In this document: positions 1-64,000 of the stretch, piece after piece
How positions within the stretch are numbered: position 1 is the stretch's first letter
Layout: every line of letters starts with the position of its first letter
Sequence record: OX638288
Reading direction: 5' to 3' (one strand)
DNA from: Escherichia phage UP19
DNA length: 64,000 bases
The notes under the pieces: generated by a model
The model's database searches: none
What the model was told of the DNA's origin: nothing
The model's input: only the letters and a program-made list of their open reading frames with translations
Made by a program: the position numbers and the translations under genes

Positions 1-26
1 CCGTGAATACGCTAAAGAGGTTCAAA

Positions 27-380
27 ATGGAACGGCCTAGTCTTTCATCGCATGTTTATCAATTGGCTGAATATGATATTGCTATTTCCTTATTCACGGG
101 AATTGTCACAGGTATGCTCGGCGGTCTGGTTGGTCTGGTAATGACCACAGTTATGGCTGCAATCGAAGGAGTCATGCCTATTGAGATGGGTTTCTATATG
201 ATAATCGCTCCGGCTGTCGTGGCTTATTTTATCCCTCTTGTGTATGATATTTGCCATACAAATGCTTTGAATGCTCCCATCCGTAAGAGATATGCTTTAG
301 AGATGGCTAATTATAATGAGTATGTAAAACAAACCAAACGTAATGACCTTGAAACCTTTATTAAGGAATGTAAATCATGA
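27..380 (+). CDS. hypothetical membrane protein (117 aa); start uncertain, may be truncated at window edge
   Basis: ORF track 3..380 (GTG alt start); ATG at 27 after AGAGG; hydrophobic segments; C-terminus resembles that of ORF 4458..5045. Confidence 0.45.
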   Translation: MERPSLSSHVYQLAEYDIAISLFTGIVTGMLGGLVGLVMTTVMAAIEGVMPIEMGFYMIIAPAVVAYFIPLVYDICHTNALNAPIRKRYALEMANYNEYVKQTKRNDLETFIKECKS

Positions 381-667
381 ATAAAATTGAAATTGAAATC
401 CCTGAATACAACGACGAGAAATCTGCAGAAAAAGCTATCTATGCTCTTCTGAATAAAGTAGATACCATCGAACATGAATGTGAAGCTATTGCTGATAAGT
501 ACGGTATTCAATTCGGAACAGGTGATTATGGCTCAGGACGTACATACTACCCTGTTGGTTATGAATGCTCCCAGTGGTTTAAAGATGAAATTGAAAACAA
601 TGGTGGTGAAGTTGAAAATGGCGTCGTTACAGTTGGTGCCTGGATCTCCTCTTCAGCATTATGCTAA
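377..667 (+). CDS. small protein, member 1 of tandem W-x-SSS-x-x-C family (96 aa)
   Basis: ORF track; ATGA overlap with upstream stop; C-terminus AWISSSALC. Confidence 0.6.
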   Translation: MNKIEIEIPEYNDEKSAEKAIYALLNKVDTIEHECEAIADKYGIQFGTGDYGSGRTYYPVGYECSQWFKDEIENNGGEVENGVVTVGAWISSSALC

Positions 668-676
668 GGAAACGCT

Positions 677-958
677 ATGATGAATGATAATCATAACCAC
701 CCAGAGCTTCTGGCCGCAGTAAAAGAAATTCATGAAGCTATTCGTCGTGCCGAGGAAATTGCAGACAAATATGAGACTCATTTTAATATATACCCTGCTC
801 GCGGTATGGGCGGTGACTATTATTCTCCTGGCGCCCTGAAAGCTGACCTAGCCCACTGGGAAGAAGATGGTCATCCTGAATGGGCTATTGTTAATACTCA
901 TGACTATACAACTGACCTGGAAAATGGTGGTTGGGTGTCCTCTTCTTCTGAATGTTAA
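677..958 (+). CDS. small protein, member 2 of tandem W-x-SSS-x-x-C family (93 aa)
   Basis: ORF track; TAAGG stop/SD overlap 9 nt upstream; C-terminus GWVSSSSEC. Confidence 0.6.
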   Translation: MMNDNHNHPELLAAVKEIHEAIRRAEEIADKYETHFNIYPARGMGGDYYSPGALKADLAHWEEDGHPEWAIVNTHDYTTDLENGGWVSSSSEC

Positions 959-967
959 GGAAATATT

Positions 968-1165
968 ATGTCTCGTGAATTAGATTGTGCAATCCGTACT
1001 GCCGCCGCGGCTATTGAAAACGTTATCCAGATTTGCAAAGAAGAACGTGAAGAAGCTGATATCTATATCGATGGTGTTCGTGACCTGGAACGACATATCA
1101 CGCTTTACAATGGTTGTATTACAATTAGTGGTACCTCTTGGGTGTCCTCCTCTTACGAATGCTAA
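968..1165 (+). CDS. small protein, member 3 of tandem W-x-SSS-x-x-C family (65 aa)
   Basis: ORF track; TAAGG SD; C-terminus SWVSSSYEC. Confidence 0.6.
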   Translation: MSRELDCAIRTAAAAIENVIQICKEEREEADIYIDGVRDLERHITLYNGCITISGTSWVSSSYEC

Positions 1166-1174
1166 GGTAATAAA

Positions 1175-1387
1175 ATGACTATTGATGAAATTGAAAAACA
1201 AATCCGTGAATTAGTACGTAAAGGCCAGTCCGTGGCTGATGAAACAGGTGAAGAGTTCCATGTTTCCGGTCGTGGACAATACATTTCTCCAAAGAATCCG
1301 GAATATGATGATTACGAATGGGCCCGTGATGATTACGGTATCCCAGATGGTGAAGGTTTCTGGTTTACATCCTCTATGTCTTGCTAA
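1175..1387 (+). CDS. small protein, member 4 of tandem family (70 aa)
   Basis: ORF track; TAAGG SD; C-terminus FWFTSSMSC. Confidence 0.6.
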   Translation: MTIDEIEKQIRELVRKGQSVADETGEEFHVSGRGQYISPKNPEYDDYEWARDDYGIPDGEGFWFTSSMSC

Positions 1388-1396
1388 GGTGATAAA

Positions 1397-1621
1397 ATGT
1401 CTGATATTAATGAATTAGAAAAAGCTGCTCTTGAACTGGCTGCATTGTATAAGAAAGTAAAAGATATGGCTTCTGCTCAAAGTTTTGGTGTTGAGTTAGA
1501 CGATTACGATGGTGAAGTTCGTCTTGAAGATTGGTTGAATAGCTCTTGTTACGGCGAAGAAGCTGGTCGCACCTTCGTTGCTCGTTCCGATGGTAAAATC
1601 TGGTACCCGAGCTCATGCTAA
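1397..1621 (+). CDS. small protein, member 5 of tandem family (74 aa)
   Basis: ORF track; TAAGG SD; C-terminus IWYPSSC. Confidence 0.6.
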   Translation: MSDINELEKAALELAALYKKVKDMASAQSFGVELDDYDGEVRLEDWLNSSCYGEEAGRTFVARSDGKIWYPSSC

Positions 1622-1842
1622 AATTAAAGAAAAGATACATTCGTAAAATAAACGGTCTTCGCGATTATGCCAAAGGTTGGCCATTAAGTATTATTATGGC
1701 TGATAGACACCCACGTTATAATACTGAGATGACCTATTATAAAAAGTATGATTCATATTGTCGGTCTAAAGCAGGTCGTTTAGATGGTTCTTATGAAGAA
1801 TATTTTGGCAAAAAACCTACTCGTATTTCGTTAGGAAAATAA
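1615..1842 (+). CDS. hypothetical protein (75 aa), start uncertain
   Basis: ORF track; no clear SD. Confidence 0.4.
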   Translation: MLKLKKRYIRKINGLRDYAKGWPLSIIMADRHPRYNTEMTYYKKYDSYCRSKAGRLDGSYEEYFGKKPTRISLGK

Positions 1843-1872
1843 TTTAGCCACATGGACGTGGTAGGAGGACTT

Positions 1873-2202
1873 ATGCACAAAGATTCAGTATTCAAATATC
1901 TTTTGAAAACAGATAAAGAATTCTATATGAATGGGCAAGCTTTCTTGTTCGTTCGTGGTAAACGTGAGATGTTTTATAAATGCGACCTCTCAATGCACCA
2001 TCACATGTATCATACTCATGGTGAGCCTATACTAGGGTTCTCTGGTGACGAGACTAGACGCATAGCTATGTATTATGACCATTTTAAGCTCAATGACTGT
2101 GGTGACAACGCTTTGGTCTGGAATCCATCTTGGCGTCGTTGGGATACGGTAGACAACGATAAATTATTTTTAGAATATTGCAGAAGTGATGTACAACTCT
2201 AA
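1873..2202 (+). CDS. hypothetical protein (109 aa)
   Basis: ORF track 1852..2202 trimmed to ATG after AGGAGGA. Confidence 0.5.
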   Translation: MHKDSVFKYLLKTDKEFYMNGQAFLFVRGKREMFYKCDLSMHHHMYHTHGEPILGFSGDETRRIAMYYDHFKLNDCGDNALVWNPSWRRWDTVDNDKLFLEYCRSDVQL

Positions 2203-2245
2203 AAACTTGTGTTACTATTACCTTACACAAACATGAGGAGAACAT

Positions 2246-2485
2246 ATGTGGTATTACTCTCCATTGTCTGATAAGTCTGATGAGCCGGTACGAATTACTC
2301 GTGCCAAGTTTAAAAAGATTTATGGTTTTGCCTATAAGAAGTCTGATTATGGTGTTCGTTTTGAAGATGCTCACTGTATCAATGACCCTTATACAGAAGA
2401 AATCTCTAATGAGATAATTCCTATCATTAAGAATAATTCTGATGATATGTGGGAATTGCATAACGATTACGTTGCTGAAATTTAA
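2246..2485 (+). CDS. hypothetical protein (79 aa)
   Basis: ORF track; GAGGAGAA SD upstream. Confidence 0.5.
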   Translation: MWYYSPLSDKSDEPVRITRAKFKKIYGFAYKKSDYGVRFEDAHCINDPYTEEISNEIIPIIKNNSDDMWELHNDYVAEI

Positions 2486-2506
2486 GTTTACTCTGAGGAA
2501 AATATT

Positions 2507-3466
2507 ATGATGCTAGTTATTGGTTCTCGTGCACTGCACCATGCAGGTCTGATTGAAAGTAAGTATATAGAAAATTCTGATTGGGATTTCATTGCCGACC
2601 AAGGCTCGTGGAATCAATTTAAAGCCCGGATGTTCGGTGCTCACGTTCCTGTGGATAATCCAGATGTCCAGGCTTTTAAATGCATGTACAATGGTAAAGA
2701 AACCTATTTTGAAGCTTATATCGTTCGTGCTCTGACTAACGTACGAGAAATTACCGGTGAGCTTCAAGACGAAGATTTCACTTCAAGCTATCGTCTCCTG
2801 AAATATGCTGAAACCCATATTCAAAAGGACCGTCTTACTGGTTTCTATTGGGCAACCCCTGATATCTGTCTGGCTATCAAAATGAGCCATCGTTATTTGA
2901 AGAACAACCCGTTCTTTTTGAAGACGATGTCCCACATCAAATATCTTCGTAATAAAGGTGTAACCTTGAATGAAGAGCTCCAAGAAATCATGTTGCAACG
3001 TCAGAAAGAAACGTTGAGCTATTCTCATCCTAAATTGGATGTAAACAAATCATCATTCTTTAATGATACCATTTATACGCTAGACCATGACTCTATCCAC
3101 GAAGCTGTGGCATTGGCTGGACGCCCTGCATATACCTTTTATATGAAGGAAGGTTCTGAAGTCATGACCTCACGTGAGAAGTTTGAAGCTTTGCCTGAAG
3201 CTATTAAACTGGCTGGCGTATATGAAGAAACTTGTGTGTTGGCCCTAGAACGTTCACAGGTTCCTAACAACTTTAATATTTCACCGTCATTAAGTTTCTA
3301 TATGGCTCTTGAGAAAGTGTGTACCTCAATCACTTCAGGCTGGTTCCGTGAGTATGCCTGGGAAAACTACCAAGCTGTAGTGAATATGTATAAGACCCTA
3401 GGTGAAAATGACTACATCAAGCGGTTCCAAGATAACCATCATTTAATTCGTCCTTTCGAAAAATAA
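2507..3466 (+). CDS. hypothetical protein (319 aa) with possible Pol-beta-type nucleotidyltransferase motif
   Basis: ORF track; GAGGAAA SD; N-terminal VIGSRAL...NSDWDF resembles the GS...DxD nucleotidyltransferase signature (weak). Confidence 0.6.
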   Translation: MMLVIGSRALHHAGLIESKYIENSDWDFIADQGSWNQFKARMFGAHVPVDNPDVQAFKCMYNGKETYFEAYIVRALTNVREITGELQDEDFTSSYRLLKYAETHIQKDRLTGFYWATPDICLAIKMSHRYLKNNPFFLKTMSHIKYLRNKGVTLNEELQEIMLQRQKETLSYSHPKLDVNKSSFFNDTIYTLDHDSIHEAVALAGRPAYTFYMKEGSEVMTSREKFEALPEAIKLAGVYEETCVLALERSQVPNNFNISPSLSFYMALEKVCTSITSGWFREYAWENYQAVVNMYKTLGENDYIKRFQDNHHLIRPFEK

Positions 3467-3478
3467 TTGCATAAAACA

Positions 3479-3507
3479 GTATACAAGGTCTATAGGTGTG
3501 ATACTAT
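3479..3507 (+). promoter_or_regulatory. T4-type early promoter-like cassette (GTATAC -35, 17-nt spacer, TACTAT -10)
   Basis: matches the recurring GTTTAC/TAcTAT cassette; followed by 'tatagacctatcaa' leader. Confidence 0.5.
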
Positions 3508-3544
3508 AGACCTATCAAAACAACAGAGTGAAATGGAGAATAAA

Positions 3545-3757
3545 ATGAAACTTTCTAACCAAGCAATCAACATGTTAAACGAAGTTCGTGCAGCTGGTGC
3601 TAAATGTCTGATGGTTAACACTCGTGACGGTGACCTTCGTCAAGCATTTGGTGAATTGAAATCTGCTGACCTGGTTAAATGTTCAGTTGGTATCGGTAAC
3701 GCACTTCGTGTATCCTTATCCCCTAAAGGTAAAATGTACTTTTTCAACAAAAAGTAA
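3545..3757 (+). CDS. hypothetical protein (70 aa)
   Basis: ORF track 3467..3757 (TTG alt start) trimmed to ATG after GGAGA; in-frame ATG at 3533 also possible. Confidence 0.5.
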   Translation: MKLSNQAINMLNEVRAAGAKCLMVNTRDGDLRQAFGELKSADLVKCSVGIGNALRVSLSPKGKMYFFNKK

Positions 3758-3771
3758 TTGAGGAAAATATT

Positions 3772-4458
3772 ATGAACAGCCCGAAAACTTTTAATTCCAA
3801 AGCTCGTGCAGTGGGTAGTTTTGCCGGTAAAATTTCTAACGATAAAATCAAAAACGAAACTATGTTCTTCAACAGCTCATTGGCTTTCGCTTTTGATAAT
3901 GGTGGCCCTATTACTCGCAGCTTCATCATGAACCTGCCGGATGATTGGAACACTGACCAGGTTGTATTTGATTCTCGAGTTCATATGCTTATGCCTGGTT
4001 GGTATCCTGCTATCCCAGGTTATCACCATGATGATGTACCACGCCCGGATATTCCGGTTGGTCAACACTTTATTACCGCAGGGCAACCTGATTATGATAA
4101 TCCTCGATACCATTCTGAACATATTCTTGGTCTTGTTAACGCTGATGTGTGTCCTACTTATTTTGCAACCGGAACTGCACAATTTAGCCAGATTCCTGAA
4201 GGCGAACTTATCTATCGCCAGTGGCATAAAGAAGTTCTGGAAAAAATTGAGTCCAATGAATTAACCAAGTGGGATGCTCCTGACCGCACATTGCTCCAGT
4301 TTGATTGGCAGACGTGGCATACTGGTTCTCGTGCAGTAAGTAATGGCTGGCGCTGGTTTGGTCGTGTGTCCCGTAATACCGACCGTGTTAAAAAGATTAC
4401 AAATGAAATCCGCGTTAATGCTCAAGTATATCTGGAATTCCCTATGGAGGGCTGGTAA
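3772..4458 (+). CDS. hypothetical protein (228 aa)
   Basis: ORF track; GAGGAAA SD. Confidence 0.6.
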   Translation: MNSPKTFNSKARAVGSFAGKISNDKIKNETMFFNSSLAFAFDNGGPITRSFIMNLPDDWNTDQVVFDSRVHMLMPGWYPAIPGYHHDDVPRPDIPVGQHFITAGQPDYDNPRYHSEHILGLVNADVCPTYFATGTAQFSQIPEGELIYRQWHKEVLEKIESNELTKWDAPDRTLLQFDWQTWHTGSRAVSNGWRWFGRVSRNTDRVKKITNEIRVNAQVYLEFPMEGW

Positions 4459-5045
4459 TGGCCCTTTATGAACCTGGTTGCATGGGTGTTGATGTAAACT
4501 TCATCCGTCGGTCAGAAAATGCCGGAATCATTATCCCAAGTGGTGAACATATGATTATTAAAAAGTCCTGGCGAAATATTGATGATGGGGATGAAGGAAT
4601 TTCAGCCAGTACAATAGATTGGTCAGGTTGTACTGCTGAAATGAAACAACTTTTAATTGAGGAATATAAAATGGGCTATATCGTAAATGGTTGGCAACCA
4701 GAACCCCATAAAGAACAGACACCAGACCCATTGATTTGTTATAGCAAAAAATACGGCTTTCGTACATGGAGTGATGAATACGACAAATTAGTGAGTTCTA
4801 GGTTCTATGTTTGGATGGGGATATTATTTTTCCCACTCCTAGGGTTTTTCCTGACAACGGATAATGACTTACCTATTAGTGTGTTTGCTTCAGCGATGTC
4901 GGCGGCAATCTTAGGGCTTATTGCATCATTTTTATGGACTGCAGTTATTGAAGTACCTTTTCGTATTTCTAAAGTTAAAAAGGTGTATGACGATATCACT
5001 AAGAAAAATGCATTAAACTCTTTTATTGAGGAATGCCGTAAATGA
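4458..5045 (+). CDS. hypothetical membrane protein (195 aa)
   Basis: ORF track; TAATG overlap; C-terminal hydrophobic segments. Confidence 0.6.
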   Translation: MALYEPGCMGVDVNFIRRSENAGIIIPSGEHMIIKKSWRNIDDGDEGISASTIDWSGCTAEMKQLLIEEYKMGYIVNGWQPEPHKEQTPDPLICYSKKYGFRTWSDEYDKLVSSRFYVWMGILFFPLLGFFLTTDNDLPISVFASAMSAAILGLIASFLWTAVIEVPFRISKVKKVYDDITKKNALNSFIEECRK

Positions 5046-5278
5046 GTATTGCGATTTATATTAAATCCGAGTCATGCGATTCTTATCTGTATTCCTATGA
5101 CACCGGAACATCAGAAGAGAAAATCAAAGAAGATTTAGAAACCGACTTGGATATGTTCCGTCCTATTTCTGACTATATGGTCCAAGTGTCTGATAGTGAA
5201 AGCCCGTCATTAGAAAATAGACTTGAATTTTTAATGAGCGATATTTTTAACCAATCATGGAAACGTGATGATGAGTAA
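5042..5278 (+). CDS. hypothetical acidic protein (78 aa)
   Basis: ORF track; overlapping start with upstream stop. Confidence 0.5.
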   Translation: MSIAIYIKSESCDSYLYSYDTGTSEEKIKEDLETDLDMFRPISDYMVQVSDSESPSLENRLEFLMSDIFNQSWKRDDE

Positions 5279-5720
5279 GAAAGTTAAAGAACTATCAGCC
5301 GGTATTTTGTTCATGACTGTCGATAAAGAATTGGTTATGGGTCGTGTAACAGGTTCTCGTAATCCAGAGAATATGCGTCATAAATGGGACATTCCTAAAG
5401 GCCATGTCGAACCAGGTGAAGAGCCTATTCAAGCTGCTATGCGTGAAACCGAAGAAGAGATTGGATTCACTGCATATGACCCTGCGTTCCTGAAAGACCT
5501 AGGTGAGTTCAAATATTCTAGCAATAAGAATCTACATCTGTTCTTATATACTGTGCCTGTCGAACACGAGCAGTTCAAGGATTGCAAATGTACCGCTTAT
5601 CATACGTTCCCTGACGGCCGTACGATTCCTGAATTCGATGCCTTTGCCTTGATTAAACGTCCGCAATGGGAATATGTCATGGGCCCGTCGATGTTTAAGG
5701 TTTTAGATTCGCTCTTTTGA
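5265..5720 (+). CDS. nudE: Nudix hydrolase (NudE/e.1-like)
   Basis: Nudix box GHVEPGEEPIQAAMRETEEEIGF; located immediately upstream of e as in T4. Confidence 0.75.
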   Translation: MMMSKKVKELSAGILFMTVDKELVMGRVTGSRNPENMRHKWDIPKGHVEPGEEPIQAAMRETEEEIGFTAYDPAFLKDLGEFKYSSNKNLHLFLYTVPVEHEQFKDCKCTAYHTFPDGRTIPEFDAFALIKRPQWEYVMGPSMFKVLDSLF

Positions 5721-5748
5721 TATAAATACCTCCTATAATCAGGAGGTA
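5721..5748 (+). promoter_or_regulatory. late promoter TATAAATA (5721-5728) plus hairpin 5727-5748 sequestering the e RBS
   Basis: exact TATAAATA; arms TACCTCCT and AGGAGGTA are reverse complements; same arrangement described for T4 gene e. Confidence 0.6.
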
Positions 5749-5750
5749 TT

Positions 5751-6245
5751 ATGGATATTTTTGATATGTTACGTCAAGACGAAGGTCTTGATTTAAATCT
5801 TTATAAAGACACTGAAGGTTATTGGACTATTGGTATTGGCCAGTTAGTTACCAAGAACCCATCTAAAGATGTTGCTCGTGCCGAACTTGACAAACTTATG
5901 GGTCGGGTTTGCAATGGACGTATTACTATGGCTGAAGCTGAACAACTCTTTAACCGTTCAGTGGAAAATGCTCGTAGAGCTATAATGCGTAATCCTAAAT
6001 TGAAACCGGTTTATGATGTGCTGGACGAAGTTCGTCGTTGCGCGCTGATTAATATGGTCTTTCAAATGGGTGAAGCTGGTGTCGCTGGATTTACCAACTC
6101 TCTGCGTATGCTCCAGCAGAAACGTTGGGATGATGCCGCAGTTAACCTGGTGCAGTCCCGTTGGTATAAGCAGACTCCGAATCGCGCTAAGCGAGTTATC
6201 TCTACATTTAAAACAGGAACTTGGAAAGCATATGAAAACCTATAA
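5751..6245 (+). CDS. e: lysozyme (endolysin), T4 e-type, 164 aa
   Basis: protein [13 protein letters not shown]...[10 protein letters not shown] closely matches T4 lysozyme as recalled. Confidence 0.95.
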
Positions 6246-6501
6246 AGAATTTTTGGCCGAATCTCAACTGAACGAAAACACTGACCTAGACCGTATGACA
6301 TTCCTGGCTAAGAAAGGCGGCTTCGAATTTAAAGCCATTAAGAAAGTAAATGGGTATTCTTTTGAAGTCGGTGAATATACCTTTGGTAACAAGGGTGATG
6401 GCCAGTGGCAAATTGTTAAAAACGGCAAAGAAGTAGACTACCTTTTCGGTAAGAAACTTAGTGACATTGCTAAAATAATGGGCGAATATTCTAAAAAATA
6501 G
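6232..6501 (+). CDS. internal-protein-like, N-terminal capsid targeting sequence [10 protein letters not shown] (89 aa)
   Basis: ORF track 6070..6501 trimmed to ATG overlapping e stop; N-terminus matches T4 IP capsid-targeting consensus MKTYQEFIAE. Confidence 0.7.
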
Positions 6502-6529
6502 TTTACATCTCCTGTATGCATGATATTAT
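6501..6529 (+). promoter_or_regulatory. T4-type early promoter (GTTTAC 6501-6506, TATTAT 6524-6529) inside inverted repeat CTCCTGTA/TACAGGAG
   Basis: sequence read; inverted repeat 6509-6516 and 6542-6549 pairs the promoter region with the denV SD. Confidence 0.6.
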
Positions 6530-6557
6530 AGACCTATCAATTACAGGAGATTACAAA

Positions 6558-6974
6558 ATGACTCGTATCAACCTTACCTTAGTATCTGAATTGGCTGACC
6601 AACACTTAATGGCTGAATACCGTGAATTACCACGTGTTTTCGGTGCAGTTCGTAAGCATGTTGCTAACGGTAAACGTGTTCGTGATTTTAAAATCAGCCC
6701 TACTTTTATCCTTGGTACAGGCCATGTTACATTCTTTTATGATAAGCTTGAATTTTTACGTAAGCGACAAATTGAGCTTATAGCCGAATGTTTAAAACGT
6801 GGATTCAATATCAAGGATACTACTGTCCAAGACATTTCCGATATTCCACAGGAATTCCGTGGTGATTATATTCCTCACGAAGCTTCTATCGCTATTTCAC
6901 AAGCCCGTTTGGATGAAAAAATTGCACAGCGTCCTACCTGGTACAAATATTATGGTAAGGCTATTTACGCTTAA
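6558..6974 (+). CDS. denV: endonuclease V (pyrimidine dimer DNA glycosylase), 138 aa
   Basis: protein [31 protein letters not shown]... appears near-identical to T4 DenV as recalled. Confidence 0.95.
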
Positions 6975-7016
6975 TTAAATCCGTGATAGAATACTTCTAT
7001 CAACTTAAGGAATAAT

Positions 7017-7316
7017 ATGAAAACTTATCAAGAATTTATTACAGAAGCCAAAGCTCCTAAAGCATTCCAAATAGGTGTCCAAGGCACCTTAGACCAAGAA
7101 TATGTTGATGCTATTGTAGCAAGCCTCGGTAAACAGGGCGTACAAGTGGATTTGGTTGATTTTACTAAAGGTAATACTTTTAATATTGTTACATCTAAAG
7201 GCTCTTTAGCTAAAGTTAAAAAGGCCTTTGGTGTAGCCCAAGCATACGAAATCGACCACTCTGAATTAGAAAATAAAGGTCGCCAGAATACAATTAAAGG
7301 TTCTGGTTCTTTCTAA
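7017..7316 (+). CDS. internal-protein-like with capsid targeting sequence MKTYQEFITEA (99 aa)
   Basis: ORF track; N-terminus matches T4 internal-protein capsid-targeting sequence. Confidence 0.75.
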   Translation: MKTYQEFITEAKAPKAFQIGVQGTLDQEYVDAIVASLGKQGVQVDLVDFTKGNTFNIVTSKGSLAKVKKAFGVAQAYEIDHSELENKGRQNTIKGSGSF

Positions 7317-7476
7317 TAAAGGCAAGCCGACCCTCTCCTCATGAACGTCGCATCCTCTGAGTGATGGACCTTTCCCTACCTGTAATAAGGTCGAGCCCAA
7401 GTGCGGTAAAGGGTTTACATACGGATACATGGATGAATTATGTGCCAAGGAACGGCCCCACAACTAAGAGACCACT

Positions 7477-8004
7477 ATGAAATTTTTAACTCCCATTTAT
7501 CTAACCTTAATGCACGCCTTCGCTGAACGCGCCATTGAACGTTTAGACTCAGACCAATATACCTGGTACGAACCCACTTCAAGAATGCAAGAGTTTGGTA
7601 CTCTTCGACTTGACGGCGGGCGTCAAACAGGTAAAACAAGTGCCCTTGCCCAGTTCGCAGCTGATTGGGTTTCCAAGGGTAATGATGTGATTGTTATGTC
7701 AAGTTCTTCGCATCGCTCACGAGAAATCTGTAATATAATAAAAAGGGTTTCTAAGGCCCAACCACACCTTCAAGTAGAAGGTCCTGGGTTTGTTGTATAT
7801 GATACCATGCGTTCATTTTTAGACGAAGATAACTTCCATAAGTATCGTGGTCTATCAGTTACTCGATTATTGATTATTATCGAAGAGCCAATGCGCCTTC
7901 CATCGATGGATAAGTTCTATGAAGCTTACCAGGTAATGATTAACAAATTTATGTGCCAGGGTTCTAAACCTCTGCCACTGTTCTTTGTGATAGGAATGCA
8001 ATGA
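7477..8004 (+). CDS. P-loop NTPase-like protein (175 aa)
   Basis: Walker A GGRQTGKTS; Walker-B-like LLIIIEE. Confidence 0.55.
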   Translation: MKFLTPIYLTLMHAFAERAIERLDSDQYTWYEPTSRMQEFGTLRLDGGRQTGKTSALAQFAADWVSKGNDVIVMSSSSHRSREICNIIKRVSKAQPHLQVEGPGFVVYDTMRSFLDEDNFHKYRGLSVTRLLIIIEEPMRLPSMDKFYEAYQVMINKFMCQGSKPLPLFFVIGMQ

Positions 8005-8297
8005 TGACTGATGAAGAGCTTTTTGAGTTCTGCTATTTCTCACGTAAGGTTCGAAGAGAGGACCTTACTGCAAATTTCGAATATGCTTATTTCTATCCAT
8101 TAGAATATGTATTCATGACAGGGCCCTTTAAGGGCTCTCGTTTTAGATGTCATGCCCCAAGCATCCGATTAATGAAACAGGTTCCTTACTTCACTCTCGA
8201 GTTCATCTCAGGCCCGTGTAAGGGTATTATTACTCGCAGTCTCTTGACGTATGACCAAGAGATTCATATGATTTCTGACTGGAAAAAATATGTCTAA
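8001..8297 (+). CDS. hypothetical protein (98 aa)
   Basis: ORF track; ATGA overlap. Confidence 0.5.
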   Translation: MMTDEELFEFCYFSRKVRREDLTANFEYAYFYPLEYVFMTGPFKGSRFRCHAPSIRLMKQVPYFTLEFISGPCKGIITRSLLTYDQEIHMISDWKKYV

Positions 8298-8508
8298 ATT
8301 GACAATTGAAGGCTCTGATGCAGTCCTGAAAAGATTTGTTGAATGGTTTAATGGGCCGGGTGAACAAGACTTTCTGGAAGTCTGGAACGGTGGCCAGTGG
8401 AATGGTAAAGAAATAGTTTACCCGACTACTTATATCTCTGTATGTGGTGGGATCGACGGCCTTCGTTTGGTAGAATATGATATTGCAACAGGTGAGGAAG
8501 TGAAATGA
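8290..8508 (+). CDS. hypothetical protein (72 aa)
   Basis: ORF track. Confidence 0.5.
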   Translation: MSKLTIEGSDAVLKRFVEWFNGPGEQDFLEVWNGGQWNGKEIVYPTTYISVCGGIDGLRLVEYDIATGEEVK

Positions 8509-8783
8509 TTGAAGATATCAAAGGTTACAAGCCACATACCGACGATAAAATCGGTAAAGTGAATGCCATTAAAGATGCTGAAGTCCGATTAGGCTTAATC
8601 TTTAAAGCATTAGAAGAAGAATATGTTGAAGCCTTTACATGCTCAGGTGTTGATAAAATGAGTGATGAAGAATTCAACCTCACCCATGAACGCCTCGCCC
8701 AGATTCGTACGGCAATCGAACGCTTGAAAGAAGCTTCTATGTGGGCGTGTCGTTCCGTTTTCCAGCCCGAGGAAAAATACTAA
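8505..8783 (+). CDS. hypothetical protein (92 aa)
   Basis: ORF track; ATGA overlap. Confidence 0.5.
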   Translation: MIEDIKGYKPHTDDKIGKVNAIKDAEVRLGLIFKALEEEYVEAFTCSGVDKMSDEEFNLTHERLAQIRTAIERLKEASMWACRSVFQPEEKY

Positions 8784-8788
8784 AAGCA

Positions 8789-8817
8789 GTTTACATCTCC
8801 TGTAGACGTGGTACTAT
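8789..8817 (+). promoter_or_regulatory. T4-type early promoter (GTTTAC 8789-8794, TACTAT 8812-8817) within inverted repeat CTCCTGTAG/CTACAGGAG
   Basis: 17-nt spacer; arms at 8797-8805 and 8829-8837, the latter containing the regB SD. Confidence 0.6.
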
Positions 8818-8845
8818 AGACCTATCAACTACAGGAGATTACAAA

Positions 8846-9304
8846 ATGTCAGAAATTAATTCAGAAGTATTCATCCGCCGCAACAAATTACGTCGACAGT
8901 TCGAAACCGAATTTCGTGAACTTAACGCGTCCATCAAAAAAGCCGCCATTAAGAGTGGTGTCCCAGCTTTCTTTATTAAGTACTCTAATCACTTGTTGGA
9001 CCGTGCTATCCAACGTGAAATTGACGAAAAATATGTTTTCTCTTTGTTCAAGAAGCTCCACAATCATGTTAAAGAAATCCATGAATTTTTAATCCAGGAG
9101 CCTCTTCCTGACGTAGAATCTGAAATTGTCCCGGGTAAAGTGTATCGACCACTGCGTCTCGAGATTACCGATAAAACCTTATGGTTAGGTATGACCGTAG
9201 ATCGTAAACATCCTGATAAAGGATATTCATTAAAATGCCGTATGGCATTTGTTAACTCTAAACGTTTAGAAGGTAAAACCAGCACTAAAGTAATCTATCT
9301 TTAA
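8846..9304 (+). CDS. regB: RegB site-specific endoribonuclease (152 aa)
   Basis: ORF track 8741..9304 trimmed; EVFIRRNKLRR...LLDRAIQREIDE...RPLRLEITD matches T4 RegB as recalled. Confidence 0.85.
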   Translation: MSEINSEVFIRRNKLRRQFETEFRELNASIKKAAIKSGVPAFFIKYSNHLLDRAIQREIDEKYVFSLFKKLHNHVKEIHEFLIQEPLPDVESEIVPGKVYRPLRLEITDKTLWLGMTVDRKHPDKGYSLKCRMAFVNSKRLEGKTSTKVIYL

Positions 9305-9316
9305 TAATGAGGTCTC

Positions 9317-9856
9317 ATGAAAAAAGTATTAGCCACTTTACTATTGACAGTTAGTATGTCTGCCTATAGCGTAGAGCCTACTTTCAGTAATGAACAACTC
9401 GATAATTTACATTATGCGTATGCTTTCGGTGAACAATACCAAAAGTCGGGAAAGTTCAAAGAAAACCCTAATCAAAAAGGATTAGGATATATAATGGCCG
9501 GATTATTATGGCAGGAATCATCTGCTGGAATTAATCAAGGTTTAAATAAAGATAAGCACCATGCTTATGGCATGTTCCAAAATTACTTGCCTACGTTAAG
9601 AAGTCGTGTTCAACAGGTAGGTTGGAAGATGTCAGACAAAGAAATAATTCGTATGGTCCAAAAACGACAGAACAGTGCCTCTTGGGCCTACATTGAACTG
9701 TCTTATTGGATTGATGTTCACAAAGGTGACCTGAGAAAAGCGATTGCTTCTTATAATGCGGGCTGGAATGTCAAAGCAGGCAGTAAATATGCTTCCGAAG
9801 TTCTAGAAAAGGCCAATTACCTAAAATCTAAAAAGATGTTTGAGGCGGTATATTAA
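9317..9856 (+). CDS. secreted protein with lytic-transglycosylase-like motifs (179 aa)
   Basis: N-terminal signal peptide; WQESS and ASYNAG motifs resemble SLT domain. Confidence 0.6.
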   Translation: MKKVLATLLLTVSMSAYSVEPTFSNEQLDNLHYAYAFGEQYQKSGKFKENPNQKGLGYIMAGLLWQESSAGINQGLNKDKHHAYGMFQNYLPTLRSRVQQVGWKMSDKEIIRMVQKRQNSASWAYIELSYWIDVHKGDLRKAIASYNAGWNVKAGSKYASEVLEKANYLKSKKMFEAVY

Positions 9857-10213
9857 ATGATTAAACAGATGACTATAGCGCTTATGTTTATTGCTCCGGG
9901 AGTATTAGCATCACAGGTTGATGATACAAATAATTCAATTGTCGAGTATGCCACCCGTACAGCAAAAGATTATTGTCATCCGAGTAATACTGAATGTGTT
10001 ATTGAATTCAGTTCAAAAATAACAGCTGCTTTTAAAGATGGACAGAACGACGTCGAGCATCGCCGAATGAAAGAGAAAACTCTTTCTAAAAGATACGAGC
10101 AACGTCTAAACGTTACTGAATGTGTTCCATCTGATAAAAAGTACAAAGAAATGTGCGCGTCTATGGTAGACAGACTCGTTGACTCTTACAACCGAGGGCT
10201 AAACTCTAAATGA
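9857..10213 (+). CDS. hypothetical secreted protein (118 aa)
   Basis: ORF track; N-terminal signal-like segment. Confidence 0.55.
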   Translation: MIKQMTIALMFIAPGVLASQVDDTNNSIVEYATRTAKDYCHPSNTECVIEFSSKITAAFKDGQNDVEHRRMKEKTLSKRYEQRLNVTECVPSDKKYKEMCASMVDRLVDSYNRGLNSK

Positions 10214-10677
10214 TTATTGATTATATTAAGGGCGATATCGTCGCCCTGTTTCTTCAAGGCAATAATGTTGCACACGGGTGTAACTGCTTTCACACAATGG
10301 GTTCAGGTGTAGCAGGTCAATTGGCTAAGGCGTATCCACCTATTCTTGCTATCGATAAAACCACTTATTTAGGTGATATAGCAAAACTTGGAACATATAC
10401 CCAAGCCACAGGTAATAATGGACAAATTTGCTATAATTTATACACCCAATACGAACCAGGCCCTAATCTTGATTACGGTGCTTTAGTAAACTGTATGATA
10501 GAATTAAACCATACTTCAAAAGGTCTTTTGTTTAAACCGAGAATTTATATTCCTCGCATTGGCTGTGGTATTGCTGGTGGTGATTGGGACAAGGTTTATC
10601 AATTGATTAATTTGTTTACTCCTGATATTAATTTAGTGGTGGTAGATTATGAAAGCTCATTATCCGCATCCGTTTGA
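10210..10677 (+). CDS. macro-domain-like protein (155 aa)
   Basis: VAHGCNCFHTMGSGVAGQL and PRIGCGIAGG resemble macro-domain ADP-ribose-binding motifs. Confidence 0.6.
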   Translation: MIIDYIKGDIVALFLQGNNVAHGCNCFHTMGSGVAGQLAKAYPPILAIDKTTYLGDIAKLGTYTQATGNNGQICYNLYTQYEPGPNLDYGALVNCMIELNHTSKGLLFKPRIYIPRIGCGIAGGDWDKVYQLINLFTPDINLVVVDYESSLSASV

Positions 10678-10861
10678 CCCTAAAAACAAAGCGGAAATTA
10701 TTCGCCGCTGGACCGAAACCCGAGTAACTAAATGCCCTATAAAAAGTCATCACAATACTGATAAATGGTATATAGGTGAATATGTTGAATATACTTTTAT
10801 AGATAAAAATAAACGTAAACAGTATGTAGAAGAATACTGCTTAAAGGTGCAATGGTTATGA
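10649..10861 (+). CDS. hypothetical protein (70 aa)
   Basis: ORF track. Confidence 0.45.
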   Translation: MKAHYPHPFDPKNKAEIIRRWTETRVTKCPIKSHHNTDKWYIGEYVEYTFIDKNKRKQYVEEYCLKVQWL

Positions 10862-11064
10862 GCCAAACCCGAATTCTTAAAACGGCTAAATGTGAAAAAT
10901 GTGAATGGCCGGTAATCGCAGCTTTATGCAACGATGAAATGGAATGTGAATTTGATTACTGGTGGTACTGTTCTAATAAAGGATGTTCTAATCATAAGGG
11001 TGAAGGTTTTCATTCCGGTTATTGCGAACATCCTAAATTTGTGCGATATGGTGAACCTAAATGA
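10852..11064 (+). CDS. Cys-rich small protein, probable zinc-binding (70 aa)
   Basis: CEKCEW...C...C...C...C pattern. Confidence 0.5.
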   Translation: MVMSQTRILKTAKCEKCEWPVIAALCNDEMECEFDYWWYCSNKGCSNHKGEGFHSGYCEHPKFVRYGEPK

Positions 11065-11246
11065 GTTTAAGTATTAGTCAGAAAAGTAGATTGTTTGAGC
11101 TTATCCATGAGCTTTTGGATGAGCATACAGAAGCAAACGCTTTTTACGATGAATATGGCCCGCTATCTCCCGAACAGCAAGAAGAATTTGCTGATCGGTT
11201 TGATGAGAAAGAAAACGAATTAATAGCTTATGTGAATACGCTTTAA
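11061..11246 (+). CDS. hypothetical acidic protein (61 aa)
   Basis: ORF track; ATGA overlap. Confidence 0.45.
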   Translation: MSLSISQKSRLFELIHELLDEHTEANAFYDEYGPLSPEQQEEFADRFDEKENELIAYVNTL

Positions 11247-11255
11247 GAAGGTAAT

Positions 11256-11828
11256 ATGGCTCAACTTTATTTTCATTATGCGGCAATGAACTCAGGTAAG
11301 ACCGCTTCATTGCTAACGGCAGCTCATAACTACAAAGAACGCGGTATGAGCGTGCTCCTTTTAAAGCCTGCGATAGACAATAGAGAATCAAGCCATACCA
11401 TTTCGTCTCGTATAGGGATTAGTCAAGAGGCTAATGCGGTGACTCCGGATATGGACCTATACGAGTTCTATCGTTGGGCTGAATCTCAAAAAGATATCCA
11501 CTGTGTGTTTGTGGATGAAGCACAATTCTTAGAACCTGCACAGATAAAACAACTGGCAAAGATAGTAGACAATTATAATGTTCCAGTTATGTGTTATGGG
11601 CTAAGAACTGATTTTCAGGGTAAACTGTTTCCTGGTTCTGCTGAATTACTCGCTACGGCAGATAAACTCGTTGAGTACAAAGGTGTGTGCCATTGCGGCC
11701 GTAAAGCTACTATGACTGCTAGGGTCCAAGATGGTGTCGCAATTAAGGACGGAGCCCAAGTTTCTATAGGTGGCAACGATTCTTACGTGTCATTGTGCAG
11801 GAAGCACTGGATAGAAATAACGAGTTGA
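11256..11828 (+). CDS. tk: thymidine kinase (190 aa)
   Basis: P-loop MNSGKTASLL; thymidine-kinase-like throughout; C-terminal zinc ribbon CHCGRKAT...LCRKH. Confidence 0.9.
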   Translation: MAQLYFHYAAMNSGKTASLLTAAHNYKERGMSVLLLKPAIDNRESSHTISSRIGISQEANAVTPDMDLYEFYRWAESQKDIHCVFVDEAQFLEPAQIKQLAKIVDNYNVPVMCYGLRTDFQGKLFPGSAELLATADKLVEYKGVCHCGRKATMTARVQDGVAIKDGAQVSIGGNDSYVSLCRKHWIEITS

Positions 11829-11835
11829 GGGTACT

Positions 11836-12114
11836 ATGGACCTAAATTCAAAGATTTTAATTCTAGCGTTCGCTGTGGCCATCTCTTATATTGTTCTTTC
11901 GCCCATCATGGATGATGCGGCTTACAAAAGAGAGATAGAAGTTGTAGCAGCGACGTATAATGCTAATAATAAAGAATGCCCTAATAAAAATGGAATGGAT
12001 TTAATTAAAGCACATTATATGCTTTCCATTACCTCGCCTATACAGAGGAATTGGGTTGAATATAATTTTAACGACGTGTTCTATTCTTATTGTCGTAAGC
12101 TTAAAAAGCTATAA
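11836..12114 (+). CDS. hypothetical membrane-anchored protein (92 aa)
   Basis: ORF track; N-terminal hydrophobic segment. Confidence 0.5.
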   Translation: MDLNSKILILAFAVAISYIVLSPIMDDAAYKREIEVVAATYNANNKECPNKNGMDLIKAHYMLSITSPIQRNWVEYNFNDVFYSYCRKLKKL

Positions 12115-12117
12115 ATA
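12110..12117 (+). promoter_or_regulatory. late promoter motif TATAAATA
   Basis: exact TATAAATA about 90 nt upstream of rI-like gene. Confidence 0.35.
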
Positions 12118-12207
12118 GTAATACTAACCGTAGAGCTTTAGCTTTTGGTAATCGCTATCGGTTAAGGCCGAAAGGCAAATTCGTATAAAATAACAAAGGA
12201 CTTTTGT

Positions 12208-12501
12208 ATGGGTATTTTCCGTACAGTGGCTTGTATCCTTATGATTGGATGTTTAAGCCCAACATCTTCACTAGCAAACAAATCCGACCCTAAATTGATG
12301 GACGCCTTTGCTAGTAGTGCGATGCCAGTTTATGCGCAAATGAGTAAACCTAGTGTAAAGGCCTCCGAAGACTACTGGGCTTATGTAACTGCTTCTTGGA
12401 AAATTTCAAATTGCAATACAATAGAGTCTTGCTCGATTGAAGGTCAGGCTATCGGAGAACGATACGCTAAACTAATGAAGGTAGATGATGAAATTCAATG
12501 A
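12208..12501 (+). CDS. rI: lysis inhibition regulator RI-like periplasmic protein (97 aa)
   Basis: 97 aa, N-terminal signal anchor, two Cys, resembles T4 RI as recalled; located next to tk as in T4. Confidence 0.6.
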   Translation: MGIFRTVACILMIGCLSPTSSLANKSDPKLMDAFASSAMPVYAQMSKPSVKASEDYWAYVTASWKISNCNTIESCSIEGQAIGERYAKLMKVDDEIQ

Positions 12502-12871
12502 TTTCGTACTTAGTCGAGGGACTGAAGTAGATTCTTATATTGGTTGGCTGTTGGTTTCTTTAGCCTATTTTAAGTCAGCCCATTTGGAAACCAAAAGCTA
12601 TGCAAGACACAAAGCATATGACTTCTATTATACAGAAGTTCAAGGACCACTAGACCAGTTCAGTGAACAGTATTTAGGATTTAGTGGCAAAGAATATAAA
12701 GCATCACTACCATCTGCTTCAGAACTGCCTAAAGACCCCATAGATTTTCTTGATGAACTTATTAAAGCGTCTGATAAAATCTACAAAAATCTTCCTAAGG
12801 CCATCCAATCGACTTTGGACGACATCACTGGTGTCTTTTACCAGACTAAGTATTTGTTAACGTTAGAATAA
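12485..12871 (+). CDS. hypothetical protein (128 aa)
   Basis: ORF track. Confidence 0.5.
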   Translation: MMKFNDFVLSRGTEVDSYIGWLLVSLAYFKSAHLETKSYARHKAYDFYYTEVQGPLDQFSEQYLGFSGKEYKASLPSASELPKDPIDFLDELIKASDKIYKNLPKAIQSTLDDITGVFYQTKYLLTLE

Positions 12872-12875
12872 TCAA

Positions 12876-12902
12876 AGGTCTCACTTCGGTGGGACCTTTT
12901 TT
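12876..12902 (+). terminator. rho-independent terminator (stem with UUCG loop plus T-run)
   Basis: AGGTCTCAC-TTCG-GTGGGACCT followed by TTTTTT. Confidence 0.6.
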
Positions 12903-12911
12903 CGTTTTAGT

Positions 12912-12940
12912 GTTTACTTCCTCTAGGAACGTGATACTAT
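12912..12940 (+). promoter_or_regulatory. T4-type early promoter (GTTTAC 12912-12917, TACTAT 12935-12940)
   Basis: 17-nt spacer; followed by 'tatagacctatcaa'. Confidence 0.55.
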
Positions 12941-12968
12941 AGACCTATCAACTAATGAGGAGAACAGT

Positions 12969-13205
12969 ATGAAACTTACAAGTACTACGGTTTCATTGGA
13001 ATATGAAATCAATAACCGCCTCCTTGAGATTAAGATATTCGACGACCGAAGTATCTTTGCTGACTACCGAGGGTACAGAATTCGCCTAGAAAAGGACGAG
13101 CTCAAGGAACCACGGCTCCTTAAAGACACATTAAAGGGATGTGGGTGTAAGCTGAAGACCACTCAAGCCCAAGAATTAATTTCTACTATCAACAAATACT
13201 GGTGA
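12969..13205 (+). CDS. hypothetical protein (78 aa)
   Basis: ORF track; GAGGAGAA SD. Confidence 0.55.
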   Translation: MKLTSTTVSLEYEINNRLLEIKIFDDRSIFADYRGYRIRLEKDELKEPRLLKDTLKGCGCKLKTTQAQELISTINKYW

Positions 13206-13209
13206 TATT

Positions 13210-13392
13210 ATGTTAACTACTGAACAGATTGAGAAAATTATTAAACTCGCCCAGCATATTGAAAACGCATCCAATGACCTAGCTGTTGAATATTGCGAAG
13301 GTTATTCATATTCTGGAATAGAGCAGTGTAAACGAGATTTGGCTAACTCCAAAGCGGCCTTGGCTGAGTATCTTAATGAGTTGAAAGCATAA
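13210..13392 (+). CDS. hypothetical protein (60 aa)
   Basis: ORF track. Confidence 0.45.
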   Translation: MLTTEQIEKIIKLAQHIENASNDLAVEYCEGYSYSGIEQCKRDLANSKAALAEYLNELKA

Positions 13393-13649
13393 TGGCTGTT
13401 GGATTTGCTAAGGACGGAGCCGAACAGCTCGAAATGGAAGCGGTCGTTCAGGCCGCTATAGTACACGCCCGTAAGCAAGTAGCAGTTGAACGTGAATCGG
13501 CTAAATATTGTTTTGATTGTGATGAAGAGATTCCTGAAGCACGACGTCAAGCTATCAAAGGTGTGATATATTGTATAGGTTGTCAGTCAATGCATGATGA
13601 AATTTTTAAACGTGAGCCACGTAACTGTTGGCACAGGAGCATGAGATGA
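13392..13649 (+). CDS. DksA/TraR-type C4 zinc-finger protein (85 aa)
   Basis: CFDC-x17-CIGC spacing typical of TraR/DksA zinc fingers. Confidence 0.55.
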   Translation: MAVGFAKDGAEQLEMEAVVQAAIVHARKQVAVERESAKYCFDCDEEIPEARRQAIKGVIYCIGCQSMHDEIFKREPRNCWHRSMR

Positions 13650-13740
13650 TTTACTATCTTGAACCTTGGGCTTGGCTTACAATGCTTATTGGTCCAGTTT
13701 TAATAGGTTTATTCTTTTCATGGCTAGCGAGGAAACTGTA

Positions 13741-13938
13741 ATGTTATACGACCCAAGTGGTAATTCTGAAGACGGTATTATTGTCCTTTTGGCAGATGTT
13801 GAAGAGTCTGACGATGACATTTTTGTTAAAGATTGGGAAGAAAAAGGCGGAATCACGCTCCAACAAGAAAATGATATGATTTGTCTGAATGCGAGCCAAG
13901 TCGAAGAACTGTACAGTATTTTAAAACACAACCGTTGA
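13741..13938 (+). CDS. hypothetical acidic protein (65 aa)
   Basis: ORF track 13666..13938 (TTG alt start) trimmed to ATG after GAGGAAA. Confidence 0.45.
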   Translation: MLYDPSGNSEDGIIVLLADVEESDDDIFVKDWEEKGGITLQQENDMICLNASQVEELYSILKHNR

Positions 13939-13948
13939 GGAACAGAAA

Positions 13949-14509
13949 ATGATTATTGAAACAACTGAATTGTTTGGCGAACTGACCGCTGAAGTAGTTA
14001 ATAATGCAATTGAGCTTTGTCAAGAAGACGATAAAATCGTACTGACTATCCAAGATATTAAACCACTTTATGATTTAAAGGTTTTGGATAAAGATGGGTA
14101 TCTTGATGGACGCCATAGAGCATCGTTTGATATTAACGACGATGTATGGGCCCAGATTTATAAAAATGAAGACGGATTTAATATCGAAACTGATACTGAA
14201 TGTCTAAGCATTAGGAATTCTAGTAATTTCTTTAAATGTATTTTTAAACTGTTCCAGGAAGAATGCAAGCCAGAAGTTGAATGGAAAGTTCCAGGTCAAG
14301 ATGCAGTGATTCGTTCTAGTGAAACATTTGAAGGTGATGAAGAAGAACTGGATTATGATACCGAATTAACCGTGTATCAACACCAGGGTCGTGATTTGCT
14401 ATCCTTGACCCAAAGACACGACGGTGAAAATGAAGTGGTATTTACTAAAGACGAGCTAAAAGTTTTAGTCTCTTATCTGAACTCTGTTATCCCAACTATG
14501 AACCCTTAA
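13949..14509 (+). CDS. hypothetical acidic protein (186 aa)
   Basis: ORF track; GAGGA SD. Confidence 0.55.
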   Translation: MIIETTELFGELTAEVVNNAIELCQEDDKIVLTIQDIKPLYDLKVLDKDGYLDGRHRASFDINDDVWAQIYKNEDGFNIETDTECLSIRNSSNFFKCIFKLFQEECKPEVEWKVPGQDAVIRSSETFEGDEEELDYDTELTVYQHQGRDLLSLTQRHDGENEVVFTKDELKVLVSYLNSVIPTMNP

Positions 14510-14519
14510 GGAAAATATT

Positions 14520-14972
14520 ATGATTATCAATTCAAACTCTTGGCACGTTAAATTACACGACCGTTTTTATGACCGTCATTCTCGACCACACTCTTTGTGT
14601 GCTTATTTCTGGAAAATGGTTTGGGCTTGTTTTGCTTGTGCTGTTGTTGCAGGTAGTACGCTTTTTGGATTAACTGTTGCAGGAGCTGGTGTATTAGAGC
14701 ATTTCTTTGTATTAAGTACTCCTGTTCTGTTGAGTCTAGGGTTTGTTTTAGGGTTGATTGCAATAGCTCTTATTATTGCTCTATCCATTGGTTTGGCATT
14801 AGGTGCGATGAATTTACACGCGTGGTATGATGCACGTAGAGAAGAAAAGGAATGGCAACGTATTCAAGCTGAGCGTGAAGGCCGAGAAACTAAAGAAAAT
14901 ATCGTCGTCCAATACATTAAAGCTCGTAAATCTAAGATGTGTCCTGTAATTCACTTCGAGAACAAAGAATGA
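14520..14972 (+). CDS. hypothetical membrane protein (150 aa)
   Basis: ORF track; multiple hydrophobic helices. Confidence 0.55.
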   Translation: MIINSNSWHVKLHDRFYDRHSRPHSLCAYFWKMVWACFACAVVAGSTLFGLTVAGAGVLEHFFVLSTPVLLSLGFVLGLIAIALIIALSIGLALGAMNLHAWYDARREEKEWQRIQAEREGRETKENIVVQYIKARKSKMCPVIHFENKE

Positions 14973-14980
14973 GAACAGTT

Positions 14981-15979
14981 ATGAAAGGCTACTTCGGTAG
15001 CCATCTTTATGGAACAAGTACTCCGGAATCTGATGTCGATTTTAAAGAAATCTTTGTTCCACATCCGCGTGATATTCTGTTAGGTACGGCAATGAATCAT
15101 ACCAACCTGAACACGAATAACACTGCTTCCAAAAACACTAAAGATGATGTTGACCATGAGCTTTACAGCCTGAAATATTTCTTTAAACTGGCTGCTGAAG
15201 GCGAAACCGTTGCTCTGGATATGCTCCACACTCCGCCTGAAATGGTGGTTAAATCCGATTTACCTGATGTATGGAAATTTATCCAAGATAACCGTTCGCG
15301 TTTCTATACAACTAACATGAAAGCCTATTTAGGGTACGTTCGTAAGCAAGCTTCTAAATATGGTGTTAAGGGTTCTCGTCTGGCTGCTCTGCGTGGTGTA
15401 CTGGCTATCGTTAACCAGATTCCTGAACAGTGGGTTGATTATCAAGAAGATGGTTCTACTAAGCAACGACGTACTAAGGTAGAAGATATTAAGCACCGGC
15501 TCCCTGAAAACGAGTTCTGTGAATGGGTATTTCATAACCACGAGAAAACAGGTCCTCAAACGTTCTATACTGTCCTCGGACGTAAGTACCAAACTACTCT
15601 GTCATTGGTCGAGCTTAAGCAATCTCTGAATAAACTTGATGCAGAATATGGCGAACGTGCTCGTAAGGCTGAAGCTAATGAAGGTATTGACTGGAAAGCT
15701 CTGAGCCATGCTTATCGTGCTGGATATCAGTTGAAGGAAATCTATATGACCGGTGACCTTCAATATCCTTTACGAACAGCACCATTTATCCTTGAAATCA
15801 AACAGGGGCTACATGCTTTTAAAGATGTACAGGCTGAGCTCGAAGCTATAGTTGATGAAGTCGAAACCAATGCCATCTGGGCAGCTAAGAACGGTATGCC
15901 TGATAAGGTAGATATGAAGTTCTGGGACAAGTTCGTTGAGCAGGTTTACCTAGAAAACCATAACTCGTATTATAAATGA
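14981..15979 (+). CDS. Pol-beta-superfamily nucleotidyltransferase-like protein (332 aa)
   Basis: ORF track 14939..15979 trimmed; N-terminal GSHLYGTSTPESDVDF matches the GS-x(9-13)-DxD signature. Confidence 0.65.
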   Translation: MKGYFGSHLYGTSTPESDVDFKEIFVPHPRDILLGTAMNHTNLNTNNTASKNTKDDVDHELYSLKYFFKLAAEGETVALDMLHTPPEMVVKSDLPDVWKFIQDNRSRFYTTNMKAYLGYVRKQASKYGVKGSRLAALRGVLAIVNQIPEQWVDYQEDGSTKQRRTKVEDIKHRLPENEFCEWVFHNHEKTGPQTFYTVLGRKYQTTLSLVELKQSLNKLDAEYGERARKAEANEGIDWKALSHAYRAGYQLKEIYMTGDLQYPLRTAPFILEIKQGLHAFKDVQAELEAIVDEVETNAIWAAKNGMPDKVDMKFWDKFVEQVYLENHNSYYK

Positions 15980-15982
15980 TAA

Positions 15983-16002
15983 AAGGCCTTCGGGCCTTTT
16001 TT
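15983..16002 (+). terminator. rho-independent terminator
   Basis: AGGCC-TTCG-GGCCT followed by TTTTTT. Confidence 0.7.
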
Positions 16003-16022
16003 GGGTTTAGTGCAAAAAAGTA

Positions 16023-16051
16023 GTGTACATCTGCTTTAAACATGTTATTAT
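16023..16051 (+). promoter_or_regulatory. T4-type early promoter (GTGTAC, 17 nt, TATTAT)
   Basis: near-identical to the cassette at 16335-16363. Confidence 0.5.
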
Positions 16052-16101
16052 AGACCTATCAGCTAAAGAGCTGAAAACTTAAACCAAACGGAGATATAAA
16101 A

Positions 16102-16332
16102 ATGTACGCTATCAAAAATTACAAATACGGTTCTTACACTACTAACTTGATCGCTCTGGAAGATACCTTTAAAGCTGATCGTGCTGAAGAATATGAAATT
16201 ATTGAAGCTGTAACTAAAAACAAAGGTAAACAAGTTGTTATGCCTAATGGCCGTAAAGCTGCTCTTTATACAGTAAATGGTGAAACATGGGCCCGCTATA
16301 AAGATGGCTTCTGTGAAATTATTGCAAAATAA
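16102..16332 (+). CDS. hypothetical protein (76 aa)
   Basis: ORF track; GGAGA SD. Confidence 0.55.
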   Translation: MYAIKNYKYGSYTTNLIALEDTFKADRAEEYEIIEAVTKNKGKQVVMPNGRKAALYTVNGETWARYKDGFCEIIAK

Positions 16333-16334
16333 GT

Positions 16335-16363
16335 GTGTACATCCATTTCAAACATGTTATTAT
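16335..16363 (+). promoter_or_regulatory. T4-type early promoter (GTGTAC, 17 nt, TATTAT), duplicate of 16023-16051
   Basis: shared core 'gtgtacatc...aaacatgttattatagacctatca'. Confidence 0.5.
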
Positions 16364-16398
16364 AGACCTATCAAATCTACTGAGTGAAGGAGAATAAA

Positions 16399-17379
16399 AT
16401 GTTAACTATCAAAATCAACAAAGGTATCTATCGCGGTAATGAAATCTCTGGTACGTTCATGAGTTCAGGTAAAACCTGGTTCCCAAATAAAATTCATGAA
16501 TCTGAAGCTCACCTCGGTGATGGCAAGGTATTCGTGCAGATTGATGGTGTTGAACGTGGTGTATGGGTGTTCAAATGTGACGTTGAAATGGAAGGCGCTG
16601 AAGCTCCTGCAATGGTTACTGAATCCGCTGAAGAAATGAAACATCGTATCAACAAACGTTTTAAAGTAATGAACATGATGACTAACGGAATCATCGATGG
16701 TAAAATTCGTTCCCTTATCATCTCTGGTGCCGCAGGTATTGGTAAAACTTATTCTTTGGATAAAGCATTACAGAATGCCCACGAAAATGAAACTATCGAA
16801 TATAAATCAATCAACGGAAAGATTAGTGGAATCGGTCTTTACGAGCAGCTTTGGAATAACCGCGGCCCTAATAGTGTTCTTCTTATTGATGATGTTGATG
16901 TATTCTCTGACATGGATATTCTGAACCTTCTGAAAGCCGCATTGGATACCGGTGAGAAACGTAAGGTGTGCTGGAGCACTTCAAGTTCTTATCTCGATGA
17001 TAAAAATATCGATAAAGAATTCGAATACGAAGGCACCATCGTGTTCATCACCAACGTTGATATTGACCGTGAATTAGAGCGTGGAACTAAACTTGCTCCG
17101 CACCTCCAGGCTTTAGTATCTCGTTCAGTTTACTTAGACCTCGGAGTTCACTCTAACGAAGAGATTATGGTTCGTGTTGAAGACGTTATCCTGTCCACTG
17201 ATATGATGCAAAATCGAGGTCTGACCGATGCTGAGACTTATCAAGCACTGGCATGGATGAAGGCTAATGTATCTCGTCTTCGTAACGTATCATTACGTAC
17301 AGCTCTTTATCTGGCGGACTTCATTGCCACCGATAAAAATGACTGGAGCGAAATCGCTGAAGTTACACTTCTGAAATAA
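16399..17379 (+). CDS. AAA+/P-loop ATPase-like protein with N-terminal extra domain (326 aa)
   Basis: ORF track 16384..17379 (GTG) trimmed; Walker A GAAGIGKT, Walker B LLIDDVD. Confidence 0.65.
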   Translation: MLTIKINKGIYRGNEISGTFMSSGKTWFPNKIHESEAHLGDGKVFVQIDGVERGVWVFKCDVEMEGAEAPAMVTESAEEMKHRINKRFKVMNMMTNGIIDGKIRSLIISGAAGIGKTYSLDKALQNAHENETIEYKSINGKISGIGLYEQLWNNRGPNSVLLIDDVDVFSDMDILNLLKAALDTGEKRKVCWSTSSSYLDDKNIDKEFEYEGTIVFITNVDIDRELERGTKLAPHLQALVSRSVYLDLGVHSNEEIMVRVEDVILSTDMMQNRGLTDAETYQALAWMKANVSRLRNVSLRTALYLADFIATDKNDWSEIAEVTLLK

Positions 17380-17389
17380 AGGTGAAATT

Positions 17390-17731
17390 ATGTTTGAACA
17401 ATTTATTTACAATCTTTATAAAGCAGGTTTGGCCCATCGTAATGCCATGAAACAGTCCGTCGAGGACTATGATAAAGAAGTTATCGACGGATATACTAAT
17501 AGAGTTTATAAAACAGATTGTGAAGAAGGAGACTACAAGAGACTGCTCTTGGCTGCGAAGACTCAGGCCTTAATAAATCTAGACCGTAAGCAGGTAAAGT
17601 TGGCAGGCGACTTCCGAGGTGAACTCTGCGCCATCAGGAATGAATATCGCATTCGTATTGAACATCAACGGAAACCTAATACCCAATCAGCGTGGTTTAG
17701 TGGACATGCCGGTGAAAAAAGTTTCTATTAG
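17390..17731 (+). CDS. hypothetical protein (113 aa)
   Basis: ORF track. Confidence 0.5.
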   Translation: MFEQFIYNLYKAGLAHRNAMKQSVEDYDKEVIDGYTNRVYKTDCEEGDYKRLLLAAKTQALINLDRKQVKLAGDFRGELCAIRNEYRIRIEHQRKPNTQSAWFSGHAGEKSFY

Positions 17732-17733
17732 TT

Positions 17734-17762
17734 GTTTACATCTCCAGTAGAAATGATACTAT
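17734..17762 (+). promoter_or_regulatory. T4-type early promoter (GTTTAC 17734-17739, TACTAT 17757-17762) within inverted repeat CTCCAGTAG/CTACTGGAG
   Basis: arms at 17742-17750 and 17774-17782, the latter covering the SD. Confidence 0.6.
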
Positions 17763-17788
17763 AGACCTATCAACTACTGGAGGTTATC

Positions 17789-18313
17789 ATGAACGCTAAA
17801 GATATTTTTTCACTGATTAATTTTAACAATGGTAATTTCAAATCTGAAAAACAAAGCAAGTTCTTTAACGACGTTGCTTGTGGTAATGAGATTACCGTAT
17901 CTGGAGGAGAGATTTACAAAAGCCGTTGGAACTGGATTGCTGTCATTGATTCAGTTGGTATTGTAGAGCTCTATAAAAACACTAACAAAAAACGTACTCT
18001 TCACTGGAGTCGTGAAACCAATCAAGCTTATCAAGCTGAACGTAACAAACGTTTAATGCCTACTGAATCTGACCTGGCAAACGTTAAATCAGATATCGCT
18101 TATTTTGATAACTTGATTGCTGAACAACAAGCGGTTATTGATAAGTTTGATGAAATCAAAGCTTGTAAAGAGATTCCTGAATTCATGCGGGAATCAGTAA
18201 ACGAACAATACGCCCTCACTTCAGGTCGTATCGAACAGTACAAATCGCAACGAGCTGAACGCCAAGCTCTGCTTCAGAAATTTGAAGAGCGTTTAAAGAC
18301 GGTTCTCGCATAA
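17789..18313 (+). CDS. hypothetical protein with C-terminal coiled coil (174 aa)
   Basis: ORF track. Confidence 0.55.
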   Translation: MNAKDIFSLINFNNGNFKSEKQSKFFNDVACGNEITVSGGEIYKSRWNWIAVIDSVGIVELYKNTNKKRTLHWSRETNQAYQAERNKRLMPTESDLANVKSDIAYFDNLIAEQQAVIDKFDEIKACKEIPEFMRESVNEQYALTSGRIEQYKSQRAERQALLQKFEERLKTVLA

Positions 18314-18376
18314 ACGCTTTATACCAAGGATGGTATAATGGTTCTAGGTTCTTAATTACTTACTGAGGAAATTATT

Positions 18377-19222
18377 ATGTCACAGGCAATTAATCAAATT
18401 CGTTCTGAAGTTAAAAAAGTTATTAAATTTGGTCATATTCCGAGTTCCAAAGAAGTGGTTGAAAAGGTCCTATATATGATGTGGGACAAGTTCAATGTTT
18501 GTACTGTTAAAGATGACTTCACTAAAATCTTTGACAAGACTAAAGGTTCGTTTACCTTAGAAGACCGAGTCATGAAAACTCTTCGTAAAACAGGTATGTT
18601 GTCTCGTGCTAATGCCAAAATTATTCTTAAAAATTATAACAAAGGCTACGACCTCTATGGTCGTTTAATCCCGGCGATGTCATTTGACGAAGTGGTTAAA
18701 GACCTTAATACTAATCAACGTCGTCTACTGGCTCTTGGCGCTCGCCTTGCAAAAGGCCAAGATAAACAAATGACATTTAAGACTAATGGTTCAGGTGATT
18801 GGATTATCTTTAATATTGTTAACCACCCTAGAAATGAAAATGAGTATACCATTTCCCATTACAGTGGTTGCCAATACGACAACTGGAAGTTCCATCTCCG
18901 ATTAGCCTTGTCTGAATTAGAACAGCACGGTGTTCTTAGTTTTGGTGATGCCGAAACTGGAGTGGGTCAGCGTATTAAACTTTATAAAATTAAAGACCTG
19001 GCTGAAGAGCATCCAGAACAAGCTCCTAAAATGGAACCTGTACCAGTGCGCAGCAATGAGAAACATCAAGCCCAGATTGAGTATTTTAGCAATTTGATTA
19101 CTTGCTTGAATGTTACAATCCAACAACAAGATGATGAGATTTTCCGACTCTCTGGTCTGAATGCCAAAGCTAAGGCTGAACGCCAGAAATATATCGATAT
19201 CCTAAATCTTCTTAAGGGTTAA
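18377..19222 (+). CDS. hypothetical protein (281 aa)
   Basis: ORF track; shares upstream leader and N-terminus MSQAI with ORF 26197. Confidence 0.55.
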   Translation: MSQAINQIRSEVKKVIKFGHIPSSKEVVEKVLYMMWDKFNVCTVKDDFTKIFDKTKGSFTLEDRVMKTLRKTGMLSRANAKIILKNYNKGYDLYGRLIPAMSFDEVVKDLNTNQRRLLALGARLAKGQDKQMTFKTNGSGDWIIFNIVNHPRNENEYTISHYSGCQYDNWKFHLRLALSELEQHGVLSFGDAETGVGQRIKLYKIKDLAEEHPEQAPKMEPVPVRSNEKHQAQIEYFSNLITCLNVTIQQQDDEIFRLSGLNAKAKAERQKYIDILNLLKG

Positions 19223-19306
19223 TTATGGAATGGCTCGCTGTTCTTGGATATGTAATCGTAGCCACGGGTGTTCTGTGGCTAATTTTCTCAAACATTGTAG
19301 GTTAAT

Positions 19307-19522
19307 ATGGAAATCTTAGGTTTTATTCTCCTTTACTTTGTGCTAGGATTTATGACGACCTTTATCATTCATAAATCAGGTGATTGGAATCCAATCGAAA
19401 TTGAATCAAGCTATGATGCAGTATTCATTACACTAGTATGGCCCCTACTTTGGGTTGTTTTGGTCATTATGATGGTGTTTTGGCCTATTGCTAAATTCTA
19501 TGAAAAATTATTTGGACTTTAA
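19307..19522 (+). CDS. hypothetical membrane protein (71 aa)
   Basis: ORF track; two hydrophobic helices. Confidence 0.5.
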   Translation: MEILGFILLYFVLGFMTTFIIHKSGDWNPIEIESSYDAVFITLVWPLLWVVLVIMMVFWPIAKFYEKLFGL

Positions 19523-19523
19523 T

Positions 19524-20405
19524 ATGAACATTAAAACACGTAAAGAATACTCTATATACGACCATGACACGACTCGTCGTATCGCTATCGATCGGCTAGC
19601 CGACTTTGGCTATATTCGTAATGGTAATTATACTTATGGTGTAGGACGTAAAGGAACTTATATCGGTTCTTTGAACGATTATTGCCGTTGCCCAGCCCAC
19701 CTGTTTGGTGCAACATTGCGGGCTAATATCAAAGACCTCTTGGCTACCGCAGGACGTATTTCTACGGTTCCTGTTAATATCAAAAGTATTAATTTTACGG
19801 CTCGTAACCTAGTCATTAATATTCTGGCTGACGGTATTCAAGTTCGTTTCCGTCCTACCTCAAAAGGTAATAAGGCCCTTCGTGAAGCATTCGAAACCTT
19901 ATTCAGAGAAGCAATGACTCGTATTAAGGCCGTAGAATCATATAAAGTTACAACCGATGAATATGCTGATTGTTCTGGACGGGCTGATGCGGTGTATTTT
20001 AATGTTAAACTAACTCGTGAATATCTTTTGTCTTATGCCCCTTATCAATCCCAACAAAAGGACCCACAAATGGAACGTCGTATATCTATCGCTACCTCTA
20101 CAGTATCATGTGACAGTGTAGGCCAGTATGCAGCCTATGACAAATTCAAAACCACTGCTGTGCCTAGTCCATTCAATTCCGAACCATATCATTGGAAAAT
20201 TAAACCTGATAATTCTTTGGTTGTTACTAACCCTACGATGAAACCTATTGAGACCTATTATGCAGATAGCATTCAGGAATCAATCCACCGTTTAAATGGT
20301 CAGATTGAAGATGAGAAAAAGAGCATTCAAGACGTATTGACCCGCATCAAGAATATGGAAAACCAGCGTGACAAGCTCAGCGCGGCACTATTAGCTCTAA
20401 AATAG
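19524..20405 (+). CDS. hypothetical protein (293 aa)
   Basis: ORF track 19488..20405 trimmed to ATG after previous stop. Confidence 0.55.
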   Translation: MNIKTRKEYSIYDHDTTRRIAIDRLADFGYIRNGNYTYGVGRKGTYIGSLNDYCRCPAHLFGATLRANIKDLLATAGRISTVPVNIKSINFTARNLVINILADGIQVRFRPTSKGNKALREAFETLFREAMTRIKAVESYKVTTDEYADCSGRADAVYFNVKLTREYLLSYAPYQSQQKDPQMERRISIATSTVSCDSVGQYAAYDKFKTTAVPSPFNSEPYHWKIKPDNSLVVTNPTMKPIETYYADSIQESIHRLNGQIEDEKKSIQDVLTRIKNMENQRDKLSAALLALK

Positions 20406-20406
20406 T

Positions 20407-20436
20407 GTTTACATCCAAGGACGGATGGAGTATAAT
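20407..20436 (+). promoter_or_regulatory. T4-type early promoter (GTTTAC 20407-20412, TATAAT 20431-20436)
   Basis: 18-nt spacer. Confidence 0.55.
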
Positions 20437-20464
20437 CCTTTTATCAACTACTGAGGAGAATATC

Positions 20465-21475
20465 ATGACCCGTACTGAATACATCAATGCCTTTACTAAG
20501 TATATCACTGACAATACCCCTCCATTAACACCGTATGAGGTGATAGTTTCTAATATCAATAAATGGGTAGACCAAATTGATAAAGCATTATCCAATTGTT
20601 TCAAAGATGAAATCGAAAAGATTGCAGGCCGTTTGTTTATTTCTGATATCGTAGATACATTTAAAGGTTCTCGACTGCTTTCACGGTTGGTCAATAAGGA
20701 TATCCTTTCAGAGTTTGGCAAAGAGAAACACCCAGGTTCCAGCCACGTTGTTAGCTACCAATGGTTTGGTGATGTTTTAAAAAGCTATATCAAAATGAAA
20801 GGTACCGACCCTAAGGGCTTATTTCCTTTACGTTGGGCCGGTGAATTTAAGGCTAACTCCGCATTAATTCTAAAAGCAGCAACCAAAACCTTTGTAAAGG
20901 GTGATTGTCGTACTATCCACCCTATGGCTGATGGCATGATTAAAACAAACAACTATAAAGGGAAGGTGCTTATTTCTATTATTTGGTCGCCTAGTTGGAA
21001 ACCTAAAGAAGTTGAAGTTTCGAAATACCAAGATATTTCCTACAATACCCTGAATATTGTAGAACAAGCTTTAGCTTTGATGGATACAGTAGAGAAATAT
21101 GAGATTCAAGAAATCAACCACCACTTAGGCTGGAAAGGATATGAAGTTTTAGTAACAGTTCGCGAAATCAAATGCCCTGTTCCAAAAACCGACGCTGAAA
21201 TTTACCAAGAAAAATGTGAGGAAATTGTGAACACTGATAAAGAGCCTGCAACCTTAGAAGACTTGATTGATGAGCTGAATGGCCCAAGGCTACTGGCCTG
21301 TGCACCAATTACTAAATCCAAGCCGCCAGAAGTAGTTGTTCTGGAAAAAGCATATAAAGATGCCCTTGCTATCAACAAAAAACTGACCGGACAATATACT
21401 GCTGCCAAGAAACTTTGGGAAGAGTCTACCAATCGTCTGGATAAACTGGAACAAGCCCTGGAGCTGTTGAAATGA
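20465..21475 (+). CDS. hypothetical protein (336 aa)
   Basis: ORF track 20405..21475 (GTG) trimmed to ATG after GAGGAGAA. Confidence 0.55.
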   Translation: MTRTEYINAFTKYITDNTPPLTPYEVIVSNINKWVDQIDKALSNCFKDEIEKIAGRLFISDIVDTFKGSRLLSRLVNKDILSEFGKEKHPGSSHVVSYQWFGDVLKSYIKMKGTDPKGLFPLRWAGEFKANSALILKAATKTFVKGDCRTIHPMADGMIKTNNYKGKVLISIIWSPSWKPKEVEVSKYQDISYNTLNIVEQALALMDTVEKYEIQEINHHLGWKGYEVLVTVREIKCPVPKTDAEIYQEKCEEIVNTDKEPATLEDLIDELNGPRLLACAPITKSKPPEVVVLEKAYKDALAINKKLTGQYTAAKKLWEESTNRLDKLEQALELLK

Positions 21476-21693
21476 AATACCAATTAGCTGACGATATTGA
21501 CCAAACTATTCCTGATTGGAATGCTGTTATTAAAATTGTCGAACGTCGTGAAAAAGCTTCTAAGAATGTTCCAAACTGTCCTATGTGTGGAACTGAACAG
21601 GTCCAGTTGGTTCAATGGCGCCATAATCCGCTTCAGTATAAATGCCGCCATTGTAAACACCGATTTGAGCGAGACGAAAATGGCAAAGCGTAA
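21472..21693 (+). CDS. zinc-ribbon protein (73 aa)
   Basis: CPMCG...CRHCKH. Confidence 0.5.
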
Positions 21694-21916
21694 AGAATAT
21701 GTAGAGGCCGCCGATAAGGCGGTTCGTGAACTTACTCTGGCTTATTATAAAGAGCATGGTAAATTCCCGGACAGTTATTCAGTATTGAAATCTGCTTTAA
21801 CTCGTTCATATAATAATATGCGTTCAGAAGTTTATGATATTATGGACAAACATAAAGAACAAACCGGTCAATACCCGGATTATACTGAGACCTTCAAACA
21901 AGTATTAGGAATTTAA
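21677..21916 (+). CDS. hypothetical protein (79 aa)
   Basis: ORF track 21497..21916 trimmed to internal ATG. Confidence 0.45.
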
Positions 21917-21917
21917 A

Positions 21918-22181
21918 ATGTTTAAAATTTATGGTTATGATTCAAATATTCATCGTTGTGTTTTCTGTGATAATGCTAAACGTTTTTTGGATGTTAAGAA
22001 ACAACCTTACGAATTCATCAACGTTATGCCAGAAAAAGGTATGTTTGATGATGAGAAGATTGCTCAACTCCTGGCTGCACTTGGTCGCGAATCTCAAATC
22101 GGTTTGACCATGCCGCAAGTATTTGCCCCTGACGGAACTTCTATTGGTGGCTTTGACCAACTGCGAGCATATTTCAAATGA
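21918..22181 (+). CDS. nrdC: glutaredoxin/thioredoxin NrdC (87 aa)
   Basis: MFKIYGYDSNIHRCVFCDNAKR... matches T4 NrdC as recalled; CVFC active site. Confidence 0.9.
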   Translation: MFKIYGYDSNIHRCVFCDNAKRFLDVKKQPYEFINVMPEKGMFDDEKIAQLLAALGRESQIGLTMPQVFAPDGTSIGGFDQLRAYFK

Positions 22182-22339
22182 TTGAATTATCATTAGTTAT
22201 TTTGTATCTTATCATCGGTATTGGTTATGCTAAGACCCTAGCTAAATTGGATGATTCGGGTGATTTTTGTTGGTGGTTGACGTCTATGATTTGTTGGCCT
22301 TTATTTCTGGTTGGTGCTTCATTCTGGAACTTCAAATGA
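22178..22339 (+). CDS. small hydrophobic protein (53 aa), below ORF-track cutoff
   Basis: ATGA overlap with nrdC stop; translated by eye. Confidence 0.35.
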   Translation: MIELSLVILYLIIGIGYAKTLAKLDDSGDFCWWLTSMICWPLFLVGASFWNFK

Positions 22340-22512
22340 CCGAATTTGATACAGCTTATGAAACCTGCGCAGGAGAGTTTGATACTCCTGCCCCTAGTAA
22401 AGAAACCGTATTGGCAAATCTCCCGGTTTGGTTAAAAGAAGAAGCCAACGAATGGGGCTGGACTGATACCTGTGTACGTGACCAACTATTTGAATTTATG
22501 GCGGAGTTATGA
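22336..22512 (+). CDS. hypothetical acidic protein (58 aa)
   Basis: ORF track 22267..22512 trimmed to ATG. Confidence 0.45.
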   Translation: MTEFDTAYETCAGEFDTPAPSKETVLANLPVWLKEEANEWGWTDTCVRDQLFEFMAEL

Positions 22513-22817
22513 TTGAATTAAATGAACAGACTATTTTTCTAGGTGATGGTACTGAAGATGACCTGGAATATAAACTATACGAGTATATGGTTTGGTTGGC
22601 TAAAGCAGAAGGTATTGACTTTGTTGTGGCTAATCCATATGGCGAGAACACCGTTGTAATCGGTGGCACTGCTTATGAAGTCCAATGGCAATACGTTGGG
22701 CTTGAATCTGAAGAATTTGAAGAAGATGAACATGGTGATTGGCATCCGGTTGGTCCCTGGTTCTGGGAAGACGGTGAACCCGATTTTGAAGTATCAAGTT
22801 GGTGGCGTGACCATTAA
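22509..22817 (+). CDS. hypothetical acidic protein (102 aa)
   Basis: ORF track; ATGA overlap. Confidence 0.5.
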   Translation: MIELNEQTIFLGDGTEDDLEYKLYEYMVWLAKAEGIDFVVANPYGENTVVIGGTAYEVQWQYVGLESEEFEEDEHGDWHPVGPWFWEDGEPDFEVSSWWRDH

Positions 22818-22950
22818 GCCCTGGTATACCGCTCGATGGGAAACCGTCGAGCCAGAGGAACCGGTTTACAACGATTCCGAAATAGATTATAATGAACCTT
22901 CAAACAATGATTTAATCGATATGGAGTTTGGATATGAGTACCAAAATTGA
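22726..22950 (+). CDS. alternative-frame ORF overlapping 22509..22817; possible frameshifted continuation
   Basis: ORF track 22663..22950; frame stays open about 130 nt beyond the frame-0 stop. Confidence 0.3.
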   Translation: MNMVIGIRLVPGSGKTVNPILKYQVGGVTIKPWYTARWETVEPEEPVYNDSEIDYNEPSNNDLIDMEFGYEYQN

Positions 22951-23107
22951 AGTTGGCCGTCATAAAGGCCGTCTGATTGAACATTCACTTTACGAATTGT
23001 CGGATTCCCGTAAGTTACCTGATGAAGAATCTGCTTTAATTTTTGCTGCAGCCGATTATATTCATTGGCTTGAAGCTCAACTTCGCTTTTCCGATGAGGC
23101 CTTCTGA
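22934..23107 (+). CDS. small protein (57 aa), below ORF-track cutoff
   Basis: translated by eye; TGATG overlap with next gene. Confidence 0.35.
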   Translation: MSTKIEVGRHKGRLIEHSLYELSDSRKLPDEESALIFAAADYIHWLEAQLRFSDEAF

Positions 23108-23409
23108 TGAATTTATTTGAATTTGAAGGTAAAACTGTTCGTATTACTGAAGAAGATGTCGACCATTATGTTGACTGGCCTGAATTAAACGGCAATCGCG
23201 GTTTTGAGTCAGGCGAGCTCTGTGAAGGTGCTGAAGTTAAAATCTTGAAGGTGGAGATTTCTCCATGGGGCAATCCTGAAATCATTGGCGTAACTGCTAT
23301 CGAATTCAATGGTAAGGTATACGAATACACTAAAGAAATGTTTGAAGATACTAAAGCTTCATTCTGGTGTTTTTGGACTAACGATGATAATGAATTTGAG
23401 GTCGCATGA
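23107..23409 (+). CDS. hypothetical acidic protein (100 aa)
   Basis: ORF track. Confidence 0.5.
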   Translation: MNLFEFEGKTVRITEEDVDHYVDWPELNGNRGFESGELCEGAEVKILKVEISPWGNPEIIGVTAIEFNGKVYEYTKEMFEDTKASFWCFWTNDDNEFEVA

Positions 23410-23582
23410 AAACTGCATTAGTCTATACCGAAAAGTTAAATGGTGACAAAGTCTGGAAACTTCTTATTAAAGGAAGTCCTACCGACCAGTTTATGGCCAC
23501 CTGTATTGGATTGTATACTCGTCCTACTAAAAAGATGATTCGTCAATTTAAACGGTTGCATCGCTCATTTTATAATGTTTAA
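23406..23582 (+). CDS. small basic protein (58 aa), below ORF-track cutoff
   Basis: translated by eye; ATGA overlap. Confidence 0.4.
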   Translation: MKTALVYTEKLNGDKVWKLLIKGSPTDQFMATCIGLYTRPTKKMIRQFKRLHRSFYNV

Positions 23583-23617
23583 TAAATACCCTTATCTAAT
23601 ACAGGTAAGGGTTTATT
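23581..23617 (+). promoter_or_regulatory. late-promoter-like TAATAAATA plus hairpin sequestering gene 49 RBS
   Basis: arms AATAAATACCCTTA (23581-23594) and TAAGGGTTTATT (23606-23617) are near-complementary; same arrangement known for T4 gene 49. Confidence 0.5.
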
Positions 23618-24091
23618 ATGTTGTTGACTGGTAAATTATACAAAGAAGAAAAACAAAAACTTTATGATGCACAGGATGGTAAGTGTTTAATCTGTACCCG
23701 TGAATTAAACCCTGATGTTCAAAGCAACCACCTTGACCATGACCACGAATTAAACGGGCCAAAAGCTGGTAAGGTTCGTGGGTTACTATGCAACCTGTGT
23801 AATGCCGCAGAAGGACAAATGAAGCATAAGTTTAACCGCTCTGGTCTTAAAGGTCAAAACGTTGACTACCTCGAATGGTTAGAGAATTTGCTTGTCTATC
23901 TGAAATCTGATTATACTGAAAACAATATCCATCCTAATTTCGTTCCTGATAAAACCAAAGAGTTCAGTAGATTAGGTAAGGAAGAAATGATTGCTGAAAT
24001 GCTTTCACACGGAATGACTTATAATGAATCTGACACAAAGAAACAAATGGTCGATTCATTTAAAAAACAACTGAGGAAATCGCTTAAATGA
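23618..24091 (+). CDS. 49: endonuclease VII (Holliday junction resolvase), 157 aa
   Basis: MLLTGKLYKEEKQK...HLDHDHELNGPKAGKVRGLLCNLCN matches T4 gp49 as recalled. Confidence 0.95.
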   Translation: MLLTGKLYKEEKQKLYDAQDGKCLICTRELNPDVQSNHLDHDHELNGPKAGKVRGLLCNLCNAAEGQMKHKFNRSGLKGQNVDYLEWLENLLVYLKSDYTENNIHPNFVPDKTKEFSRLGKEEMIAEMLSHGMTYNESDTKKQMVDSFKKQLRKSLK

Positions 24092-24185
24092 TTAATTTTT
24101 ATGCCTTAACCGAATCTATGAACGATATTATCCGGCGCATGGGTGTTGAGTATCCTGCTCAATGGTTATTTGTTGTAACTAATAC

Positions 24186-24413
24186 ATGGACTATCGTATG
24201 AATAAATTTCGTAATGCTGCTTCTGATATCCTGGCCAATATTACATTTGTCCTGTTTATTGTGTGCCTTTTAATCCTGGTTATCCCATTTGGATTGCTGT
24301 TCGTTATTATTGGTGCATTGAGTACTGAAAAGGGTCTTGAAGGGACTGAGTTCGACAAACGAATCCAGGCTGTTCATAGTGTTATTTCTAAAATGATGAA
24401 GGTGAAAGAATGA
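24186..24413 (+). CDS. hypothetical membrane protein (75 aa)
   Basis: ORF track; hydrophobic core. Confidence 0.45.
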   Translation: MDYRMNKFRNAASDILANITFVLFIVCLLILVIPFGLLFVIIGALSTEKGLEGTEFDKRIQAVHSVISKMMKVKE

Positions 24414-24706
24414 AACGTTTTGAAGAGTATGTAGCTTTGAATTGGACCGCATGGGACAAGTTCGGTAATGACTGGTACTTCCATGACTGTGACCTGAACC
24501 CTGAATTCTTTAAAGGTAAGGAAGACGACCTTAAGGACATCTATGCTCTGTCAGAGATTCATGGTATTAAACCAACGGTTTATTTCTCTTTTGATGACAC
24601 TGGTTTCCTTATCCAGATTTACGTCCCATACGGAACTAATGAAGACGAAGTTATCAAAACTTGGGACTACCAAGGAGTTATTTCCTGTGGACCAAAAGTT
24701 AACTAA
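24410..24706 (+). CDS. hypothetical protein (98 aa)
   Basis: ORF track; ATGA overlap. Confidence 0.5.
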   Translation: MKRFEEYVALNWTAWDKFGNDWYFHDCDLNPEFFKGKEDDLKDIYALSEIHGIKPTVYFSFDDTGFLIQIYVPYGTNEDEVIKTWDYQGVISCGPKVN

Positions 24707-25004
24707 AATTGAGATTTACGGTATCCCTGAGACAGTCATGCGCTGTCCAGGGTGCATTGCAGTTCTATCGCTCCTAAATTCCCTTTCTATCCCACATACT
24801 TTCTATCCTGTGATTAACCAGACGCCGTCAGGCGCAGTATATGACAAGCCTCTTATAGTATCATTGGCCAAACGTGCCGGCTTCAAGAGCTTAGCTATAC
24901 GCTATCCTGTAATCTTTGTTGATAATAAGAAAATAGAAAATATTCCTGCCTTCAAATCCCTTTTGATTGAGCTTGGCTATGACCGAGATTTAATTGAAGA
25001 TTAG
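24687..25004 (+). CDS. thioredoxin-fold protein with CPGC motif (NrdH/glutaredoxin-like), GTG start (105 aa)
   Basis: ORF track 24543..25004 trimmed to GTG 9 nt after AAGGAG; KIEIYGIPETVMRCPGC. Confidence 0.45.
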   Translation: MDQKLTKIEIYGIPETVMRCPGCIAVLSLLNSLSIPHTFYPVINQTPSGAVYDKPLIVSLAKRAGFKSLAIRYPVIFVDNKKIENIPAFKSLLIELGYDRDLIED

Positions 25005-25005
25005 T

Positions 25006-25034
25006 ATTTACTTCCTCTCCTCACGTGTTATAGT
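25006..25034 (+). promoter_or_regulatory. T4-type early promoter-like (ATTTAC, 17 nt, TATAGT) with inverted repeat CTCCTCA/TGAGGAG
   Basis: arms 25017-25023 and 25051-25057. Confidence 0.45.
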
Positions 25035-25063
25035 CTATCCTATCAACACATGAGGAGAACATT

Positions 25064-25240
25064 ATGACTATCCAAGATAAAGAAATTAAAGTCAACCAGT
25101 ATTATTCAATCAACGGCAAAGCTGTTCTAGTAACTGAAATATCTAGCCTAGACGTGTGGTATACCATAATTGACCTTAATATTAAAACGATTTGTGACCG
25201 TGGTGTATTTTGTTCGATAGCTAAGGAAATTAAATTATGA
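25064..25240 (+). CDS. small protein (58 aa), below ORF-track cutoff
   Basis: translated by eye; GAGGAGAA SD. Confidence 0.4.
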   Translation: MTIQDKEIKVNQYYSINGKAVLVTEISSLDVWYTIIDLNIKTICDRGVFCSIAKEIKL

Positions 25241-25491
25241 GCCTGAAATTGCATTCAATGAAAAATGTCATCACCCTTAATCTGGATGATGAGCGCCTAA
25301 TTTTTCTCACCGTCACTGATAAGAATATTGAAATTGCAAATGGTCCTAAGACTTATTGCTGTCCTGTTAAGAATTGGAAGCATGTAACCTTTTTGACCCT
25401 GGCCGACCGTCTGAAAGACCTTAAGTTGGATTTGGATATCAAAGACATCCAGTACATTAAAAACCTTATTGGATACAAACTGTTGAGGTAA
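25237..25491 (+). CDS. hypothetical protein (84 aa)
   Basis: ORF track. Confidence 0.5.
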   Translation: MSLKLHSMKNVITLNLDDERLIFLTVTDKNIEIANGPKTYCCPVKNWKHVTFLTLADRLKDLKLDLDIKDIQYIKNLIGYKLLR

Positions 25492-25493
25492 CT

Positions 25494-25787
25494 ATGGGTA
25501 AAACTATCCGTCGTAAAGAATTGCCATCTAGAGATTTTAATTGCATTGCTAGACGTAAAGCACCTGATGGCGTATCGGAAGAAACTTTGAATGAAAATAT
25601 CTTCCGGTCAGATAAATGGAAACGCTTTAGCGGCGTTGATTCTGAAGTTAAGAATGAAATGAACCGCCAACTTCGTAAAGAAGTGAGAAAACTGAAAAAA
25701 GATGTTTACAGCGACGATGAACCTGATTACAATACTTCTCATCGAGTTGCAAAACGTAAATCAAACGAATGCTATCGTTACAGCTGA
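25494..25787 (+). CDS. hypothetical basic protein (97 aa)
   Basis: ORF track. Confidence 0.5.
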   Translation: MGKTIRRKELPSRDFNCIARRKAPDGVSEETLNENIFRSDKWKRFSGVDSEVKNEMNRQLRKEVRKLKKDVYSDDEPDYNTSHRVAKRKSNECYRYS

Positions 25788-25794
25788 GGAAAAT

Positions 25795-25926
25795 ATGAAT
25801 ATCAAACGTATGCTTTTTAAACAAGGATTATACACTTTAAATGTTACTCCAAAAGGCGATACGACTAAGTGGTCAGTAAATGACTGGATTAAATTTATTG
25901 ATGAAAACGGCAACTGGAAAATTTAA
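25795..25926 (+). CDS. small protein (43 aa)
   Basis: ORF track 25702..25926 trimmed to ATG after GAGGAAA. Confidence 0.4.
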   Translation: MNIKRMLFKQGLYTLNVTPKGDTTKWSVNDWIKFIDENGNWKI

Positions 25927-26127
25927 ATGAATCCTGAATCTAAATTATCACAACGAATTGCTGAAGCCCGTCGTCAGTTCTTTGAAAATATGATAGCTCA
26001 AGGTATTGATGACGAAGTTTTTCTAAACTGGTTTTGGAATAACAAATATTCAAAATGCGCAGGAGCAATATTAATATCAGCCGCAATGATGTATGAAGGT
26101 TGGAAAGGTGCATTAGCACAAAAATAG
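25927..26127 (+). CDS. hypothetical protein (66 aa)
   Basis: ORF track. Confidence 0.5.
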   Translation: MNPESKLSQRIAEARRQFFENMIAQGIDDEVFLNWFWNNKYSKCAGAILISAAMMYEGWKGALAQK

Positions 26128-26156
26128 TTTACAAACTCTTGGGACCAGAGTATAAT
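26127..26156 (+). promoter_or_regulatory. T4-type early promoter (GTTTAC 26127-26132, TATAAT 26151-26156) with -10 inside GGACC/GGTCC hairpin
   Basis: 18-nt spacer; hairpin arms flank the -10 hexamer. Confidence 0.55.
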
Positions 26157-26196
26157 GGTCCTACGGATTATAAATTTTTAAACTGAGGAAATTATT

Positions 26197-26526
26197 ATGT
26201 CACAAGCTATTAAAAACGTACTGAACTCTTTCGCTTTCGATAAAGTTAATGAACTGATGAAAACTGGCTTTGTAACTCCTCAGGTTCTTGACCAATGGGT
26301 TGCTGAACTGTTACCAATCATGCACTCTAAAGACCAAAAAATTGGTAAGAACGGTATTCGTGAAATCCTGGTTCAATATATTCTCGACGAGTTTGATGTG
26401 GCCGCCTTTGGTGTCGAATCTAAAGCTTGGCAGCCAGGTGAAATCACAGACAAAACCATCCGTCGTATGAAGAATCAACGTAAGAAAAAATTCGTTGACC
26501 TGAAAATTGTTAAGGCAGCTAAATGA
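26197..26526 (+). CDS. hypothetical protein (109 aa)
   Basis: ORF track; leader and first codons shared with ORF 18377. Confidence 0.55.
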   Translation: MSQAIKNVLNSFAFDKVNELMKTGFVTPQVLDQWVAELLPIMHSKDQKIGKNGIREILVQYILDEFDVAAFGVESKAWQPGEITDKTIRRMKNQRKKKFVDLKIVKAAK

Positions 26527-26771
26527 GTAATTTGCCTGAAGATGTATCGGTTATAATAGTCCTTAAAGCTTTAGCCGGTTTCCAACGTACCCCTATGATG
26601 AATAATAGTGAAACCATTATAAAAGCGGCTAATATGCTAAGTGGAAGTCATCGCGATTTCAGGATATTTCCTATAAGCTCTAAGACCACTTATATGAAAA
26701 TGCCCGATCCTAAAATAGCTTGGGACGAAGGCATGACATTAAATGAATTTGAGGATTATTTAAATGATTAA
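26523..26771 (+). CDS. hypothetical protein (82 aa)
   Basis: ORF track. Confidence 0.5.
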   Translation: MSNLPEDVSVIIVLKALAGFQRTPMMNNSETIIKAANMLSGSHRDFRIFPISSKTTYMKMPDPKIAWDEGMTLNEFEDYLND

Positions 26772-27030
26772 AATAAAACTCTCTAATTACGATAAAAACT
26801 TGGAAATGATTGCTATGAAAGAAGAACTCCTGAATGATGTCCGCTTTACAGGTTATGCAGTCCAATTTAATGGTGATGGGGCTCTCCAGATTGAAGGTGA
26901 CCACTTTATTATCGAATATGAATTTAAACGGTACTGGCTATACGCTAAAGATGAAGTTGGCGGTATTGATTACGTCGATGAGTTTGATAATCTTGATGAT
27001 GCATTAGAAGGAGCTCGATTCCTACAATGA
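26764..27030 (+). CDS. hypothetical protein (88 aa)
   Basis: ORF track. Confidence 0.5.
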   Translation: MIKIKLSNYDKNLEMIAMKEELLNDVRFTGYAVQFNGDGALQIEGDHFIIEYEFKRYWLYAKDEVGGIDYVDEFDNLDDALEGARFLQ

Positions 27031-27290
27031 AACCCATATCCACCACCCTCGCTTATGAAGGTCTCGGATTTTTCTTAATAGATAACTGTATGGATGTTGA
27101 GTTTGTTTGTGGTGAGACTTCTTTAGTATGGAAGTCTCATATTTCCAAATACAACCATCGGGATTATCCGGAACTTTTTAAAGAATTTTGCGGATATATG
27201 TCCGAACATGGATGTACTGATACAATTTCTTATCCCGAGTTCATACAAATCCTTGAAACAGTATTTCAGGCTTATTGCTTACTCCGTTGA
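27027..27290 (+). CDS. hypothetical protein (87 aa)
   Basis: ORF track. Confidence 0.5.
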   Translation: MKPISTTLAYEGLGFFLIDNCMDVEFVCGETSLVWKSHISKYNHRDYPELFKEFCGYMSEHGCTDTISYPEFIQILETVFQAYCLLR

Positions 27291-27317
27291 TGCTTTAAAC
27301 GGGTCTCCAAATACTAT
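27291..27317 (+). promoter_or_regulatory. candidate MotA-dependent middle promoter (TGCTTTA box 27291-27297, -10 TACTAT)
   Basis: MotA-box-like heptamer about 13 nt upstream of a -10-like hexamer, upstream of gene 55. Confidence 0.35.
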
Positions 27318-27356
27318 GATATAATAGACCTATGATTTGAGTTATCTGAGGTAACA

Positions 27357-27914
27357 ATGACCGAAATTAAACTGACTAAAAATAACTATGTAAATAATAA
27401 GGAGCTTCTGAAAGCCATTACCCAGTGGAAAACAGAACTCCGAGAAAATACCGACCCTAATAAAATAGTTCGTCAGAACGACGTTATCGGCTTGGCTATT
27501 ATGCTCATTGCTGAAGGCCTTTCTAAGCGTTTCAACTTCTCCGGATATACCCAATCTTGGAAGCAAGAAATGATTGCTGATGGAATCGAAGCCTCTATTA
27601 AAGGTCTTCATAACTTCGACGAAACAAAATACGACAACCCACATGCATATATCACTATGGCTTGTTTTAATGCCTTTGTTCAGCGTATCAAGAAAGAACG
27701 TAAAGAAATGGCAAAGAAATACAGCTACTTCGTCCATAACGTTTATGACGCCAATGACGACGACATGGTAGGTATCGCAGATGAAACTTTTATCCAGGAT
27801 ATTTACGACAAAATGACTCAGTATGAAACCTCTTTAGTTAAAGCGCCAGGGTCTGATAAGAGCGCCGAATCTAAAGTTGGTGAGCTGGATTTTTTATATG
27901 GAACTCAAGATTAA
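27357..27914 (+). CDS. 55: late-transcription sigma factor gp55 (185 aa)
   Basis: YVNNKELL...[55 protein letters not shown] matches T4 gp55 as recalled. Confidence 0.92.
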
Positions 27915-28125
27915 CCTGGTAGGCCTTTTAGAAGAAGTAGATGGAGAGTATTCGGCAATTCCTTATGTTCTTAAAATGTACCTTAAGGATATTGCCAAGC
28001 TTCCTATTGTAATAGACCCAAAACACCCTGATTCAGTAGAAATTAAAGCTGAAAAAGGAACATTAACTTATAACTATCACGTTACCGACGAAGATTTTTA
28101 TATAAAACTGAATTACAAGGATTAA
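27898..28125 (+). CDS. hypothetical protein (75 aa)
   Basis: ORF track 27877..28125 trimmed to ATG. Confidence 0.5.
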
Positions 28126-28126
28126 T

Positions 28127-28438
28127 ATGCAAAGCACCGACATTTCTCAATTGACCGAAGAGCAAATTGAAGAAGCCCAGAAGCGTTTAGAAGAGAATAA
28201 TGCTAAAGAAGCCGCTTCTCAAGCTGCCAAAATTCTTAAAAAGAATGCCCGTGAAATTAAGCGTCTTAATACACATGCTCAGGGCGCTGTTCTCGAAAAC
28301 AATTTCGAAGCTTACAAATATGCTATAATTAAATTACGTGGTATTTACCGTCAACCGACTACTGACGAAATCGTTAGAGTTATGTGGGAAACTACGCGTA
28401 AACAGATTTGGGAAATTATCAATGGCGCTAGTAAATAA
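28127..28438 (+). CDS. hypothetical protein (103 aa)
   Basis: ORF track. Confidence 0.5.
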   Translation: MQSTDISQLTEEQIEEAQKRLEENNAKEAASQAAKILKKNAREIKRLNTHAQGAVLENNFEAYKYAIIKLRGIYRQPTTDEIVRVMWETTRKQIWEIINGASK

Positions 28439-28622
28439 ACCCTTTAAACGGCTTCTTATTGGAGCCGCCTTCAGACTTCGCTCATACGGTAATATTTGTA
28501 TTAAGCAGACTGAAACCGAATATAAAATGATTGGGCAGTATTCCGATGAAATTTTTCGGATTGAGCCTGTAGCCAAGGTTTGGGTGGATTCACATCAACT
28601 TAAGAAGTGGTGGCAACGATGA
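28425..28622 (+). CDS. hypothetical basic protein (65 aa)
   Basis: ORF track 28338..28622 trimmed to ATG. Confidence 0.4.
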   Translation, partial: ALVNKPFKRLLIGAAFRLRSYGNICIKQTETEYKMIGQYSDEIFRIEPVAKVWVDSHQLKKWWQR

Positions 28623-28710
28623 TAACATGGACAGGTGGCTAATGAAAGACGAACATCCGGATTTTTAAGCTATGAATGACGAATACGAAAAAGTTTAAGA
28701 GGTTTTATGA

Positions 28711-28884
28711 ATGACGAATTCGATGGATTTTGATAAGATTAAATCTGACAAAAATGAGATGATACTTAAATTTGAAGCTGCTCGTATTAAAGCGGAAAAT
28801 GAAGGTACTATTACCTATAAGCCTATCAAGTTCAGGTCTTCTCATGAACCTCTGTATGGCGTATTAATTGGTAAAGGAGCTTAG
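28711..28884 (+). CDS. small protein (57 aa), below ORF-track cutoff
   Basis: translated by eye; AAGAGG SD 8 nt upstream. Confidence 0.4.
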   Translation: MTNSMDFDKIKSDKNEMILKFEAARIKAENEGTITYKPIKFRSSHEPLYGVLIGKGA

Positions 28885-28895
28885 GCTCCTTTTTT
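28874..28895 (+). terminator. rho-independent terminator
   Basis: GGAGC-TTAG-GCTCC followed by TTTTTT. Confidence 0.6.
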
Positions 28896-28938
28896 GCTTT
28901 ATATTCGGATGATAAAATGAACCAACTGAGGAGAACAT

Positions 28939-29082
28939 ATGGAATTACTTTTAGGATATGTCGTGTTATTCATGGCATTCTACACATTCACACGAGCCTG
29001 TTGGATAGGATTCTTTTCTACTCCTGATGGGTTCATCTCAATAATTTTATTTTGCATTGCGATAACGGTGCTCGGCTTATGA
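28939..29082 (+). CDS. small membrane protein (47 aa)
   Basis: translated by eye; GAGGAGA SD; ATGA overlap with gene 47 start. Confidence 0.45.
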   Translation: MELLLGYVVLFMAFYTFTRACWIGFFSTPDGFISIILFCIAITVLGL

Positions 29083-30101
29083 AAATATTAAACACAGGTG
29101 ACTGGCACCTTGGAGTGAAGGCCGATGATGTGTGGGTACAAAATATCCAACGTCAAGGTATCCAAGACGCTATCAATTATTCTAAAGCAAATGGTATTAC
29201 CGTGTGGATTCAATACGGTGATATCTTTGACGTTCGTAAAGCAATTACCCATAAGTGTATGGAATTCGCTCGCGAAATCTCTGATTTGCTTAAAGCTAAT
29301 GGCATTACCATGTATACCATTGTTGGTAATCATGATATGCACTACAAAAATACCTTGACTCCTAACGCAGCTTCTGAAGTTCTGGGTAAATATGACCATA
29401 TCAAGGTTATTGAGAAACCTACTACGGTTAACTTTGATGGCACCGAAATTGATTTGATTCCATGGATGTGTGAAGAAAACACGACTGATATCATGGACCA
29501 TATCAAAAATACCACAGCAGATTTCTGTATTGGACATTGGGAATTAAATGGTTTCTATTTCTATAAAGGAATGAAATCTCATGGTTTAGAACCTGATTTC
29601 CTTAAAAAGTATAAGCAAGTTTGGTCAGGCCACTTCCACACTATTTCTGATGCAGCAAACGTCAAGTACATTGGTACTCCATGGACCCTTACTGCAGGCG
29701 ATGAGAACGACCCTCGTGGTTTCTGGATTTTCGATACCGAAACTCATAAAATGGATTTCATCATTAATGAAACCTGTTGGCATCGTAAGATTCATTATCC
29801 TAACGAGACTATCGATTACAAAGATTTTACAAATATCGCAGTTCGTGTTATAGTCGATAAAATCGATGACGGTCTTACTAAGTTCGAATCAGAGCTTGAA
29901 AAGGTTGTTCACTCTTTACGTATTGTGTCTAAGGTAGATAATAGTGTTGATATCGATGATTCTGAAGAGGAAGACGAAGTTAAATCCCTCTTGGATATGA
30001 TGTATGATTATATCGATGCCCTTCCTGATGGCCACACTGAAGCCGATGTTAAAGCCCTTAAGACTATGGCTGCACAACTTTATAATGAGGTTACACGATG
30101 A
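29079..30101 (+). CDS. 47: recombination nuclease subunit gp47 (SbcD/Mre11-like), 340 aa
   Basis: ORF track 29052..30101 trimmed; MKILNTGDWHLGVKADD... matches T4 gp47 as recalled. Confidence 0.93.
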   Translation: MKILNTGDWHLGVKADDVWVQNIQRQGIQDAINYSKANGITVWIQYGDIFDVRKAITHKCMEFAREISDLLKANGITMYTIVGNHDMHYKNTLTPNAASEVLGKYDHIKVIEKPTTVNFDGTEIDLIPWMCEENTTDIMDHIKNTTADFCIGHWELNGFYFYKGMKSHGLEPDFLKKYKQVWSGHFHTISDAANVKYIGTPWTLTAGDENDPRGFWIFDTETHKMDFIINETCWHRKIHYPNETIDYKDFTNIAVRVIVDKIDDGLTKFESELEKVVHSLRIVSKVDNSVDIDDSEEEDEVKSLLDMMYDYIDALPDGHTEADVKALKTMAAQLYNEVTR

Positions 30102-30361
30102 CTTTAGATGAATTCAAAAAATCGGGACTTGAACTGGAACACGACTGTATAGTTATTGATGATGATGGTCAACCTAGTACAATTAAGTTCTGGTTTGAAG
30201 CCGTGAGCACTCGTGATACCGGCGAGCTTATTAAAGTTTATGTTGCTACCGATTGGGCTGTAGAATTTAGCTTTAATGTAATGGTAGATGATACTCCAGA
30301 AACATTAATTCATATGGCTGAATCATGCATCAAGGATGCTTATAACGATGAAGACTTTTAA
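30098..30361 (+). CDS. hypothetical protein (87 aa)
   Basis: ORF track; ATGA overlap. Confidence 0.5.
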   Translation: MTLDEFKKSGLELEHDCIVIDDDGQPSTIKFWFEAVSTRDTGELIKVYVATDWAVEFSFNVMVDDTPETLIHMAESCIKDAYNDEDF

Positions 30362-32030
30362 GTTAAAGAAAGTAACGTATAAAAATATTATGTCGGTCGG
30401 GCAGCAGCCCATTACAATCCAACTTGATAAGGTCCAAAAGACCTTAGTCACTGGTAAAAATGGTGCAGGGAAATCAACATTCCTTGAAGCTGTAACATTT
30501 GCTCTGTTCGGTAAGCCTTTTCGTGATGTTAAGAAAGGGCAGTTGATTAACTCAAGTAACAAGAAAGACCTTTTGGTCGAACTGTGGATGGAATATGATG
30601 GCAAAGAATACTATATCAAACGCGGGCAAAAACCCAACGTTTTTGAAATCTCTTGTGACGGTGAACGTCTTGATGAATCTGCCAGCAGTAAAGACTTCCA
30701 AGCGGAATTTGAACAGCTTATCGGAATGTCCTATGCAAGCTTCAAACAAATTGTCGTACTCGGCACAGCTGGATATACCCCTTTTATGGGCCTATCCACT
30801 CCTGCAAGAAGAAAACTCGTCGAAGACCTCTTAGAGGTTTCTGTATTGGCGGATATGGATAAGTTAAACAAATCTTTGATTCGTGAGACCAATAGCCAAA
30901 TCCAAGTAATAGACGTTAAGCAAGATTCTATTACCCAACAAATTAAAATTTATAATGACAACGAAGAACGTCAACGTAAATTATCTGGCGAAAACGCTGC
31001 CCGTCTACAATTAATGTATGATGAGCTCGTTAAAGAAGCCAGGACTGCGAAGGCGAGCATAGAATCCCTGACTGATGAATTACTCAATGTTATCGTAGAT
31101 GATGACCCTAGCGATTCCATGAGTGACCTGAGTAATAAAGGATTTGCAATCAAAAATGATATGGCAACCTTTACAAAGGTGGTTAAGTTATACGAAACCG
31201 GTGGTCACTGCCCTACGTGTATGCAAGGGTTAGAAGAGAATGGTAATATCCTTACTAAAATTAAGGATAAAAACTTTGAGCTTCAAAAATCTTTGGATAA
31301 GATTAATGAGCAATACCAAGAGCTCAAGCTCATTAAAGACCAAGTAACCGAACAACGCAATAAAGCGTTGGCTATTAAATCTCAGATAGCTACTCATAAG
31401 CAGCAAGCCATTACTGCTGTAGAGAAAGCCAAAAAGGTTAAGGTATTAATTGACCAAGCGGCAGCTGAGTTCGTAAGTAATGCCGAAGAGATTGCTGCGC
31501 TTCAAGCAGAGCTTGATAAAATCGTCTCTACCAAATCGTCCTTGGTAATGGAAAAATATCATCGTGGAATTCTGACAGAAATGTTGAAGGATACAGGTAT
31601 TAAAGGTTCCATTATTAAGAAATACATTCCTATCTTTAATAAGCAGATTAATTCTTATTTGAAGATGTTAGAGGCGGATTATAGTTTTTCTCTTGACGAA
31701 GAGTTCAATGAGACGATTAAGTCGCGTGGACGCGAAGACTTTAGTTATGCTTCATTTAGTGAAGGTGAAAAGTCTAGAATAGATGTGGCTCTGTTATTTA
31801 CCTGGCGAGATATTGCTTCAAAGGTTTCAGGCATTAATATATCTACTCTTATTCTTGATGAGGTCTTTGATGGAAGTTTTGATGCAGAAGGTATTAAAGG
31901 TGTATCAAATATTATAAATTCTTTGGAAGATTCTAATGTCTTTATAATTTCACACAAAGACCATGACCCACAATCGTATGGACAACATTTACAAATGAAG
32001 AAGGTTGGCCGCTTTACAGTATTAGAATAA
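30348..32030 (+). CDS. 46: recombination nuclease ATPase subunit gp46 (SbcC/Rad50-like), 560 aa
   Basis: ORF track 30336..32030 trimmed; MKTFKLKKVTYKNIMSVGQ...GKNGAGKST matches T4 gp46 as recalled. Confidence 0.93.
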   Translation: MKTFKLKKVTYKNIMSVGQQPITIQLDKVQKTLVTGKNGAGKSTFLEAVTFALFGKPFRDVKKGQLINSSNKKDLLVELWMEYDGKEYYIKRGQKPNVFEISCDGERLDESASSKDFQAEFEQLIGMSYASFKQIVVLGTAGYTPFMGLSTPARRKLVEDLLEVSVLADMDKLNKSLIRETNSQIQVIDVKQDSITQQIKIYNDNEERQRKLSGENAARLQLMYDELVKEARTAKASIESLTDELLNVIVDDDPSDSMSDLSNKGFAIKNDMATFTKVVKLYETGGHCPTCMQGLEENGNILTKIKDKNFELQKSLDKINEQYQELKLIKDQVTEQRNKALAIKSQIATHKQQAITAVEKAKKVKVLIDQAAAEFVSNAEEIAALQAELDKIVSTKSSLVMEKYHRGILTEMLKDTGIKGSIIKKYIPIFNKQINSYLKMLEADYSFSLDEEFNETIKSRGREDFSYASFSEGEKSRIDVALLFTWRDIASKVSGINISTLILDEVFDGSFDAEGIKGVSNIINSLEDSNVFIISHKDHDPQSYGQHLQMKKVGRFTVLE

Positions 32031-32713
32031 TGAGACATCTTGTTTACAAAATAATAAATTTAGTTAATAATAAGTACTATGTAGGGATACATAGTACTGA
32101 AAATATTAAAGATTCGTATATGGGCTCTGGTTTATATATTAAAGCTTCTATTAAAAAATATGGTTTGGAAAATCATAGAAAGGAAATACTTTATAATTTT
32201 GATACCAGAGAAGAGGCTATCCAAATGGAAAGAATTATAGTCAATGAGGAATTTATAAAGAACCCTCTTACATATAATATTTCTTTAGGAGGTAATGCCG
32301 CACCTTTTATAAAAGAGGAAACCAGACTTAAACAGAGTATAGCTGCTAAAAATAGACCGTATTCATTTTATGAAAACCTTTTTAAAACTAGAAAGAAATC
32401 TAAATGCCTAGAGCTAAGAAATAAATCTAAAGAACATATAGAAAAAATTCGTCAGAGTAATATAAGAAATGGTACATATTTGCCTGAGAACAACCCTATG
32501 TTCGGAAAAACTCATAGCCAAGAAACAAGGGATAAAATTTCTATAGCCCTTAATTCTAGGTCTGACGAAGCAAAACAGGCTATGAAAAGCAAACAATCTG
32601 CAAAAGCTAAAAGCAGACCAACTGTAAAGTGCCCATATTGTGATAAAATTGGCTCTAACAACATTATGAAACGATGGCACTTTGATAATTGTAAATTAAA
32701 GGATGCTTCATAA
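32030..32713 (+). CDS. GIY-YIG homing endonuclease (Seg-like), 227 aa
   Basis: GIY-YIG motif 'VYKIINLVNNKYYVGIHST'; AT-rich codon usage; inserted between 46 and rpbA. Confidence 0.8.
   Translation: MRHLVYKIINLVNNKYYVGIHSTENIKDSYMGSGLYIKASIKKYGLENHRKEILYNFDTREEAIQMERIIVNEEFIKNPLTYNISLGGNAAPFIKEETRLKQSIAAKNRPYSFYENLFKTRKKSKCLELRNKSKEHIEKIRQSNIRNGTYLPENNPMFGKTHSQETRDKISIALNSRSDEAKQAMKSKQSAKAKSRPTVKCPYCDKIGSNNIMKRWHFDNCKLKDAS
32030..32713 (+). mobile_element. free-standing homing endonuclease gene
   Basis: GIY-YIG ORF between conserved genes; markedly more AT-rich than flanks. Confidence 0.55.
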
Positions 32714-32904
32714 TGAGTGATTTTATAACAGGCCAGCATTTGTTGGCCGTTCCAGAAATAAAGAGATATGTTTTAGTTAACAACTTCTCTGGAGACGAAC
32801 ATCTTGTTACTGAAGATTATCTCCAAAATGCTTTTAAGTCAGAATATGTTACAATCATGTCAAATAGAAATCCAGCATGGTTTGTCTATGAGTACTTTGA
32901 TTAA
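32713..32904 (+). CDS. hypothetical protein (63 aa)
   Basis: ORF track; TAATG overlap. Confidence 0.5.
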   Translation: MSDFITGQHLLAVPEIKRYVLVNNFSGDEHLVTEDYLQNAFKSEYVTIMSNRNPAWFVYEYFD

Positions 32905-32960
32905 ATTGCTTTAAAATATTGATTTATAATACATTTACCAACTAAATGAGAGAAAATATT

Positions 32961-33380
32961 ATGTTTGCTACTTCTAATGGCGTTACCGTTAAAGATATCC
33001 AAGTTAAAACCATCCGTACTGATTCCAACCCACATAATCAGAACCGTATCCGTAAATCATGGGTACTGAATATTGATACCGACTCTGCACGCCGACTGCA
33101 GTCTCTTCCACAAGAAACCAAGTTTATGCTGTACAGTATCATCGATAATGATGTATCTGATAAGTGGATTGAAATCATGCGTAAACACTTTAAAGATTCT
33201 TTGGCTGCAGGTGCTAAACTTGTTATCGACCGCGACGGTTCTGAACGTTTAGAAGACGATTATTGCGTCGACCCTGATGAGCAGTTGCTTGAAGCCGGTT
33301 CTATTATTGCTTCCAAGATTCCAGAGTATATTGAATCTCTGCCTGAATCAATCCGTAAACAAATGATCGTAATTGCTTAA
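32961..33380 (+). CDS. rpbA: RNA polymerase binding protein RpbA-like (139 aa)
   Basis: ORF track 32946..33380 trimmed; position upstream of gene 45 and similarity to T4 RpbA as recalled. Confidence 0.65.
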   Translation: MFATSNGVTVKDIQVKTIRTDSNPHNQNRIRKSWVLNIDTDSARRLQSLPQETKFMLYSIIDNDVSDKWIEIMRKHFKDSLAAGAKLVIDRDGSERLEDDYCVDPDEQLLEAGSIIASKIPEYIESLPESIRKQMIVIA

Positions 33381-33405
33381 TAATTTGACTTGATAAGGAA
33401 ACATT

Positions 33406-34104
33406 ATGAAATTCTCTAAAGAAACCCTGAACATTCTTAAAAACTTCTCTGGTATTAACCCAGGCATTATGCTTAAACCAGGTAACACCATTCTGACCCG
33501 ATCTGTTACCGGTGCAAGTTATGGTGAAGCTACTGTAAGTGATACCTTCGATATCGAAGCAGCAATCTATGATTTGAATGGCTTCTTAAGTATTCTGTCT
33601 TTGGTATCGGAAAGTGCTGAAGTTTCGGTAAGTGAAGACCAAACAACATTAATTATTAAAGACCAACGTTCAACAATTAAGTGGCCTATTGCCGACCCAA
33701 GCACAATCGCATTCCCAAGTAAAGCTATTCCGTTCCCTGTGGCCGAAGTTATTTTCGACCTGAAAGCCGAAGATTATCAACAGTTGATGCGTGTGTCCTC
33801 TGGTCTGAGTATTGATACATTTGCAATCACTGTAGACGATGGTAAAATTGTTATCAACGGTTATAAACAAGTCGACGATAAAGAATTAACTCGCCCATTG
33901 TATTCTCTGGTCGTGGCCGACCATGATGGTCCTGACTTTAAGTTCATCATTAACAAAACCAATATGAAAATGATGCCTGCTGATTATCATGTGTTGTTAT
34001 GGGCGCGCGGTGAAGGTCAGGATGCTCGATTTGCAGCTAAGTTTGAAGGTACACAAGCTTCTTATGTATTAGCTATGGAAGCAGGCTCAAGCCACTCGTT
34101 CTAA
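33406..34104 (+). CDS. 45: sliding clamp gp45 (232 aa)
   Basis: MKFSKETLNILKNF...AIYDLNGFLSILSL matches T4 gp45 as recalled. Confidence 0.93.
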   Translation: MKFSKETLNILKNFSGINPGIMLKPGNTILTRSVTGASYGEATVSDTFDIEAAIYDLNGFLSILSLVSESAEVSVSEDQTTLIIKDQRSTIKWPIADPSTIAFPSKAIPFPVAEVIFDLKAEDYQQLMRVSSGLSIDTFAITVDDGKIVINGYKQVDDKELTRPLYSLVVADHDGPDFKFIINKTNMKMMPADYHVLLWARGEGQDARFAAKFEGTQASYVLAMEAGSSHSF

Positions 34105-34110
34105 AGCATA

Positions 34111-34127
34111 GGGAGGAATTTCCTCCC
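34111..34127 (+). promoter_or_regulatory. GC-rich hairpin in 45-44 intercistronic region
   Basis: GGGAGG-AATTT-CCTCCC, followed by TATAAT-like hexamer. Confidence 0.35.
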
Positions 34128-34165
34128 TTGGAGTATAATGTAAAAACAAACCTGAGGAAATTAAT

Positions 34166-35125
34166 ATGCTTACAGTAAATAATAATGAATTCATGTGGGA
34201 ACAGAAATATCGTCCAGGTACTTTATCTGAATGTATTCTGCCTGCTCATGATAAAGAAACTCTCCAAGCCATTGTTAATAAGGGCCTAATCCCTAACATT
34301 ATCCTAGTCTCTGCTTCACCAGGCACAGGTAAAACTACCGTGGCTAAAGCATTGTGTGCTGATACAAATTCAGACATGTTGTTTGTTAACGGTTCCGACT
34401 GTCGTATTGATTTCGTTCGTAACGAACTTACTCGTTTTGCATCTTCTAAATCTATCGAAGGTAAACGTAAGGTAATTGTTATTGACGAATTCGACCGTGC
34501 TGGTGTTGCTGAAGCTCAACGCCACCTTCGTTCATTCTTAGAGGCCTATTCCTCAAACTGTTCTGTAATTATTACAGCAAACAATATTGATGGTATCATC
34601 GGTCCACTTCAATCCCGTTGTCGTGTAATTAAATTTGGTGAAGCCACTCCAGCTGACCAAACAGCCATGATGAAAGAAATGATTCATCGTGCCGTAGCAA
34701 TTTGTAAAAACGAAAATATCGAAGTCGAAGACCTTAAAGTTATTGCGGCTTTAGTTAAACAAAACTTCCCTGACTTCCGTAAAACAGTTAACCAACTGGA
34801 CCGTTATTCCTCAAGTGGTAAAATCGATACAGGCATTTTGAGTATTGTAATGAATACCAATTCGCCTATTGATGAAGTAGTGGCTGCACTGAAAGATAAA
34901 AACTTTAAAGAACTCCGTGCATTAGCTCCTCGCCATGTCAATGATTATGCCAACTTTATTATGGCATTGGCTAACGAACTCTATGGTAAATTGCCTGGAC
35001 CAAGCATTGTTAGAATGTATGAAATCGTCGGTGAAAATAACCAATACCACGGTATTGCTGCTAACCCAGAAATTCACCTGACTTATCTGTTTATCCAACT
35101 TGCTCTGGAGCTCCAATGGCTATAA
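34166..35125 (+). CDS. 44: clamp loader large subunit gp44 (319 aa)
   Basis: Walker A SPGTGKTT; matches T4 gp44 as recalled. Confidence 0.95.
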   Translation: MLTVNNNEFMWEQKYRPGTLSECILPAHDKETLQAIVNKGLIPNIILVSASPGTGKTTVAKALCADTNSDMLFVNGSDCRIDFVRNELTRFASSKSIEGKRKVIVIDEFDRAGVAEAQRHLRSFLEAYSSNCSVIITANNIDGIIGPLQSRCRVIKFGEATPADQTAMMKEMIHRAVAICKNENIEVEDLKVIAALVKQNFPDFRKTVNQLDRYSSSGKIDTGILSIVMNTNSPIDEVVAALKDKNFKELRALAPRHVNDYANFIMALANELYGKLPGPSIVRMYEIVGENNQYHGIAANPEIHLTYLFIQLALELQWL

Positions 35126-35688
35126 GTCTTTTTGATGATGACGTTGAACTGAATGAACATGAAGTTGCTTGGAAACAACGTAACGACGCTGCTATTCAAG
35201 CCTTGGCCGATTCATTTAAAGAAAAGGCTGAAAATGAATTGTTCGCCATTATGAACGATATCACGTACGGTAAAAAACAACGTAACCTGGCTCAATCAGA
35301 AAACTATAATCAATTCTGGCTCGATAATAGTTTGAGCCAGCACGTAGATTGCATTATGCAAGCTGCAATGGTTAACTGTCTTAAACTTGACGACCAAAGT
35401 CACTTCAATTATCTTTTACATGCTGTTCCTAAGGGTAAGAGATTTGGTAAATGGGCTAAGGCCCATGATGATGAAGTTAGTGTAGTTTTTATTACTCGTT
35501 TATTGATGAAATACCATTCAATTAATAATGATGACGCTTATCGTTATCTCGAGACTTATAAAATTAAAGGCCATCTTCCAGCAATGCTTAAGAAGATGAA
35601 AGGGTTGGTTACGGACGAGTTCCTGAAATCCGTAACCAAAAATGTGAAAGAACAAAAAGACTTGAAAAAGAAAGCATTGGAATGGTAA
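35116..35688 (+). CDS. 62: clamp loader small subunit gp62 (190 aa)
   Basis: matches T4 gp62 as recalled; overlaps gene 44 end. Confidence 0.9.
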   Translation: MAISLFDDDVELNEHEVAWKQRNDAAIQALADSFKEKAENELFAIMNDITYGKKQRNLAQSENYNQFWLDNSLSQHVDCIMQAAMVNCLKLDDQSHFNYLLHAVPKGKRFGKWAKAHDDEVSVVFITRLLMKYHSINNDDAYRYLETYKIKGHLPAMLKKMKGLVTDEFLKSVTKNVKEQKDLKKKALEW

Positions 35689-35694
35689 ATTAAA

Positions 35695-36057
35695 ATGATT
35701 GAAATTACTCTGAAGCAACCTGAAGACTTCCTAAAAGTGAAAGAGACCCTGACTCGTATGGGTATCGCCAATAATAAAGAAAAGAAACTATATCAGTCCT
35801 GTCACATTTTGCAAAAGCAAGGACGATATTATATTGTCCACTTTAAAGAGATGTTGCGTATGGACGGGCGCCAGGTAGATATCGATGGTGAAGACTACCA
35901 ACGTCGTGATTCTATCGCCCAGCTTCTTAAGGATTGGGGACTTATTGATATAGTAGACGATTCTGAATTGTTCGAAATTACTAATAATTTCCGTGTCATT
36001 TCCTTTAAACAGAAAAATGACTGGGAACTATTGTCTAAGTATACGATTGGTAATTAA
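35695..36057 (+). CDS. regA: translational repressor RegA (120 aa)
   Basis: MIEITLKQPEDFLKVKETLTRMGIANNKEK... matches T4 RegA as recalled. Confidence 0.92.
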   Translation: MIEITLKQPEDFLKVKETLTRMGIANNKEKKLYQSCHILQKQGRYYIVHFKEMLRMDGRQVDIDGEDYQRRDSIAQLLKDWGLIDIVDDSELFEITNNFRVISFKQKNDWELLSKYTIGN

Positions 36058-36058
36058 T

Positions 36059-36274
36059 ATGATTCTTGAAATTGAAACGTGTGAACGTCTTAAAGAGGTG
36101 TATGGGCTTTCACCAACTCAAACTGTTTTTGACCTTTCCGAAGAGCTCCAAATAGAATTTCAAAAGGACCTCCATAAGTTACTACATCCAGGTCAGCAAG
36201 TCTTCCAGGCTATGATTAAAACTAAAGACGAAGATGGCAATCCGACTATTAAACGCTTGACAATAGAAATTTAA
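36059..36274 (+). CDS. hypothetical protein (71 aa) between regA and 43
   Basis: ORF track 35993..36274 trimmed to ATG. Confidence 0.5.
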   Translation: MILEIETCERLKEVYGLSPTQTVFDLSEELQIEFQKDLHKLLHPGQQVFQAMIKTKDEDGNPTIKRLTIEI

Positions 36275-36278
36275 GCAA

Positions 36279-36298
36279 AGGGACTTCGGTCCCTTTTT
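36279..36298 (+). terminator. rho-independent terminator
   Basis: AGGGAC-TTCG-GTCCCT followed by TTTTT. Confidence 0.7.
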
Positions 36299-36326
36299 GG
36301 AGTATAATGATTCATCAACAAACAAA

Positions 36327-36350
36327 AGACAATCACTCGTCTATAAAGGA
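36327..36350 (+). promoter_or_regulatory. candidate gp43 translational operator hairpin abutting SD
   Basis: AGAC-AATCACTC-GTCT; 8-nt loop resembles the T4 gene 43 operator loop as recalled; immediately 5' of AAGGA SD. Confidence 0.45.
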
Positions 36351-36356
36351 AATGAA

Positions 36357-39068
36357 ATGCAAGAATTCTATTTGACAGTCGAACAAATCGGTGATAATAT
36401 TCTCGAACGTTACATCGATAAAAATGGTAACGAACGTAGTCGTGAAGTTCCTTACAAGCCTACAATGTTTATGCACGCTAACCCAGAGCAAGCCGTAAAA
36501 TATATTGACATCTACGGTAAGGGTTGTGTTAAGAAAGAATTCGATTCAATGCGCGATGCTTCTCAGTGGATGAAGCGCATGGACGATATGGGTCTCGAAG
36601 CCCTTGGTATGGACGACTATAAATTAGCCTATTTGTCTGATACCTATCGTAAAGAAATCAAGTATGATTCTTCCAAGATTCGTATTGCAAACTTCGACAT
36701 CGAGGTAACATCCCCTGATGGATTCCCTGAACCTGCCCAGGCTAAACATCCTATCGATGCCATTACTCACTACGACTCGATTGATGATAAATTCTATGTA
36801 TTTGACCTTTTAGTTTCACCTTATGGTACGGTCGAAGAGTGGTCGATTAAAATCGCTGAGAAACTCCAAGACGAAGGTGGCGACGAAGTTCCACAAGAAA
36901 TCATTGACAAAATCGTTTATCTTCCGTTTAATTCTGAAGAAGAAATGATGCTTGAGTATCTGAATTTCTGGCAACAGAAAACTCCTGTGATTTTGACTGG
37001 ATGGAACGTTGAATCATTTGACGTGCCATACGTTTATAACCGTCTGAAAAATCTGTTTGGTGAGAACACTGCTAAGCGATTAAGCCCACATCGTAAGACT
37101 CGTGTTAAAGTTATCGAGAATATGTACGGTGTTCGCGAAATTATTACACTGTTCGGTATCTCTGTTCTGGATTATATCGACCTTTATAAAAAATTCAGCT
37201 TTACTAACCAGCCTTCTTATTCTCTGGATTATGTTTCTGAATATGAATTGAAAGTAGGTAAGTTGAAATATGATGGTCCTATCTCCAAGTTACGTGAGAC
37301 GAACCACCAACGATATATTTCCTATAACATTATCGACGTATATCGTGTTGTGCAGATTGATATGAAACGCCAGTTCATTCTTCTTAGTCTGGACATGGGT
37401 TACTATGCCAAGATGCAGATTCAGTCGGTGTTCAGTCCAATTAAGACTTGGGACGCTATTATCTTTAATAGCCTTAAAGAACAGGGTAAAGTTATTCCTC
37501 AGGCCAAATCGCATGCGGTTCAACCTTATCCAGGTGCTTTCGTTAAGGAACCTATTCCTAACGCGTACAAATATGTAATGAGTTTCGACCTTACATCTCT
37601 GTACCCGAGTATCATTCGACAAGTGAATATAAGCCCAGAGACCATCGCAGGGACATTCGCCAACGCACCGATACATGAATATATTGCCGGAACTGCTCCG
37701 CGTCCTAGCGACACCTACAGTTGCTCTCCTAACGGCATGATGTACTATAAAGACCGTGATGGTGTGATTCCTACAGAAATCACGAAGGTGTTCTTACAGC
37801 GTAAAGAACATAAAGGTTATATGCTTGCAGCTCAACGTAATGGTGAGTTAATTAAAGAAGCATTAGAAAATCCTAATCTGTCTGTTGATAGTCCACTGGA
37901 TATCGATTATCGTTTCGACTTCTCTGACGAAATCAAAGCTCAGATTAAAAAATTGTCAGCATCTTCTTTAAAAGAAATGTTGTTCAAAGCCGAACGTACT
38001 GAAGTCGCAGGTATGACTGCTCAGATTAACCGTAAGTTGCTTATCAACTCCCTTTATGGTGCACTTGGTAACGTATGGTTCCGTTACTATGACCTCAGGA
38101 ACGCAACTGCAATCACATTGTTTGGTCAAATGGCCCTCCAATGGATTGAACGTAAGGTTAACGAATATCTGAATGGCGTGTGCAAGACTGAAAACCAGAA
38201 GTTCGTGCTCTATGGTGATACTGACTCCATTTATGTTAAGGCTGACGCAATCATCAATAAAGTAGGCGAAGACAAATTCCGTGATACTAACCACTGGGTT
38301 GACTTCTTAGATAAATTTGCACGTGAACGTATGGAACCGGCTATTGATGCAGGCTTCCGTGAGATGTGCGAATACATGAACAACAAACAGCACTTGATGT
38401 TCATGGACCGAGAAGCTATCGCTGGTCCTCCGCTTGGTTCTAAAGGTCTTGGTGGATTCTGGACAGGCAAGAAACGTTATGCACTGAACGTTTGGGACAT
38501 GGAAGGTACTCGTTATGCCGAACCACACTTGAAAATCATGGGTCTCGAAACTCAGAAATCAAGTACGCCTAAAGCGGTTCAGAAAGCACTGAAAGAATGT
38601 ATCCGTCGTATGCTTCAAGAAGGCGAGGCTTCTTTGCAAGAATATTTCAAACAGTTTAATAAGGAATTTAACGAATTAGACTATGTAAGCATTGCTGCAG
38701 TATCCAGTGCTAACAACATCGAGAAATATAATGAAGGCGGATTCCCTGGTTCTAAATGCCCGTACCACATCAAAGGTTGCTTAGCTTACATGCGTGCTTC
38801 TGCTGGTGATTTGACTATGCCTCGTATCGTTGATGGTGAAAAGGTATATGTACTGCCACTTAAAGAAGGCAACCCGTTCGGTGAAGCTTGTATGGCGTGG
38901 CCGTCAGGTATTGAACTTCCGATTCAGATTCGTGACCAAGTCCTCCGTTGGATGGACTACAACGTACTGTTCCAAAAGACCTTTATCAAACCTCTAACCG
39001 GTTTTACTGAGTCTGCTAAAATCGACTACGAGAAAAAAGCAACATTATTTGACATGTTTGACTTTTAA
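36357..39068 (+). CDS. 43: DNA polymerase gp43 (family B), 903 aa
   Basis: ORF track 36297..39068 (TTG alt start) trimmed to ATG; strong similarity to T4/RB69 gp43 as recalled, closer to RB69-type. Confidence 0.97.
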   Translation: MQEFYLTVEQIGDNILERYIDKNGNERSREVPYKPTMFMHANPEQAVKYIDIYGKGCVKKEFDSMRDASQWMKRMDDMGLEALGMDDYKLAYLSDTYRKEIKYDSSKIRIANFDIEVTSPDGFPEPAQAKHPIDAITHYDSIDDKFYVFDLLVSPYGTVEEWSIKIAEKLQDEGGDEVPQEIIDKIVYLPFNSEEEMMLEYLNFWQQKTPVILTGWNVESFDVPYVYNRLKNLFGENTAKRLSPHRKTRVKVIENMYGVREIITLFGISVLDYIDLYKKFSFTNQPSYSLDYVSEYELKVGKLKYDGPISKLRETNHQRYISYNIIDVYRVVQIDMKRQFILLSLDMGYYAKMQIQSVFSPIKTWDAIIFNSLKEQGKVIPQAKSHAVQPYPGAFVKEPIPNAYKYVMSFDLTSLYPSIIRQVNISPETIAGTFANAPIHEYIAGTAPRPSDTYSCSPNGMMYYKDRDGVIPTEITKVFLQRKEHKGYMLAAQRNGELIKEALENPNLSVDSPLDIDYRFDFSDEIKAQIKKLSASSLKEMLFKAERTEVAGMTAQINRKLLINSLYGALGNVWFRYYDLRNATAITLFGQMALQWIERKVNEYLNGVCKTENQKFVLYGDTDSIYVKADAIINKVGEDKFRDTNHWVDFLDKFARERMEPAIDAGFREMCEYMNNKQHLMFMDREAIAGPPLGSKGLGGFWTGKKRYALNVWDMEGTRYAEPHLKIMGLETQKSSTPKAVQKALKECIRRMLQEGEASLQEYFKQFNKEFNELDYVSIAAVSSANNIEKYNEGGFPGSKCPYHIKGCLAYMRASAGDLTMPRIVDGEKVYVLPLKEGNPFGEACMAWPSGIELPIQIRDQVLRWMDYNVLFQKTFIKPLTGFTESAKIDYEKKATLFDMFDF

Positions 39069-39070
39069 GT

Positions 39071-39100
39071 GTTTACATACCACATGGAACGTGGTAGTAT
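39071..39100 (+). promoter_or_regulatory. T4-type early promoter (GTTTAC 39071-39076, TAGTAT 39095-39100) with hairpin TACCAC/GTGGTA in spacer
   Basis: 18-nt spacer; hairpin 39078-39096. Confidence 0.5.
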
Positions 39101-39130
39101 CCTTCCTATCAACTACATGAGGAAATTATA

Positions 39131-39367
39131 ATGGAAGCTTTAATCGTTAGTGCTGGTGTTTTAGGATTCGGTTCTCTGGTTATTATGTTCATTGGTTACT
39201 TTTTACCATGGATTCTGGCCCTTCTGCGAGGCACTCGTAGCAATGTTGGAATCTTCTTCCTTAATCTCCTGTTAGGGTGGACGATGATTGGTTGGGTAGT
39301 GGCTTTAATCTGGGCTATCGTCGCTGAACGTAAATCAAACGCACAAATCATTATCGTTAAACAATGA
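39131..39367 (+). CDS. imm: small two-helix membrane protein, Imm-like by position (78 aa)
   Basis: position immediately downstream of gene 43; two transmembrane segments. Confidence 0.5.
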   Translation: MEALIVSAGVLGFGSLVIMFIGYFLPWILALLRGTRSNVGIFFLNLLLGWTMIGWVVALIWAIVAERKSNAQIIIVKQ

Positions 39368-39501
39368 AGATAATTATTTTATTTCTTATAATGGCTGCCT
39401 TTACCGTTTATTGGGCAGTGGCAATTCCTCCAATGATTCCAACATTAATCATGGGATGGATTATTCTTATAGCACAAATTAAGTATAACTGTTTTAATTG
39501 A
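39364..39501 (+). CDS. small hydrophobic protein (45 aa), below ORF-track cutoff
   Basis: translated by eye; ATGA overlap with imm-like stop. Confidence 0.4.
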   Translation: MKIIILFLIMAAFTVYWAVAIPPMIPTLIMGWIILIAQIKYNCFN

Positions 39502-39508
39502 GGATATT

Positions 39509-40009
39509 ATGAAAAAGTTAATTATCGCAATGAGTATGCTCCTATCAGGTTGCGCAGTCCAATACGGTGATGCAGTTTCTGCTGATGAAGTTGGTAAAGC
39601 TCGTATCGCAGCTGAACAGAAACAATTCGACGGCGAAATGAAATTCCGTGCCGGTTCTGGACTTGTGTACACCCGAGCTAATAATCAATGTGGTAATAAC
39701 TGTGCAAAATATGCTCAAGGGGAAATCGAATTCCAACGTGAACAAGAGTCTAAGCGTGAAGCGGTACTAGCCAAACACCAGGCAGAAATGAAGCGCCAAG
39801 ATGATTTGTACAAAAAGCAGAAACTGTATGCCATGTGTGTAAACCATATCAATCTACAGATTTCTGTCCACGAGGCTCGTTATTACGAAATGCTCGAAAC
39901 CGAGAGCTTCGATAAGGCTCGTGATTATAAGAAACAAATCAACAAGCTTAAGACCAAAGTGCCTGCTGCAGTAGAACAGTGCATGGAATACGGTAAAGAT
40001 AAGATTTAA
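39509..40009 (+). CDS. lipoprotein (166 aa)
   Basis: signal peptide with lipobox LSGC; charged coiled-coil-like C-terminal half. Confidence 0.6.
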   Translation: MKKLIIAMSMLLSGCAVQYGDAVSADEVGKARIAAEQKQFDGEMKFRAGSGLVYTRANNQCGNNCAKYAQGEIEFQREQESKREAVLAKHQAEMKRQDDLYKKQKLYAMCVNHINLQISVHEARYYEMLETESFDKARDYKKQINKLKTKVPAAVEQCMEYGKDKI

Positions 40010-40069
40010 GCAATAGAAATTTATTAAAAATAGTGTATAATGTACCTACATTCACTTGAGGAACAGATA

Positions 40070-41743
40070 ATGAAAAAGGTTGTTATTTTAGGCGCAGGTC
40101 TTGGCTCACGGTTGTATCCAATTACTAACGAAATCCCAAAGGTATTGGTTAACTACAAACAACATACGGTATTAAAACATTTGTATGATTTGTATAGTAA
40201 CCAATCAGATGAAATTATTCTGGTTATTCACAGCAAATTTAACGACCTCGTTAAAGGCTATATTAAATCCATTAACATGATTACTGGTGATAAGCCTAAA
40301 TTCACTATTCGTAACGTTGATGTTGCTAATGGTTCAGCTCATGCTATCGATTGCATTGCCGAAGATATCATTGGCCATAATGTCCTGTTTAACTGGTGTG
40401 ACATCATTCCTATCGGTCATAAAGTTGAATGGGGTAACGACTATTGTTATACCTATGGAACTGACTGTCGCTTTACATTTGAAGAACCGTACTTACGTGA
40501 AATTGGTACCGGTGGCGGTGTAGTTGGTTTGTATCAGGTAGCCAATTGGACAGGTTTCGACCGTTCTAATTATGGCGAAGACCTTGCTGATAACCTGGAT
40601 TCAATGGTCTATTTGACTGAACGTAAACTGGATTTTGTAGTTGATGTCGGTGACAAATTGAAACTTGCCAAGGCCCATGAAGATTCTGAAATTAACCGTG
40701 AATTTAATAAATTAGAGTTCACCGAGAATCTGGCTATTAAAGTACCAACTAACGAATTAGGTAAAGAAATTCAATCTAAAGAAATCAATTGGTATAATTC
40801 TATTGATTCTGAATTCGTTCCTAGCATTGTAGACTTTTCTCCAGGCGAATTCATTAAAATGGAACGTATCTTTGGTCGTACCATGGCAGATGCCTACCGG
40901 TTTATGTCCAAAGAAACTAAAGTCCTCATGGTTTATAAGGTCATTAGTGCATTACGTTCATTCGGTGGAACTATCGATAATCCGTCCGATGAGCAATGGT
41001 ATTCCGATGTTAAGAAAGAAGTGTTGGACAAGGTCCTTATTCGTAATGCTTCTATTGCCGGATTGATTGAAGGCTTTGCTCCACAGGGCATTACCCATGT
41101 TAACGATTTCAAAGTAGGCGACCCCGAAAAACTTCTCCGCCATGCACTAGAAATTCTGTCTGAACATAAAGAACCGTACCAACTTATTCATGGCGACCCG
41201 CACTACAGTAATATTATGCTGTCGGACGAAGGTGATATTAAAATCATCGACCCACGTGGTTATTTCGGTAATAGTTCTAAAGGCCCTGCGATTTATGATG
41301 AAGCTAAGGTGCTTTATTCTATCGATGGCTATGACAAATTTAACTCAGACCCTCTATGGGGTGGATTAACTCGTAACGGAACTCGTGTATTCGTTGATAT
41401 CGAAAAGGTTATGCCTTTAGACGATATTCCTATGTGCACATTTAAGCACAAGCTCTGGATTGCTGTTATTTGGATGGCGCTGGCAGGTTACTTTAAGAAT
41501 AACCCTCTGAAAGCTCTGGGTGCTTATTATAACGGTTTGTATCAACTGAGTGTGCTGCTGAAGCGGCATCCTCGTAAGCGTAAGCTTATTACTGGTGAAT
41601 TTGTCGATGAAGTTCGTGACCCTATCACGGCTCAAATTATTACTCGTTGTCCTGATAAGTGGGTTTTGCTTGACCAGGAAACTGGTGTAAAATATAAACC
41701 TACAGGTTCTACTGAGCTCCACAAACAATGGAAGAAAATTTAA
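40070..41743 (+). CDS. bifunctional nucleotidyltransferase/kinase-like protein (557 aa)
   Basis: ORF track 40040..41743 trimmed; N-terminal ILGAGLGSRLYPITNEIPKVLV; C-terminal HGDPHYSNIM and IIDPRG. Confidence 0.75.
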   Translation: MKKVVILGAGLGSRLYPITNEIPKVLVNYKQHTVLKHLYDLYSNQSDEIILVIHSKFNDLVKGYIKSINMITGDKPKFTIRNVDVANGSAHAIDCIAEDIIGHNVLFNWCDIIPIGHKVEWGNDYCYTYGTDCRFTFEEPYLREIGTGGGVVGLYQVANWTGFDRSNYGEDLADNLDSMVYLTERKLDFVVDVGDKLKLAKAHEDSEINREFNKLEFTENLAIKVPTNELGKEIQSKEINWYNSIDSEFVPSIVDFSPGEFIKMERIFGRTMADAYRFMSKETKVLMVYKVISALRSFGGTIDNPSDEQWYSDVKKEVLDKVLIRNASIAGLIEGFAPQGITHVNDFKVGDPEKLLRHALEILSEHKEPYQLIHGDPHYSNIMLSDEGDIKIIDPRGYFGNSSKGPAIYDEAKVLYSIDGYDKFNSDPLWGGLTRNGTRVFVDIEKVMPLDDIPMCTFKHKLWIAVIWMALAGYFKNNPLKALGAYYNGLYQLSVLLKRHPRKRKLITGEFVDEVRDPITAQIITRCPDKWVLLDQETGVKYKPTGSTELHKQWKKI

Positions 41744-42126
41744 TGTCGCATCGAGTAGAAAATAAGCCACATTTATGTTTTGATATCGATAACACAATCA
41801 CGATTTGGAACCATGACCGTGATTATGAGAACTTTAAACCGGACACCGAAATGGTGTCCATGATTAATAAGCTTTATGATGAAGGGTACGAGATTACATT
41901 ATTCACTGCCCGTGGCATGACTTCATGTGGCCCAGGTCGAATCTTGGTTGAAGTAGTTCCTGCATTGGTTAAGAACCTTGAAAAGATTGGATTGAAATAT
42001 CATAATCTGCTTACGCATAAGCCGAGTTATACTTTTATCATCGATGACCGAGCAATCCGTCCTGACCACTTTAAAGAAATGGTTCGTGAAGGAACTCTTG
42101 ATAGTTATAAGGCCTATCATCCATGA
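41743..42126 (+). CDS. HAD-superfamily phosphatase-like protein (127 aa)
   Basis: ORF track 41728..42126 trimmed to TAATG-overlap ATG; HAD motif I FDIDNTIT. Confidence 0.65.
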   Translation: MSHRVENKPHLCFDIDNTITIWNHDRDYENFKPDTEMVSMINKLYDEGYEITLFTARGMTSCGPGRILVEVVPALVKNLEKIGLKYHNLLTHKPSYTFIIDDRAIRPDHFKEMVREGTLDSYKAYHP

Positions 42127-42659
42127 ATCCAAAAATCATTGTTATAGACGGCCCGGATAATTCCGGGAAGTCCACTTTAATTAAAAATCTGTTATCCAAT
42201 AAGAAATACCGCCTTATTGATTTTCCTAAAAAGATTAATGGCAAGTGTATTTCATTAGGAACTGATAACGATAAGGCTTTAGTTGAAACTCTGTATAAGT
42301 TTTTAGACCCTAATTTCGTTTATATCCTTGACCGTGGTTATCCAAGTAATATTGTTTACTCAGGATTCCTTCGTGGTGAAATGGACCCTTATGTAGAACT
42401 GGAAGATTGGAAAGGGTTTAAATCCGAATTTAACGTTATCGAGGTTATTTTAACTCGCAATCCATTAGACGAAGACTTCGAAGACGACCTTATTAAATTA
42501 ACCAAAGATGAGTTCAACCTAACTATCCGGCAATACGAAACATGTTTTGAAAACGTGTTTAAAATCTTAAATCATGACGGCCATAATAATTTGCTTAATG
42601 TTGATATGGTAGAATTAAAACGTCTGAACGAATATATTGAAAATAAGGTGAATAAATGA
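42123..42659 (+). CDS. P-loop (d)NMP-kinase-like protein (178 aa)
   Basis: Walker A IVIDGPDNSGKST resembles thymidylate/deoxynucleotide kinase family. Confidence 0.65.
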   Translation: MNPKIIVIDGPDNSGKSTLIKNLLSNKKYRLIDFPKKINGKCISLGTDNDKALVETLYKFLDPNFVYILDRGYPSNIVYSGFLRGEMDPYVELEDWKGFKSEFNVIEVILTRNPLDEDFEDDLIKLTKDEFNLTIRQYETCFENVFKILNHDGHNNLLNVDMVELKRLNEYIENKVNK

Positions 42660-43354
42660 AACACATTACCGCTGTTAGTTTTGAAAATGCATTTAAACAA
42701 ATGAACGAAGAAATCCTGGAAGCTCCACAGTTTGCAGTTGATTCTCGTATCGGACGTTGTTATGAAATTGGTTCTGCTTCGGTAGAAGTACTGGATGCAA
42801 GCACCTATAAATTCACCGACCCACGTATCAATCGTATTAGTTATGAATATGCCGAATCCTTTTGGAAATTTATGATTTCTGGTGGTACTGACGCTGCCGA
42901 AGCATTTAAGGAATACCCTAATGTTGCTAAGTTCATTGATAAGCCGAAAAGTGATGTATTGCCTGCAAACTTCAACACTTTCTATGGACCTCGAATTGTG
43001 GCCCAACTCCCAGCCCTACTTAAAGAGCTTAAAGAAAAGGCTAACTCGCGAAGAGTTGTGTTCCAGATTCTCCAAGAACAAGACCAAGCCCTCCTTGATT
43101 CTGACGAATCCTTAGAATATCCTTGCACCGATTCGGTAACGTATTATATTCGTGACGGACGTTTGTATGCACACACCCATATGCGTTCACAAAACTGCGC
43201 CGTTGTTATGCAGCTGGATTTCTATCTGCAGGGTAAACTGATGGCATTTATTGCTGAACAGTGTGGTGTCGGTTTAGGTACATATTCCCACACCATGGTA
43301 AGTGCACACGTGTTTGAACGTGATTTTGACTACGTCCGAGGTTTCCTGAAATGA
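42656..43354 (+). CDS. 42: thymidylate-synthase-fold pyrimidine hydroxymethylase (gene 42 position), divergent from T4 gp42 (232 aa)
   Basis: NSRRVVFQI, EYPCTDSVTYYIRDGRLYAHTHMRSQNCA and SAHVFERDF align with T4 gp42 motifs as recalled. Confidence 0.7.
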   Translation: MKHITAVSFENAFKQMNEEILEAPQFAVDSRIGRCYEIGSASVEVLDASTYKFTDPRINRISYEYAESFWKFMISGGTDAAEAFKEYPNVAKFIDKPKSDVLPANFNTFYGPRIVAQLPALLKELKEKANSRRVVFQILQEQDQALLDSDESLEYPCTDSVTYYIRDGRLYAHTHMRSQNCAVVMQLDFYLQGKLMAFIAEQCGVGLGTYSHTMVSAHVFERDFDYVRGFLK

Positions 43355-44244
43355 GTTTGTTTATCGTTCCTATTTTCAGTATGCGTAGTTACGAAACAGG
43401 TGAATATGCCGTCCTTAAGGACGGCAATTTTCAACTCCATTTAAATCGTGCTCGTCCAGGTGATTATCTGGCTTATCCTAGAAATTCGAGCGATATCAAA
43501 GAATGCATTGAATTATTCCCAGAACTGAATTTCGTACCACTTTGGTATAAAGAAAATGCTTATGAAACCCGTAAACATTTCTGGTCTGAAAATGAGTTTG
43601 TAGTCGATTCACTAATCGAATACTATGATTGCTCAGGACTGGTGACCGATATCACCGGTTATGATGGTGCTCATACTGTACAATTCAACTTTAATATCAC
43701 AATGGACCCTGAAGTTCCTCGTTATTATATCGACGAGTTCATTGATATTGATGTGGCTTCAGTTGAACGTTCACTTTATACTACAGTCTTGAATCAATGC
43801 CAGAAAGACGTCCTGGTGTCACGAGGTGCATCCTCTGATAAGATTTTTGTAGACCAAAAGGTAATTAATCCTGCAGTAATTGAGCGTTACTCTGAAGGTC
43901 TAGCGCCTATTAAAATTGATGGTATTTTCCATCCATTCCGTATTTCGGATAAGTGTTATCAATTCGAAAGAGTTGTAGACCAAGCTGCCGCTGAAGGTGC
44001 TCGTCTTTATATCACCGACCCTAATGATTCATTTAAGCGCGAAGACTATCGTCCTGATGTAGAGATTATTAAATTCAAACCGAGTAAGGTTGAATATTAT
44101 CAAATTCTGAAATCAAGACCACATATCATTTATCATGAGAACCCAGGTTTAGTATTCCATCCTGGTCTGGCTGAATTCATTTATTTTGGTGCCAATATTC
44201 ATTCTGAATACGAAATGCCACGTTATGAGGACGTAGTATGCTAG
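43351..44244 (+). CDS. hypothetical protein in beta-glucosyltransferase position; candidate DNA-modifying transferase (297 aa)
   Basis: ORF track; positional replacement of T4 beta-gt between 42 and uvsX; no recognisable similarity to T4 beta-gt as recalled. Confidence 0.6.
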   Translation: MSLFIVPIFSMRSYETGEYAVLKDGNFQLHLNRARPGDYLAYPRNSSDIKECIELFPELNFVPLWYKENAYETRKHFWSENEFVVDSLIEYYDCSGLVTDITGYDGAHTVQFNFNITMDPEVPRYYIDEFIDIDVASVERSLYTTVLNQCQKDVLVSRGASSDKIFVDQKVINPAVIERYSEGLAPIKIDGIFHPFRISDKCYQFERVVDQAAAEGARLYITDPNDSFKREDYRPDVEIIKFKPSKVEYYQILKSRPHIIYHENPGLVFHPGLAEFIYFGANIHSEYEMPRYEDVVC

Positions 44245-44369
44245 GTCCTCTATTGCTTTTTATAGGTTTGTTATTATTCTCTTTCGGAGGCTTGCTATTA
44301 TTAGTGTGGCTCGAGAAACGAGAAGTTCGGAAGATAGTCGATAAGGCTATCAACCGAGGAATTAAGTAA
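44238..44369 (+). CDS. small hydrophobic protein (43 aa), below ORF-track cutoff
   Basis: translated by eye; overlaps preceding stop. Confidence 0.3.
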   Translation: MLGPLLLFIGLLLFSFGGLLLLVWLEKREVRKIVDKAINRGIK

Positions 44370-44446
44370 TGCTGTAGCTGTGAAGTGATATAATTACCCT
44401 ATCTTAAAACGTGAGAAAAATATAATGATGCCTATGGAAAAATATA

Positions 44447-45619
44447 ATGTCTGATTTAAAATCCCGTTTGATTAAAGCTTCTACTTCTAAAATGACTGCC
44501 GACCTGACCAAATCTAAATTGTTTAATGGTCGTGACGAAGTTCCTACTCGTATTCCTATGCTTAATATTGCATTGGGTGGTGCGTTGAATGCAGGCTTAC
44601 AATCAGGTTTGACAATCTTTGCTGCACCGTCTAAACACTTTAAAACGTTGTTTGGATTAACTATGGTTGCGGCATATATGAAGAAATATCCAGACGCAAT
44701 TTGCTTGTTCTATGACTCTGAGTTCGGTGCTTCAGAATCTTATTTCCGTTCAATGGGTGTTGACCTGGAACGTGTGGTTCATACGCCAATCCAGTCAGTC
44801 GAACAACTGAAGGTTGACATGACCAACCAATTAGAAGAAATTACTCGTGGTGAAAAGGTTATTATCTTTATCGACTCCATCGGTAACACTGCTTCTAAGA
44901 AAGAAACCGAAGATGCTTTGAACGAGAAAGTTGTAGGTGATATGACTCGTGCTAAGTCTCTGAAATCTCTGTTCCGTATCGTAACACCTTATCTGACTAT
45001 CAAGGATATTCCTTGCGTAGCAATTAACCATACGGCTATGGAAATTGGTGGAATGTATCCTAAAGAGATTATGGGTGGTGGTACTGGTATTCTGTACTCT
45101 GCTTCTACCGTATTCTTTATCTCTAAACGTCAGGTTAAAGATGGTACCGAGCTCACTGGTTATGACTTCACCCTGAAGGCCGAAAAATCTCGTACTGTTA
45201 AAGAGAAATCAACGTTCCCAATTACTGTGAACTTTGAAGGTGGTATCGACCCGTTTAGTGGTCTGCTCGAAATGGCTACTGATATTGGCTTTGTCGTGAA
45301 ACCTAAAGCTGGTTGGTATAATCGTGCATTCCTTGACGAAACCACGGGTGAAATGGTTCAAGAAGAAAAATCATGGCGTGCTAAAGCTACCGATTGTGTC
45401 GAGTTCTGGGGACCACTGTTTAAACATGCTCCATTCCGTGAAGCAATCGAGAATAAGTATAAGCTCGGTGCAATTAATTCTATTAAAGAAGTCGATGATG
45501 CAGTGAACGACCTTATTAACTCTCGTGTCTCTAAGAACGTTGCAGTTAAATTGAGCGGTGACACTCAAAGCGCTGCTGATATCGAAAACGATTTAGAAGA
45601 GATGGATTTAGATGACTGA
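44447..45619 (+). CDS. uvsX: recombinase UvsX (RecA-like), 390 aa
   Basis: MSDLKSRLIKASTSK...FAAPSKHFKT matches T4 UvsX as recalled. Confidence 0.95.
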   Translation: MSDLKSRLIKASTSKMTADLTKSKLFNGRDEVPTRIPMLNIALGGALNAGLQSGLTIFAAPSKHFKTLFGLTMVAAYMKKYPDAICLFYDSEFGASESYFRSMGVDLERVVHTPIQSVEQLKVDMTNQLEEITRGEKVIIFIDSIGNTASKKETEDALNEKVVGDMTRAKSLKSLFRIVTPYLTIKDIPCVAINHTAMEIGGMYPKEIMGGGTGILYSASTVFFISKRQVKDGTELTGYDFTLKAEKSRTVKEKSTFPITVNFEGGIDPFSGLLEMATDIGFVVKPKAGWYNRAFLDETTGEMVQEEKSWRAKATDCVEFWGPLFKHAPFREAIENKYKLGAINSIKEVDDAVNDLINSRVSKNVAVKLSGDTQSAADIENDLEEMDLDD

Positions 45620-45941
45620 TTTATCTGATTTAGATAATTTTGTTAAAGATACTGAAGAGGGTCCTAGTGACCCTCGGTATTATGAGAAATCGTTAGATAT
45701 AATCCGTAAGTCAATGGGTTCTGTTAAGCAGGAAATTATGCTTACATTACCTGATGGCACTGCTCACATCGTTTATGTGATGAATATTGTTATTGAGAAA
45801 GATGGAAAAGTGTCGGTTGATTTCGGAACGCCTTCCGAAGACCGAAAAGAAGAGCTAGCGCTTCATGTAGAAAAATGTGTTACAATGCAAATACAAGAAG
45901 AACTGGATAAAATTAAATCTAAGAGGTGGTGGAAGTGGTAG
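45612..45941 (+). CDS. 40: gene 40-like protein by position (109 aa)
   Basis: ORF between uvsX and 41 as in T4; sequence identity not verified. Confidence 0.45.
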   Translation: MTDLSDLDNFVKDTEEGPSDPRYYEKSLDIIRKSMGSVKQEIMLTLPDGTAHIVYVMNIVIEKDGKVSVDFGTPSEDRKEELALHVEKCVTMQIQEELDKIKSKRWWKW

Positions 45942-47365
45942 AAACTATTTTGGCTCAACTGCTAGGCAATAGTGATTATTTCACTAAGGTCTGGCCTTAT
46001 ATGAATGATTCTTATTTTGACCAGGGTCCGGCAAAGACCCTTTTCAAAGAAATCAAAAAACATGTCAATGAATATAATGCGGTGCCTTCTAAAAATGCTT
46101 TGAGTATTGCATTAGATAACAGCACCCTTTCAGAAGTTGAACATCAAGGAGCTAAAGAGCTTTTAAATTCTCTGAATGCAGGCCCTGAAGACCAAGAATG
46201 GTTGGTTAAAGAGACAGAGAAATATGTTCAGAAGGCAGCGATGTATAATGCCACTTCAAAAATTATTGAAATTCAAACTAATGCAGACCTTCCGGTTGAG
46301 CAACAAAATAGAAAACTCCCAGGTATTGGTGCTATTCCAGATATCATGCGTGATGCATTATCGATTTGTTTCGATTCTGAATTAGGCCATGACTGGATGG
46401 ATGACTATGAAGAACGTTTTAAAAGTTATTCTGATAAAGCCCGTAAGGTTCCATTCCGACTTAATATTCTGAATAAGATTACTAAGGGTGGAGCAGAGTT
46501 TGGTACTGAAAACGTATTGTTGGCAGGGACAAACGTAGGTAAGTCTCTTGGACTATGTTCATTGGCTGCTGATTACCTTCAATCCGGTTATGATGTTCTT
46601 TATATCTCCATGGAGATGGCAGAGGAAGTATGTGCTAAGCGTATCGATGCTAACCTTCTGGATGTATCACTGGATGATATCGATGATGGTCACGTCTCAT
46701 GGCCTGAATATAAAGCTAAGATGGATAAATGGCGTTCAACTGCTACTTTAGGTCGTTTAAAGATTAAACAGTATCCTACTGGTGGCGCGAATGCCGATAC
46801 ATTCCGTGCATTGTTAAACGAATACAAGCTCAAACAAAACTTTGTCCCACAGGTCGTTATCGTCGACTACTTGGCTATCTGTGCTTCATCCCGTACGAAA
46901 GTTTTCTCTGAAAACAGTTATGGATTGATTAAGATGGTTGCCGAAGAACTACGTGGACTTGCAGTAGAGAAGAAATTATTGTTGTGGACTGCAGCCCAGA
47001 CTACTCGTGGTGCGAACGTTGCCGCCGAAATCGATATGGCTGATATCGCTGAATCCTTTGGTATTGCACATACTGCAGACTTCATGTTAGGTGTGGTCGA
47101 GACAGAAGAGTTTGCTCAGATGGGTATGCAGATGGTTAAGCAGCTTAAATCTCGTTATGGTGATAAGAGCTACTACAACAAATTTAAGATTGGTGTTAAG
47201 AAAGGAAACCAGCGTTGGTATGAAGTTGAAGACGATTCTAACCCAGGTCCAGTGAACACTGTTCGTGAGGCTACAGGTGAAATGAACCGCCAAGCAGAGG
47301 TCAATCGCCAGTCGCGTGTTAATAGAAGTGATTTAGACGATTTAGCAGCATCTATCAAATTTTAA
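45935..47365 (+). CDS. 41: replicative DNA helicase gp41 (DnaB-like), 476 aa, GTG start
   Basis: ORF track 45926..47365 trimmed to GTG 8 nt after AAGAGG giving MVETIL...; Walker A GTNVGKS; matches T4 gp41 as recalled. Confidence 0.93.
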   Translation: MVETILAQLLGNSDYFTKVWPYMNDSYFDQGPAKTLFKEIKKHVNEYNAVPSKNALSIALDNSTLSEVEHQGAKELLNSLNAGPEDQEWLVKETEKYVQKAAMYNATSKIIEIQTNADLPVEQQNRKLPGIGAIPDIMRDALSICFDSELGHDWMDDYEERFKSYSDKARKVPFRLNILNKITKGGAEFGTENVLLAGTNVGKSLGLCSLAADYLQSGYDVLYISMEMAEEVCAKRIDANLLDVSLDDIDDGHVSWPEYKAKMDKWRSTATLGRLKIKQYPTGGANADTFRALLNEYKLKQNFVPQVVIVDYLAICASSRTKVFSENSYGLIKMVAEELRGLAVEKKLLLWTAAQTTRGANVAAEIDMADIAESFGIAHTADFMLGVVETEEFAQMGMQMVKQLKSRYGDKSYYNKFKIGVKKGNQRWYEVEDDSNPGPVNTVREATGEMNRQAEVNRQSRVNRSDLDDLAASIKF

Positions 47366-47385
47366 GGAGCTTCGGCTCCTTTTTT
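47366..47385 (+). terminator. rho-independent terminator
   Basis: GGAGC-TTCG-GCTCC followed by TTTTTT. Confidence 0.7.
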
Positions 47386-47394
47386 GTTTTAAGG

Positions 47395-47423
47395 GTTTAC
47401 ATCTCCTATAGGCATGATACTAT
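47395..47423 (+). promoter_or_regulatory. T4-type early promoter (GTTTAC 47395-47400, TACTAT 47418-47423)
   Basis: 17-nt spacer; followed by 'tatagacctatcaa'. Confidence 0.6.
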
Positions 47424-47447
47424 AGACCTATCAACTTGGAGAACAAA

Positions 47448-47765
47448 ATGAAAACCATCGACTGTAAAGCAGAATATAAAGTGTATTATCACGGAAGTTG
47501 TAGTGTTGCTAATATTGGTAATATGCTTTGTCCTCCTGAGGAAACAGGAGTTCTGTCTGAAACTGGTCGTAAGAAAAACCTAAATCGTGTGTTCTTTACT
47601 GAAGATATCGGTTTGGCTAAGATTTATGCTGGACGAGCTGCTCGTTCAGTGGGAGGAGAACCTCGTCTTTATCGTGTAATTGCTCCGGTAGATGTGGTTT
47701 GTTTAAATGATACTAAAGGCGCCACGGTTTATCATGCTGAATGGGCCTTCTGTGAGGAAATCTAA
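47448..47765 (+). CDS. hypothetical protein (105 aa)
   Basis: ORF track 47436..47765 (TTG) trimmed to ATG after GGAGA. Confidence 0.5.
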   Translation: MKTIDCKAEYKVYYHGSCSVANIGNMLCPPEETGVLSETGRKKNLNRVFFTEDIGLAKIYAGRAARSVGGEPRLYRVIAPVDVVCLNDTKGATVYHAEWAFCEEI

Positions 47766-47766
47766 A

Positions 47767-47973
47767 ATGCGTAAATTAGAAGAGATCGTAGTGTTTATTG
47801 GTTGGTTTGAAAATGGTAATATGTTTACCAAAGAAACTGCGCTGGATGTTAGTGACCAAAAAATGATTGAATGGGTTACAGTGCAGTATGCAGAAGTGAA
47901 TAATGCACTGGTGAAAGCCTTTGTTAATGACAATAAAGTTTTTGAATATGATGCCCGCATTGAGGAAATCTAA
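47767..47973 (+). CDS. hypothetical protein (68 aa)
   Basis: ORF track 47707..47973 trimmed to ATG after GAGGAAA. Confidence 0.5.
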   Translation: MRKLEEIVVFIGWFENGNMFTKETALDVSDQKMIEWVTVQYAEVNNALVKAFVNDNKVFEYDARIEEI

Positions 47974-48114
47974 ATGGAAGAGGTTGAATGTGTAGTATGT
48001 GGTTGTTCGGTATGTGAAGACCAGGCGGTATTTGATGCTTGGGACAACGCAACTTGTTTAGACTGCGATAGCGAATACGAAGAAATTGCTCATAAACATG
48101 AAGACGAGGAATAA
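47974..48114 (+). CDS. small Cys-rich zinc-binding protein (46 aa), below ORF-track cutoff
   Basis: translated by eye; CVVCGCSVC...C...C. Confidence 0.4.
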   Translation: MEEVECVVCGCSVCEDQAVFDAWDNATCLDCDSEYEEIAHKHEDEE

Positions 48115-48378
48115 ATGAATATTCAAATTATGAAGCCTGTTAAAAGTGGCTTTTGGGACCGGTCTTTCGGTAAGCATAAGATTTATGCAGATCGTATTAA
48201 CAGTCGCTGGGAACTTGTCCTTTCTCAGGAAACTAAAGGTGAAATGGATTTTGTAGAGTTCTACGAATTTACTGTTCGTCCTACTAAGCGCCAGATTCGT
48301 CAGTGCAAAAAAGCTTTTCGTGCTTATGTCGGCGGTGAGGTTCTCCGTCGTCAACGTCGTCTGATAATGGAATCATAG
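48115..48378 (+). CDS. hypothetical basic protein (87 aa); paralogue of 49200..49421
   Basis: shared motif VRPTKRQ(I/L)R...KKA.R. Confidence 0.5.
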   Translation: MNIQIMKPVKSGFWDRSFGKHKIYADRINSRWELVLSQETKGEMDFVEFYEFTVRPTKRQIRQCKKAFRAYVGGEVLRRQRRLIMES

Positions 48379-48413
48379 TTAGTAACTTTAGATTACGCTA
48401 AAGTAAAATAAGT

Positions 48414-48443
48414 GTTTACAACGGTCTATGGTAATGATACTAT
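48414..48443 (+). promoter_or_regulatory. T4-type early promoter (GTTTAC 48414-48419, TACTAT 48438-48443)
   Basis: 18-nt spacer. Confidence 0.55.
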
Positions 48444-48471
48444 GGACCTATCAACTAACTAGGAGTTAAAA

Positions 48472-48765
48472 ATGAAAAAGTTATTAATCGCAGCAATCCT
48501 TACAGTAGCATCATGTGGCACGGCTCCGGTAACGGCCGGTTATGACGCAGACCTTTGTGAGTGGTCTATGACTGCCGATCAAGAAGCAGTTGAGCATCAG
48601 ATTTATGCCGATATCATGAACATCACTAAACGTGACCGTCCTGATATGGTTAAAGAAGTATCTGACCAATTGGCTTCTAGCGGTGTTATGCAGTATAACT
48701 ATGTTCTGTACTGTGATGCTAATTTCGATAACAAAAATATCGTTAAAGAGGTGACAGGTGAATAA
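48472..48765 (+). CDS. sp: Spackle periplasmic superinfection-exclusion protein (97 aa)
   Basis: signal peptide; GYDADLCEWSMTADQ...VMQYNYVLYCD matches T4 Sp as recalled; located between 41 and 61. Confidence 0.85.
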   Translation: MKKLLIAAILTVASCGTAPVTAGYDADLCEWSMTADQEAVEHQIYADIMNITKRDRPDMVKEVSDQLASSGVMQYNYVLYCDANFDNKNIVKEVTGE

Positions 48766-49198
48766 GATTAACAGAAATTTGGTTATCAAAAAACTTCGTT
48801 GTAAAAATCCAAATGCCCAGGCATACAGAATGTATTGGAGCGACGACCACCAGTACCTGGGCTATTTTCTTGTTGATAGTGATGATAGGATTGTATTTGC
48901 CCATAAACTTCTTAATAGAGAATTAAATCACTGGCAAGAACTTATTGCTGTTAAGTCTAAATTATTTTCGCGCAATACAATACACCAATTGGTTTATTTT
49001 TTCGCTGATGGTTTTCCTGACAAGGTTGAATTTGAAGGATTCGAATTTAAAGATATCCTCCCGGACAACGAATTGAACGACTGCGTTAATATGGATATCC
49101 CTAGCAAGTATATCAAAAATAGCCTGTTGAAAATTCTGGAAGCCCCAGTTTATTCAATTGACGACCAGATTTTTAATGCCTTTATGAATCGAGGTTGA
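48758..49198 (+). CDS. hypothetical protein (146 aa)
   Basis: ORF track. Confidence 0.55.
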   Translation: MNKINRNLVIKKLRCKNPNAQAYRMYWSDDHQYLGYFLVDSDDRIVFAHKLLNRELNHWQELIAVKSKLFSRNTIHQLVYFFADGFPDKVEFEGFEFKDILPDNELNDCVNMDIPSKYIKNSLLKILEAPVYSIDDQIFNAFMNRG

Positions 49199-49199
49199 T

Positions 49200-49421
49200 A
49201 TGTTTGTTTTAACTCAATTCTCTAAAGCGGTATATGGTTACTCCTGCCAGTGGGAAGTCTTTATTGATTCTCCTTCACCTAAGTATGGTGTTTTTGGACG
49301 AGTAACTACTCAAGCTTATGTTGTACGGCCAACTAAGCGCCAGCTTCGTAAACTTAAAAAGGCCCATCGTAAACTGATTAAAAGAAGGGAACAATATGAG
49401 TGCAATGTGTACGGGCTCTAA
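49200..49421 (+). CDS. hypothetical basic protein (73 aa); paralogue of 48115..48378
   Basis: shared VRPTKRQLRKLKKAHR motif. Confidence 0.5.
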   Translation: MFVLTQFSKAVYGYSCQWEVFIDSPSPKYGVFGRVTTQAYVVRPTKRQLRKLKKAHRKLIKRREQYECNVYGL

Positions 49422-49587
49422 GATTTCTGTATTCGAGTTGTTCGAAGAATATGAAATCGTATCAAAAGACCAAGAAGCTATCCATGTTATTGCTGATGAT
49501 GGTGTGACCTGGATTATCCCACTTTACCACGAAGATACGTACGAAGTCACTGACGCCAACGGTGACAAAGCTATTTTCGTAATATAA
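49396..49587 (+). CDS. hypothetical acidic protein (63 aa)
   Basis: ORF track. Confidence 0.45.
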   Translation: MSAMCTGSKISVFELFEEYEIVSKDQEAIHVIADDGVTWIIPLYHEDTYEVTDANGDKAIFVI

Positions 49588-49590
49588 ATA
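49583..49590 (+). promoter_or_regulatory. late promoter motif TATAAATA
   Basis: exact TATAAATA overlapping upstream stop, 14 nt before AGGAG SD. Confidence 0.45.
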
Positions 49591-49603
49591 AGGCCAGGAG
49601 CCT

Positions 49604-49786
49604 ATGAAATCTTTTAAAGAAGTTATGAACGAAGATATGGTCGCAGGCGATGCAGGTGGAAACCCATCTAATATTGCCTCCGGAACTACCTCAGGTGCAG
49701 TTGTCAACAAAGGGCCTGAACAAATCCCATCTAAAAAGCGTAAAGAAAATCCGAAAACGAATGATATAATGGCTCTATTAATTTAG
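49604..49786 (+). CDS. hypothetical low-complexity protein (60 aa)
   Basis: ORF track; AGGAG SD. Confidence 0.45.
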   Translation: MKSFKEVMNEDMVAGDAGGNPSNIASGTTSGAVVNKGPEQIPSKKRKENPKTNDIMALLI

Positions 49787-49802
49787 AGCCCAAGGAAAAA
49801 TA

Positions 49803-50831
49803 ATGTCATATGTCGATAGAGAATTTGCTGTACGTGCCTTGAATTACCAACCTAAATTCAGACAAGTAACCGGTAGTGATTTTAAATTAAATTGTCGTTG
49901 TCGTGTGTGTGGTGACTCACAAAAAGATGAGAACAAAGCTCGTTTTTGGGCCTATCCGGCCAATGACGGCTCTGTAATGCTACACTGTTTTAACTGTGAT
50001 TATTCGGCAGGAATTAAGAAGTACCTATACGAATATGAGCCTGATTTATATCGCGAATATATTCTTGAGAAACATAAAGAGCAATCGTTTGGGAGACAAG
50101 CTGCACCTAAGGTGGAGATATCTGAAAAAATTAAAGCTAAGATGCCTGTCATTGAAAAGCTTAATTTCTGTGAACGATTAGATAGAATGCCGAAAGACCA
50201 TCCTATTATTAAGTATGTAACTCTGCGGTGCATTCCTGAAAATAAATGGAATCGGTTATGGTTTACTAAAGAATGGCCTGCATTGGTGAATTCTGTTAAT
50301 CCGGGGACCTATTCCAAAGAAATGCCTGAACCACGTTTGGTTATTCCAATTTTCAATAAGAATAAACAAATTGAAAGTTTTCAGGGCCGAGCCTTGCGTA
50401 AAGATGCTCCACAAAAATATATTACAATAAAAGCTCATGACCAAGCTACAAAAATATATGGAATGGATACAGTTGACGAACGTCAATTGGTGTGGGTAAT
50501 GGAAGGTCCTATTGATTCATTATTCGTACCTAATGCAATAGCAATTACTGGTGGGTCGTTGGACTTGGCTATGGTTCCATGTAAAGAAACTCGTGCTTGG
50601 GTAATGGACAATGAACCCCGTCATCCTGACACAATTAAGCGTATGCAACGATTAGTTGATGCCGGCGAAAGGGTTCTATTCTGGGACAAGGCTCCATGGC
50701 CTTCTAAAGATATAAATGATATGGTTATGAAAGATAAAGCTGATATAAATGATGTATTGGCATATATGAAAGCTAATATAGCCCAAGGGTTAATGGCAAA
50801 AATGAGGCTTTCAAAATATTCTAAAATTTAG
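49803..50831 (+). CDS. 61: DNA primase gp61 (342 aa)
   Basis: zinc ribbon CRCRVCGDSQKDENKAR; matches T4 gp61 as recalled. Confidence 0.93.
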   Translation: MSYVDREFAVRALNYQPKFRQVTGSDFKLNCRCRVCGDSQKDENKARFWAYPANDGSVMLHCFNCDYSAGIKKYLYEYEPDLYREYILEKHKEQSFGRQAAPKVEISEKIKAKMPVIEKLNFCERLDRMPKDHPIIKYVTLRCIPENKWNRLWFTKEWPALVNSVNPGTYSKEMPEPRLVIPIFNKNKQIESFQGRALRKDAPQKYITIKAHDQATKIYGMDTVDERQLVWVMEGPIDSLFVPNAIAITGGSLDLAMVPCKETRAWVMDNEPRHPDTIKRMQRLVDAGERVLFWDKAPWPSKDINDMVMKDKADINDVLAYMKANIAQGLMAKMRLSKYSKI

Positions 50832-51028
50832 ACAGGAACTCCGCTAAAGAATCCAATTATGCTTAATACGTGTTCCATTGTAACCGCTGGTAAAATTACC
50901 CCTTGGCTAGCGGCTACAGGAACTACTAAAAGATTCCAAAGGAATACGTCTAGCGCAAGAAAACCTAACATCATTTTCTTGTCTTTCTTTTCAGCCAATT
51001 TCCAGATTTGGTAAAAAATACTACCCAT
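50828..51028 (-). CDS. small membrane protein (66 aa), only convincing minus-strand gene
   Basis: ORF track; perfect AGGAGG SD 6 nt upstream on minus strand; convergent with gene 61. Confidence 0.6.
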   Translation of the reverse strand: MGSIFYQIWKLAEKKDKKMMLGFLALDVFLWNLLVVPVAASQGVILPAVTMEHVLSIIGFFSGVPV

Positions 51029-51122
51029 GTTATCCTCCTGTTAAATTAATATTTATTCGCTTTAATCTAGCAGTTTATAATTATCTAACTTACTAACAAA
51101 TGAATTGATAAGGAAAAATATA

Positions 51123-51644
51123 ATGGCTCATTTTAATGAATGTTCTCAACTTATTGCCGGTGCCGATAAAGCTGAAGAAGCTTATTTTAATGCTCTGATT
51201 CACGAAGATAAAGACCCTCTACAGGTTATGCTTGATATGCAGAAATCTTTGCAGGTTCGTTTAGCTAAAGATAAGCCTGAATATAATCGTCATCCTGATG
51301 ATTTGGCCACTGCGGGTGAAGTTGTCGATTGGCTTCGCAACCAGAAAGATTATATTGATGACGAATTCCGTGAACTTCTGACTTCTCTTGGTGGTATGAG
51401 CAATGGTGAAAAAGATGCATCTGCAGTATGGAAGCCTTGGAAAGCTCAACATGCTGAACGTCGTGAAACCCTGATTAACGATTTGTCTCCTGAAGACCAG
51501 CTCGAAATTAAATTCGAAATGATTGATATTCTGCACTTTGTTCTGAATATGTTCCAGGGTCTTGGACTGACCGCTGAAGAAATCTTTAAACTGTATTACC
51601 TGAAAAATGCCGAGAACTTTGCTCGTCAAGACCGAGGTTATTAA
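51123..51644 (+). CDS. 56: dCTPase/dUTPase gp56 (173 aa)
   Basis: ORF track 51105..51644 trimmed; MAHFNEC...DPLQVMLDMQ...FRELLTSLG matches T4 gp56 as recalled. Confidence 0.9.
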   Translation: MAHFNECSQLIAGADKAEEAYFNALIHEDKDPLQVMLDMQKSLQVRLAKDKPEYNRHPDDLATAGEVVDWLRNQKDYIDDEFRELLTSLGGMSNGEKDASAVWKPWKAQHAERRETLINDLSPEDQLEIKFEMIDILHFVLNMFQGLGLTAEEIFKLYYLKNAENFARQDRGY

Positions 51645-51646
51645 GT

Positions 51647-51654
51647 TATAAATA
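51647..51654 (+). promoter_or_regulatory. late promoter TATAAATA upstream of soc
   Basis: exact TATAAATA 32 nt upstream of soc ATG. Confidence 0.6.
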
Positions 51655-51685
51655 CACCTGTAATTAAACAACAAAGGAGTTAATT

Positions 51686-51919
51686 ATGGGTGGTTTCGTT
51701 AATATCAAAACCTTTACGCATCCAGCTGGTGAAGGTAAAGAAGTTAAAGGTACTGAGGTTTCAGTTCCGTTTGAAATCTATTCAAATGAGCATCGTATTG
51801 CCAATGCTCATTATCAGACTTTCCCTTCGGCCGTTGCAGCCTATACTACTGTAGTGACTGATGCAGCCGATTGGCGAACTAAGAACGCGGCGATGTTTAC
51901 GCCAACTGATATTGTTTAA
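51686..51919 (+). CDS. soc: small outer capsid protein Soc (77 aa)
   Basis: GFVNIKTF...AHYQTFPS matches T4 Soc as recalled. Confidence 0.85.
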   Translation: MGGFVNIKTFTHPAGEGKEVKGTEVSVPFEIYSNEHRIANAHYQTFPSAVAAYTTVVTDAADWRTKNAAMFTPTDIV

Positions 51920-51925
51920 TTATAA

Positions 51926-51946
51926 GGAACCTTCGGGTTCCTTTTT
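51926..51946 (+). terminator. rho-independent terminator
   Basis: GGAACC-TTCG-GGTTCC followed by TTTTT. Confidence 0.7.
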
Positions 51947-51956
51947 CGTTTTAAGG

Positions 51957-51994
51957 GTTTACTTTATAGGAGGGTTATGATAAGATGGTCTTAT
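51957..51994 (+). promoter_or_regulatory. early-promoter-like GTTTAC followed by palindrome ATAAGA-TGG-TCTTAT
   Basis: GTTTAC at 51957-51962; -10 not canonical. Confidence 0.35.
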
Positions 51995-52012
51995 CTTATA
52001 GAGGAGAACACT

Positions 52013-52222
52013 ATGTTAAATCGTTGGATTAAACCAAATAAAACTTTGGATGAAATTATCGCTAATCACGTATTGAAAAAGTACTTCTATACTCCTTGGT
52101 ATACCGAAGTTATTGTCCATTCATTTATGATGCATGAAGACGGTTCTATCGAATTTAATGCCGAAATCCGTCACGAGACTGATGATATTGATAAGGTCGA
52201 ATTTAAACGAGGTTTCCTATGA
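52013..52222 (+). CDS. hypothetical protein (69 aa)
   Basis: ORF track 51977..52222 trimmed to ATG after GAGGAGA. Confidence 0.5.
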   Translation: MLNRWIKPNKTLDEIIANHVLKKYFYTPWYTEVIVHSFMMHEDGSIEFNAEIRHETDDIDKVEFKRGFL

Positions 52223-52554
52223 TTCGTTGGCTTAAGAATTTTTTCAAGACCACTCCTGGTGAAGGTGTAGTTCCTATCTCAGGCCCGAAGGAATATGTTT
52301 ATGTAGGCGACGGTATGATGGAAGAAGTTATCCGTCAGCCTGAAAAAGCAGGCAATGTTGGGTCTCACGCTTCGAGCTTAAATGCCGACGAATTAAAAGC
52401 CCGTTTAGAAAAATTAAAAGACGAGCGAGCGCAAAGGCAAAATTATATTGATACCACTCCTATTGTAGTAGCGGCTGCCGTTAGTTCTTGGACCGGCGAT
52501 TCGTCTTATTCTGACTCAGGAAGCTGTGACTCATCGTCCGGCTCGTGTGATTAA
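52219..52554 (+). CDS. hypothetical protein with Ser/Cys/Asp-rich C-terminal tail (111 aa)
   Basis: ORF track; C-terminus SSYSDSGSCDSSSGSCD. Confidence 0.5.
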   Translation: MIRWLKNFFKTTPGEGVVPISGPKEYVYVGDGMMEEVIRQPEKAGNVGSHASSLNADELKARLEKLKDERAQRQNYIDTTPIVVAAAVSSWTGDSSYSDSGSCDSSSGSCD

Positions 52555-52754
52555 TGAAACCTTTATCATGGCTTAAAGATTGGCTAGACCGTCCCGGTGA
52601 TTATCTTGATGACGGTTGGTTAGACCAAGCTAATGCAGAAATGAAACGTGAATCCGAGGAATGGATTCTTAAAGGCATCCGTGACGAACGCGAAAAGAAA
52701 TTAGAACGCGAGGCCCTTAGGATTATGCGTGATATCTATGGGGATAAATCATGA
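52554..52754 (+). CDS. hypothetical protein (66 aa)
   Basis: ORF track. Confidence 0.45.
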
Positions 52755-52918
52755 CTATTGAAGAAGCTGAAGCACGTACTAAAGAGGCAATGGATTTGCT
52801 TCTTAAAATTGGTAGTAAAATGATGGAAGAAAACGAGAAATACATCCAGGAAAATAAAATTCCGGACGGTCCTTTAGTAGGTAAACTAAAAAGAGGAAAA
52901 CATAATGAAAGTCTATGA
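52751..52918 (+). CDS. small protein (55 aa), below ORF-track cutoff
   Basis: translated by eye; overlaps preceding stop. Confidence 0.3.
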
Positions 52919-53396
52919 ACTCGAATTCCATGTACGTGATTCATCAGGCCAAACGCGTCCTTATGATGCTACGGCGTGTCTTATCTTTGTCGACAATGGT
53001 ATGAATTCTATAACCCAGTTAGAAACACGATTAAAAGATATTAAGCTGCCAGAAAATATTCTGATGAAGGCTTACCATAACAAAAATGTTGATGTCGCTG
53101 AGGGGTGCCCTTTTAGTGTGGCTCAAGCCTTGCATATCAAAGGCTATCGTTACCCGGCAGACCCGTATGCCGATGGAACAATGGATATTTTCTATAAAGA
53201 TAGAGATAGAATGGCTACTGAACGTCTTAAAGGTCGTACTTATCTGATTTCTACCGTCGAAGACCTGACGGAGGTAGAATGTCAGATTTGGAAACACTTT
53301 GATATTGGTTTGCGTTTTACCCCGACCGAAGAAGCTATTCGTGATGCTAAGTTACGAGCTCGTATGTATGGTTATGGTCCTATCGGTGGTTACTAA
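52905..53396 (+). CDS. hypothetical protein (163 aa)
   Basis: ORF track; GAGGAAA SD. Confidence 0.55.
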
Positions 53397-53572
53397 TGGA
53401 CTTATTTGATATGTTCGATGCTCCTGAAACAACTCAGGAGCCGCCTATTGACCTTGTCAACGAACTTGATATGATTATACAGAAGCATGGTTTTAAGTTG
53501 CCTAAAGAGGTTCTTATTGACCTAGCTTCTTATTACTTAGACCCTCCACCATGGGCACCTTGGGTAAAATAA
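53396..53572 (+). CDS. small acidic protein (58 aa), below ORF-track cutoff
   Basis: translated by eye; TAATG overlap. Confidence 0.35.
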   Translation: MDLFDMFDAPETTQEPPIDLVNELDMIIQKHGFKLPKEVLIDLASYYLDPPPWAPWVK

Positions 53573-53805
53573 TGAATTGGCTAACTAATATACCTACATC
53601 GGCGTTGGATATCGACCGTAAACAAGCTCGTAAGGAAACCGAGCAAAAAAATATTCAGGCAAAAGCTCCTAAGATTGAAGCTGAGAAGCCAGAAACAAAA
53701 AGCTCTTATGAATCAAAAAGCTCCTATACTTCATATACCCAATCCTCATTAGGCATGGCTGCCGACATTGCAGTGTTTGGCGTCCCACTTGGTGTGTTTA
53801 AGTAG
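53572..53805 (+). CDS. hypothetical protein (77 aa)
   Basis: ORF track 53551..53805 trimmed to TAATG-overlap ATG. Confidence 0.45.
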   Translation: MNWLTNIPTSALDIDRKQARKETEQKNIQAKAPKIEAEKPETKSSYESKSSYTSYTQSSLGMAADIAVFGVPLGVFK

Positions 53806-53833
53806 TTTACACCCCCTCCCTTCATGTTATAAT
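53805..53833 (+). promoter_or_regulatory. T4-type early promoter (GTTTAC 53805-53810, TATAAT 53828-53833) followed by RBS hairpin TGACCTC/GAGGTCA
   Basis: 17-nt spacer; hairpin 53833-53856 overlaps the SD. Confidence 0.6.
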
Positions 53834-53857
53834 GACCTCTAAATCACTGGAGGTCAT

Positions 53858-54427
53858 ATGAACATCGAACAAAAATGTCTTTATCAAGACCGAATCAATT
53901 CTAAATTTTCAAAATCTGAACAAGCGTTATTAGAGAAATGTCTAGACGCCAAAAAAGACCCTAACTTCCATTACGACCTCGACAAACTGGTTCGCAAGCA
54001 TGTTACTTCAGCGGTTCCAGTAGAGTTGTATCGTGGGATTACCACCAGAGAACTTGAGCAATTAGAGCTCCTTTCAGTAGGGTATCAATGGTCTCCTGGT
54101 CGAGTTACTTCTTTTAGTACACAATACTCTCAGGCTCGTCAGTTCGCAGGGGCATGGGAGTATGGAACCAAAACCATTTTAAGTCTCAGGAATGCACCGT
54201 TCATTTTCGACTACTACAATCATGCTATCGACCTTGTTCTTGCAGGGAATGTGGATGAGCTTGAAATAGATGAATCTCGTATCGACCTCTATGATATGGT
54301 TGAAACTGAATGCGAGTTCATGGTCTCTAGTCTATCGCGATTTGAGATTGTTGCAATCGAAACCGTCAAAAGGGATCCATACGAAATCGAGTATAAAACA
54401 ATTCATTTAAAAATGTTAGATTTTTAG
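53858..54427 (+). CDS. ADP-ribosyltransferase, Mod-type (ModB-like by position), 189 aa
   Basis: R-S-E-type motifs LYRGIT, SFSTQYS, ECEF; paralogue of next gene; position between soc and srd as for T4 mod genes. Confidence 0.65.
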   Translation: MNIEQKCLYQDRINSKFSKSEQALLEKCLDAKKDPNFHYDLDKLVRKHVTSAVPVELYRGITTRELEQLELLSVGYQWSPGRVTSFSTQYSQARQFAGAWEYGTKTILSLRNAPFIFDYYNHAIDLVLAGNVDELEIDESRIDLYDMVETECEFMVSSLSRFEIVAIETVKRDPYEIEYKTIHLKMLDF

Positions 54428-54456
54428 TTTACAGGCAAGGAAGCTTGTGGTACTAT
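54427..54456 (+). promoter_or_regulatory. T4-type early promoter (GTTTAC 54427-54432, TACTAT 54451-54456)
   Basis: 18-nt spacer. Confidence 0.55.
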
Positions 54457-54481
54457 CTTTCTATCAACTGAGGAGAATAAT

Positions 54482-55096
54482 ATGTTATATCCAAGCCATA
54501 AATTAGCAGAATTTATCAACAATGTCAAATGCGATGATTTCCGTGAGAATACCCAGATAGAAATTGATGAGGTGTATTCTGATTTAGAACAGAGCACGCT
54601 CTGGCAGTGTATGGAAAATAAACCTGATTCTATCCAGGAAACTCTGAACAAAATTATTCGTAAGAACCTGACTTCTGTAGTGCCTGATAAGCTCTATCGC
54701 GGTATATCTAAAAAGACCCTGAAGTATCTAGAGTCCACAATGTGTGTGGGTGCGGTAATTGAATTCGACCGTGTGATGAGCTTCTCTAAAGACTTCAACG
54801 TAGCAAGGAATTTCGCATCTTATAACTTCTACGGCACATTTAATATCTTTTGTATTAATGATGCGCCATTTGTGTACAATTATCAGGAAGAAATCTTTAA
54901 AATGTTATGTGCTGCGCCCCCTGAAGAGTTCCCAGGCGCATTTCCTGAATCTACACGTGTAGCAAACTTACAATTAATTAATGATGAAGATGAGATGATG
55001 TTCCCTGCGGGAACTACGCTGCGCGTAGACTCTATTGAGAGAAATCCTAAATGGAATAATTACACCATTTGGAATCTTTCCGTTCTTTCTTACTGA
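54482..55096 (+). CDS. ADP-ribosyltransferase, Mod-type (ModA-like by position), 204 aa
   Basis: LYRGIS motif; paralogue of 53858..54427. Confidence 0.65.
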   Translation: MLYPSHKLAEFINNVKCDDFRENTQIEIDEVYSDLEQSTLWQCMENKPDSIQETLNKIIRKNLTSVVPDKLYRGISKKTLKYLESTMCVGAVIEFDRVMSFSKDFNVARNFASYNFYGTFNIFCINDAPFVYNYQEEIFKMLCAAPPEEFPGAFPESTRVANLQLINDEDEMMFPAGTTLRVDSIERNPKWNNYTIWNLSVLSY

Positions 55097-55165
55097 ACCA
55101 CCCGGTTTAATTGAAAGGCAAAGTCCTTGATTCATTATACCGTTGAAAATTTAAAGCAAAAAAGT

Positions 55166-55194
55166 GTTTACTTTATCAAGCAACATGATACTAT
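55166..55194 (+). promoter_or_regulatory. T4-type early promoter (GTTTAC 55166-55171, TACTAT 55189-55194)
   Basis: 17-nt spacer; followed by 'tatagacctatcaa'. Confidence 0.6.
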
Positions 55195-55234
55195 AGACCT
55201 ATCAACTAATCGTCCGTAAGATGAGAAAAATATC

Positions 55235-55984
55235 ATGCCTACTATTAAAACTAACGATGAATTTGAGTTAAAGGTTTACAACCGCCGCAAACACACCAAA
55301 GCTTCTGCTTATAAACGTGGTAAGGACTTCAATCTGTCTAGTAAATATGTTCGTAGACTTCTCGAACAAAAAGTGTGCGCTTATTCAGGCGAGTACTTTG
55401 ATGAAAATTCAGTTAATGATAAGATTTCATTTGAACGTTTTAACAACGATATCGGCTATATTGAGGGTAATGTAATCCCAGTTAAAGTTAAGTATAACAG
55501 CTTACGTGCCGATTTGTCCCTTGATGAACTGAAACGTGCTCAGACTCGTTTAGCAGTTCGTATTTCAGGTAGTTCTAAAATGCCTAATAGTTTTAAAGTT
55601 ACCCCTGATAATTATTATAAAATCCGTAAAATCGTTAAAAATATAAAAGATACCCAAAGAGGTCTTAAAAAACGTGAAAAACGTCTTAAAGACCTTATTA
55701 AATCAGGAGCTACTGATAAGACTCCTTCTGTTATCGCAGTTAAGGCCTGTATCCACGGTTCTAATGCTTCAATCGGTACTATGGAAAAAGGTCTTAAATC
55801 TTTAATTGGTGGACCTGACTGGCGTGTCAAGTTTAAATTGTCTGAAGCAGAAACGCGTTACGATATGTATGATAAAATTATTCAAGGTCTGGAGCGTTTA
55901 GAACACCTTTCTTTTATTGACAAATTGAAGTTGAAAAAAGGTCTTCCGCTGAATGCTTCAATTTTTTCACTGATTAGAGGTTAA
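55235..55984 (+). CDS. srd: Srd-like protein by position (249 aa)
   Basis: size and position between mod genes and dda as in T4; sequence identity not verified. Confidence 0.5.
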   Translation: MPTIKTNDEFELKVYNRRKHTKASAYKRGKDFNLSSKYVRRLLEQKVCAYSGEYFDENSVNDKISFERFNNDIGYIEGNVIPVKVKYNSLRADLSLDELKRAQTRLAVRISGSSKMPNSFKVTPDNYYKIRKIVKNIKDTQRGLKKREKRLKDLIKSGATDKTPSVIAVKACIHGSNASIGTMEKGLKSLIGGPDWRVKFKLSEAETRYDMYDKIIQGLERLEHLSFIDKLKLKKGLPLNASIFSLIRG

Positions 55985-55988
55985 CGTG

Positions 55989-56285
55989 ATGTACTATGCA
56001 TACGTATTGGTTCACAAGGACAAAGACGGGTATGAAATTCCGTTAGAAGATGCCGGTGAAGTGACTTTGTATTCGACAAAGATTGGGGCTGACACTGCTT
56101 TAGAGGCTTATGAAATCTCAACAAAAAGATATCTTCGGCTTGGACGCCTTGAAACAGTGTGCACGCCAAGAAAGTGGTGGTTTGATAAGTGGGAAACTAA
56201 AACAGTTTTTCCTACCAAAGAACGGGCCCGAGAATTAAAATTGATTTTAGACACTTTATATGTTAAGCGAGTAAAATTGGCATGA
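55989..56285 (+). CDS. hypothetical protein (98 aa)
   Basis: ORF track 55986..56285 (GTG) trimmed to adjacent ATG. Confidence 0.5.
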   Translation: MYYAYVLVHKDKDGYEIPLEDAGEVTLYSTKIGADTALEAYEISTKRYLRLGRLETVCTPRKWWFDKWETKTVFPTKERARELKLILDTLYVKRVKLA

Positions 56286-57613
56286 TTACATTTGAAGACT
56301 TGAATATTGGGCAACGGACGGCCTTTAAAGAAATCATTGAAGCTATTAAACGACGTAAGGGCGAATGGATTACATTGAATGGTCCTGCGGGTACAGGTAA
56401 AACGACCCTTACTAAATTTATCCTTGACCACTTAGTCAAGAATGGCGAACTCGGAGTTATTTTGACCGCACCTACACACGCGGCCAAGAAGGTATTGTCG
56501 AAACTCGCAGGCCAAGAAGCATCGACAATCCACCGAATCTTAAAGATTAACCCGACTACATACGAAGACCAGGATATTTTTGAACAACGTGAAGCTCCTG
56601 ACTTGAGCAAATGTAATGTTCTTGTGGTCGACGAAGGCTCAATGATTGACGGCAAGCTGTTTAAGATTATCGAAGCTTCGGTTCCACCATGGTGCACTGT
56701 ACTAGGGATTGGCGACCGAGCACAGTTACAACCTGTAGAACCAGGAAGTGATGGAAGCCCTCAGTTGTCTCCATTCTTTACTCATCCTAAAATTAAACAG
56801 CTGCACCTTACTGAAGTAATGCGTAGTAATGCTCCCATCATTGAGGTTGCTACTGAAATCCGTAATGGTGGATGGTTCCGAGATTGTATATTCGAAGGTC
56901 ACGGTGTCCATGGTTTTAAATCTCAAACGGCTTTAAAAGATTTTATGATGAATTATTTTTCCATCGTAAAAGATGCCGATGCCTTGTTTGAGAATAGGAT
57001 GTTTGCTTATACAAATAAATCAGTTGAAAAACTGAATAGTATTATTCGTAAAAAGCTTTATGAAACCGATGCGCCTTATATCAAGGGCGAAATCCTCGTG
57101 ATGCAAGAGCCTTTTATTAAGGAACTTGAATACGACGGTAAGAAATTCTCTGAAACCATTTTTAATAACGGCCAGATGGTTCGTATTTTAGATGTGAACC
57201 ACACCTCATTGTTTTTGTCTGCCAAGGATGTAGGCACTCGCCAGATGATTAATTACTGGGACCTCCAGGTTGAATCTGTTGATGAGGATGACGAGTACTA
57301 TGTAGAACACTTGAAAGTTATTGATGAGGCTTCAGTTGAGAAGTTCCATTATTTCTTGGCTAAGGTGGCTACTGAGTACAAGGCTATGCGTGGAACTGGT
57401 AAGAAACCTAAGTGGGCTGATTTCTGGAAAGCTAAGCGAATGTTCACTAAGGTTCGAGCTCTTCCGGTGAGCACTGTTCATAAATCACAGGGTCTTACTG
57501 TCCAAAACAGTTTCATCTATACTCCGTGCATGCACATGGCAGATGCCAATTTAGCTTCACAGCTGGCTTATGTTAGTATTACCCGTGCTCGTACTGATGC
57601 CTATTATGTTTGA
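56282..57613 (+). CDS. dda: Dda DNA helicase (SF1), 443 aa
   Basis: Walker A GPAGTGKTT; LTAPTHAAKK; matches T4 Dda as recalled. Confidence 0.93.
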   Translation: MITFEDLNIGQRTAFKEIIEAIKRRKGEWITLNGPAGTGKTTLTKFILDHLVKNGELGVILTAPTHAAKKVLSKLAGQEASTIHRILKINPTTYEDQDIFEQREAPDLSKCNVLVVDEGSMIDGKLFKIIEASVPPWCTVLGIGDRAQLQPVEPGSDGSPQLSPFFTHPKIKQLHLTEVMRSNAPIIEVATEIRNGGWFRDCIFEGHGVHGFKSQTALKDFMMNYFSIVKDADALFENRMFAYTNKSVEKLNSIIRKKLYETDAPYIKGEILVMQEPFIKELEYDGKKFSETIFNNGQMVRILDVNHTSLFLSAKDVGTRQMINYWDLQVESVDEDDEYYVEHLKVIDEASVEKFHYFLAKVATEYKAMRGTGKKPKWADFWKAKRMFTKVRALPVSTVHKSQGLTVQNSFIYTPCMHMADANLASQLAYVSITRARTDAYYV

Positions 57614-57620
57614 GGAAAAT

Positions 57621-57860
57621 ATGATTAAAGTAACTAAAGACCAATTTTATAAGTTGAAATTCGAGACGGAATATATTATTAAGGTCAACCCAGACGATAC
57701 AAATATCCGTGGCAAGGCTCATAAGGTCTTGCATTCACTTAAAGAGATTGAAAGTGATTTTATTGCAGTGCAAAAACTGATGGACGACAATATCTCTTCG
57801 GTTTATATTGAAGACTATACTGTTGGCCAAATCCGAGACCTTATGAGGTACGTTAAATGA
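57621..57860 (+). CDS. hypothetical protein (79 aa)
   Basis: ORF track 57570..57860 trimmed to ATG after GAGGAAA. Confidence 0.5.
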   Translation: MIKVTKDQFYKLKFETEYIIKVNPDDTNIRGKAHKVLHSLKEIESDFIAVQKLMDDNISSVYIEDYTVGQIRDLMRYVK

Positions 57861-58531
57861 AAGATATAATTATTGACTTCGAAACCTTTGCCACTACCCA
57901 AAATGCAGCAGTTATAGACCTCGCCGTAATTGCTTATGACCCCAATCCAGAGGTAGTAGAATCGTTTGAAGAGCTTACTCAACGCGGCCTTCGTATTAAA
58001 TTCGATTTGGCTTCTCAACGCGATAAACGTCTGTTCTCTAAAAGCACATTGCAGTGGTGGAAAGAACAAGGACCTGAAGCACGTAAAAACCTGGCTCCGT
58101 CCGAAATTGATGTGAGTACTTCTATCGGCATTGGTAATTTCCTGGAATACTGCCGTAAAAACGAAGTGGACCAATGGAAATCGCAGATGTGGTGCCGTGG
58201 GATGTCCTTTGACTTTCCAATCTTAGTGGACCTTATTCGCGATGCTTATCGTTCTGAAGGTGTTCCTGAGAACGAAATCGATACCACTAAGTTGGAACCG
58301 GTTAAATTCTGGAACCAACGTGATATCCGCACGGCCATTGAAGCCTATTCACTGACGCGTGGATTAAGCATGTGCCCTCTGCCTAACGGAACATTGAATG
58401 GCTTTGTAGCCCATGACTCTATCCATGACTGTGCTAAGGATATCTTGATGCTGAAATATGCCCAACGATATGCTTTAAACCTGGAAGATGTTCCTGAGAA
58501 TCCAGACCCATTAAGTGTAAAAAATCGATAA
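57857..58531 (+). CDS. dexA: exonuclease A DexA (DEDDh 3'-5' exonuclease), 224 aa
   Basis: IIDFETF exonuclease motif; position next to dda as in T4. Confidence 0.85.
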   Translation: MKDIIIDFETFATTQNAAVIDLAVIAYDPNPEVVESFEELTQRGLRIKFDLASQRDKRLFSKSTLQWWKEQGPEARKNLAPSEIDVSTSIGIGNFLEYCRKNEVDQWKSQMWCRGMSFDFPILVDLIRDAYRSEGVPENEIDTTKLEPVKFWNQRDIRTAIEAYSLTRGLSMCPLPNGTLNGFVAHDSIHDCAKDILMLKYAQRYALNLEDVPENPDPLSVKNR

Positions 58532-58535
58532 AAGT

Positions 58536-58564
58536 GTTTACTTCTCCTCATGACATGATATTAT
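58536..58564 (+). promoter_or_regulatory. T4-type early promoter (GTTTAC 58536-58541, TATTAT 58559-58564) within 10-bp inverted repeat TCTCCTCATG/CATGAGGAGA
   Basis: arms 58543-58552 and 58577-58586, the latter covering the SD. Confidence 0.6.
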
Positions 58565-58591
58565 CTACCCTATCAACATGAGGAGAACAAA

Positions 58592-59101
58592 ATGAAAATT
58601 TATCGAGTTGAGTCATCGTTCAGTATCTTAGATGATGGAAACGCTATCACAATACGACGAGACCTCTGTACCCAAATGACCCCGTATAGAAGTACAACAG
58701 ACTCATGGAGTGAAGGCTGGTTATTAGAAGTAGGTTTAGACAGACCTATTTTTAGACATCATCATAGCATTAATAAAAATATCCCACTACCAAGTCAAGA
58801 TAAGTTGCTGGTAGAAAATTCTAATAAAACCATTAGAACTAAGTGGAAACGGCCTGATTATGAAGGCTGCGACGATTATATTCCAGGCTGGTTTGTTAAC
58901 CTCTACCATTTTGCTTTTGCCAGTGAGTATGATATGATGCGCTGGTTCACTCGTGAAGAGCGTAAAGAATTATCTTCTAAAGGATTCTATCTTGCTGTTT
59001 ACGAAATACCAGAAGATGAGGTTGTCATCGGTGGCCGCCAAGTAATGTTCCGCAAATCTTATGCCGAACTCGTAGATTTTATTGAATTGAGAACAATATG
59101 A
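58592..59101 (+). CDS. hypothetical protein (169 aa)
   Basis: ORF track. Confidence 0.55.
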   Translation: MKIYRVESSFSILDDGNAITIRRDLCTQMTPYRSTTDSWSEGWLLEVGLDRPIFRHHHSINKNIPLPSQDKLLVENSNKTIRTKWKRPDYEGCDDYIPGWFVNLYHFAFASEYDMMRWFTREERKELSSKGFYLAVYEIPEDEVVIGGRQVMFRKSYAELVDFIELRTI

Positions 59102-59646
59102 AATTTAATTACAACCCTAAATATACCCCGAATCCGGCAGCTAAACTGATTGATTTTGATGTTTTAAGCACTTATGTATGCCCTGTTAAACCACTGGAAA
59201 TTAAGGAAACCACTATGACTACTCAGACTATCGAAATCGGCAAAACCTACAAACTGGTTGAACCTGAAATTAAAATTAAGGCCTTGATTTCTGGTTATAA
59301 AACTCTGACTGATGTTTTTGGCGAAGGCGAATTTATTGTTGAAGAATTCGCCAAAAGTGAGTGGTTTGACAAATCTTACGTCATCCACGGCCGCCGGTTA
59401 GATAATAACAAAATAGAGAAAAACCTGGTTTATGAAGATGAGTTCATCCTGTTCCAAGAAGTTGAAGAACAAGGCCCTACCGACCTGTTGTGTGCTGCTG
59501 TGGCTATCCGTCGTCCTTTTGATAATCCTATCTGTGGTTGGGTAACAGACCAGTGGATTGAAGATGGTGTTGAACTCCTGAACGTTGTACATGCTGGTGA
59601 TTTTAGCATAGTACCTCGTAGTGCAGTGGTTAATGTATTGAATTAA
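59098..59646 (+). CDS. hypothetical protein (182 aa); paralogue of 59720..60271
   Basis: shared C-terminal motif TDQW(I/V)E.GV.L.N(V/I)V. Confidence 0.55.
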   Translation: MKFNYNPKYTPNPAAKLIDFDVLSTYVCPVKPLEIKETTMTTQTIEIGKTYKLVEPEIKIKALISGYKTLTDVFGEGEFIVEEFAKSEWFDKSYVIHGRRLDNNKIEKNLVYEDEFILFQEVEEQGPTDLLCAAVAIRRPFDNPICGWVTDQWIEDGVELLNVVHAGDFSIVPRSAVVNVLN

Positions 59647-59648
59647 TA

Positions 59649-59677
59649 GTTTACTTTATCGAGAGCCATGTTATAAT
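59649..59677 (+). promoter_or_regulatory. T4-type early promoter (GTTTAC 59649-59654, TATAAT 59672-59677) with -10 inside hairpin AGAGCCAT/ATGGCTCT
   Basis: 17-nt spacer; hairpin 59662-59683 has the -10 hexamer in its loop. Confidence 0.6.
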
Positions 59678-59719
59678 GGCTCTTATGGATTATAATCCTT
59701 TAACCAAGAGAGAAAAATT

Positions 59720-60271
59720 ATGATTACTATCGGTGAAATTGTTCGTGTATCCAAAGAATCTCGCTCAAAAGCCGCAGGTCGTTTTGTTGAAGTTGCAGGT
59801 ATTCGTACCAATTTAGTAGGTGGAATTAAAGAAGTTAAAGTGCGTATTATTCCTAAAAATGGCCAGACCGAAACCGAATTTGCTTATGTTCGCCCTAAAT
59901 TTTTAAAATCGACTGAATTTACCGGATACATCGCTCCTGTAGTTGAAGAAGTTGAATCCCATGATGGGTATGTATGTGAAAGCAATGATATCCGTGGCGT
60001 AGTAGCTCAAGACGTTGAAACTATTGACCAATCTCATGTCGGCGTTGATTTCAAATGGAAATTAGGTCGAGGAGTGTGTTTTAATACTCCTAAACCGTTC
60101 AAATATGTTGACGAACCTTTTGGTACTTACGAAACCAGTAGCATGTCTGGTTACATCACAGACCAGTGGGTTGAAGGTGGCGTTAAGCTCTATAACATCG
60201 TGTTCCTTGGAACCTTTAAGGTTGTTCCTGAAAGCTTTATTGTTGAATATGCTAACATTCACCGTGCATAA
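59720..60271 (+). CDS. hypothetical protein (183 aa); paralogue of 59098..59646
   Basis: ORF track; shared C-terminal motif. Confidence 0.55.
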   Translation: MITIGEIVRVSKESRSKAAGRFVEVAGIRTNLVGGIKEVKVRIIPKNGQTETEFAYVRPKFLKSTEFTGYIAPVVEEVESHDGYVCESNDIRGVVAQDVETIDQSHVGVDFKWKLGRGVCFNTPKPFKYVDEPFGTYETSSMSGYITDQWVEGGVKLYNIVFLGTFKVVPESFIVEYANIHRA

Positions 60272-60284
60272 AGTTTAAAAAACA

Positions 60285-60320
60285 GTATACAATACGGTAG
60301 GGTAGTGATAAGATTACCCT
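60285..60320 (+). promoter_or_regulatory. early-promoter-like cassette (GTATAC) with hairpin AGGGTA/TACCCT; duplicate of cassette at 3479
   Basis: downstream leader matches 3517-3547. Confidence 0.4.
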
Positions 60321-60352
60321 ATCAAAACAAATGAGTGAAATGGAGAATAAAA

Positions 60353-60421
60353 ATGTTTGCACCTTATATTATGATTGCAGTTATCGTTATCTGTCTGTAT
60401 CTTTTAATTAAAGCTTGTTAA
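60353..60421 (+). CDS. tiny hydrophobic peptide (22 aa), speculative
   Basis: translated by eye; ATG after GGAGA in duplicated leader. Confidence 0.25.
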   Translation: MFAPYIMIAVIVICLYLLIKAC

Positions 60422-60432
60422 GGAGATTTAAA

Positions 60433-60654
60433 ATGACTACTAAAATCACTGCAAACTCGACTCGTGAAGAATTTGAAGATGTTCTGTTCAACCCTGATTT
60501 AATCGTGGTTCAAAAGGAACATTCTGATACGTTTTCTCATTTATCGTCGGTTTATGTATACGAAAATCAAGGTGATAAAAACCCTATCTATGCAGTGTTC
60601 CGTGAAATCACTGCTGAAGGCACCGACTTCTGGAAGGAAACTTACAATGCTTAA
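60433..60654 (+). CDS. hypothetical protein (73 aa)
   Basis: ORF track 60415..60654 trimmed to ATG after GGAG. Confidence 0.5.
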   Translation: MTTKITANSTREEFEDVLFNPDLIVVQKEHSDTFSHLSSVYVYENQGDKNPIYAVFREITAEGTDFWKETYNA

Positions 60655-61084
60655 TCAAGAACTCGAATTTGAAAAGGGTAAATGGTACTATTTTAAAGAT
60701 GATGCTGCAGAAGCTGAATTCCGTAAGCTGAATTCCCATAATATTAGGACTCCTAATAATTCTTCTATAGCAGATATTATTGTCAATTCTGAAGGTTTTT
60801 GCCCTGTTAGAGTAACGGCTGGATATGTATTTAATGCAGACTTGGCTTATGGCGATAACATTGATATGGTTTTATATCCAAGCGAGCGTAAATTCTTTAC
60901 GGAAATGGTTGTAGTTGACAGTGAAGACGAATGGGCCGAAGATGGTTTTTCTGAAGACGAAGACCAGTCTGAAGACGCGGCCCCATCTGAACCGAGTGAT
61001 TTCCCTTTGACTAAAATCACTATCTCCAATAATTCTGAAGCCTGGACCGTTTACCAGATGTTGAAAGCCCACTTTAAGGAATAA
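60647..61084 (+). CDS. hypothetical protein with acidic C-terminal region (145 aa)
   Basis: ORF track 60554..61084 trimmed to ATG. Confidence 0.5.
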   Translation: MLNQELEFEKGKWYYFKDDAAEAEFRKLNSHNIRTPNNSSIADIIVNSEGFCPVRVTAGYVFNADLAYGDNIDMVLYPSERKFFTEMVVVDSEDEWAEDGFSEDEDQSEDAAPSEPSDFPLTKITISNNSEAWTVYQMLKAHFKE

Positions 61085-61085
61085 T

Positions 61086-61262
61086 ATGCCACTTTATGAT
61101 TACAAATGCCAATCCGAAGACTGTGCAAAAGAATACGAAAAAATCAAGAAAATCTCTGAAAGAGATAATGATGTTTGCCCTGATTGCCATCGGCTGGCTG
61201 TTCGGTTAGTTTCAGCTCCTAAACATGTTAACGGCGGGTTCTATGACCTGCTAACTAAGTGA
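61086..61262 (+). CDS. FmdB-like zinc-ribbon protein (58 aa), below ORF-track cutoff
   Basis: translated by eye; MPLYDYKC...C...CPDC. Confidence 0.45.
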   Translation: MPLYDYKCQSEDCAKEYEKIKKISERDNDVCPDCHRLAVRLVSAPKHVNGGFYDLLTK

Positions 61263-61268
61263 GAAATT

Positions 61269-61529
61269 ATGAAATATGTTAATCGTTCTATTGCAGCTCT
61301 TGTACTAGCAGTTTCGTTGGTTGGTTGTACTGATGCCGATAATGCTACCCGTGTATTGGATGCAAATGGCTACGAACAAATCCAAATCACAGGATACAAC
61401 TTATTTGGCTGTTCTGAAGATGATTTCCAACGTACAGGCTTTATTGCTGTAGGGCCGACAGGTAAAAGGGTTGAAGGAACAGTTTGTTCTGGGTTATTCT
61501 TTAAAAAGTCAACCATTCGATTTGATTAA
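61269..61529 (+). CDS. lipoprotein (86 aa)
   Basis: signal peptide with lipobox LVGC. Confidence 0.55.
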   Translation: MKYVNRSIAALVLAVSLVGCTDADNATRVLDANGYEQIQITGYNLFGCSEDDFQRTGFIAVGPTGKRVEGTVCSGLFFKKSTIRFD

Positions 61530-61545
61530 GGGCTTCGGCCCTTTT
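61529..61545 (+). terminator. candidate rho-independent terminator (short T-run)
   Basis: AGGGC-TTCG-GCCCT followed by TTTT. Confidence 0.45.
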
Positions 61546-61595
61546 ATGCTTTAAGTGAAATGGGATAATATTCTCCTACTACATGAGGAAATAAC

Positions 61596-63413
61596 ATGAT
61601 TAAGAATGAAATTAAAGTACTGTCCGACATTGAACATATCAAAAAACGTAGTGGGATGTATATTGGCTCAAGTGCTAATGAAGCCCACGGTCGATTCCTG
61701 TTCGGTAATTTTACCCAGGTGAACTATGTTCCTGGACTGGTTAAATTAATTGACGAAATCATTGATAACTCTGTCGATGAGGCTATTCGTACCAATTTTA
61801 AATTCGCAAATAAAATTGATGTTCAAATTAAGAATAACCAGGTTTCGGTTTCTGATAATGGCCGTGGTATTCCTCAAGCAATGGTTACTGACCAAAACGG
61901 TGAACAAATTCCAGGTCCTGTAGCTGCATGGACTATTCCAAAGGCCGGTGGTAACTTTGGAGATGACGCTGAGCGTAAGACAGGCGGCATGAACGGTGTT
62001 GGTAGTAGTTTAACTAATATCTTCTCTGTTTTGTTCACAGGCATCACCTCTGATGGTGAGAATGAGATTACTGTTAACTGTTCCAATGGAATGGAAAACA
62101 AAGGTTGGTCTACTAAGAAATCTAAAGGTAAGGGTACTTCGGTTATATTCACCCCAGACTTTAACCATTTCGAAGAAAATAGTCTGTCCCAAATTTATCT
62201 GGATATTACATTAGACCGTCTTCAAACACTGGCCGTAATTTATCCAGATATCCAATTTACTTTTAATGGTAAAAAAGTAGATGGTAACTTTAAAAAGTAT
62301 GCTAAGCAATTTGGTGAAGACTTTGTAATCCAAGAAACTGATAATGTTTCGATGGCATTTACTCCTTCTCCGGACGGGTTCCGTCAACTGACGTATGTAA
62401 ACAATATCCATACCAAGAATGGTGGCCACCACGTTGAATGTGTGTTTGATGATATTTGTGAGCACCTTCTGCCTGGTATTAAAAAGAAATATAAAGGAAT
62501 CGAAGTAACTAAGGCTCGTGTTAAAGAATGCCTTACTATGGTAATGTTCATTCGTGATATGAGCAATATGCGTTTTGATTCACAGACTAAAGAGCGATTA
62601 ACCTCTCCGTTTGGTGAGATTCGTAACCATATCCAAATTGATGCTAAGAAAATTGCAACGGCTATTCTTAAGGTCGATGGGTTGATTATGCCTATTGTCG
62701 AAGCCGCTTTAGCACGTAAACTCGCTGCTGAAAAAGCCGCCGAAACAAAAGCTGCTAAGAAAGCTTTGAAAGCCAAGGTCCATAAGCATATTAAAGCCAA
62801 TATGTATGGCAAAGACGCTGATACGACTTTATTCCTTACGGAAGGTGATTCTGCAATGGGTCCTTTCATTGAAGTTCGTAATAAAGACCTCCAAGGTGGT
62901 TATCCGTTACGCGGAAAGGTTATGAATACCTGGGGTATGACTGCTGCCGATATCATGAAGAACAAAGAATTGTTTGATATCTGTGCAATCACTGGACTGG
63001 TTATTGGTGAACCTGCAGATAAAACCAACTACCGAAATATCGCTATCATGACTGACGCCGATGTGGATGGTACTGGTTCGATTTATCCTTCGTTATTAGC
63101 TTTCTTTAGTCAGTGGCCGGAATTGTTTGAACAGGGACGAATTCGTTTCTGTAAGACTCCTGTAATTATTGCCCAGATTGGTAAAGAACAAGAATGGTTT
63201 TATGACGTTCCTAGTTATACCAAAGTCAAGGACTCTCTACCAAAACATTCTATTCGATATATCAAAGGTCTCGGTTCTCTTGAGAAAGCTGAATACCGTC
63301 GAATGATTCAGGACCCTAAATTTGATGTGGTTCAATTGCCTGAAGATTGGAAAGAACAGTTCGAAATGCTCCTTGGAAACGACCCTCAACTCCGTAAGGC
63401 TTGGATGTCGTAA
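61596..63413 (+). CDS. 39: DNA topoisomerase II large (ATPase, GyrB-like) subunit gp39 (605 aa)
   Basis: GyrB ATPase motifs; matches T4 gp39 as recalled. Confidence 0.95.
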   Translation: MIKNEIKVLSDIEHIKKRSGMYIGSSANEAHGRFLFGNFTQVNYVPGLVKLIDEIIDNSVDEAIRTNFKFANKIDVQIKNNQVSVSDNGRGIPQAMVTDQNGEQIPGPVAAWTIPKAGGNFGDDAERKTGGMNGVGSSLTNIFSVLFTGITSDGENEITVNCSNGMENKGWSTKKSKGKGTSVIFTPDFNHFEENSLSQIYLDITLDRLQTLAVIYPDIQFTFNGKKVDGNFKKYAKQFGEDFVIQETDNVSMAFTPSPDGFRQLTYVNNIHTKNGGHHVECVFDDICEHLLPGIKKKYKGIEVTKARVKECLTMVMFIRDMSNMRFDSQTKERLTSPFGEIRNHIQIDAKKIATAILKVDGLIMPIVEAALARKLAAEKAAETKAAKKALKAKVHKHIKANMYGKDADTTLFLTEGDSAMGPFIEVRNKDLQGGYPLRGKVMNTWGMTAADIMKNKELFDICAITGLVIGEPADKTNYRNIAIMTDADVDGTGSIYPSLLAFFSQWPELFEQGRIRFCKTPVIIAQIGKEQEWFYDVPSYTKVKDSLPKHSIRYIKGLGSLEKAEYRRMIQDPKFDVVQLPEDWKEQFEMLLGNDPQLRKAWMS

Positions 63414-63455
63414 TAAATACGTACGGTACATGAGTACCGTATAAAAGGAGACTTT

Positions 63456-63617
63456 ATGAGAAAGTACTGGGTTACGCTCGTCACAGGTGAATATGGTTAT
63501 CTCTGGACAGATACACGTCCTCTTTTTGCAGAGTACGTTACTATCACAGTTGAAACATGGGACGGCGAAGTTTACCAAACCCGTGGTCAAGTTTATAGAG
63601 TCGATTCAAGCAACTAA
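63456..63617 (+). CDS. small protein (53 aa), below ORF-track cutoff
   Basis: translated by eye; strong AAAAGGAG SD; preceded by hairpin ACGGTAC/GTACCGT. Confidence 0.45.
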   Translation: MRKYWVTLVTGEYGYLWTDTRPLFAEYVTITVETWDGEVYQTRGQVYRVDSSN

Positions 63618-63620
63618 TCA

Positions 63621-63639
63621 AGGGCCTTCGGGCCCTTTT
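63621..63639 (+). terminator. rho-independent terminator
   Basis: GGGCC-TTCG-GGCCC followed by TTTT. Confidence 0.65.
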
Positions 63640-63643
63640 CGGG

Positions 63644-63673
63644 GTTTACAACAGATTAAAAGTGTGATACGAT
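63644..63673 (+). promoter_or_regulatory. T4-type early promoter (GTTTAC 63644-63649, TACGAT 63668-63673)
   Basis: 18-nt spacer. Confidence 0.5.
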
Positions 63674-63691
63674 TCTCTAAGAGGTGAGAAT

Positions 63692-64000
63692 ATGATTATG
63701 CAAGATAATAGTATAGTGAACACTGATAACTTGGCTTTGTCCTTTATGGAGACCGCAATTCGCAATTGTAAAGACGAAGGAGTAGTGATTACAAGCGGCA
63801 AGGGACTAGAATATCTCAAGGCTGTAAAATCTATTGCCTTAAAGATTAAAGATAACCAGGAGCTCTCTCCTGTTGTCCAGGAAAAGGTTTTAGAGATAAT
63901 GTATCGCCACAGAGAGCATAAAAGTACAATGGGTTCTATGAGAAGAATTCTGGCTGAACTGGGTTCTACCAGAGAATATGTTCAACATGAGGTAGTTAAA
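63692..64000 (+). CDS. hypothetical protein, 3'-truncated by window end
   Basis: ATG after GAGGTGAGAA; open frame runs to window end. Confidence 0.5.
   Translation, partial: MIMQDNSIVNTDNLALSFMETAIRNCKDEGVVITSGKGLEYLKAVKSIALKIKDNQELSPVVQEKVLEIMYRHREHKSTMGSMRRILAELGSTREYVQHEVVK

Follow-up and report, generated by a model that had tools for sequence, protein, structure and literature searches.

From comparison with related genomes, we consider it highly probable that the open reading frame (ORF) at the overlap of genes 46 and 45.2 is a Seg-type free-standing GIY-YIG homing endonuclease gene, here called seg, and that it was moved by intronless homing with co-conversion of flanking DNA. The ORF lies in a 64,000-nt stretch of DNA from Escherichia phage UP19 that was analyzed as a whole and is referred to here as the window. 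The source belongs to the JS98/JS10 group of the T4-type genus Dhakavirus. When 3.1 kb spanning the locus was used as a query, it matched JS10, EcWhh-1, IME281, and JS98 at 93-96%, and no identical record was found. The genes and repeats at the locus are as follows.

Ends at 30101, plus strand: gene 47
30098-30361, plus strand: gene 46.2
30348..32030, plus strand: gene 46, encoding a Rad50/SbcC-like recombination nuclease subunit, the upstream neighbor (Pfam AAA_23/SMC_N; annotation of relatives)
32027..32034, plus strand: left copy of the 8-nt direct repeat ATAATGAG at the insert boundary, including the 46 stop and the seg start (sequence; junction alignments)
32030..32713, plus strand: seg-like free-standing homing endonuclease gene, 227 aa (ORF listing; PHROG 314; annotation of UGJNEcP3/UGJNEcP4)
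32710..32717, plus strand: right copy of the 8-nt direct repeat ATAATGAG, including the seg stop and the 45.2 start (sequence; junction alignments)
32713..32904, plus strand: gene 45.2, the downstream neighbor (Pfam Gp45_2, E 5e-26)
32961..33380, plus strand: rpbA
33406-34104, plus strand: gene 45
34166-35125, plus strand: gene 44
35116-35688, plus strand: gene 62

The original prediction had the ORF starting in a TAATG overlap with the gene 46 stop, and the sequence coordinates confirm this: the gene 46 TAA occupies 32028-32030 and the seg ATG occupies 32030-32032. At the other end of the ORF, the seg TAA shares one base with the 45.2 ATG, which creates a second TAATG. The gene had been placed between 46 and rpbA, but its true downstream neighbor is 45.2, with rpbA one gene further along. 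It is free-standing, lying between intact 46 and 45.2 genes with no intron or intein. A search of the 64-kb window by tblastn with the T4 Seg and Mob proteins and with the HNH endonuclease ORFs of related phages detected no other Seg-like or Mob-like gene.

The ORF had been described as AT-rich with an abundance of AAA and ATA codons, and this proved to be real, since the ORF region is the most AT-rich of the window. The GC content of the ORF is 0.301 and its GC3 is 0.228, compared to a GC content of 0.390 for the window (standard deviation 0.022 over segments of 684 nt). Only 0.35% of 684-nt segments have a GC content as low as that of the ORF, and every one of the 25 lowest-GC segments of this length in the 64 kb starts within 31521-32101. 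Per 1000 codons, the ORF has 48 ATA, 44 AGA, and 105 AAA codons, compared to 6.7, 3.6, and 54, respectively, in the flanking genes, so that ATA and AGA are enriched 7-12-fold. GC3 is also depressed at the end of gene 46, at 0.262 in the final 366 nt compared to 0.390 in the remainder of that gene. The composition of the seg gene is foreign to the surrounding genome.

The predicted 227-aa protein begins MRHLVYKIINLVNNKYYVGIHST and has three recognizable parts.

32030..32305, plus strand: N-terminal GIY-YIG catalytic domain, aa 1-92
32426..32542, plus strand: NUMOD3 DNA-binding motif, aa 133-171 (Pfam PF07460, E 8e-8, 32.5 bits with a cutoff of 20.4)
32624..32686, plus strand: C-terminal C2HC zinc knuckle CPYCDKIGSNNIMKRWHFDNC, aa 199-219 (family alignment; model)

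The protein matches the PHROG 314 'homing endonuclease' family (E 2.7e-50) and has 100% amino acid identity to the annotated 'homing endonuclease' of phages UGJNEcP3 and UGJNEcP4. NUMOD3 is its sole Pfam match above threshold. The Pfam GIY-YIG model PF01541 scores below its gathering threshold (14.6 bits versus 22.6, E 0.042), as does SegE_GIY-YIG, PF19835 (16.2 bits versus 25, E 0.012). Many homologs at 32-40% identity do score with PF01541 or PF19835. Given the sub-threshold scores of the window protein, we used fold prediction and comparison with the T4 Seg proteins to assess the catalytic domain; a sequence search of the PDB gave no relevant match. In local blastp comparisons, T4 SegD aligns with residues 1-94 at 51% identity over 94 aa (E 4e-32), followed by SegB at 50.5% (E 4e-29), SegC at 48% (E 2e-23), and SegE at 47% (E 3e-22). 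SegA (39%, E 4e-18) and SegF (29%) are more distant, and SegG gives no match at E <= 10. I-TevI can be aligned with residues 1-19 and with the NUMOD3 segment only.

The GIY-YIG motif that had been noticed in the ORF is present at residues 5-23, where V5-Y6-K7 and Y17-V18-G19 are the equivalents of GIY and YIG and modeled strands span residues 2-10 and 16-23. Every residue that is invariant in 56 database homologs is kept in the window protein (Y6, Y17, G19, Y30, S33, E67, and N83). E67 (in EAIQMERIIV) and N83 (in TYNIS) fall at the catalytic Glu and Asn positions and correspond to I-TevI E75 and N90, an equivalence with the I-TevI segments IIERENF and GYNIA that was drawn by eye from the I-TevI sequence. 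The alignment of 56 homologs has no conserved Arg matching the essential R27 of I-TevI. Instead, this segment carries a DxYxGSG loop and the near-invariant K42 and K43 (KKYG helix), as in T4 SegA-E, which have in common the layout GIY...YVG...DxYMGSG...KKYG...E...YN. Four of these T4 proteins (SegA, SegB, SegC, and SegE) are listed as active nucleases (PMC2988022).

An AF2 model of the protein has a mean pLDDT of 83.7, with residues 1-80 above 96, and its N-terminal part adopts the GIY-YIG alpha/beta fold. The top three Foldseek matches are all the I-TevI catalytic domain (probability 1.0; target TM 0.65). The C-terminal 30 residues, which contain the zinc knuckle, are modeled as strand-strand-helix with pLDDT above 90. 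This C2HC knuckle is conserved in the family and missing from the T4 Seg and Mob proteins, and no similarity to T4 Seg proteins was detected for the C-terminal half of the window protein, which ends in it. As judged by sequence and modeled fold, the gene belongs to the T4 Seg family, and its product is a GIY-YIG enzyme of the Seg clade whose DNA-binding tail is different. The combination of GIY-YIG domain, NUMOD3, and C2HC knuckle is unseen in T4 Seg proteins, and the insertion site is new.

The window protein resembles SegD and the SegA/B/C/E clade of T4 in being encoded by a free-standing gene, in having about 220 aa, and in adjoining a conserved DNA-metabolism gene. The orientation of T4 segD differs from that of its neighbors, whereas seg in the window is oriented in the same direction as its neighbors. 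T4 has a 55-bp spacer without an endonuclease gene at its 46/45.2 junction, which is where seg resides in the window. I-TevI differs in being intron-encoded (td), and its zinc module is a linker zinc finger followed by a helix-turn-helix rather than a C-terminal C2HC knuckle.

Far from being present in all relatives with host-like codons, this compositionally foreign ORF occurs in 2 of the 259 matching phage records, UGJNEcP3 and UGJNEcP4, at the same site. The next best phage proteins have at most 43% identity (39% over full length) and are encoded at other loci. Searches of metagenomic data and of IMG/VR yielded nothing closer; IMG/VR viral contigs hold distant relatives only, with at most 55% identity confined to the N-terminal domain. 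Comparison with insert-free relatives, which had been suggested as a check, shows that JS10, JS98, and EcWhh-1, among others, lack seg. The empty site reads GAATGAGTG, with the 46 stop and the 45.2 start overlapping as ATGA, in about 35 of the best-matching 40 of the 259 records, and the net insert at this gene-gene overlap is 686 bp. The original prediction of a Seg-type free-standing homing endonuclease gene therefore stands, but its description of the site as intergenic does not, since the two genes overlap in seg-less relatives and leave no spacer. The 8-nt direct repeat ATAATGAG and the sequence of the empty site together suggest that seg entered at microhomology around the 45.2 start; ectopic invasion via microhomology has been discussed (PMC2988022).

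Alignments of the locus delimit a mosaic patch that extends beyond the ORF.

31650..32748, no strand: mosaic patch of seg plus the gene 46 3' end, 1,099 bp, with 0 mismatches to UGJNEcP3
31667..32029, plus strand: putatively co-transferred gene 46 3' tract, a candidate cleavage-site region in seg-less alleles, with 97 mismatches to EcWhh-1

The flanks of the patch are 7-10% diverged from UGJNEcP3, with 75 mismatches in 1 kb on the left and 72 in 750 bp on the right. Against the seg-less EcWhh-1, there are 5 mismatches in 30300-31666 (1,367 bp), 97 (27%) in 31667-32029, and, past the insert, one up to 33500, so that divergence is about 0.1-0.4% on either side of the tract. These mirror-image mismatches place the left crossover in 31650-31666 and the right crossover in 32713-32748, which maps the patch ends to within 17 and 36 bp. 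At this locus, the seg-less relatives of UGJNEcP3 are no more than about 94% identical to it, so the limits of the patch are mapped in the backbone of the window alone. The ends coincide with points where homology resumes and consequently do not locate a cut site. On these alignments, the transferred unit is seg together with the final ~363-380 bp of gene 46, and the backbone around it is that of seg-less or HNH-carrying relatives. Identity between the window and IME281 is mostly 98-100% over 20.0-45.4 kb (96% overall, with many diverged blocks), and the patch accounts for the only 200-nt bins below 94% in that interval. The arrival of seg appears to be recent.

The co-transferred tract codes for three elements of the Rad50-like ATPase: the ABC signature, Walker B, and the H-loop. 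Among Dhakaviruses, gene 46 is 92-100% identical over its first 1,317 nt, where its identity to T4 is 67-69%. The tract in the window, by comparison, is 73% identical to JS10 at the nucleotide level (83% in amino acids) and 79% identical to T4 (86% in amino acids). Its nucleotide identity is 72% to IME281, 84-85% to FB, and 79.6% to Tequatrovirus. The phage collection holds no close donor of the tract, FB and Tequatrovirus being the nearest listed. Divergence at this position is also seen between IME281 and JS10, whose gene 46 identity drops from 99% upstream to 81% in the tract.

Homing could produce such a patch in the following way. During a mixed infection, the enzyme would cut both strands of the seg-less allele, within the 3' portion of gene 46 or else at the 46/45.2 junction. 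After resection, repair from the seg-containing genome would copy in seg and, with it, the diverged tract of the donor's gene 46, which is presumably resistant to cleavage. This would be intronless homing with co-conversion, as carried out by SegE, SegF, and SegG of T4. These enzymes have been shown experimentally to home with co-conversion of flanking sequence: they cleave in or near the neighboring conserved gene of a phage that lacks the endonuclease, and the break is then repaired from the donor (PMC2988022, PMC2330249). The likeness to SegE, SegF, and SegG lies in the movement of an endonuclease gene with flanking sequence of the adjacent gene; their cleavage and biased inheritance are experimental, while those proposed for seg come from comparative sequence. 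The pattern of the patch is consistent with co-conversion and is not proof that the nuclease caused the transfer.

The patch might instead have been swapped by ordinary homologous recombination, which is very frequent when T4-like phages co-infect a cell, with seg as passive cargo and the enzyme inactive or nearly so. Dhakavirus genomes are pervasively mosaic, as the many diverged blocks between the window and IME281 illustrate, and other short islands of 100% identity to UGJNEcP3 exist at about 19400-20200 and 21800-22000. The ends also lie exactly where homology resumes, and SegD, the closest characterized T4 protein, is listed with activity 'ND' and a probably very low expression (PMC2988022). 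Against this, the patch coincides precisely with an intact endonuclease gene and, next to it, the diverged tract of an essential and conserved gene, a layout that results experimentally from homing by SegE, SegF, and SegG (PMC2988022, PMC2330249). The family-invariant residues are all intact, and the patch is the sole strongly diverged spot in a 25-kb block that is nearly identical to IME281. We regard passive transfer as unlikely. Loss of mobility by a different route, domestication as a DNA-binding factor such as a NUMOD3 and zinc-knuckle regulator, receives almost no credence from us: I-TevI is also a transcriptional autorepressor (PMC2988022) and no conserved Arg aligns with I-TevI R27, but the catalytic Tyr/Tyr/Glu/Asn positions are kept, and a distribution limited to three genomes along with a foreign composition argues against a conserved host function.

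It is very improbable that seg is ancestral at this site and was precisely deleted from most Dhakaviruses. The 8-nt repeat at both ends could mediate a deletion by slippage or recombination; this would, however, leave GAATAATGAGTG, and the empty sites read otherwise. An ancestral gene is also at odds with the foreign composition (GC 0.30 versus 0.39, with rare ATA and AGA codons) and with the adjacent gene 46 tract, which is itself foreign in being closer to T4 than to JS10. In addition, the protein is 100% identical across two backbones that differ by 6%, and other relatives have a different endonuclease at the same site.

This other endonuclease is an unrelated 238-aa HNH enzyme that is encoded on the opposite strand at the 46/45.2 junction in IME281 and FB. 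Bp7, MX01, KIT01, and 04086 are assigned the same HNH gene by near-identical insert DNA. Like seg in the window, the gene for the HNH (Mob-like) enzyme is tied to its own version of the diverged gene 46 3' tract. It differs from seg in its unrelated nuclease domain (HNH: ERHHIIPQCMGG...N...EH), its orientation, its three copies of the zinc knuckle in IME281 and FB, and the size of the insert, which adds about 772 bp compared to 686 bp for seg. The knuckle CPxCxKxGxxxNMxRWHFDNC is common to the HNH ORFs and seg, with at most 67% identity over 33 aa (FB). We considered whether the Seg and HNH genes had recently exchanged DNA, but the only stretch that they have in common is 78 nt long and 78% identical and encodes the knuckle. 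Because the knuckle is conserved family-wide, we do not take this likeness as evidence of a swap or of a shared target.

These observations raise the possibility, which we hold tentatively and at somewhat less than even odds, that the 46/45.2 junction is a contested homing site where Seg on the plus strand and HNH on the minus strand are alternate occupants, each dragging along its own cleavage-resistant gene 46 tract. The gp46 nuclease complex resects breaks during homing. The window and IME281 constitute a natural near-isogenic pair over about 25 kb that differs strongly only at the 46/45.2 locus, so that, in genomes that are nearly identical, endonucleases of two unrelated classes occupy one site. 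If the site is indeed contested, competition or replacement between the two classes would be directly testable. In other phages, endonucleases of different classes have already been described at a single site (PMC10448857). The seg finding leaves the known workings of such elements unchanged; it provides a natural example of a homing-type patch that is unusually clean and can help in studying how these elements shape mosaicism and make an essential recombination gene locally hypervariable.

With respect to expression, the window contains 4 matches to the T4 late promoter TATAAATA, all of them elsewhere than near seg, and a scan upstream of the seg ORF found no sigma-70-type site. A middle-promoter-like site was found further upstream.

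28895..28918, plus strand: MotA-box-type middle-promoter-like site upstream of 47.1/47 (pattern TGCTTTA-N11-TAAAAT)

This pattern has 11 matches in the window compared to 3.5 expected, and a second match to it occurs at 32907, before rpbA. Given that no promoter of its own was found for seg and that MotA-type matches occur at 28895 and 32907, seg is probably transcribed by read-through within the 47/46 unit, and the site at 28895 is the likely source of the read-through transcripts that cover it. No Shine-Dalgarno sequence was found before the seg ATG, so translation is probably low-level and by termination-reinitiation at the TAATG that follows gene 46. When the start region (31985-32110) was folded, no significant structure that would hide the start codon emerged (z -1.75); a hairpin at 32073-32098 may limit expression. 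Five of the 12 free-standing endonuclease ORFs of T4 likewise overlap the upstream gene and have no translation initiation region (PMC2988022). At the 3' end of seg, a Shine-Dalgarno-like AAGGA lies 9 nt before the 45.2 ATG, and this element together with the second TAATG suggests that coupling has been preserved for gene 45.2.

At the junction of genes 46 and 45.2, where the window carries its Seg-type GIY-YIG homing endonuclease gene on the plus strand, the Dhakavirus relatives IME281 and FB carry an HNH endonuclease gene (coordinates refer to the locus sequences L003 for IME281 and L004 for FB):

L003:2037-2753, minus strand, 238-aa HNH endonuclease gene of IME281
L004:2035-2751, minus strand, 238-aa HNH endonuclease gene of FB

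This endonuclease is unrelated to the window Seg protein, and its gene occupies the same junction on the opposite strand. Each 238-aa protein contains three CxxC...H...C zinc knuckles. Near-identical HNH gene DNA is found in Bp7, MX01, KIT01, and 04086, with placement at the junction established for IME281 and FB. At the HNH-occupied junction, a GCCTC-TTATT-GAGGC hairpin lies 3' of the gene 46 stop codon.

When the two HNH genes are compared with each other, a match of 96% is observed that is limited to 65% of the length of the FB gene. The portion of the FB gene that adjoins gene 46, and that codes for the C-terminal knuckle, differs from that of IME281 (L004:2030-2300 versus L003). The C-terminal knuckle of the FB HNH protein is 67% identical in amino acid sequence to the knuckle of the window Seg protein, with 78% identity over 78 nt. 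FB also has the gene 46 tract (the last ~370 bp of the gene) that is closest to that of the window, at 84% nucleotide and 94% amino acid identity.

The seg ORF itself contains an inverted repeat that spans the KYYVGIHST codons:

window 32073-32098, inside the seg ORF, perfect inverted repeat, 11-bp arms around a 4-nt loop (AGTACTATGTA GGGA TACATAGTACT)

This is the longest perfect hairpin across the 64-kb window, and in block shuffles about 10% of trials yield at least one such hairpin somewhere in the window. Its role might be to restrict translation or to terminate antisense transcription.

A block of ~7 kb (window 23400-30600) has nearly 100% identity to the seg-carrying relative UGJNEcP3 and stops about 1 kb before the start of the seg patch, the segment identical to that relative. 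Most of its 200-nt bins are at 99-100%; the exceptions are two bins near 29200-29600, at 94% and 98%. From 25000 to 29000, near-100% identity extends to EcWhh-1 and IME281, and identity to JS10 is 92-100%. The block is either a region of unusual conservation or another recent exchange.

Blocks of 73-90% identity to IME281 are numerous in window 1-16 kb and 48-54 kb, and the stretches at about 13400-13600, 16000-16300, and 53600-53800 have no IME281 counterpart (indels or replacements), which together show broad genome mosaicism relative to the nearest sequenced relatives. Window 61600-62800 is merely 67-81% identical to IME281 and adjoins far more similar sequence. Synteny assigns this block to gene 39 (topoisomerase II large subunit) together with a hypothetical gene upstream, and homologues of the T4-type Seg or Mob proteins were not detected in it.

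A scan of the whole window for a MotA-box-type middle-promoter pattern (TGCTTNA-N11-13-TANNNT) returned 11 matches, compared with 3.5 expected; 11 was reached in 0 of 100 shuffles. Seven of the 11 lie on the plus strand, on which all genes examined here are read.

Follow-up and report, generated by a model that had tools for sequence, protein, structure and literature searches.

The arabinosyl-5-hydroxycytosine pathway of Mosigvirus phages has reportedly been described by He et al. in Nat Chem Biol in 2026 and by Mahler et al. in Cell Host Microbe in 2025. Lee et al. (NAR 2026, PMC13326640) set it out for RB69, HY126, Bas46/47 and NP. The RB69-type base, published from 2018 to 2025 as arabinosylated hydroxymethylcytosine (ara-hmC; PMC6024577), has been re-determined as 5-hydroxycytosine arabosylated through an ether link at C5 (PMC13326640, PMC13390438). 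RB69 gp48 is a verified dCMP 5-hydroxylase for which D169N is diagnostic, and a gp1-type dNMP kinase phosphorylates 5hodCMP (Lee et al. 2026, PMC13326640). The functions of AfhE and AfhF in HY126 come from He et al. 2026, as cited by Lee et al., and activity of the ‘arabinosyltransferase 1’ family on 5hoC-DNA was not reconstituted in the latter study (PMC13326640).

Clusters of this kind have also been described in Acinetobacter phage DLP3 (tri-arabinosyl-5hoC, gp76-83; PMC13326640), in Shewanella phage Thanatos (pentosyl-cytosine; TH1_060, TH1_062 and TH1_063), whose base Lee et al. describe as mono-arabinosylated (PMC13326640), and in Rhizobium phage RL38J1 (Pootjesviridae; hexosyl-5hoC). 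Dhakaviruses are named among the lineages with a syntenic cluster, and are classed with the arabinosylation clusters (Lee et al. NAR 2026, PMC13326640). A literature search for Dhakavirus nucleoside chemistry found none for any member.

A coupled gene cluster between imm and uvsX

The window, a 64,000-nucleotide stretch of Escherichia phage UP19 (OX638288), is 99.6% identical to IME281 and 98% identical to JS98/JS10 across the region studied here, and this sequence comparison places the phage among the T4-like dhakaviruses of the JS98/IME281 type. The modification cluster is flanked by imm (39131-39367; Pfam Imm_superinfect, E 5e-18) and uvsX (44447-45619). The counterpart interval in T4 runs imm, 42, beta-gt, segA, uvsX; a preliminary description of the window, which had this T4 interval holding only gene 42 and beta-gt, was right about both genes but omitted segA. 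The six ORFs reported there for the window’s own interval were all recovered on the + strand, with their positions and motifs. Two further small ORFs, which it did not mention, appear in the ORF list: one of 45 aa at 39364-39501, and a hydrophobic one of 43 aa at 44238-44369 (+ strand) that has a 7-nt overlap with the end of the glycosyltransferase gene (GTAGTATGCTAG), shows 95% conservation in IME281 without being annotated there, and gave no match to Pfam or PHROG.

Five genes at 40070-44244 overlap stop to start at TAATG or ATGA junctions, and are therefore translationally coupled. As judged by sequence, all five enzymes are orthologues of those that make arabinosyl-5-hydroxycytosine in RB69 and HY126, which bears out the early suggestion of a DNA hypermodification cluster, possibly of RB69 type or a relative of it. 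It is very likely that these genes, as a reduced RB69/HY126-type pathway, replace the cytosine of virion DNA with 5-O-arabinofuranosyl-5-hydroxycytosine; the enzyme activities assigned below are predictions carried over from published work on Mosigvirus and DLP3 orthologues.

As in Mosigvirus, the same five enzymes (38-80% identity) occupy the gp43-uvsX interval, and a gp56 dCTPase is also encoded. In contrast, this phage lacks the isomerase (RB69 gp55), the U32-peptidase-like gene (gp50) and the second arabinosyltransferase (RB69 gp3) between rIIA and gp39. Gene order is altered too, with the window kinase lying between the HAD and hydroxylase genes, and imm and lipoprotein genes are present at the gp43 end. 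The lipoprotein (166 aa; 39509-40009, + strand; lipobox LLSGC) had been counted as a pathway member but does not belong to the pathway: it falls in phrog_1754, a family of unknown function that is not pathway-specific, and no counterpart was found in the RB69/HY126 cluster. Its homologues in E. coli phages of the VR7, VR25 and VR26 type are ~53% identical, and those of other genera, where relatives adjoin gp43, ~28-35%.

Sugar activation and transfer

The first gene of the cluster (40070-41743, + strand) encodes a 557-aa AfhE-type bifunctional enzyme that matches phrog_4098 (E 4e-268) and joins an N-terminal sugar-1-phosphate nucleotidyltransferase (GAGLGSRLYPIT; Pfam NTP_transferase, E 3e-8, residues 13-110) to a C-terminal APH-like kinase (HGDPHYSN, IDPRG; Pfam APH, E 1e-5, residues 356-427). 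Along its whole length it shares 43% identity with a 562-aa HY126 protein, and it is 44%/41% identical to RB69 gp53 and gp52; the start is placed at the ATG at 40070, where homology to HY126/RB69 begins, an upstream ATG at 40040 giving 567 aa. The AfhF-type HAD phosphatase that follows (127 aa; 41743-42126, + strand; DIDNTIT, FTARG, THKP, IIDDR) starts across the fusion stop (TAATG), is 62% identical to RB69 gp51 and matches PDB entries 9iqw (E 7e-54) and 1xpj (E 4e-12), as well as the NCBIfam capsule-biosynthesis phosphatase TIGR01689 (E 1e-14, under the model cut-off). A longer start at 41728 was rejected, as it had no homology support. By analogy with HY126, the fusion would serve as arabinose-5-P 1-kinase and UDP-arabinofuranose pyrophosphorylase: its kinase domain would phosphorylate C1 of D-arabinose-5-phosphate, the phosphatase would take the 5-phosphate off the resulting arabinofuranose-1,5-bisphosphate, and the N-terminal domain would make UDP-arabinofuranose from UTP and arabinofuranose-1-phosphate. 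The originally proposed donor logic of kinase, nucleotidyltransferase and phosphatase thus agrees with HY126 AfhE/AfhF in Lee et al. 2026 (PMC13326640).

The last gene of the cluster (43351-44244, + strand) encodes a 297-aa glycosyltransferase with a confirmed GT-B fold, which is 67-70% identical to its RB69/HY126 orthologue (RB69 gp46:47, ‘arabinosyltransferase 1’), has no sequence similarity to beta-gt and is structurally nearest to LPS, bacillithiol and lipid glycosyltransferases. The reported lack of alpha-gt between genes 55 and 47 holds, as the 1.1-kb gap between gp55 (27357-27914) and gp47 (29052-30101) contains only a 103-aa DUF2654 ORF. We infer that the 297-aa enzyme puts the first arabinofuranose on the 5-hydroxyl of 5hoC, whether in DNA or in the nucleotide. 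Whole-genome tblastn of IME281 found no second copy of it (E<=1e-3) and no homologues of the RB69 isomerase, gp50 or gp3 (E<=1). With a single glycosyltransferase, the base is predicted to carry one arabinose only, in contrast to the mono-plus-di-arabosylation of Mosigvirus. The arabinose-5-phosphate isomerase is present in many other phage genera (tblastn), and hit counts suggest that its absence extends across the whole genus Dhakavirus. E. coli itself produces arabinose-5-phosphate via KdsD and GutQ, and a phage with no such isomerase would draw its starting sugar from these host enzymes.

Among the alternatives, the best placed, though still improbable, keeps the 5-hydroxycytosine base and attaches a sugar other than D-arabinofuranose, the fusion and phosphatase then acting on a different host sugar phosphate. 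The isomerase goes with the cluster in RB69, HY126 and DLP3, so that its absence here, together with the low identity of the fusion to HY126 AfhE, would allow a different pentose. In addition, 5hoC bears a galactose/glucose chain in RL38J1, and the identity of the Thanatos pentose is disputed, its homologue showing UDP-xylose pyrophosphorylase activity in vitro. However, host synthesis of arabinose-5-phosphate makes a phage isomerase dispensable, the glycosyltransferase and phosphatase are close to the Mosigvirus enzymes, and Lee et al. group the Dhakavirus cluster with arabinosylation clusters. Arabinose is the predicted sugar here.

Base hydroxylation and nucleotide supply

The thymidylate-synthase homologue (232 aa; 42656-43354, + strand; EYPCTDS) is 80% identical to RB69 gp48, with the same HMRSQNCAVVMQLDF motif, ~71% identical to Acinetobacter homologues and only 25% identical to T4 gp42, from which it had rightly been called divergent. 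Among PDB sequences it matches 9iqu/9iqc/9ir2 at E 2e-125 and T4 gp42 (1b5e) at E 1.5e-4 (25 bits). We take these first entries, and 9iqw above, to be HY126 enzymes, the HY126 label having been seen only on 9iqz. Key residues are the catalytic Cys157, Glu154 (ThyA L143E), Asn180 (D169N) and Asp188 (N177D), and in a BLASTP alignment the RSQN...LD of the window enzyme and RB69 gp48 stands opposite RSND...ND in T4 gp42. These signatures point to a dCMP 5-hydroxylase (5hodCMP synthase). That a T4-style dCMP hydroxymethylase instead makes hmC for arabinosylation, as the preliminary description assumed of RB69-type phages in line with the view then published, is very improbable: the window enzyme and T4 gp42 do share a superfamily, but the RB69 base has been re-determined, the window protein is close to a verified hydroxylase and carries D169N, and T4 gp42 keeps Asp at that position.

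The product of 42123-42659 (+ strand; 178 aa; GPDNSGKST, LDRGY) is a P-loop kinase of confirmed thymidylate-kinase fold, orthologous to RB69 gp45 (38% identity). It is a candidate for the dedicated kinase of the preliminary description, and probably acts on 5hodCMP or on a derivative of it that carries sugar. A T4-like dCTPase/dUTPase, gp56 (51123-51644, + strand; Pfam dUTPase_2; annotated gp56 in IME281), is retained as originally claimed, at 68% identity to T4 gp56, and is predicted to serve the pathway in trans. The IME281 genome carries gp1, Alc, DenB and Ndd as well. In the proposed base branch, gp56 would hydrolyse dCTP, clearing it and providing dCMP for the hydroxylase, which would hydroxylate C5 with flavin and O2 to give 5hodCMP; a dNMP kinase, perhaps gp1, whose gene lies beyond the window, and possibly also the Tmk-like kinase, would form the diphosphate, and host NDP kinase would supply the triphosphate for incorporation by gp43 polymerase, the 297-aa enzyme finally adding one arabinose. 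Contrary to the earlier proposal, the cluster is not self-contained, given that it has neither the isomerase nor a second arabinosyltransferase and needs gp56 and gp1 from elsewhere.

Least likely of all is that the sugar genes are an auxiliary metabolic module that serves the sugar chemistry of the cell envelope or capsule and is unconnected with DNA, as the capsule-phosphatase match, the structural relatives of the glycosyltransferase and public annotations (‘phosphoheptose isomerase’ or ‘capsule biosynthesis protein’) might suggest, since these genes are translationally coupled with those of a hydroxylase and a kinase for nucleotides and occupy T4’s 42/beta-gt slot, the HY126 orthologues produce UDP-arabinose for DNA, and a large, unrelated phage-like contig likewise has the glycosyltransferase together with the hydroxylase and kinase.

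The cluster among related modification systems

The hydroxylase, the kinase, the first glycosyltransferase, the HAD and the fusion are common to DLP3 and the window, but DLP3 encodes three glycosyltransferases and an isomerase, against a single glycosyltransferase and no isomerase in the window. Thanatos, likened here by its description, also has a single glycosyltransferase (300 aa), with a 561-aa fusion and a 237-aa thymidylate-synthase homologue; its host and lineage are distant, and the sugar suggested by those who described it was a deoxypentose or xylose. RL38J1 has an adjacent trio of hydroxylase, glycosyltransferase and Tmk-like kinase with the D169N signature, but adds galactose and glucose, takes UDP-galactofuranose from a mutase and lacks AfhE/AfhF-type genes.

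[quoted passage not shown] It differs in hydroxylation rather than hydroxymethylation, which gives the ether link, and in a flavin rather than folate cofactor (PMC13326640); moreover, the host does not normally make the sugar donor, which is why the phage carries sugar-activation genes of its own. The pathway itself is already in the literature, and Dhakaviruses are already listed as carriers (Lee et al. NAR 2026, PMC13326640); their cluster, as read from its sequence, is a trimmed five-gene version of the RB69/HY126 pathway that would convert cytosine to sugar-coated 5-hydroxycytosine.

The imm–uvsX interval and its genomic setting

The interval between imm (39131-39367, Pfam Imm_superinfect) and uvsX (44447-45619) differs from its T4 counterpart, which reads imm - 42 - beta-gt - segA - uvsX. 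As the preliminary description had it, six plus-strand ORFs lie here, and the ORF list contains every motif it named, DIDNTIT, GPDNSGKST and EYPCTDS, as well as the lipobox LLSGC. Five enzyme genes fill 40070-44244 without intergenic space, their successive junctions being TAATG, ATGA, ATGA and ATGA. They encode a nucleotidyltransferase-kinase fusion (557 aa, start at 40070), a HAD phosphatase (41743-42126, 127 aa), a Tmk-like kinase (42123-42659), a thymidylate-synthase homologue, here called the hydroxylase (42656-43354, 232 aa), and a glycosyltransferase (43351-44244, 297 aa), with the starts of the first two genes fixed by homology. A strongly hydrophobic 43-aa ORF (44238-44369) shares 7 nt with the 3' end of the glycosyltransferase gene; the reference Dhakavirus IME281 has it at 95% conservation, although unannotated. 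Sites found in a promoter and terminator scan were no more numerous than in shuffled sequence, and a TAGAAA-16-TATAAT arrangement at 40014-41, just 5' of the first cluster gene, is a candidate promoter only.

The sixth ORF encodes a 166-aa lipoprotein (39509-40009) of phrog_1754, a family of unknown function. A membrane-like 45-aa ORF (39364-39501, phrog_3610), which overlaps the imm stop codon, separates the lipoprotein gene from imm just upstream. In RB69, the small ORF054c occupies the matching end of the cluster and carries an annotation of similarity to the 42-imm intercistronic region of T4. Relatives with approximately 53% identity occur in E. coli phages of the VR7, VR25 and VR26 type, more distant ones adjoin gp43 in other genera, and no counterpart was found in the RB69 or HY126 (Mosigvirus) cluster. 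On the strength of this distribution and of its lack of similarity to RB69/HY126 gp50, the lipoprotein is not counted in the pathway, although it had been placed with the cluster. Because of its position beside imm, a role in superinfection exclusion might be guessed at.

Two further observations on T4 modification genes also stood: the stretch from gp55 to gp47 is too short to hold an alpha-gt gene, and the dCTPase is retained as gp56 (51123-51644, 68% identical to T4 gp56). In T4, genes 61 and 56 flank the dam methyltransferase gene; in the window only approximately 290 bp lie there (50831-51123), and no Dam is therefore encoded at that position.

Over the cluster region, the window shares 99.6% identity with IME281 and 98% with JS98 and JS10, and 51 database records span 80% or more of that region. 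When the full window is compared with IME281, identity varies between 86% and 99% and two differences involve homing endonucleases; this sequence comparison therefore marks the window as a separate isolate of Dhakavirus. A plus-strand 227-aa homing-endonuclease-like ORF with a NUMOD3 motif (32030-32713) lies between gp46 and gp45.2, where IME281 has an unrelated minus-strand homing endonuclease gene and does not align to the window. Similarly, an HNH endonuclease gene just upstream of gp39 in IME281 is absent from the window (61545-61741), the interval measuring 196 bp in the window versus 872 bp in IME281.

Predicted activities of the five enzymes

RB69 was reported in 2018 to carry arabinosyl-hydroxymethylcytosine (PMC6024577), but the base of RB69 and DLP3 has since been re-determined as 5-hydroxycytosine in mono-, di- or tri-arabosylated form, its C5 carrying the sugar through an ether bond (Lee et al., NAR 2026, PMC13326640). 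Both 5-ara-dC and 5-ara-ara-dC have been confirmed in another Mosigvirus (PMC13390438). The thymidylate-synthase homologues RB69 gp48 and DLP3 gp80 convert dCMP to 5hodCMP, the 5-hydroxycytosine nucleotide, with O2 and flavin, and Asn at the ThyA D169 position was proposed as the diagnostic residue (PMC13326640).

The hydroxylase of the window (Pfam Thymidylat_synt, E 3.6e-13) is 80% identical to the experimentally verified RB69 gp48, shares the motif HMRSQNCAVVMQLDF with it unchanged, and matches PDB entries 9iqu, 9iqc and 9ir2 (E 2e-125) in a PDB sequence search. It has the thymidylate-synthase domain, and the catalytic cysteine, Cys157 in EYPCT, aligns with ThyA C146. In an ungapped BLASTP alignment, its RSQN...LD lies opposite RSND...ND of T4 gp42. 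The motif alignments to gp48 and gp42 are the basis for assigning Cys157, Asn180 (in RSQN) to the D169 position, Asp188 to the dCMP-specifying N177 position and the acidic Glu154 to the L143 position; so aligned, Asn180 sits where hydroxymethylases and thymidylate synthases keep Asp169. The D169N assignment is drawn from these ungapped alignments and not from alignment to E. coli ThyA, which agrees under gap penalties and shifts register under lax ones. A MAFFT alignment to ThyA, with the 166-177 segment in shifted register, was set aside.

A dCMP hydroxymethylase of the T4 gp42 type was also weighed. The similarity in its favour is distant (25% identity to gp42; 1b5e at E 1.5e-4 and 25 bits), and the Asn in place of Asp at D169 led to its rejection. 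The enzyme is instead predicted to form 5hodCMP from dCMP in a flavin- and O2-dependent reaction, and the hydroxymethylcytosine of the preliminary description gives way to 5-hydroxycytosine, given D169N and the findings for RB69 and DLP3 (PMC13326640).

Activation of the sugar is the probable task of the first two genes. [quoted passage not shown] The fusion enzyme pairs an N-terminal sugar-1-phosphate nucleotidyltransferase (Pfam NTP_transferase) with a C-terminal APH-like kinase (Pfam APH), aligns colinearly with HY126 AfhE over 557/562 residues, conserves GAGLxxRLYPIT, HGDPxxSN and IDPRGYFG with it, and is 44% and 41% identical to RB69 gp53 and gp52, respectively. It is predicted to be an arabinose-5-phosphate kinase/UDP-arabinose pyrophosphorylase, although its 43% identity to AfhE cannot fix specificity for D-arabinose-5-phosphate and UTP. 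The 2018 study had already pointed out that the Dhakavirus IME08 carries the counterpart of the RB69 ORF53_52c fusion in intact form (PMC6024577). The HAD protein carries motifs I-IV of the AfhF type (DIDNTIT, FTARG, THKP and IIDDR), is 62% identical to RB69 gp51 and matches PDB 9iqw (E 7e-54). We take this entry, and 9iqu, 9iqc and 9ir2 (all 2025 entries), to be HY126 structures, the HY126 label having been seen on 9iqz alone.

The 297-aa protein has a GT-B fold and is orthologous to the RB69 gp46:47/DLP3 gp79 family, with 70% and 65% identity to the two halves of RB69 gp46:47 and 67% to the intact HY126 protein. A sequence search of the PDB returned no matches for it, fold comparison alone giving any, and sequence similarity to T4 beta-gt is absent. 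It is a putative arabinofuranose transferase that would move arabinofuranose from UDP-Araf to 5-hydroxycytosine. For this family, Lee et al. (PMC13326640) obtained no reconstituted transfer of the first arabinose onto 5-hydroxycytosine DNA, and the Thanatos homologue behaved in vitro as a UDP-xylose pyrophosphorylase. The Tmk-like kinase, with its P-loop, DR(Y/H/G) motif and thymidylate-kinase fold, belongs to the RB69 gp45 family (38% identity to gp45). Phosphorylation of 5hodCMP is carried out by a gp1-type kinase (Lee et al., PMC13326640), and gp1 is encoded by IME281. An envelope-sugar chemistry reading of the cluster was considered as a rival explanation and rejected.

A reduced gene set and the order of glycosylation

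The complete Mosigvirus-type arabinosylation set is not present in the window, which lacks the isomerase, the second arabinosyltransferase and the U32-like gene. Tblastn with RB69 gp55 (arabinose-5-phosphate isomerase), gp50 (U32-peptidase-like) and gp3 (second arabinosyltransferase, forming the di-arabinosyl product) gave no match at E<=1 in the window for any of the three. In the complete IME281 genome, assembled from six pieces for this search, gp55 likewise had no match at E<=1, gp3 and gp50 had none that was significant, and no paralogue of the window glycosyltransferase was found. Mosigvirus keeps gp3 in the gp39-rIIA.1 interval, which here holds only a 53-aa ORF. Database-wide, gp3 homologues fell into two groups, Mosigvirus proteins with at least 95% identity and proteins of Acinetobacter phages, plus a single Tegunavirus record, with less than 60%. 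Because the isomerase and gp3 each returned 137 Escherichia-phage records versus 176 for the hydroxylase, these hit counts by organism name suggest that both genes are missing from the approximately 50 Dhakavirus records. Dhakavirus likewise lacks gp50 (RB69 6493-7662), the U32-peptidase-like gene found in the Mosigvirus cluster; its product was predicted to be a sugar or heterocycle reductase (Lee et al., PMC13326640), and its absence suggests that gp50 is non-essential for making the basic arabosylated base.

As a single glycosyltransferase is encoded, we infer that the base of this phage would be mono-arabosylated, in agreement with Thanatos, which is mono-arabinosylated and has one glycosyltransferase (Lee et al., PMC13326640). 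The gene content of the window is further consistent with a starting sugar supplied by the host, as we infer. In E. coli, arabinose-5-phosphate is made by the enzymes KdsD and GutQ, which would be its source.

The genes for the hydroxylase, the first glycosyltransferase and the Tmk-like kinase make up a trio that is conserved and translationally coupled, found in the window, in RL38J1, where the three genes are adjacent, and on a distant phage-like 340-kb metagenomic contig (ENA ERZ28656614 scaffold_8). There, four consecutive genes (3739-6546) encode, in order, a flavodoxin-like protein (Flavodoxin_2 family), a hydroxylase (55% identical to the window enzyme and retaining the D169N signature), a glycosyltransferase (39% identical to the 297-aa protein) and a kinase, and no AfhE- or AfhF-type sugar-activation genes occur within 6 kb of them. 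A flavin-reductase-like partner would suit a flavin-dependent hydroxylase. Conservation of the trio on this contig and its adjacency in RL38J1 argue that the Tmk-like kinase may act on the nucleotide branch. A more far-reaching and rather unlikely proposal is that the first sugar is joined to free 5hodCMP, that the Tmk-like kinase is dedicated to the bulky glycosyl-dNMP and that the polymerase incorporates a pre-glycosylated dCTP analogue; if true, this would depart from the situation in T4, where glycosylation follows replication. Lee et al. (PMC13326640) found single glycosyltransferases inactive on 5-hydroxycytosine DNA, and their own data could not distinguish nucleotide-level from DNA-level routes.

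Implications for Dhakavirus DNA chemistry

The cluster corresponds to a pathway published in 2025-2026, in a genus that its authors name explicitly, and is in that sense already known: Dhakaviruses are listed with the lineages in which a syntenic region points to this biosynthesis (PMC13326640). The functional logic of the preliminary description mostly held, five of its six ORFs being orthologues of the published pathway; it failed on the base, on the lipoprotein and on self-containment, since the enzymes would also require gp56, gp1 and arabinose-5-phosphate from the host. The current picture of the arabinosyl-5-hydroxycytosine pathway is unchanged by these findings.

In public records the five genes are labelled 'hypothetical', 'phosphoheptose isomerase', 'thymidylate kinase', and 'thymidylate synthase' or 'dCMP hydroxymethylase', and their correct annotation is the practical gain. 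In the literature searched, no nucleoside chemistry of Dhakavirus DNA was found, the mentions being genomic only, and the reduced gene set leads to two predictions not found there, namely that the base carries a single arabinose and that the phage relies on its host for arabinose-5-phosphate. Therapeutic use of Dhakaviruses (JS98, JS10, IME08 and relatives) as coliphages is both practised and proposed. Their susceptibility to particular restriction enzymes, CRISPR nucleases and type IV systems depends on the chemistry of their DNA, as does the behaviour of that DNA during sequencing and cloning.

Follow-up and report, generated by a model that had tools for sequence, protein, structure and literature searches.

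A nucleotidyltransferase-kinase fusion of Dhakavirus as a probable AfhE orthologue supplying activated arabinose for phage DNA hypermodification

The closest described counterpart of the gene analysed here is AfhE of phage HY126, which combines a D-arabinose-5-phosphate kinase with a UDP-D-arabinose pyrophosphorylase (He et al. 2026, as summarised in PMC13326640). According to that summary, the AfhE kinase phosphorylates C1 of arabinose-5-phosphate, and AfhF, a Mg-dependent HAD phosphatase, converts arabinose-1,5-bisphosphate to arabinose-1-phosphate, removing the 5-phosphate before nucleotidyl transfer. RB69 gp52:53 and gp82 of Acinetobacter phage DLP3 are fusions analogous to AfhE, for which the same role is proposed (PMC13326640), and the DNA of RB69 and DLP3 carries an arabinofuranosyl group linked directly to 5-hydroxycytosine, a base made by a thymidylate-synthase homologue (Lee et al. 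2026; PMC13326640). Thomas et al. (2018) described RB69 ORF053c and ORF052c as a single gene (PMC6024577; see also PMC8056088), noted its RmlA-like and kinase-like halves, proposed a role in UDP-arabinose synthesis and listed gp43 of the Dhakavirus IME08 as a full-length homologue (PMC6024577). The synteny figure of Lee et al. includes Dhakaviruses, Marfaviruses and Bragaviruses (PMC13326640). Predicted in 2018, the enzyme family was then characterised in 2025-2026, and its pathway, its distribution and its presence in Dhakavirus are already published.

Here, we analysed a 64-kb stretch of phage DNA, referred to as the window, in which an AfhE-family fusion gene lies at 40070..41743 on the + strand and encodes 557 aa followed by a TAA stop, as identified from the open reading frame and from Pfam and PHROG matches. 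The 5.5 kb surrounding this gene are 99.6% identical to Enterobacteria phage vB_EcoM_IME281 and 97.7-98.4% identical to JS98, JS10, dhaeg and dhabil. These phages belong to Dhakavirus, a genus of the Straboviridae (Tevenvirinae), which identifies the window as Dhakavirus DNA, and the fusion protein itself is 100% identical to those of JS98 and IME281. In the ORF listing of the window, the frame of this gene runs from 40040 to 41743 on the + strand. The ATG at 40070 is preceded by a GAGGA Shine-Dalgarno sequence at 40058-40062 (+) with a spacing of 7 nt, and the RefSeq annotation of IME281 uses the same start and gives the same 557-aa product. The ATG at 40040 has no Shine-Dalgarno sequence, falls inside a TATAAT -10-like hexamer and is unconserved in homologues. 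The presence of GAGGA, the position of the upstream ATG within the hexamer and the matching RefSeq start make 40070 the better choice, and the gene boundaries given in the first-pass annotation, 40070-41743, are exact. The hexamer is part of a promoter-like site at 40014..40041 (+), consisting of TAGAAA, a 16-nt spacer and TATAAT, which a consensus scan matched at 10 of 12 positions; such sites were no commoner in the real than in shuffled sequence, which makes the match weak evidence for a promoter.

The neighbours of the fusion gene are T4-type replication genes (regA, the gene 43 DNA polymerase, imm, uvsX, gene 40 and gene 41), and it is the first of five genes with overlapping ends between DNA polymerase/imm and uvsX. 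The overlaps, TAATG at 41741-41745 and ATGA at 42123, 42656 and 43351, suggest that the five-gene block is translationally coupled. The second gene (41743..42126, +), whose start overlaps the fusion stop, encodes a 127-aa HAD-superfamily phosphatase orthologous to HY126 AfhF and RB69 gp51. All four HAD motifs are visible in it (DIDNT, TAR, K and IIDD), and it gives sub-threshold NCBIfam matches to TIGR01689 and HAD-IIIA. The third (42123..42659, +; PHROG 761) encodes a 178-aa P-loop, thymidylate-kinase-like (TMK-like) nucleotide kinase homologous to RB69 gp45 and its HY126 counterpart, with only weak P-loop matches in Pfam and NCBIfam. The fourth (42656..43354, +) encodes a thymidylate-synthase homologue that, from its identity to the HY126 protein and its alignment with ThyA, is a putative 5-hydroxy-dCMP synthase. 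Relative to E. coli ThyA it keeps C146 and carries L143E, D169N and N177D, and D169N is the residue by which Lee et al. recognise 5-hydroxy-dCMP synthases (PMC13326640). This signature makes 5-hydroxycytosine, and not hydroxymethylcytosine, the expected modified base. The fifth gene (43351..44244, +; PHROG 3891) encodes a 297-aa protein that had no match in Pfam or NCBIfam; it is a putative DNA arabinosyltransferase as the orthologue of RB69 gp46:47, 'arabinosyltransferase 1', the function being assigned from Table 1 of PMC13326640.

The fusion protein consists of two catalytic domains and a tail. A sugar-1-phosphate nucleotidyltransferase domain occupies about aa 1-205 (40070..40684, +) and contains the motifs GAGLGSRL (aa 8-15), PK (aa 23-24), WCD111 and D192-x-G-D195-x-x-K198. 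It is followed at about aa 206-498 (40685..41563, +) by an APH/choline-kinase-like domain with K224, E238, the Brenner motif H374-G-D376-x4-N381 and the Mg-binding D394 within IIDPRG. The last 59 aa (aa 499-557; 41564..41740, +) form a beta-rich tail, modelled at pLDDT 84-93, that is found only in Straboviridae-type homologues and is missing from jumbo-phage-type homologues. The first-pass annotation had given the N-terminal domain roughly 230 aa and did not mention the tail; the domain itself stands, at a length of about 205 aa. Both motif strings that it quoted are exact translations, ILGAGLGSRLYPITNEIPKVLV being encoded by 40085-40150 and HGDPHYSNIM...IIDPRG by 41189-41260. Pfam NTP_transferase matches the N-terminus at 33.8 bits (curated cut-off 21.2) and Pfam APH matches the region around the Brenner motif at 25.6 bits (curated cut-off 23.2). 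An AlphaFold model, built from an input alignment from which the HY126 sequence was left out, has a pLDDT of 93.5 and a pTM of 0.90 and contains two domains that match different structures: RmlA, LicC and MurU for one, and choline, glucosamine and aminoglycoside kinases for the other. A PDB sequence search returned no solved structure of the family, and no full-length fold match covered both domains. In an alignment of 49 homologues with identities down to 31%, we observe no variation at the catalytic residues of either domain, namely G10, R14, P23, K24, D111, D192, G194, D195 and K198 in the transferase and K224, E238, H374, G375, D376, N381 and D394 in the kinase. The Pfam scores above cut-off, the two-domain model and the invariant catalytic residues confirm the proposed fusion of a nucleotidyltransferase with an APH/choline-kinase-like domain.

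The same fold matches bear on two bacterial salvage systems as possible models for the protein. A LicCA-like enzyme would pair a choline or small-alcohol kinase with a cytidylyltransferase to make a CDP-choline-type donor for a surface polymer or for DNA. We regard this as very unlikely. The matches lie at the level of fold only, with 11-20% identity (13% to LicC and 11% to LicA in the fold comparison), and give no sequence-level membership of LicC or LicA; a PDB phmmer match to LicC (E 0.0011) spans a 51-residue stretch around the P-loop, and no choline-kinase model is among the Pfam matches of the fusion. Moreover, the cluster holds a sugar-phosphate-type HAD phosphatase, a glycosyltransferase and a 5-hydroxy-dCMP synthase, SIS sugar-phosphate isomerases are fused or adjacent in homologues, and the orthologue acts on arabinose-5-phosphate, as summarised in PMC13326640. 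An AmgK/MurU-like salvage of host MurNAc or GlcNAc, with no role in DNA modification, would agree with MurU being a top structural match of the N-terminal domain and with sub-threshold NCBIfam MurU matches, but these matches reach only 23.6 bits against a cut-off of 370 (NF045697) and 20.1 against 250 (NF045761), far below the equivalog scores for MurU. The genomic setting of nucleotide and DNA-modification genes, and the restriction of the family, in the searches made, to contigs of phage or phage-like type, likewise render this reading highly improbable. In LicC/LicA (a LicCA fusion in some bacteria) and MurU/AmgK, choline or MurNAc serves as substrate, the transferase takes up the kinase product directly, with neither a bisphosphate nor a phosphatase step, and sequence identity with the phage fusion is only 11-16%. 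Aminoglycoside resistance was rejected as a function, its support being fold-level similarity alone and the genomic context speaking against it.

For comparison with the AfhE system we used HY126 (PP658200) in preference to RB69 because the RB69 GenBank sequence carries a known frameshift. The HY126 gene order is gp43, isomerase, a small ORF, a 562-aa fusion, a 128-aa HAD protein, a U32-like protein, a second small ORF, the synthase homologue, a 299-aa transferase, the TMK-like kinase and uvsX. Its GenBank record calls the 562-aa protein hypothetical, without an AfhE label; from its architecture and near-identity to RB69 gp52:53 we take it to be AfhE. The window fusion aligns with this protein collinearly over the full length (557/562 aa) at 43% identity (E 1e-143), and full-length alignments give 62% identity for the HAD phosphatase, 80% for the synthase homologue, 67% for the transferase and 38% for the TMK-like kinase. 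Orthology to the characterised cluster is accompanied by synteny: the cluster lies between gp43 and uvsX in the window, RB69 and HY126 alike, and in both the window and HY126 the fusion follows gp43 and directly precedes the HAD phosphatase gene. The two fusions share domain order and length, and both are partnered by a 5-hydroxy-dCMP synthase, a glycosyltransferase and a TMK-like kinase. The window cluster differs in having neither the arabinose-5-phosphate isomerase nor the U32-peptidase-like gene and in the placement of the TMK-like gene, which is last in HY126 and directly follows the HAD gene in the window. The window fusion also belongs to the most diverged Straboviridae branch and is far more diverged from HY126 than its HAD, synthase and transferase neighbours (43% versus 62-80%). 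With both domains, intact motifs, full-length homology to HY126 and the cluster context, the protein would by sequence be assigned to the AfhE family.

We consider it probable, at roughly 80%, that the fusion is the Dhakavirus orthologue of AfhE and supplies activated arabinose for hypermodification of phage DNA. D-arabinose-5-phosphate would come from the host Kdo pathway (KdsD/GutQ), since the phage does not encode an isomerase. At its C-terminus, the APH-like kinase domain would transfer phosphate from ATP to the anomeric C1-OH, yielding arabinofuranose-1,5-bisphosphate; the HAD phosphatase encoded by the next coupled gene (41743-42126) would take off the 5-phosphate; and the N-terminal domain would convert arabinofuranose-1-phosphate and UTP to UDP-arabinofuranose and pyrophosphate. 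In parallel, the thymidylate-synthase homologue (42656-43354) would provide 5-hydroxy-dCMP and hence 5-hydroxycytosine in DNA, onto which the glycosyltransferase (43351-44244) would move the arabinose. The substrate, step order and UDP carrier are those described in the literature on orthologues, the kinase and uridylyltransferase activities being reported for HY126 AfhE only; the specificity for UTP cannot be read from the sequence, and from its orthologue the Dhakavirus enzyme is presumed to act as AfhE does. The earlier suggestion of an NDP-linked donor for DNA base modification is supported by the full-length 43% identity to HY126 AfhE, the shared cluster and the activities described in PMC13326640. 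Its companion claim, a salvage-type kinase and nucleotidyltransferase like LicA/LicC, AmgK/MurU or Fkp, holds for the two activities but not for their being consecutive, because the HAD phosphatase acts between them in the pathway as summarised in PMC13326640.

This putative pathway resembles, step by step, the logic of a bacterial route with a different set of folds. The HAD protein gives a sub-threshold match to HAD-IIIA, the subfamily containing GmhB, and the RB69 and DLP3 homologues of this protein match GmhB in Foldseek (PMC13326640). The likeness to GmhA/HldE/GmhB is one of pathway logic, not of fold. In the ADP-heptose route of Gram-negative bacteria, the SIS isomerase GmhA makes the sugar phosphate, HldE adds a second phosphate at the anomeric carbon to form a bisphosphate, the HAD-IIIA phosphatase GmhB strips the distal phosphate and the second HldE domain makes the NDP-sugar. 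HldE has a PfkB/ribokinase-type kinase at its N-terminus and a cytidylyltransferase-type domain at its C-terminus, whereas the phage protein has an RmlA/MurU-type transferase N-terminal to an APH/choline-kinase-type kinase, and the domains are non-homologous. The phage sugar, moreover, would be a pentofuranose and its carrier UDP. Fkp of Bacteroides and the arabinokinase/pyrophosphorylase of Leishmania are also bifunctional salvage enzymes, combining a sugar 1-kinase with an NDP-sugar pyrophosphorylase, and the Leishmania enzyme likewise activates D-arabinose. Both differ from the phage fusion in that their kinase is of the GHMP type, their substrate is the free sugar, their product is a GDP-pyranose and the product is used in glycoconjugates and not in DNA.

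The fusion family is widespread among phages. At E <= 1e-100, 341 phage records contain a full-length homologue, and relaxing the threshold to E <= 1e-3 raises the number to 368. The records include phages of Escherichia, Shigella, Klebsiella, Acinetobacter, Serratia, Proteus, Yersinia, Vibrio and others, and the family corresponds to PHROG 4098, which the window protein matches over its full length (E 4e-268). With 341-368 records, this architecture cannot be called unusual for a phage, contrary to the earlier view. Within the searches made, homologues were found only in phage or phage-like contigs. Metagenomic homologues of 922-946 aa join HAD, SIS, nucleotidyltransferase and kinase in a single polypeptide, and a 340-kb jumbo-phage-like contig has an SIS gene directly upstream of its fusion homologue. 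These fusions and adjacencies are what the published pathway of isomerase, 1-kinase, 5-phosphatase and nucleotidyltransferase predicts, and they provide independent 'Rosetta stone' support for its logic.

The main departure of the window cluster from this pattern is its missing isomerase. A tblastn search of the 64-kb window gave no homologue of the RB69 arabinose-5-phosphate isomerase (SIS; best E 8.2), and the RB69 U32-like gene and the second arabinosyltransferase, RB69p003, had no window match below E = 1. The isomerase is present in 276 phage records of the collection, and none of 60 evenly sampled isomerase rows was from Dhakavirus; the shortfall among records named for Escherichia, Enterobacteria, Shigella and others corresponds by count to 51 Dhakavirus-type records. 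Klebsiella phage Marfa and Proteus phage SJ_PmiM have the Dhakavirus gene order (fusion, HAD, TMK-like), and the isomerase is likewise missing from their clusters, although the U32-like gene is retained. The second arabinosyltransferase is restricted to Mosigvirus and Acinetobacter phages. E. coli itself makes arabinose-5-phosphate for Kdo synthesis, so the loss of the phage isomerase calls for no new substrate. The phage isomerase belongs to the usual surroundings of the gene and not to the enzyme itself, and the isomerase-less branch probably performs the same chemistry with arabinose-5-phosphate drawn from the host Kdo pathway. As Dhakavirus has a single transferase, its DNA probably carries mono-arabinosyl-5-hydroxycytosine.

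The divergence of this branch nevertheless prompts consideration of altered specificity, in which an enzyme of the same architecture in a Dhakavirus/Marfavirus/Bragavirus subfamily would use a different host sugar, free arabinose or another NTP. In that case, either the glycosyl group on Dhakavirus DNA or the donor used would differ. The Dhakavirus/Marfavirus/Bragavirus proteins are 72-81% identical among themselves and 44-50% identical to all other Straboviridae homologues in the family alignment, making them the outlier branch, with the divergence evenly distributed over both domains. The other homologues share 50-72% identity, even when phages of Shewanella, Acinetobacter and E. coli are compared. 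Altered specificity would also be in keeping with the low conservation of the fusion relative to its neighbours (43% versus 62-80% to HY126) and with the absence of the isomerase from the window, from the 51 Dhakavirus-type records inferred by count and from the Marfa and SJ_PmiM clusters; the literature searched yielded no chemical (LC-MS) analysis of Dhakavirus or JS98 DNA. The branch retains, however, all family-invariant residues, including many charged kinase residues (K321, R325, R396, K413 and K481). The HAD partner and the transferase remain similar to the arabinose enzymes of HY126 (62% and 67% identity), and the E. coli supply of arabinose-5-phosphate makes the isomerase dispensable with no change of substrate. 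On balance, altered specificity appears unlikely, and we hold similarly doubtful the broader idea of a functionally distinct subfamily that, having lost the isomerase and in Dhakavirus also the U32-like gene and the second transferase, would activate another host metabolite, use another nucleotide carrier or make the modification strictly dependent on the arabinose-5-phosphate of the host Kdo pathway. If true, it would point to a DNA modification or a host dependence of Dhakavirus that is as yet undescribed.

Arabinosylated 5-hydroxycytosine shields the DNA of T4-like phages from restriction enzymes and affects which defence systems a phage escapes or triggers, and an AfhE-type enzyme is the committed step that provides the sugar donor. 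Dhakaviruses, including JS98, JS10, IME08 and similar phages, are used in phage-therapy work, and the probable mono-arabinosyl-5-hydroxycytosine and dependence on host arabinose-5-phosphate bear on their host range and engineering. The value of the present analysis lies in better annotation of the fusion, its HAD partner and the synthase, together with a modest question about the isomerase-less branch. Public records label the fusion gene 'hypothetical protein', 'GlmU' or 'capsule biosynthesis protein', and the 5-hydroxy-dCMP synthase gene 'dCMP hydroxymethylase'. The HAD gene is labelled 'phosphoheptose isomerase' in RefSeq and PHROG 1238, an assignment that we reject as a misfit with the HAD fold.

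The base modified in this phage should be 5-hydroxycytosine, and not hydroxymethylcytosine, because the thymidylate-synthase homologue encoded in the arabinosylation cluster (42656-43354, + strand) carries L143E, D169N and N177D, which together make up the signature published for flavin-dependent 5-hydroxy-dCMP synthases. Database records label this protein variously as a dCMP hydroxymethylase or a thymidylate synthase. The second arabinosyltransferase, RB69p003, has no homologue in the whole window or in any Dhakavirus record of the phage collection, in which its homologues occur only in Mosigvirus and Acinetobacter phages. From this absence, gene content predicts that Dhakavirus DNA would be mono-arabinosylated rather than di- or tri-arabinosylated.

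The HAD phosphatase, an orthologue of AfhF from phage HY126, lies at 41743-42126 (+ strand; 5745-6128 in locus L001) and has the motifs DIDNT, TAR, K and IIDD. RefSeq and PHROG 1238 annotate it as a phosphoheptose isomerase, and other records as a capsule biosynthesis protein; neither label seems right for an AfhF orthologue with a HAD fold. The P-loop, thymidylate-kinase-like protein (42123-42659, + strand) is 38% identical to its HY126 homologue, and its gene is conserved in all of the arabinosylation clusters examined, although the location differs: in Mosigvirus it sits at the end of the cluster, whereas in the window it follows the HAD gene. With the whole window covered, a phage arabinose-5-phosphate isomerase is missing from the Dhakavirus cluster, as it is from the clusters of Marfavirus (Klebsiella phage Marfa, L008) and Bragavirus (Proteus phage SJ_PmiM, L009). 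A U32-peptidase-like gene is likewise missing from Dhakavirus across the whole window, whereas the Mosigvirus, Marfa and SJ_PmiM clusters each have one. The slot that holds the isomerase in Mosigviruses is taken in the window by a 166-aa ORF with imm on one side and the fusion gene on the other (39509-40009, + strand; PHROG 1754, unknown function). Its product gave no meaningful match in Pfam, and its N-terminus, MKKLIIAMSMLLSGC, resembles the signal peptide of a lipoprotein, lipobox included. We would guess that the protein may be a superinfection-exclusion lipoprotein adjoining imm.

The C-terminal tail of the fusion enzyme (aa 499-557; 41564-41740, + strand), confidently modeled as a β-rich segment, is conserved across the Straboviridae homologues but absent in those of the jumbo-phage type. 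On a 340-kb jumbo-phage-like contig (L005), a fusion homologue lies directly downstream of a SIS gene (7334-9644), in a neighborhood that also contains a Fapy-DNA-glycosylase-like gene and genes for topoisomerase II subunits; this arrangement suggests that sugar-based DNA modification exists beyond the Straboviridae. Three metagenomic homologues of 922-946 aa (P0067, P0081 and P0097) combine HAD, SIS, nucleotidyltransferase and kinase domains in a single chain. The gene for P0067 (8001-10775 in L004) adjoins an ORF for a 1164-aa multi-glycosyltransferase on a contig of ~26% GC, features reminiscent of a giant virus or of an organism with very AT-rich DNA. Within the Straboviridae, the RB69 reference sequence (NC_004928) retains a single-base error, previously described by Thomas et al. 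2018 (PMC6024577), that divides the fusion gene into ORF053c and ORF052c (8095-9781 in L002), and the fusion reading frame translated from this record contains stop codons beyond ~aa 220.
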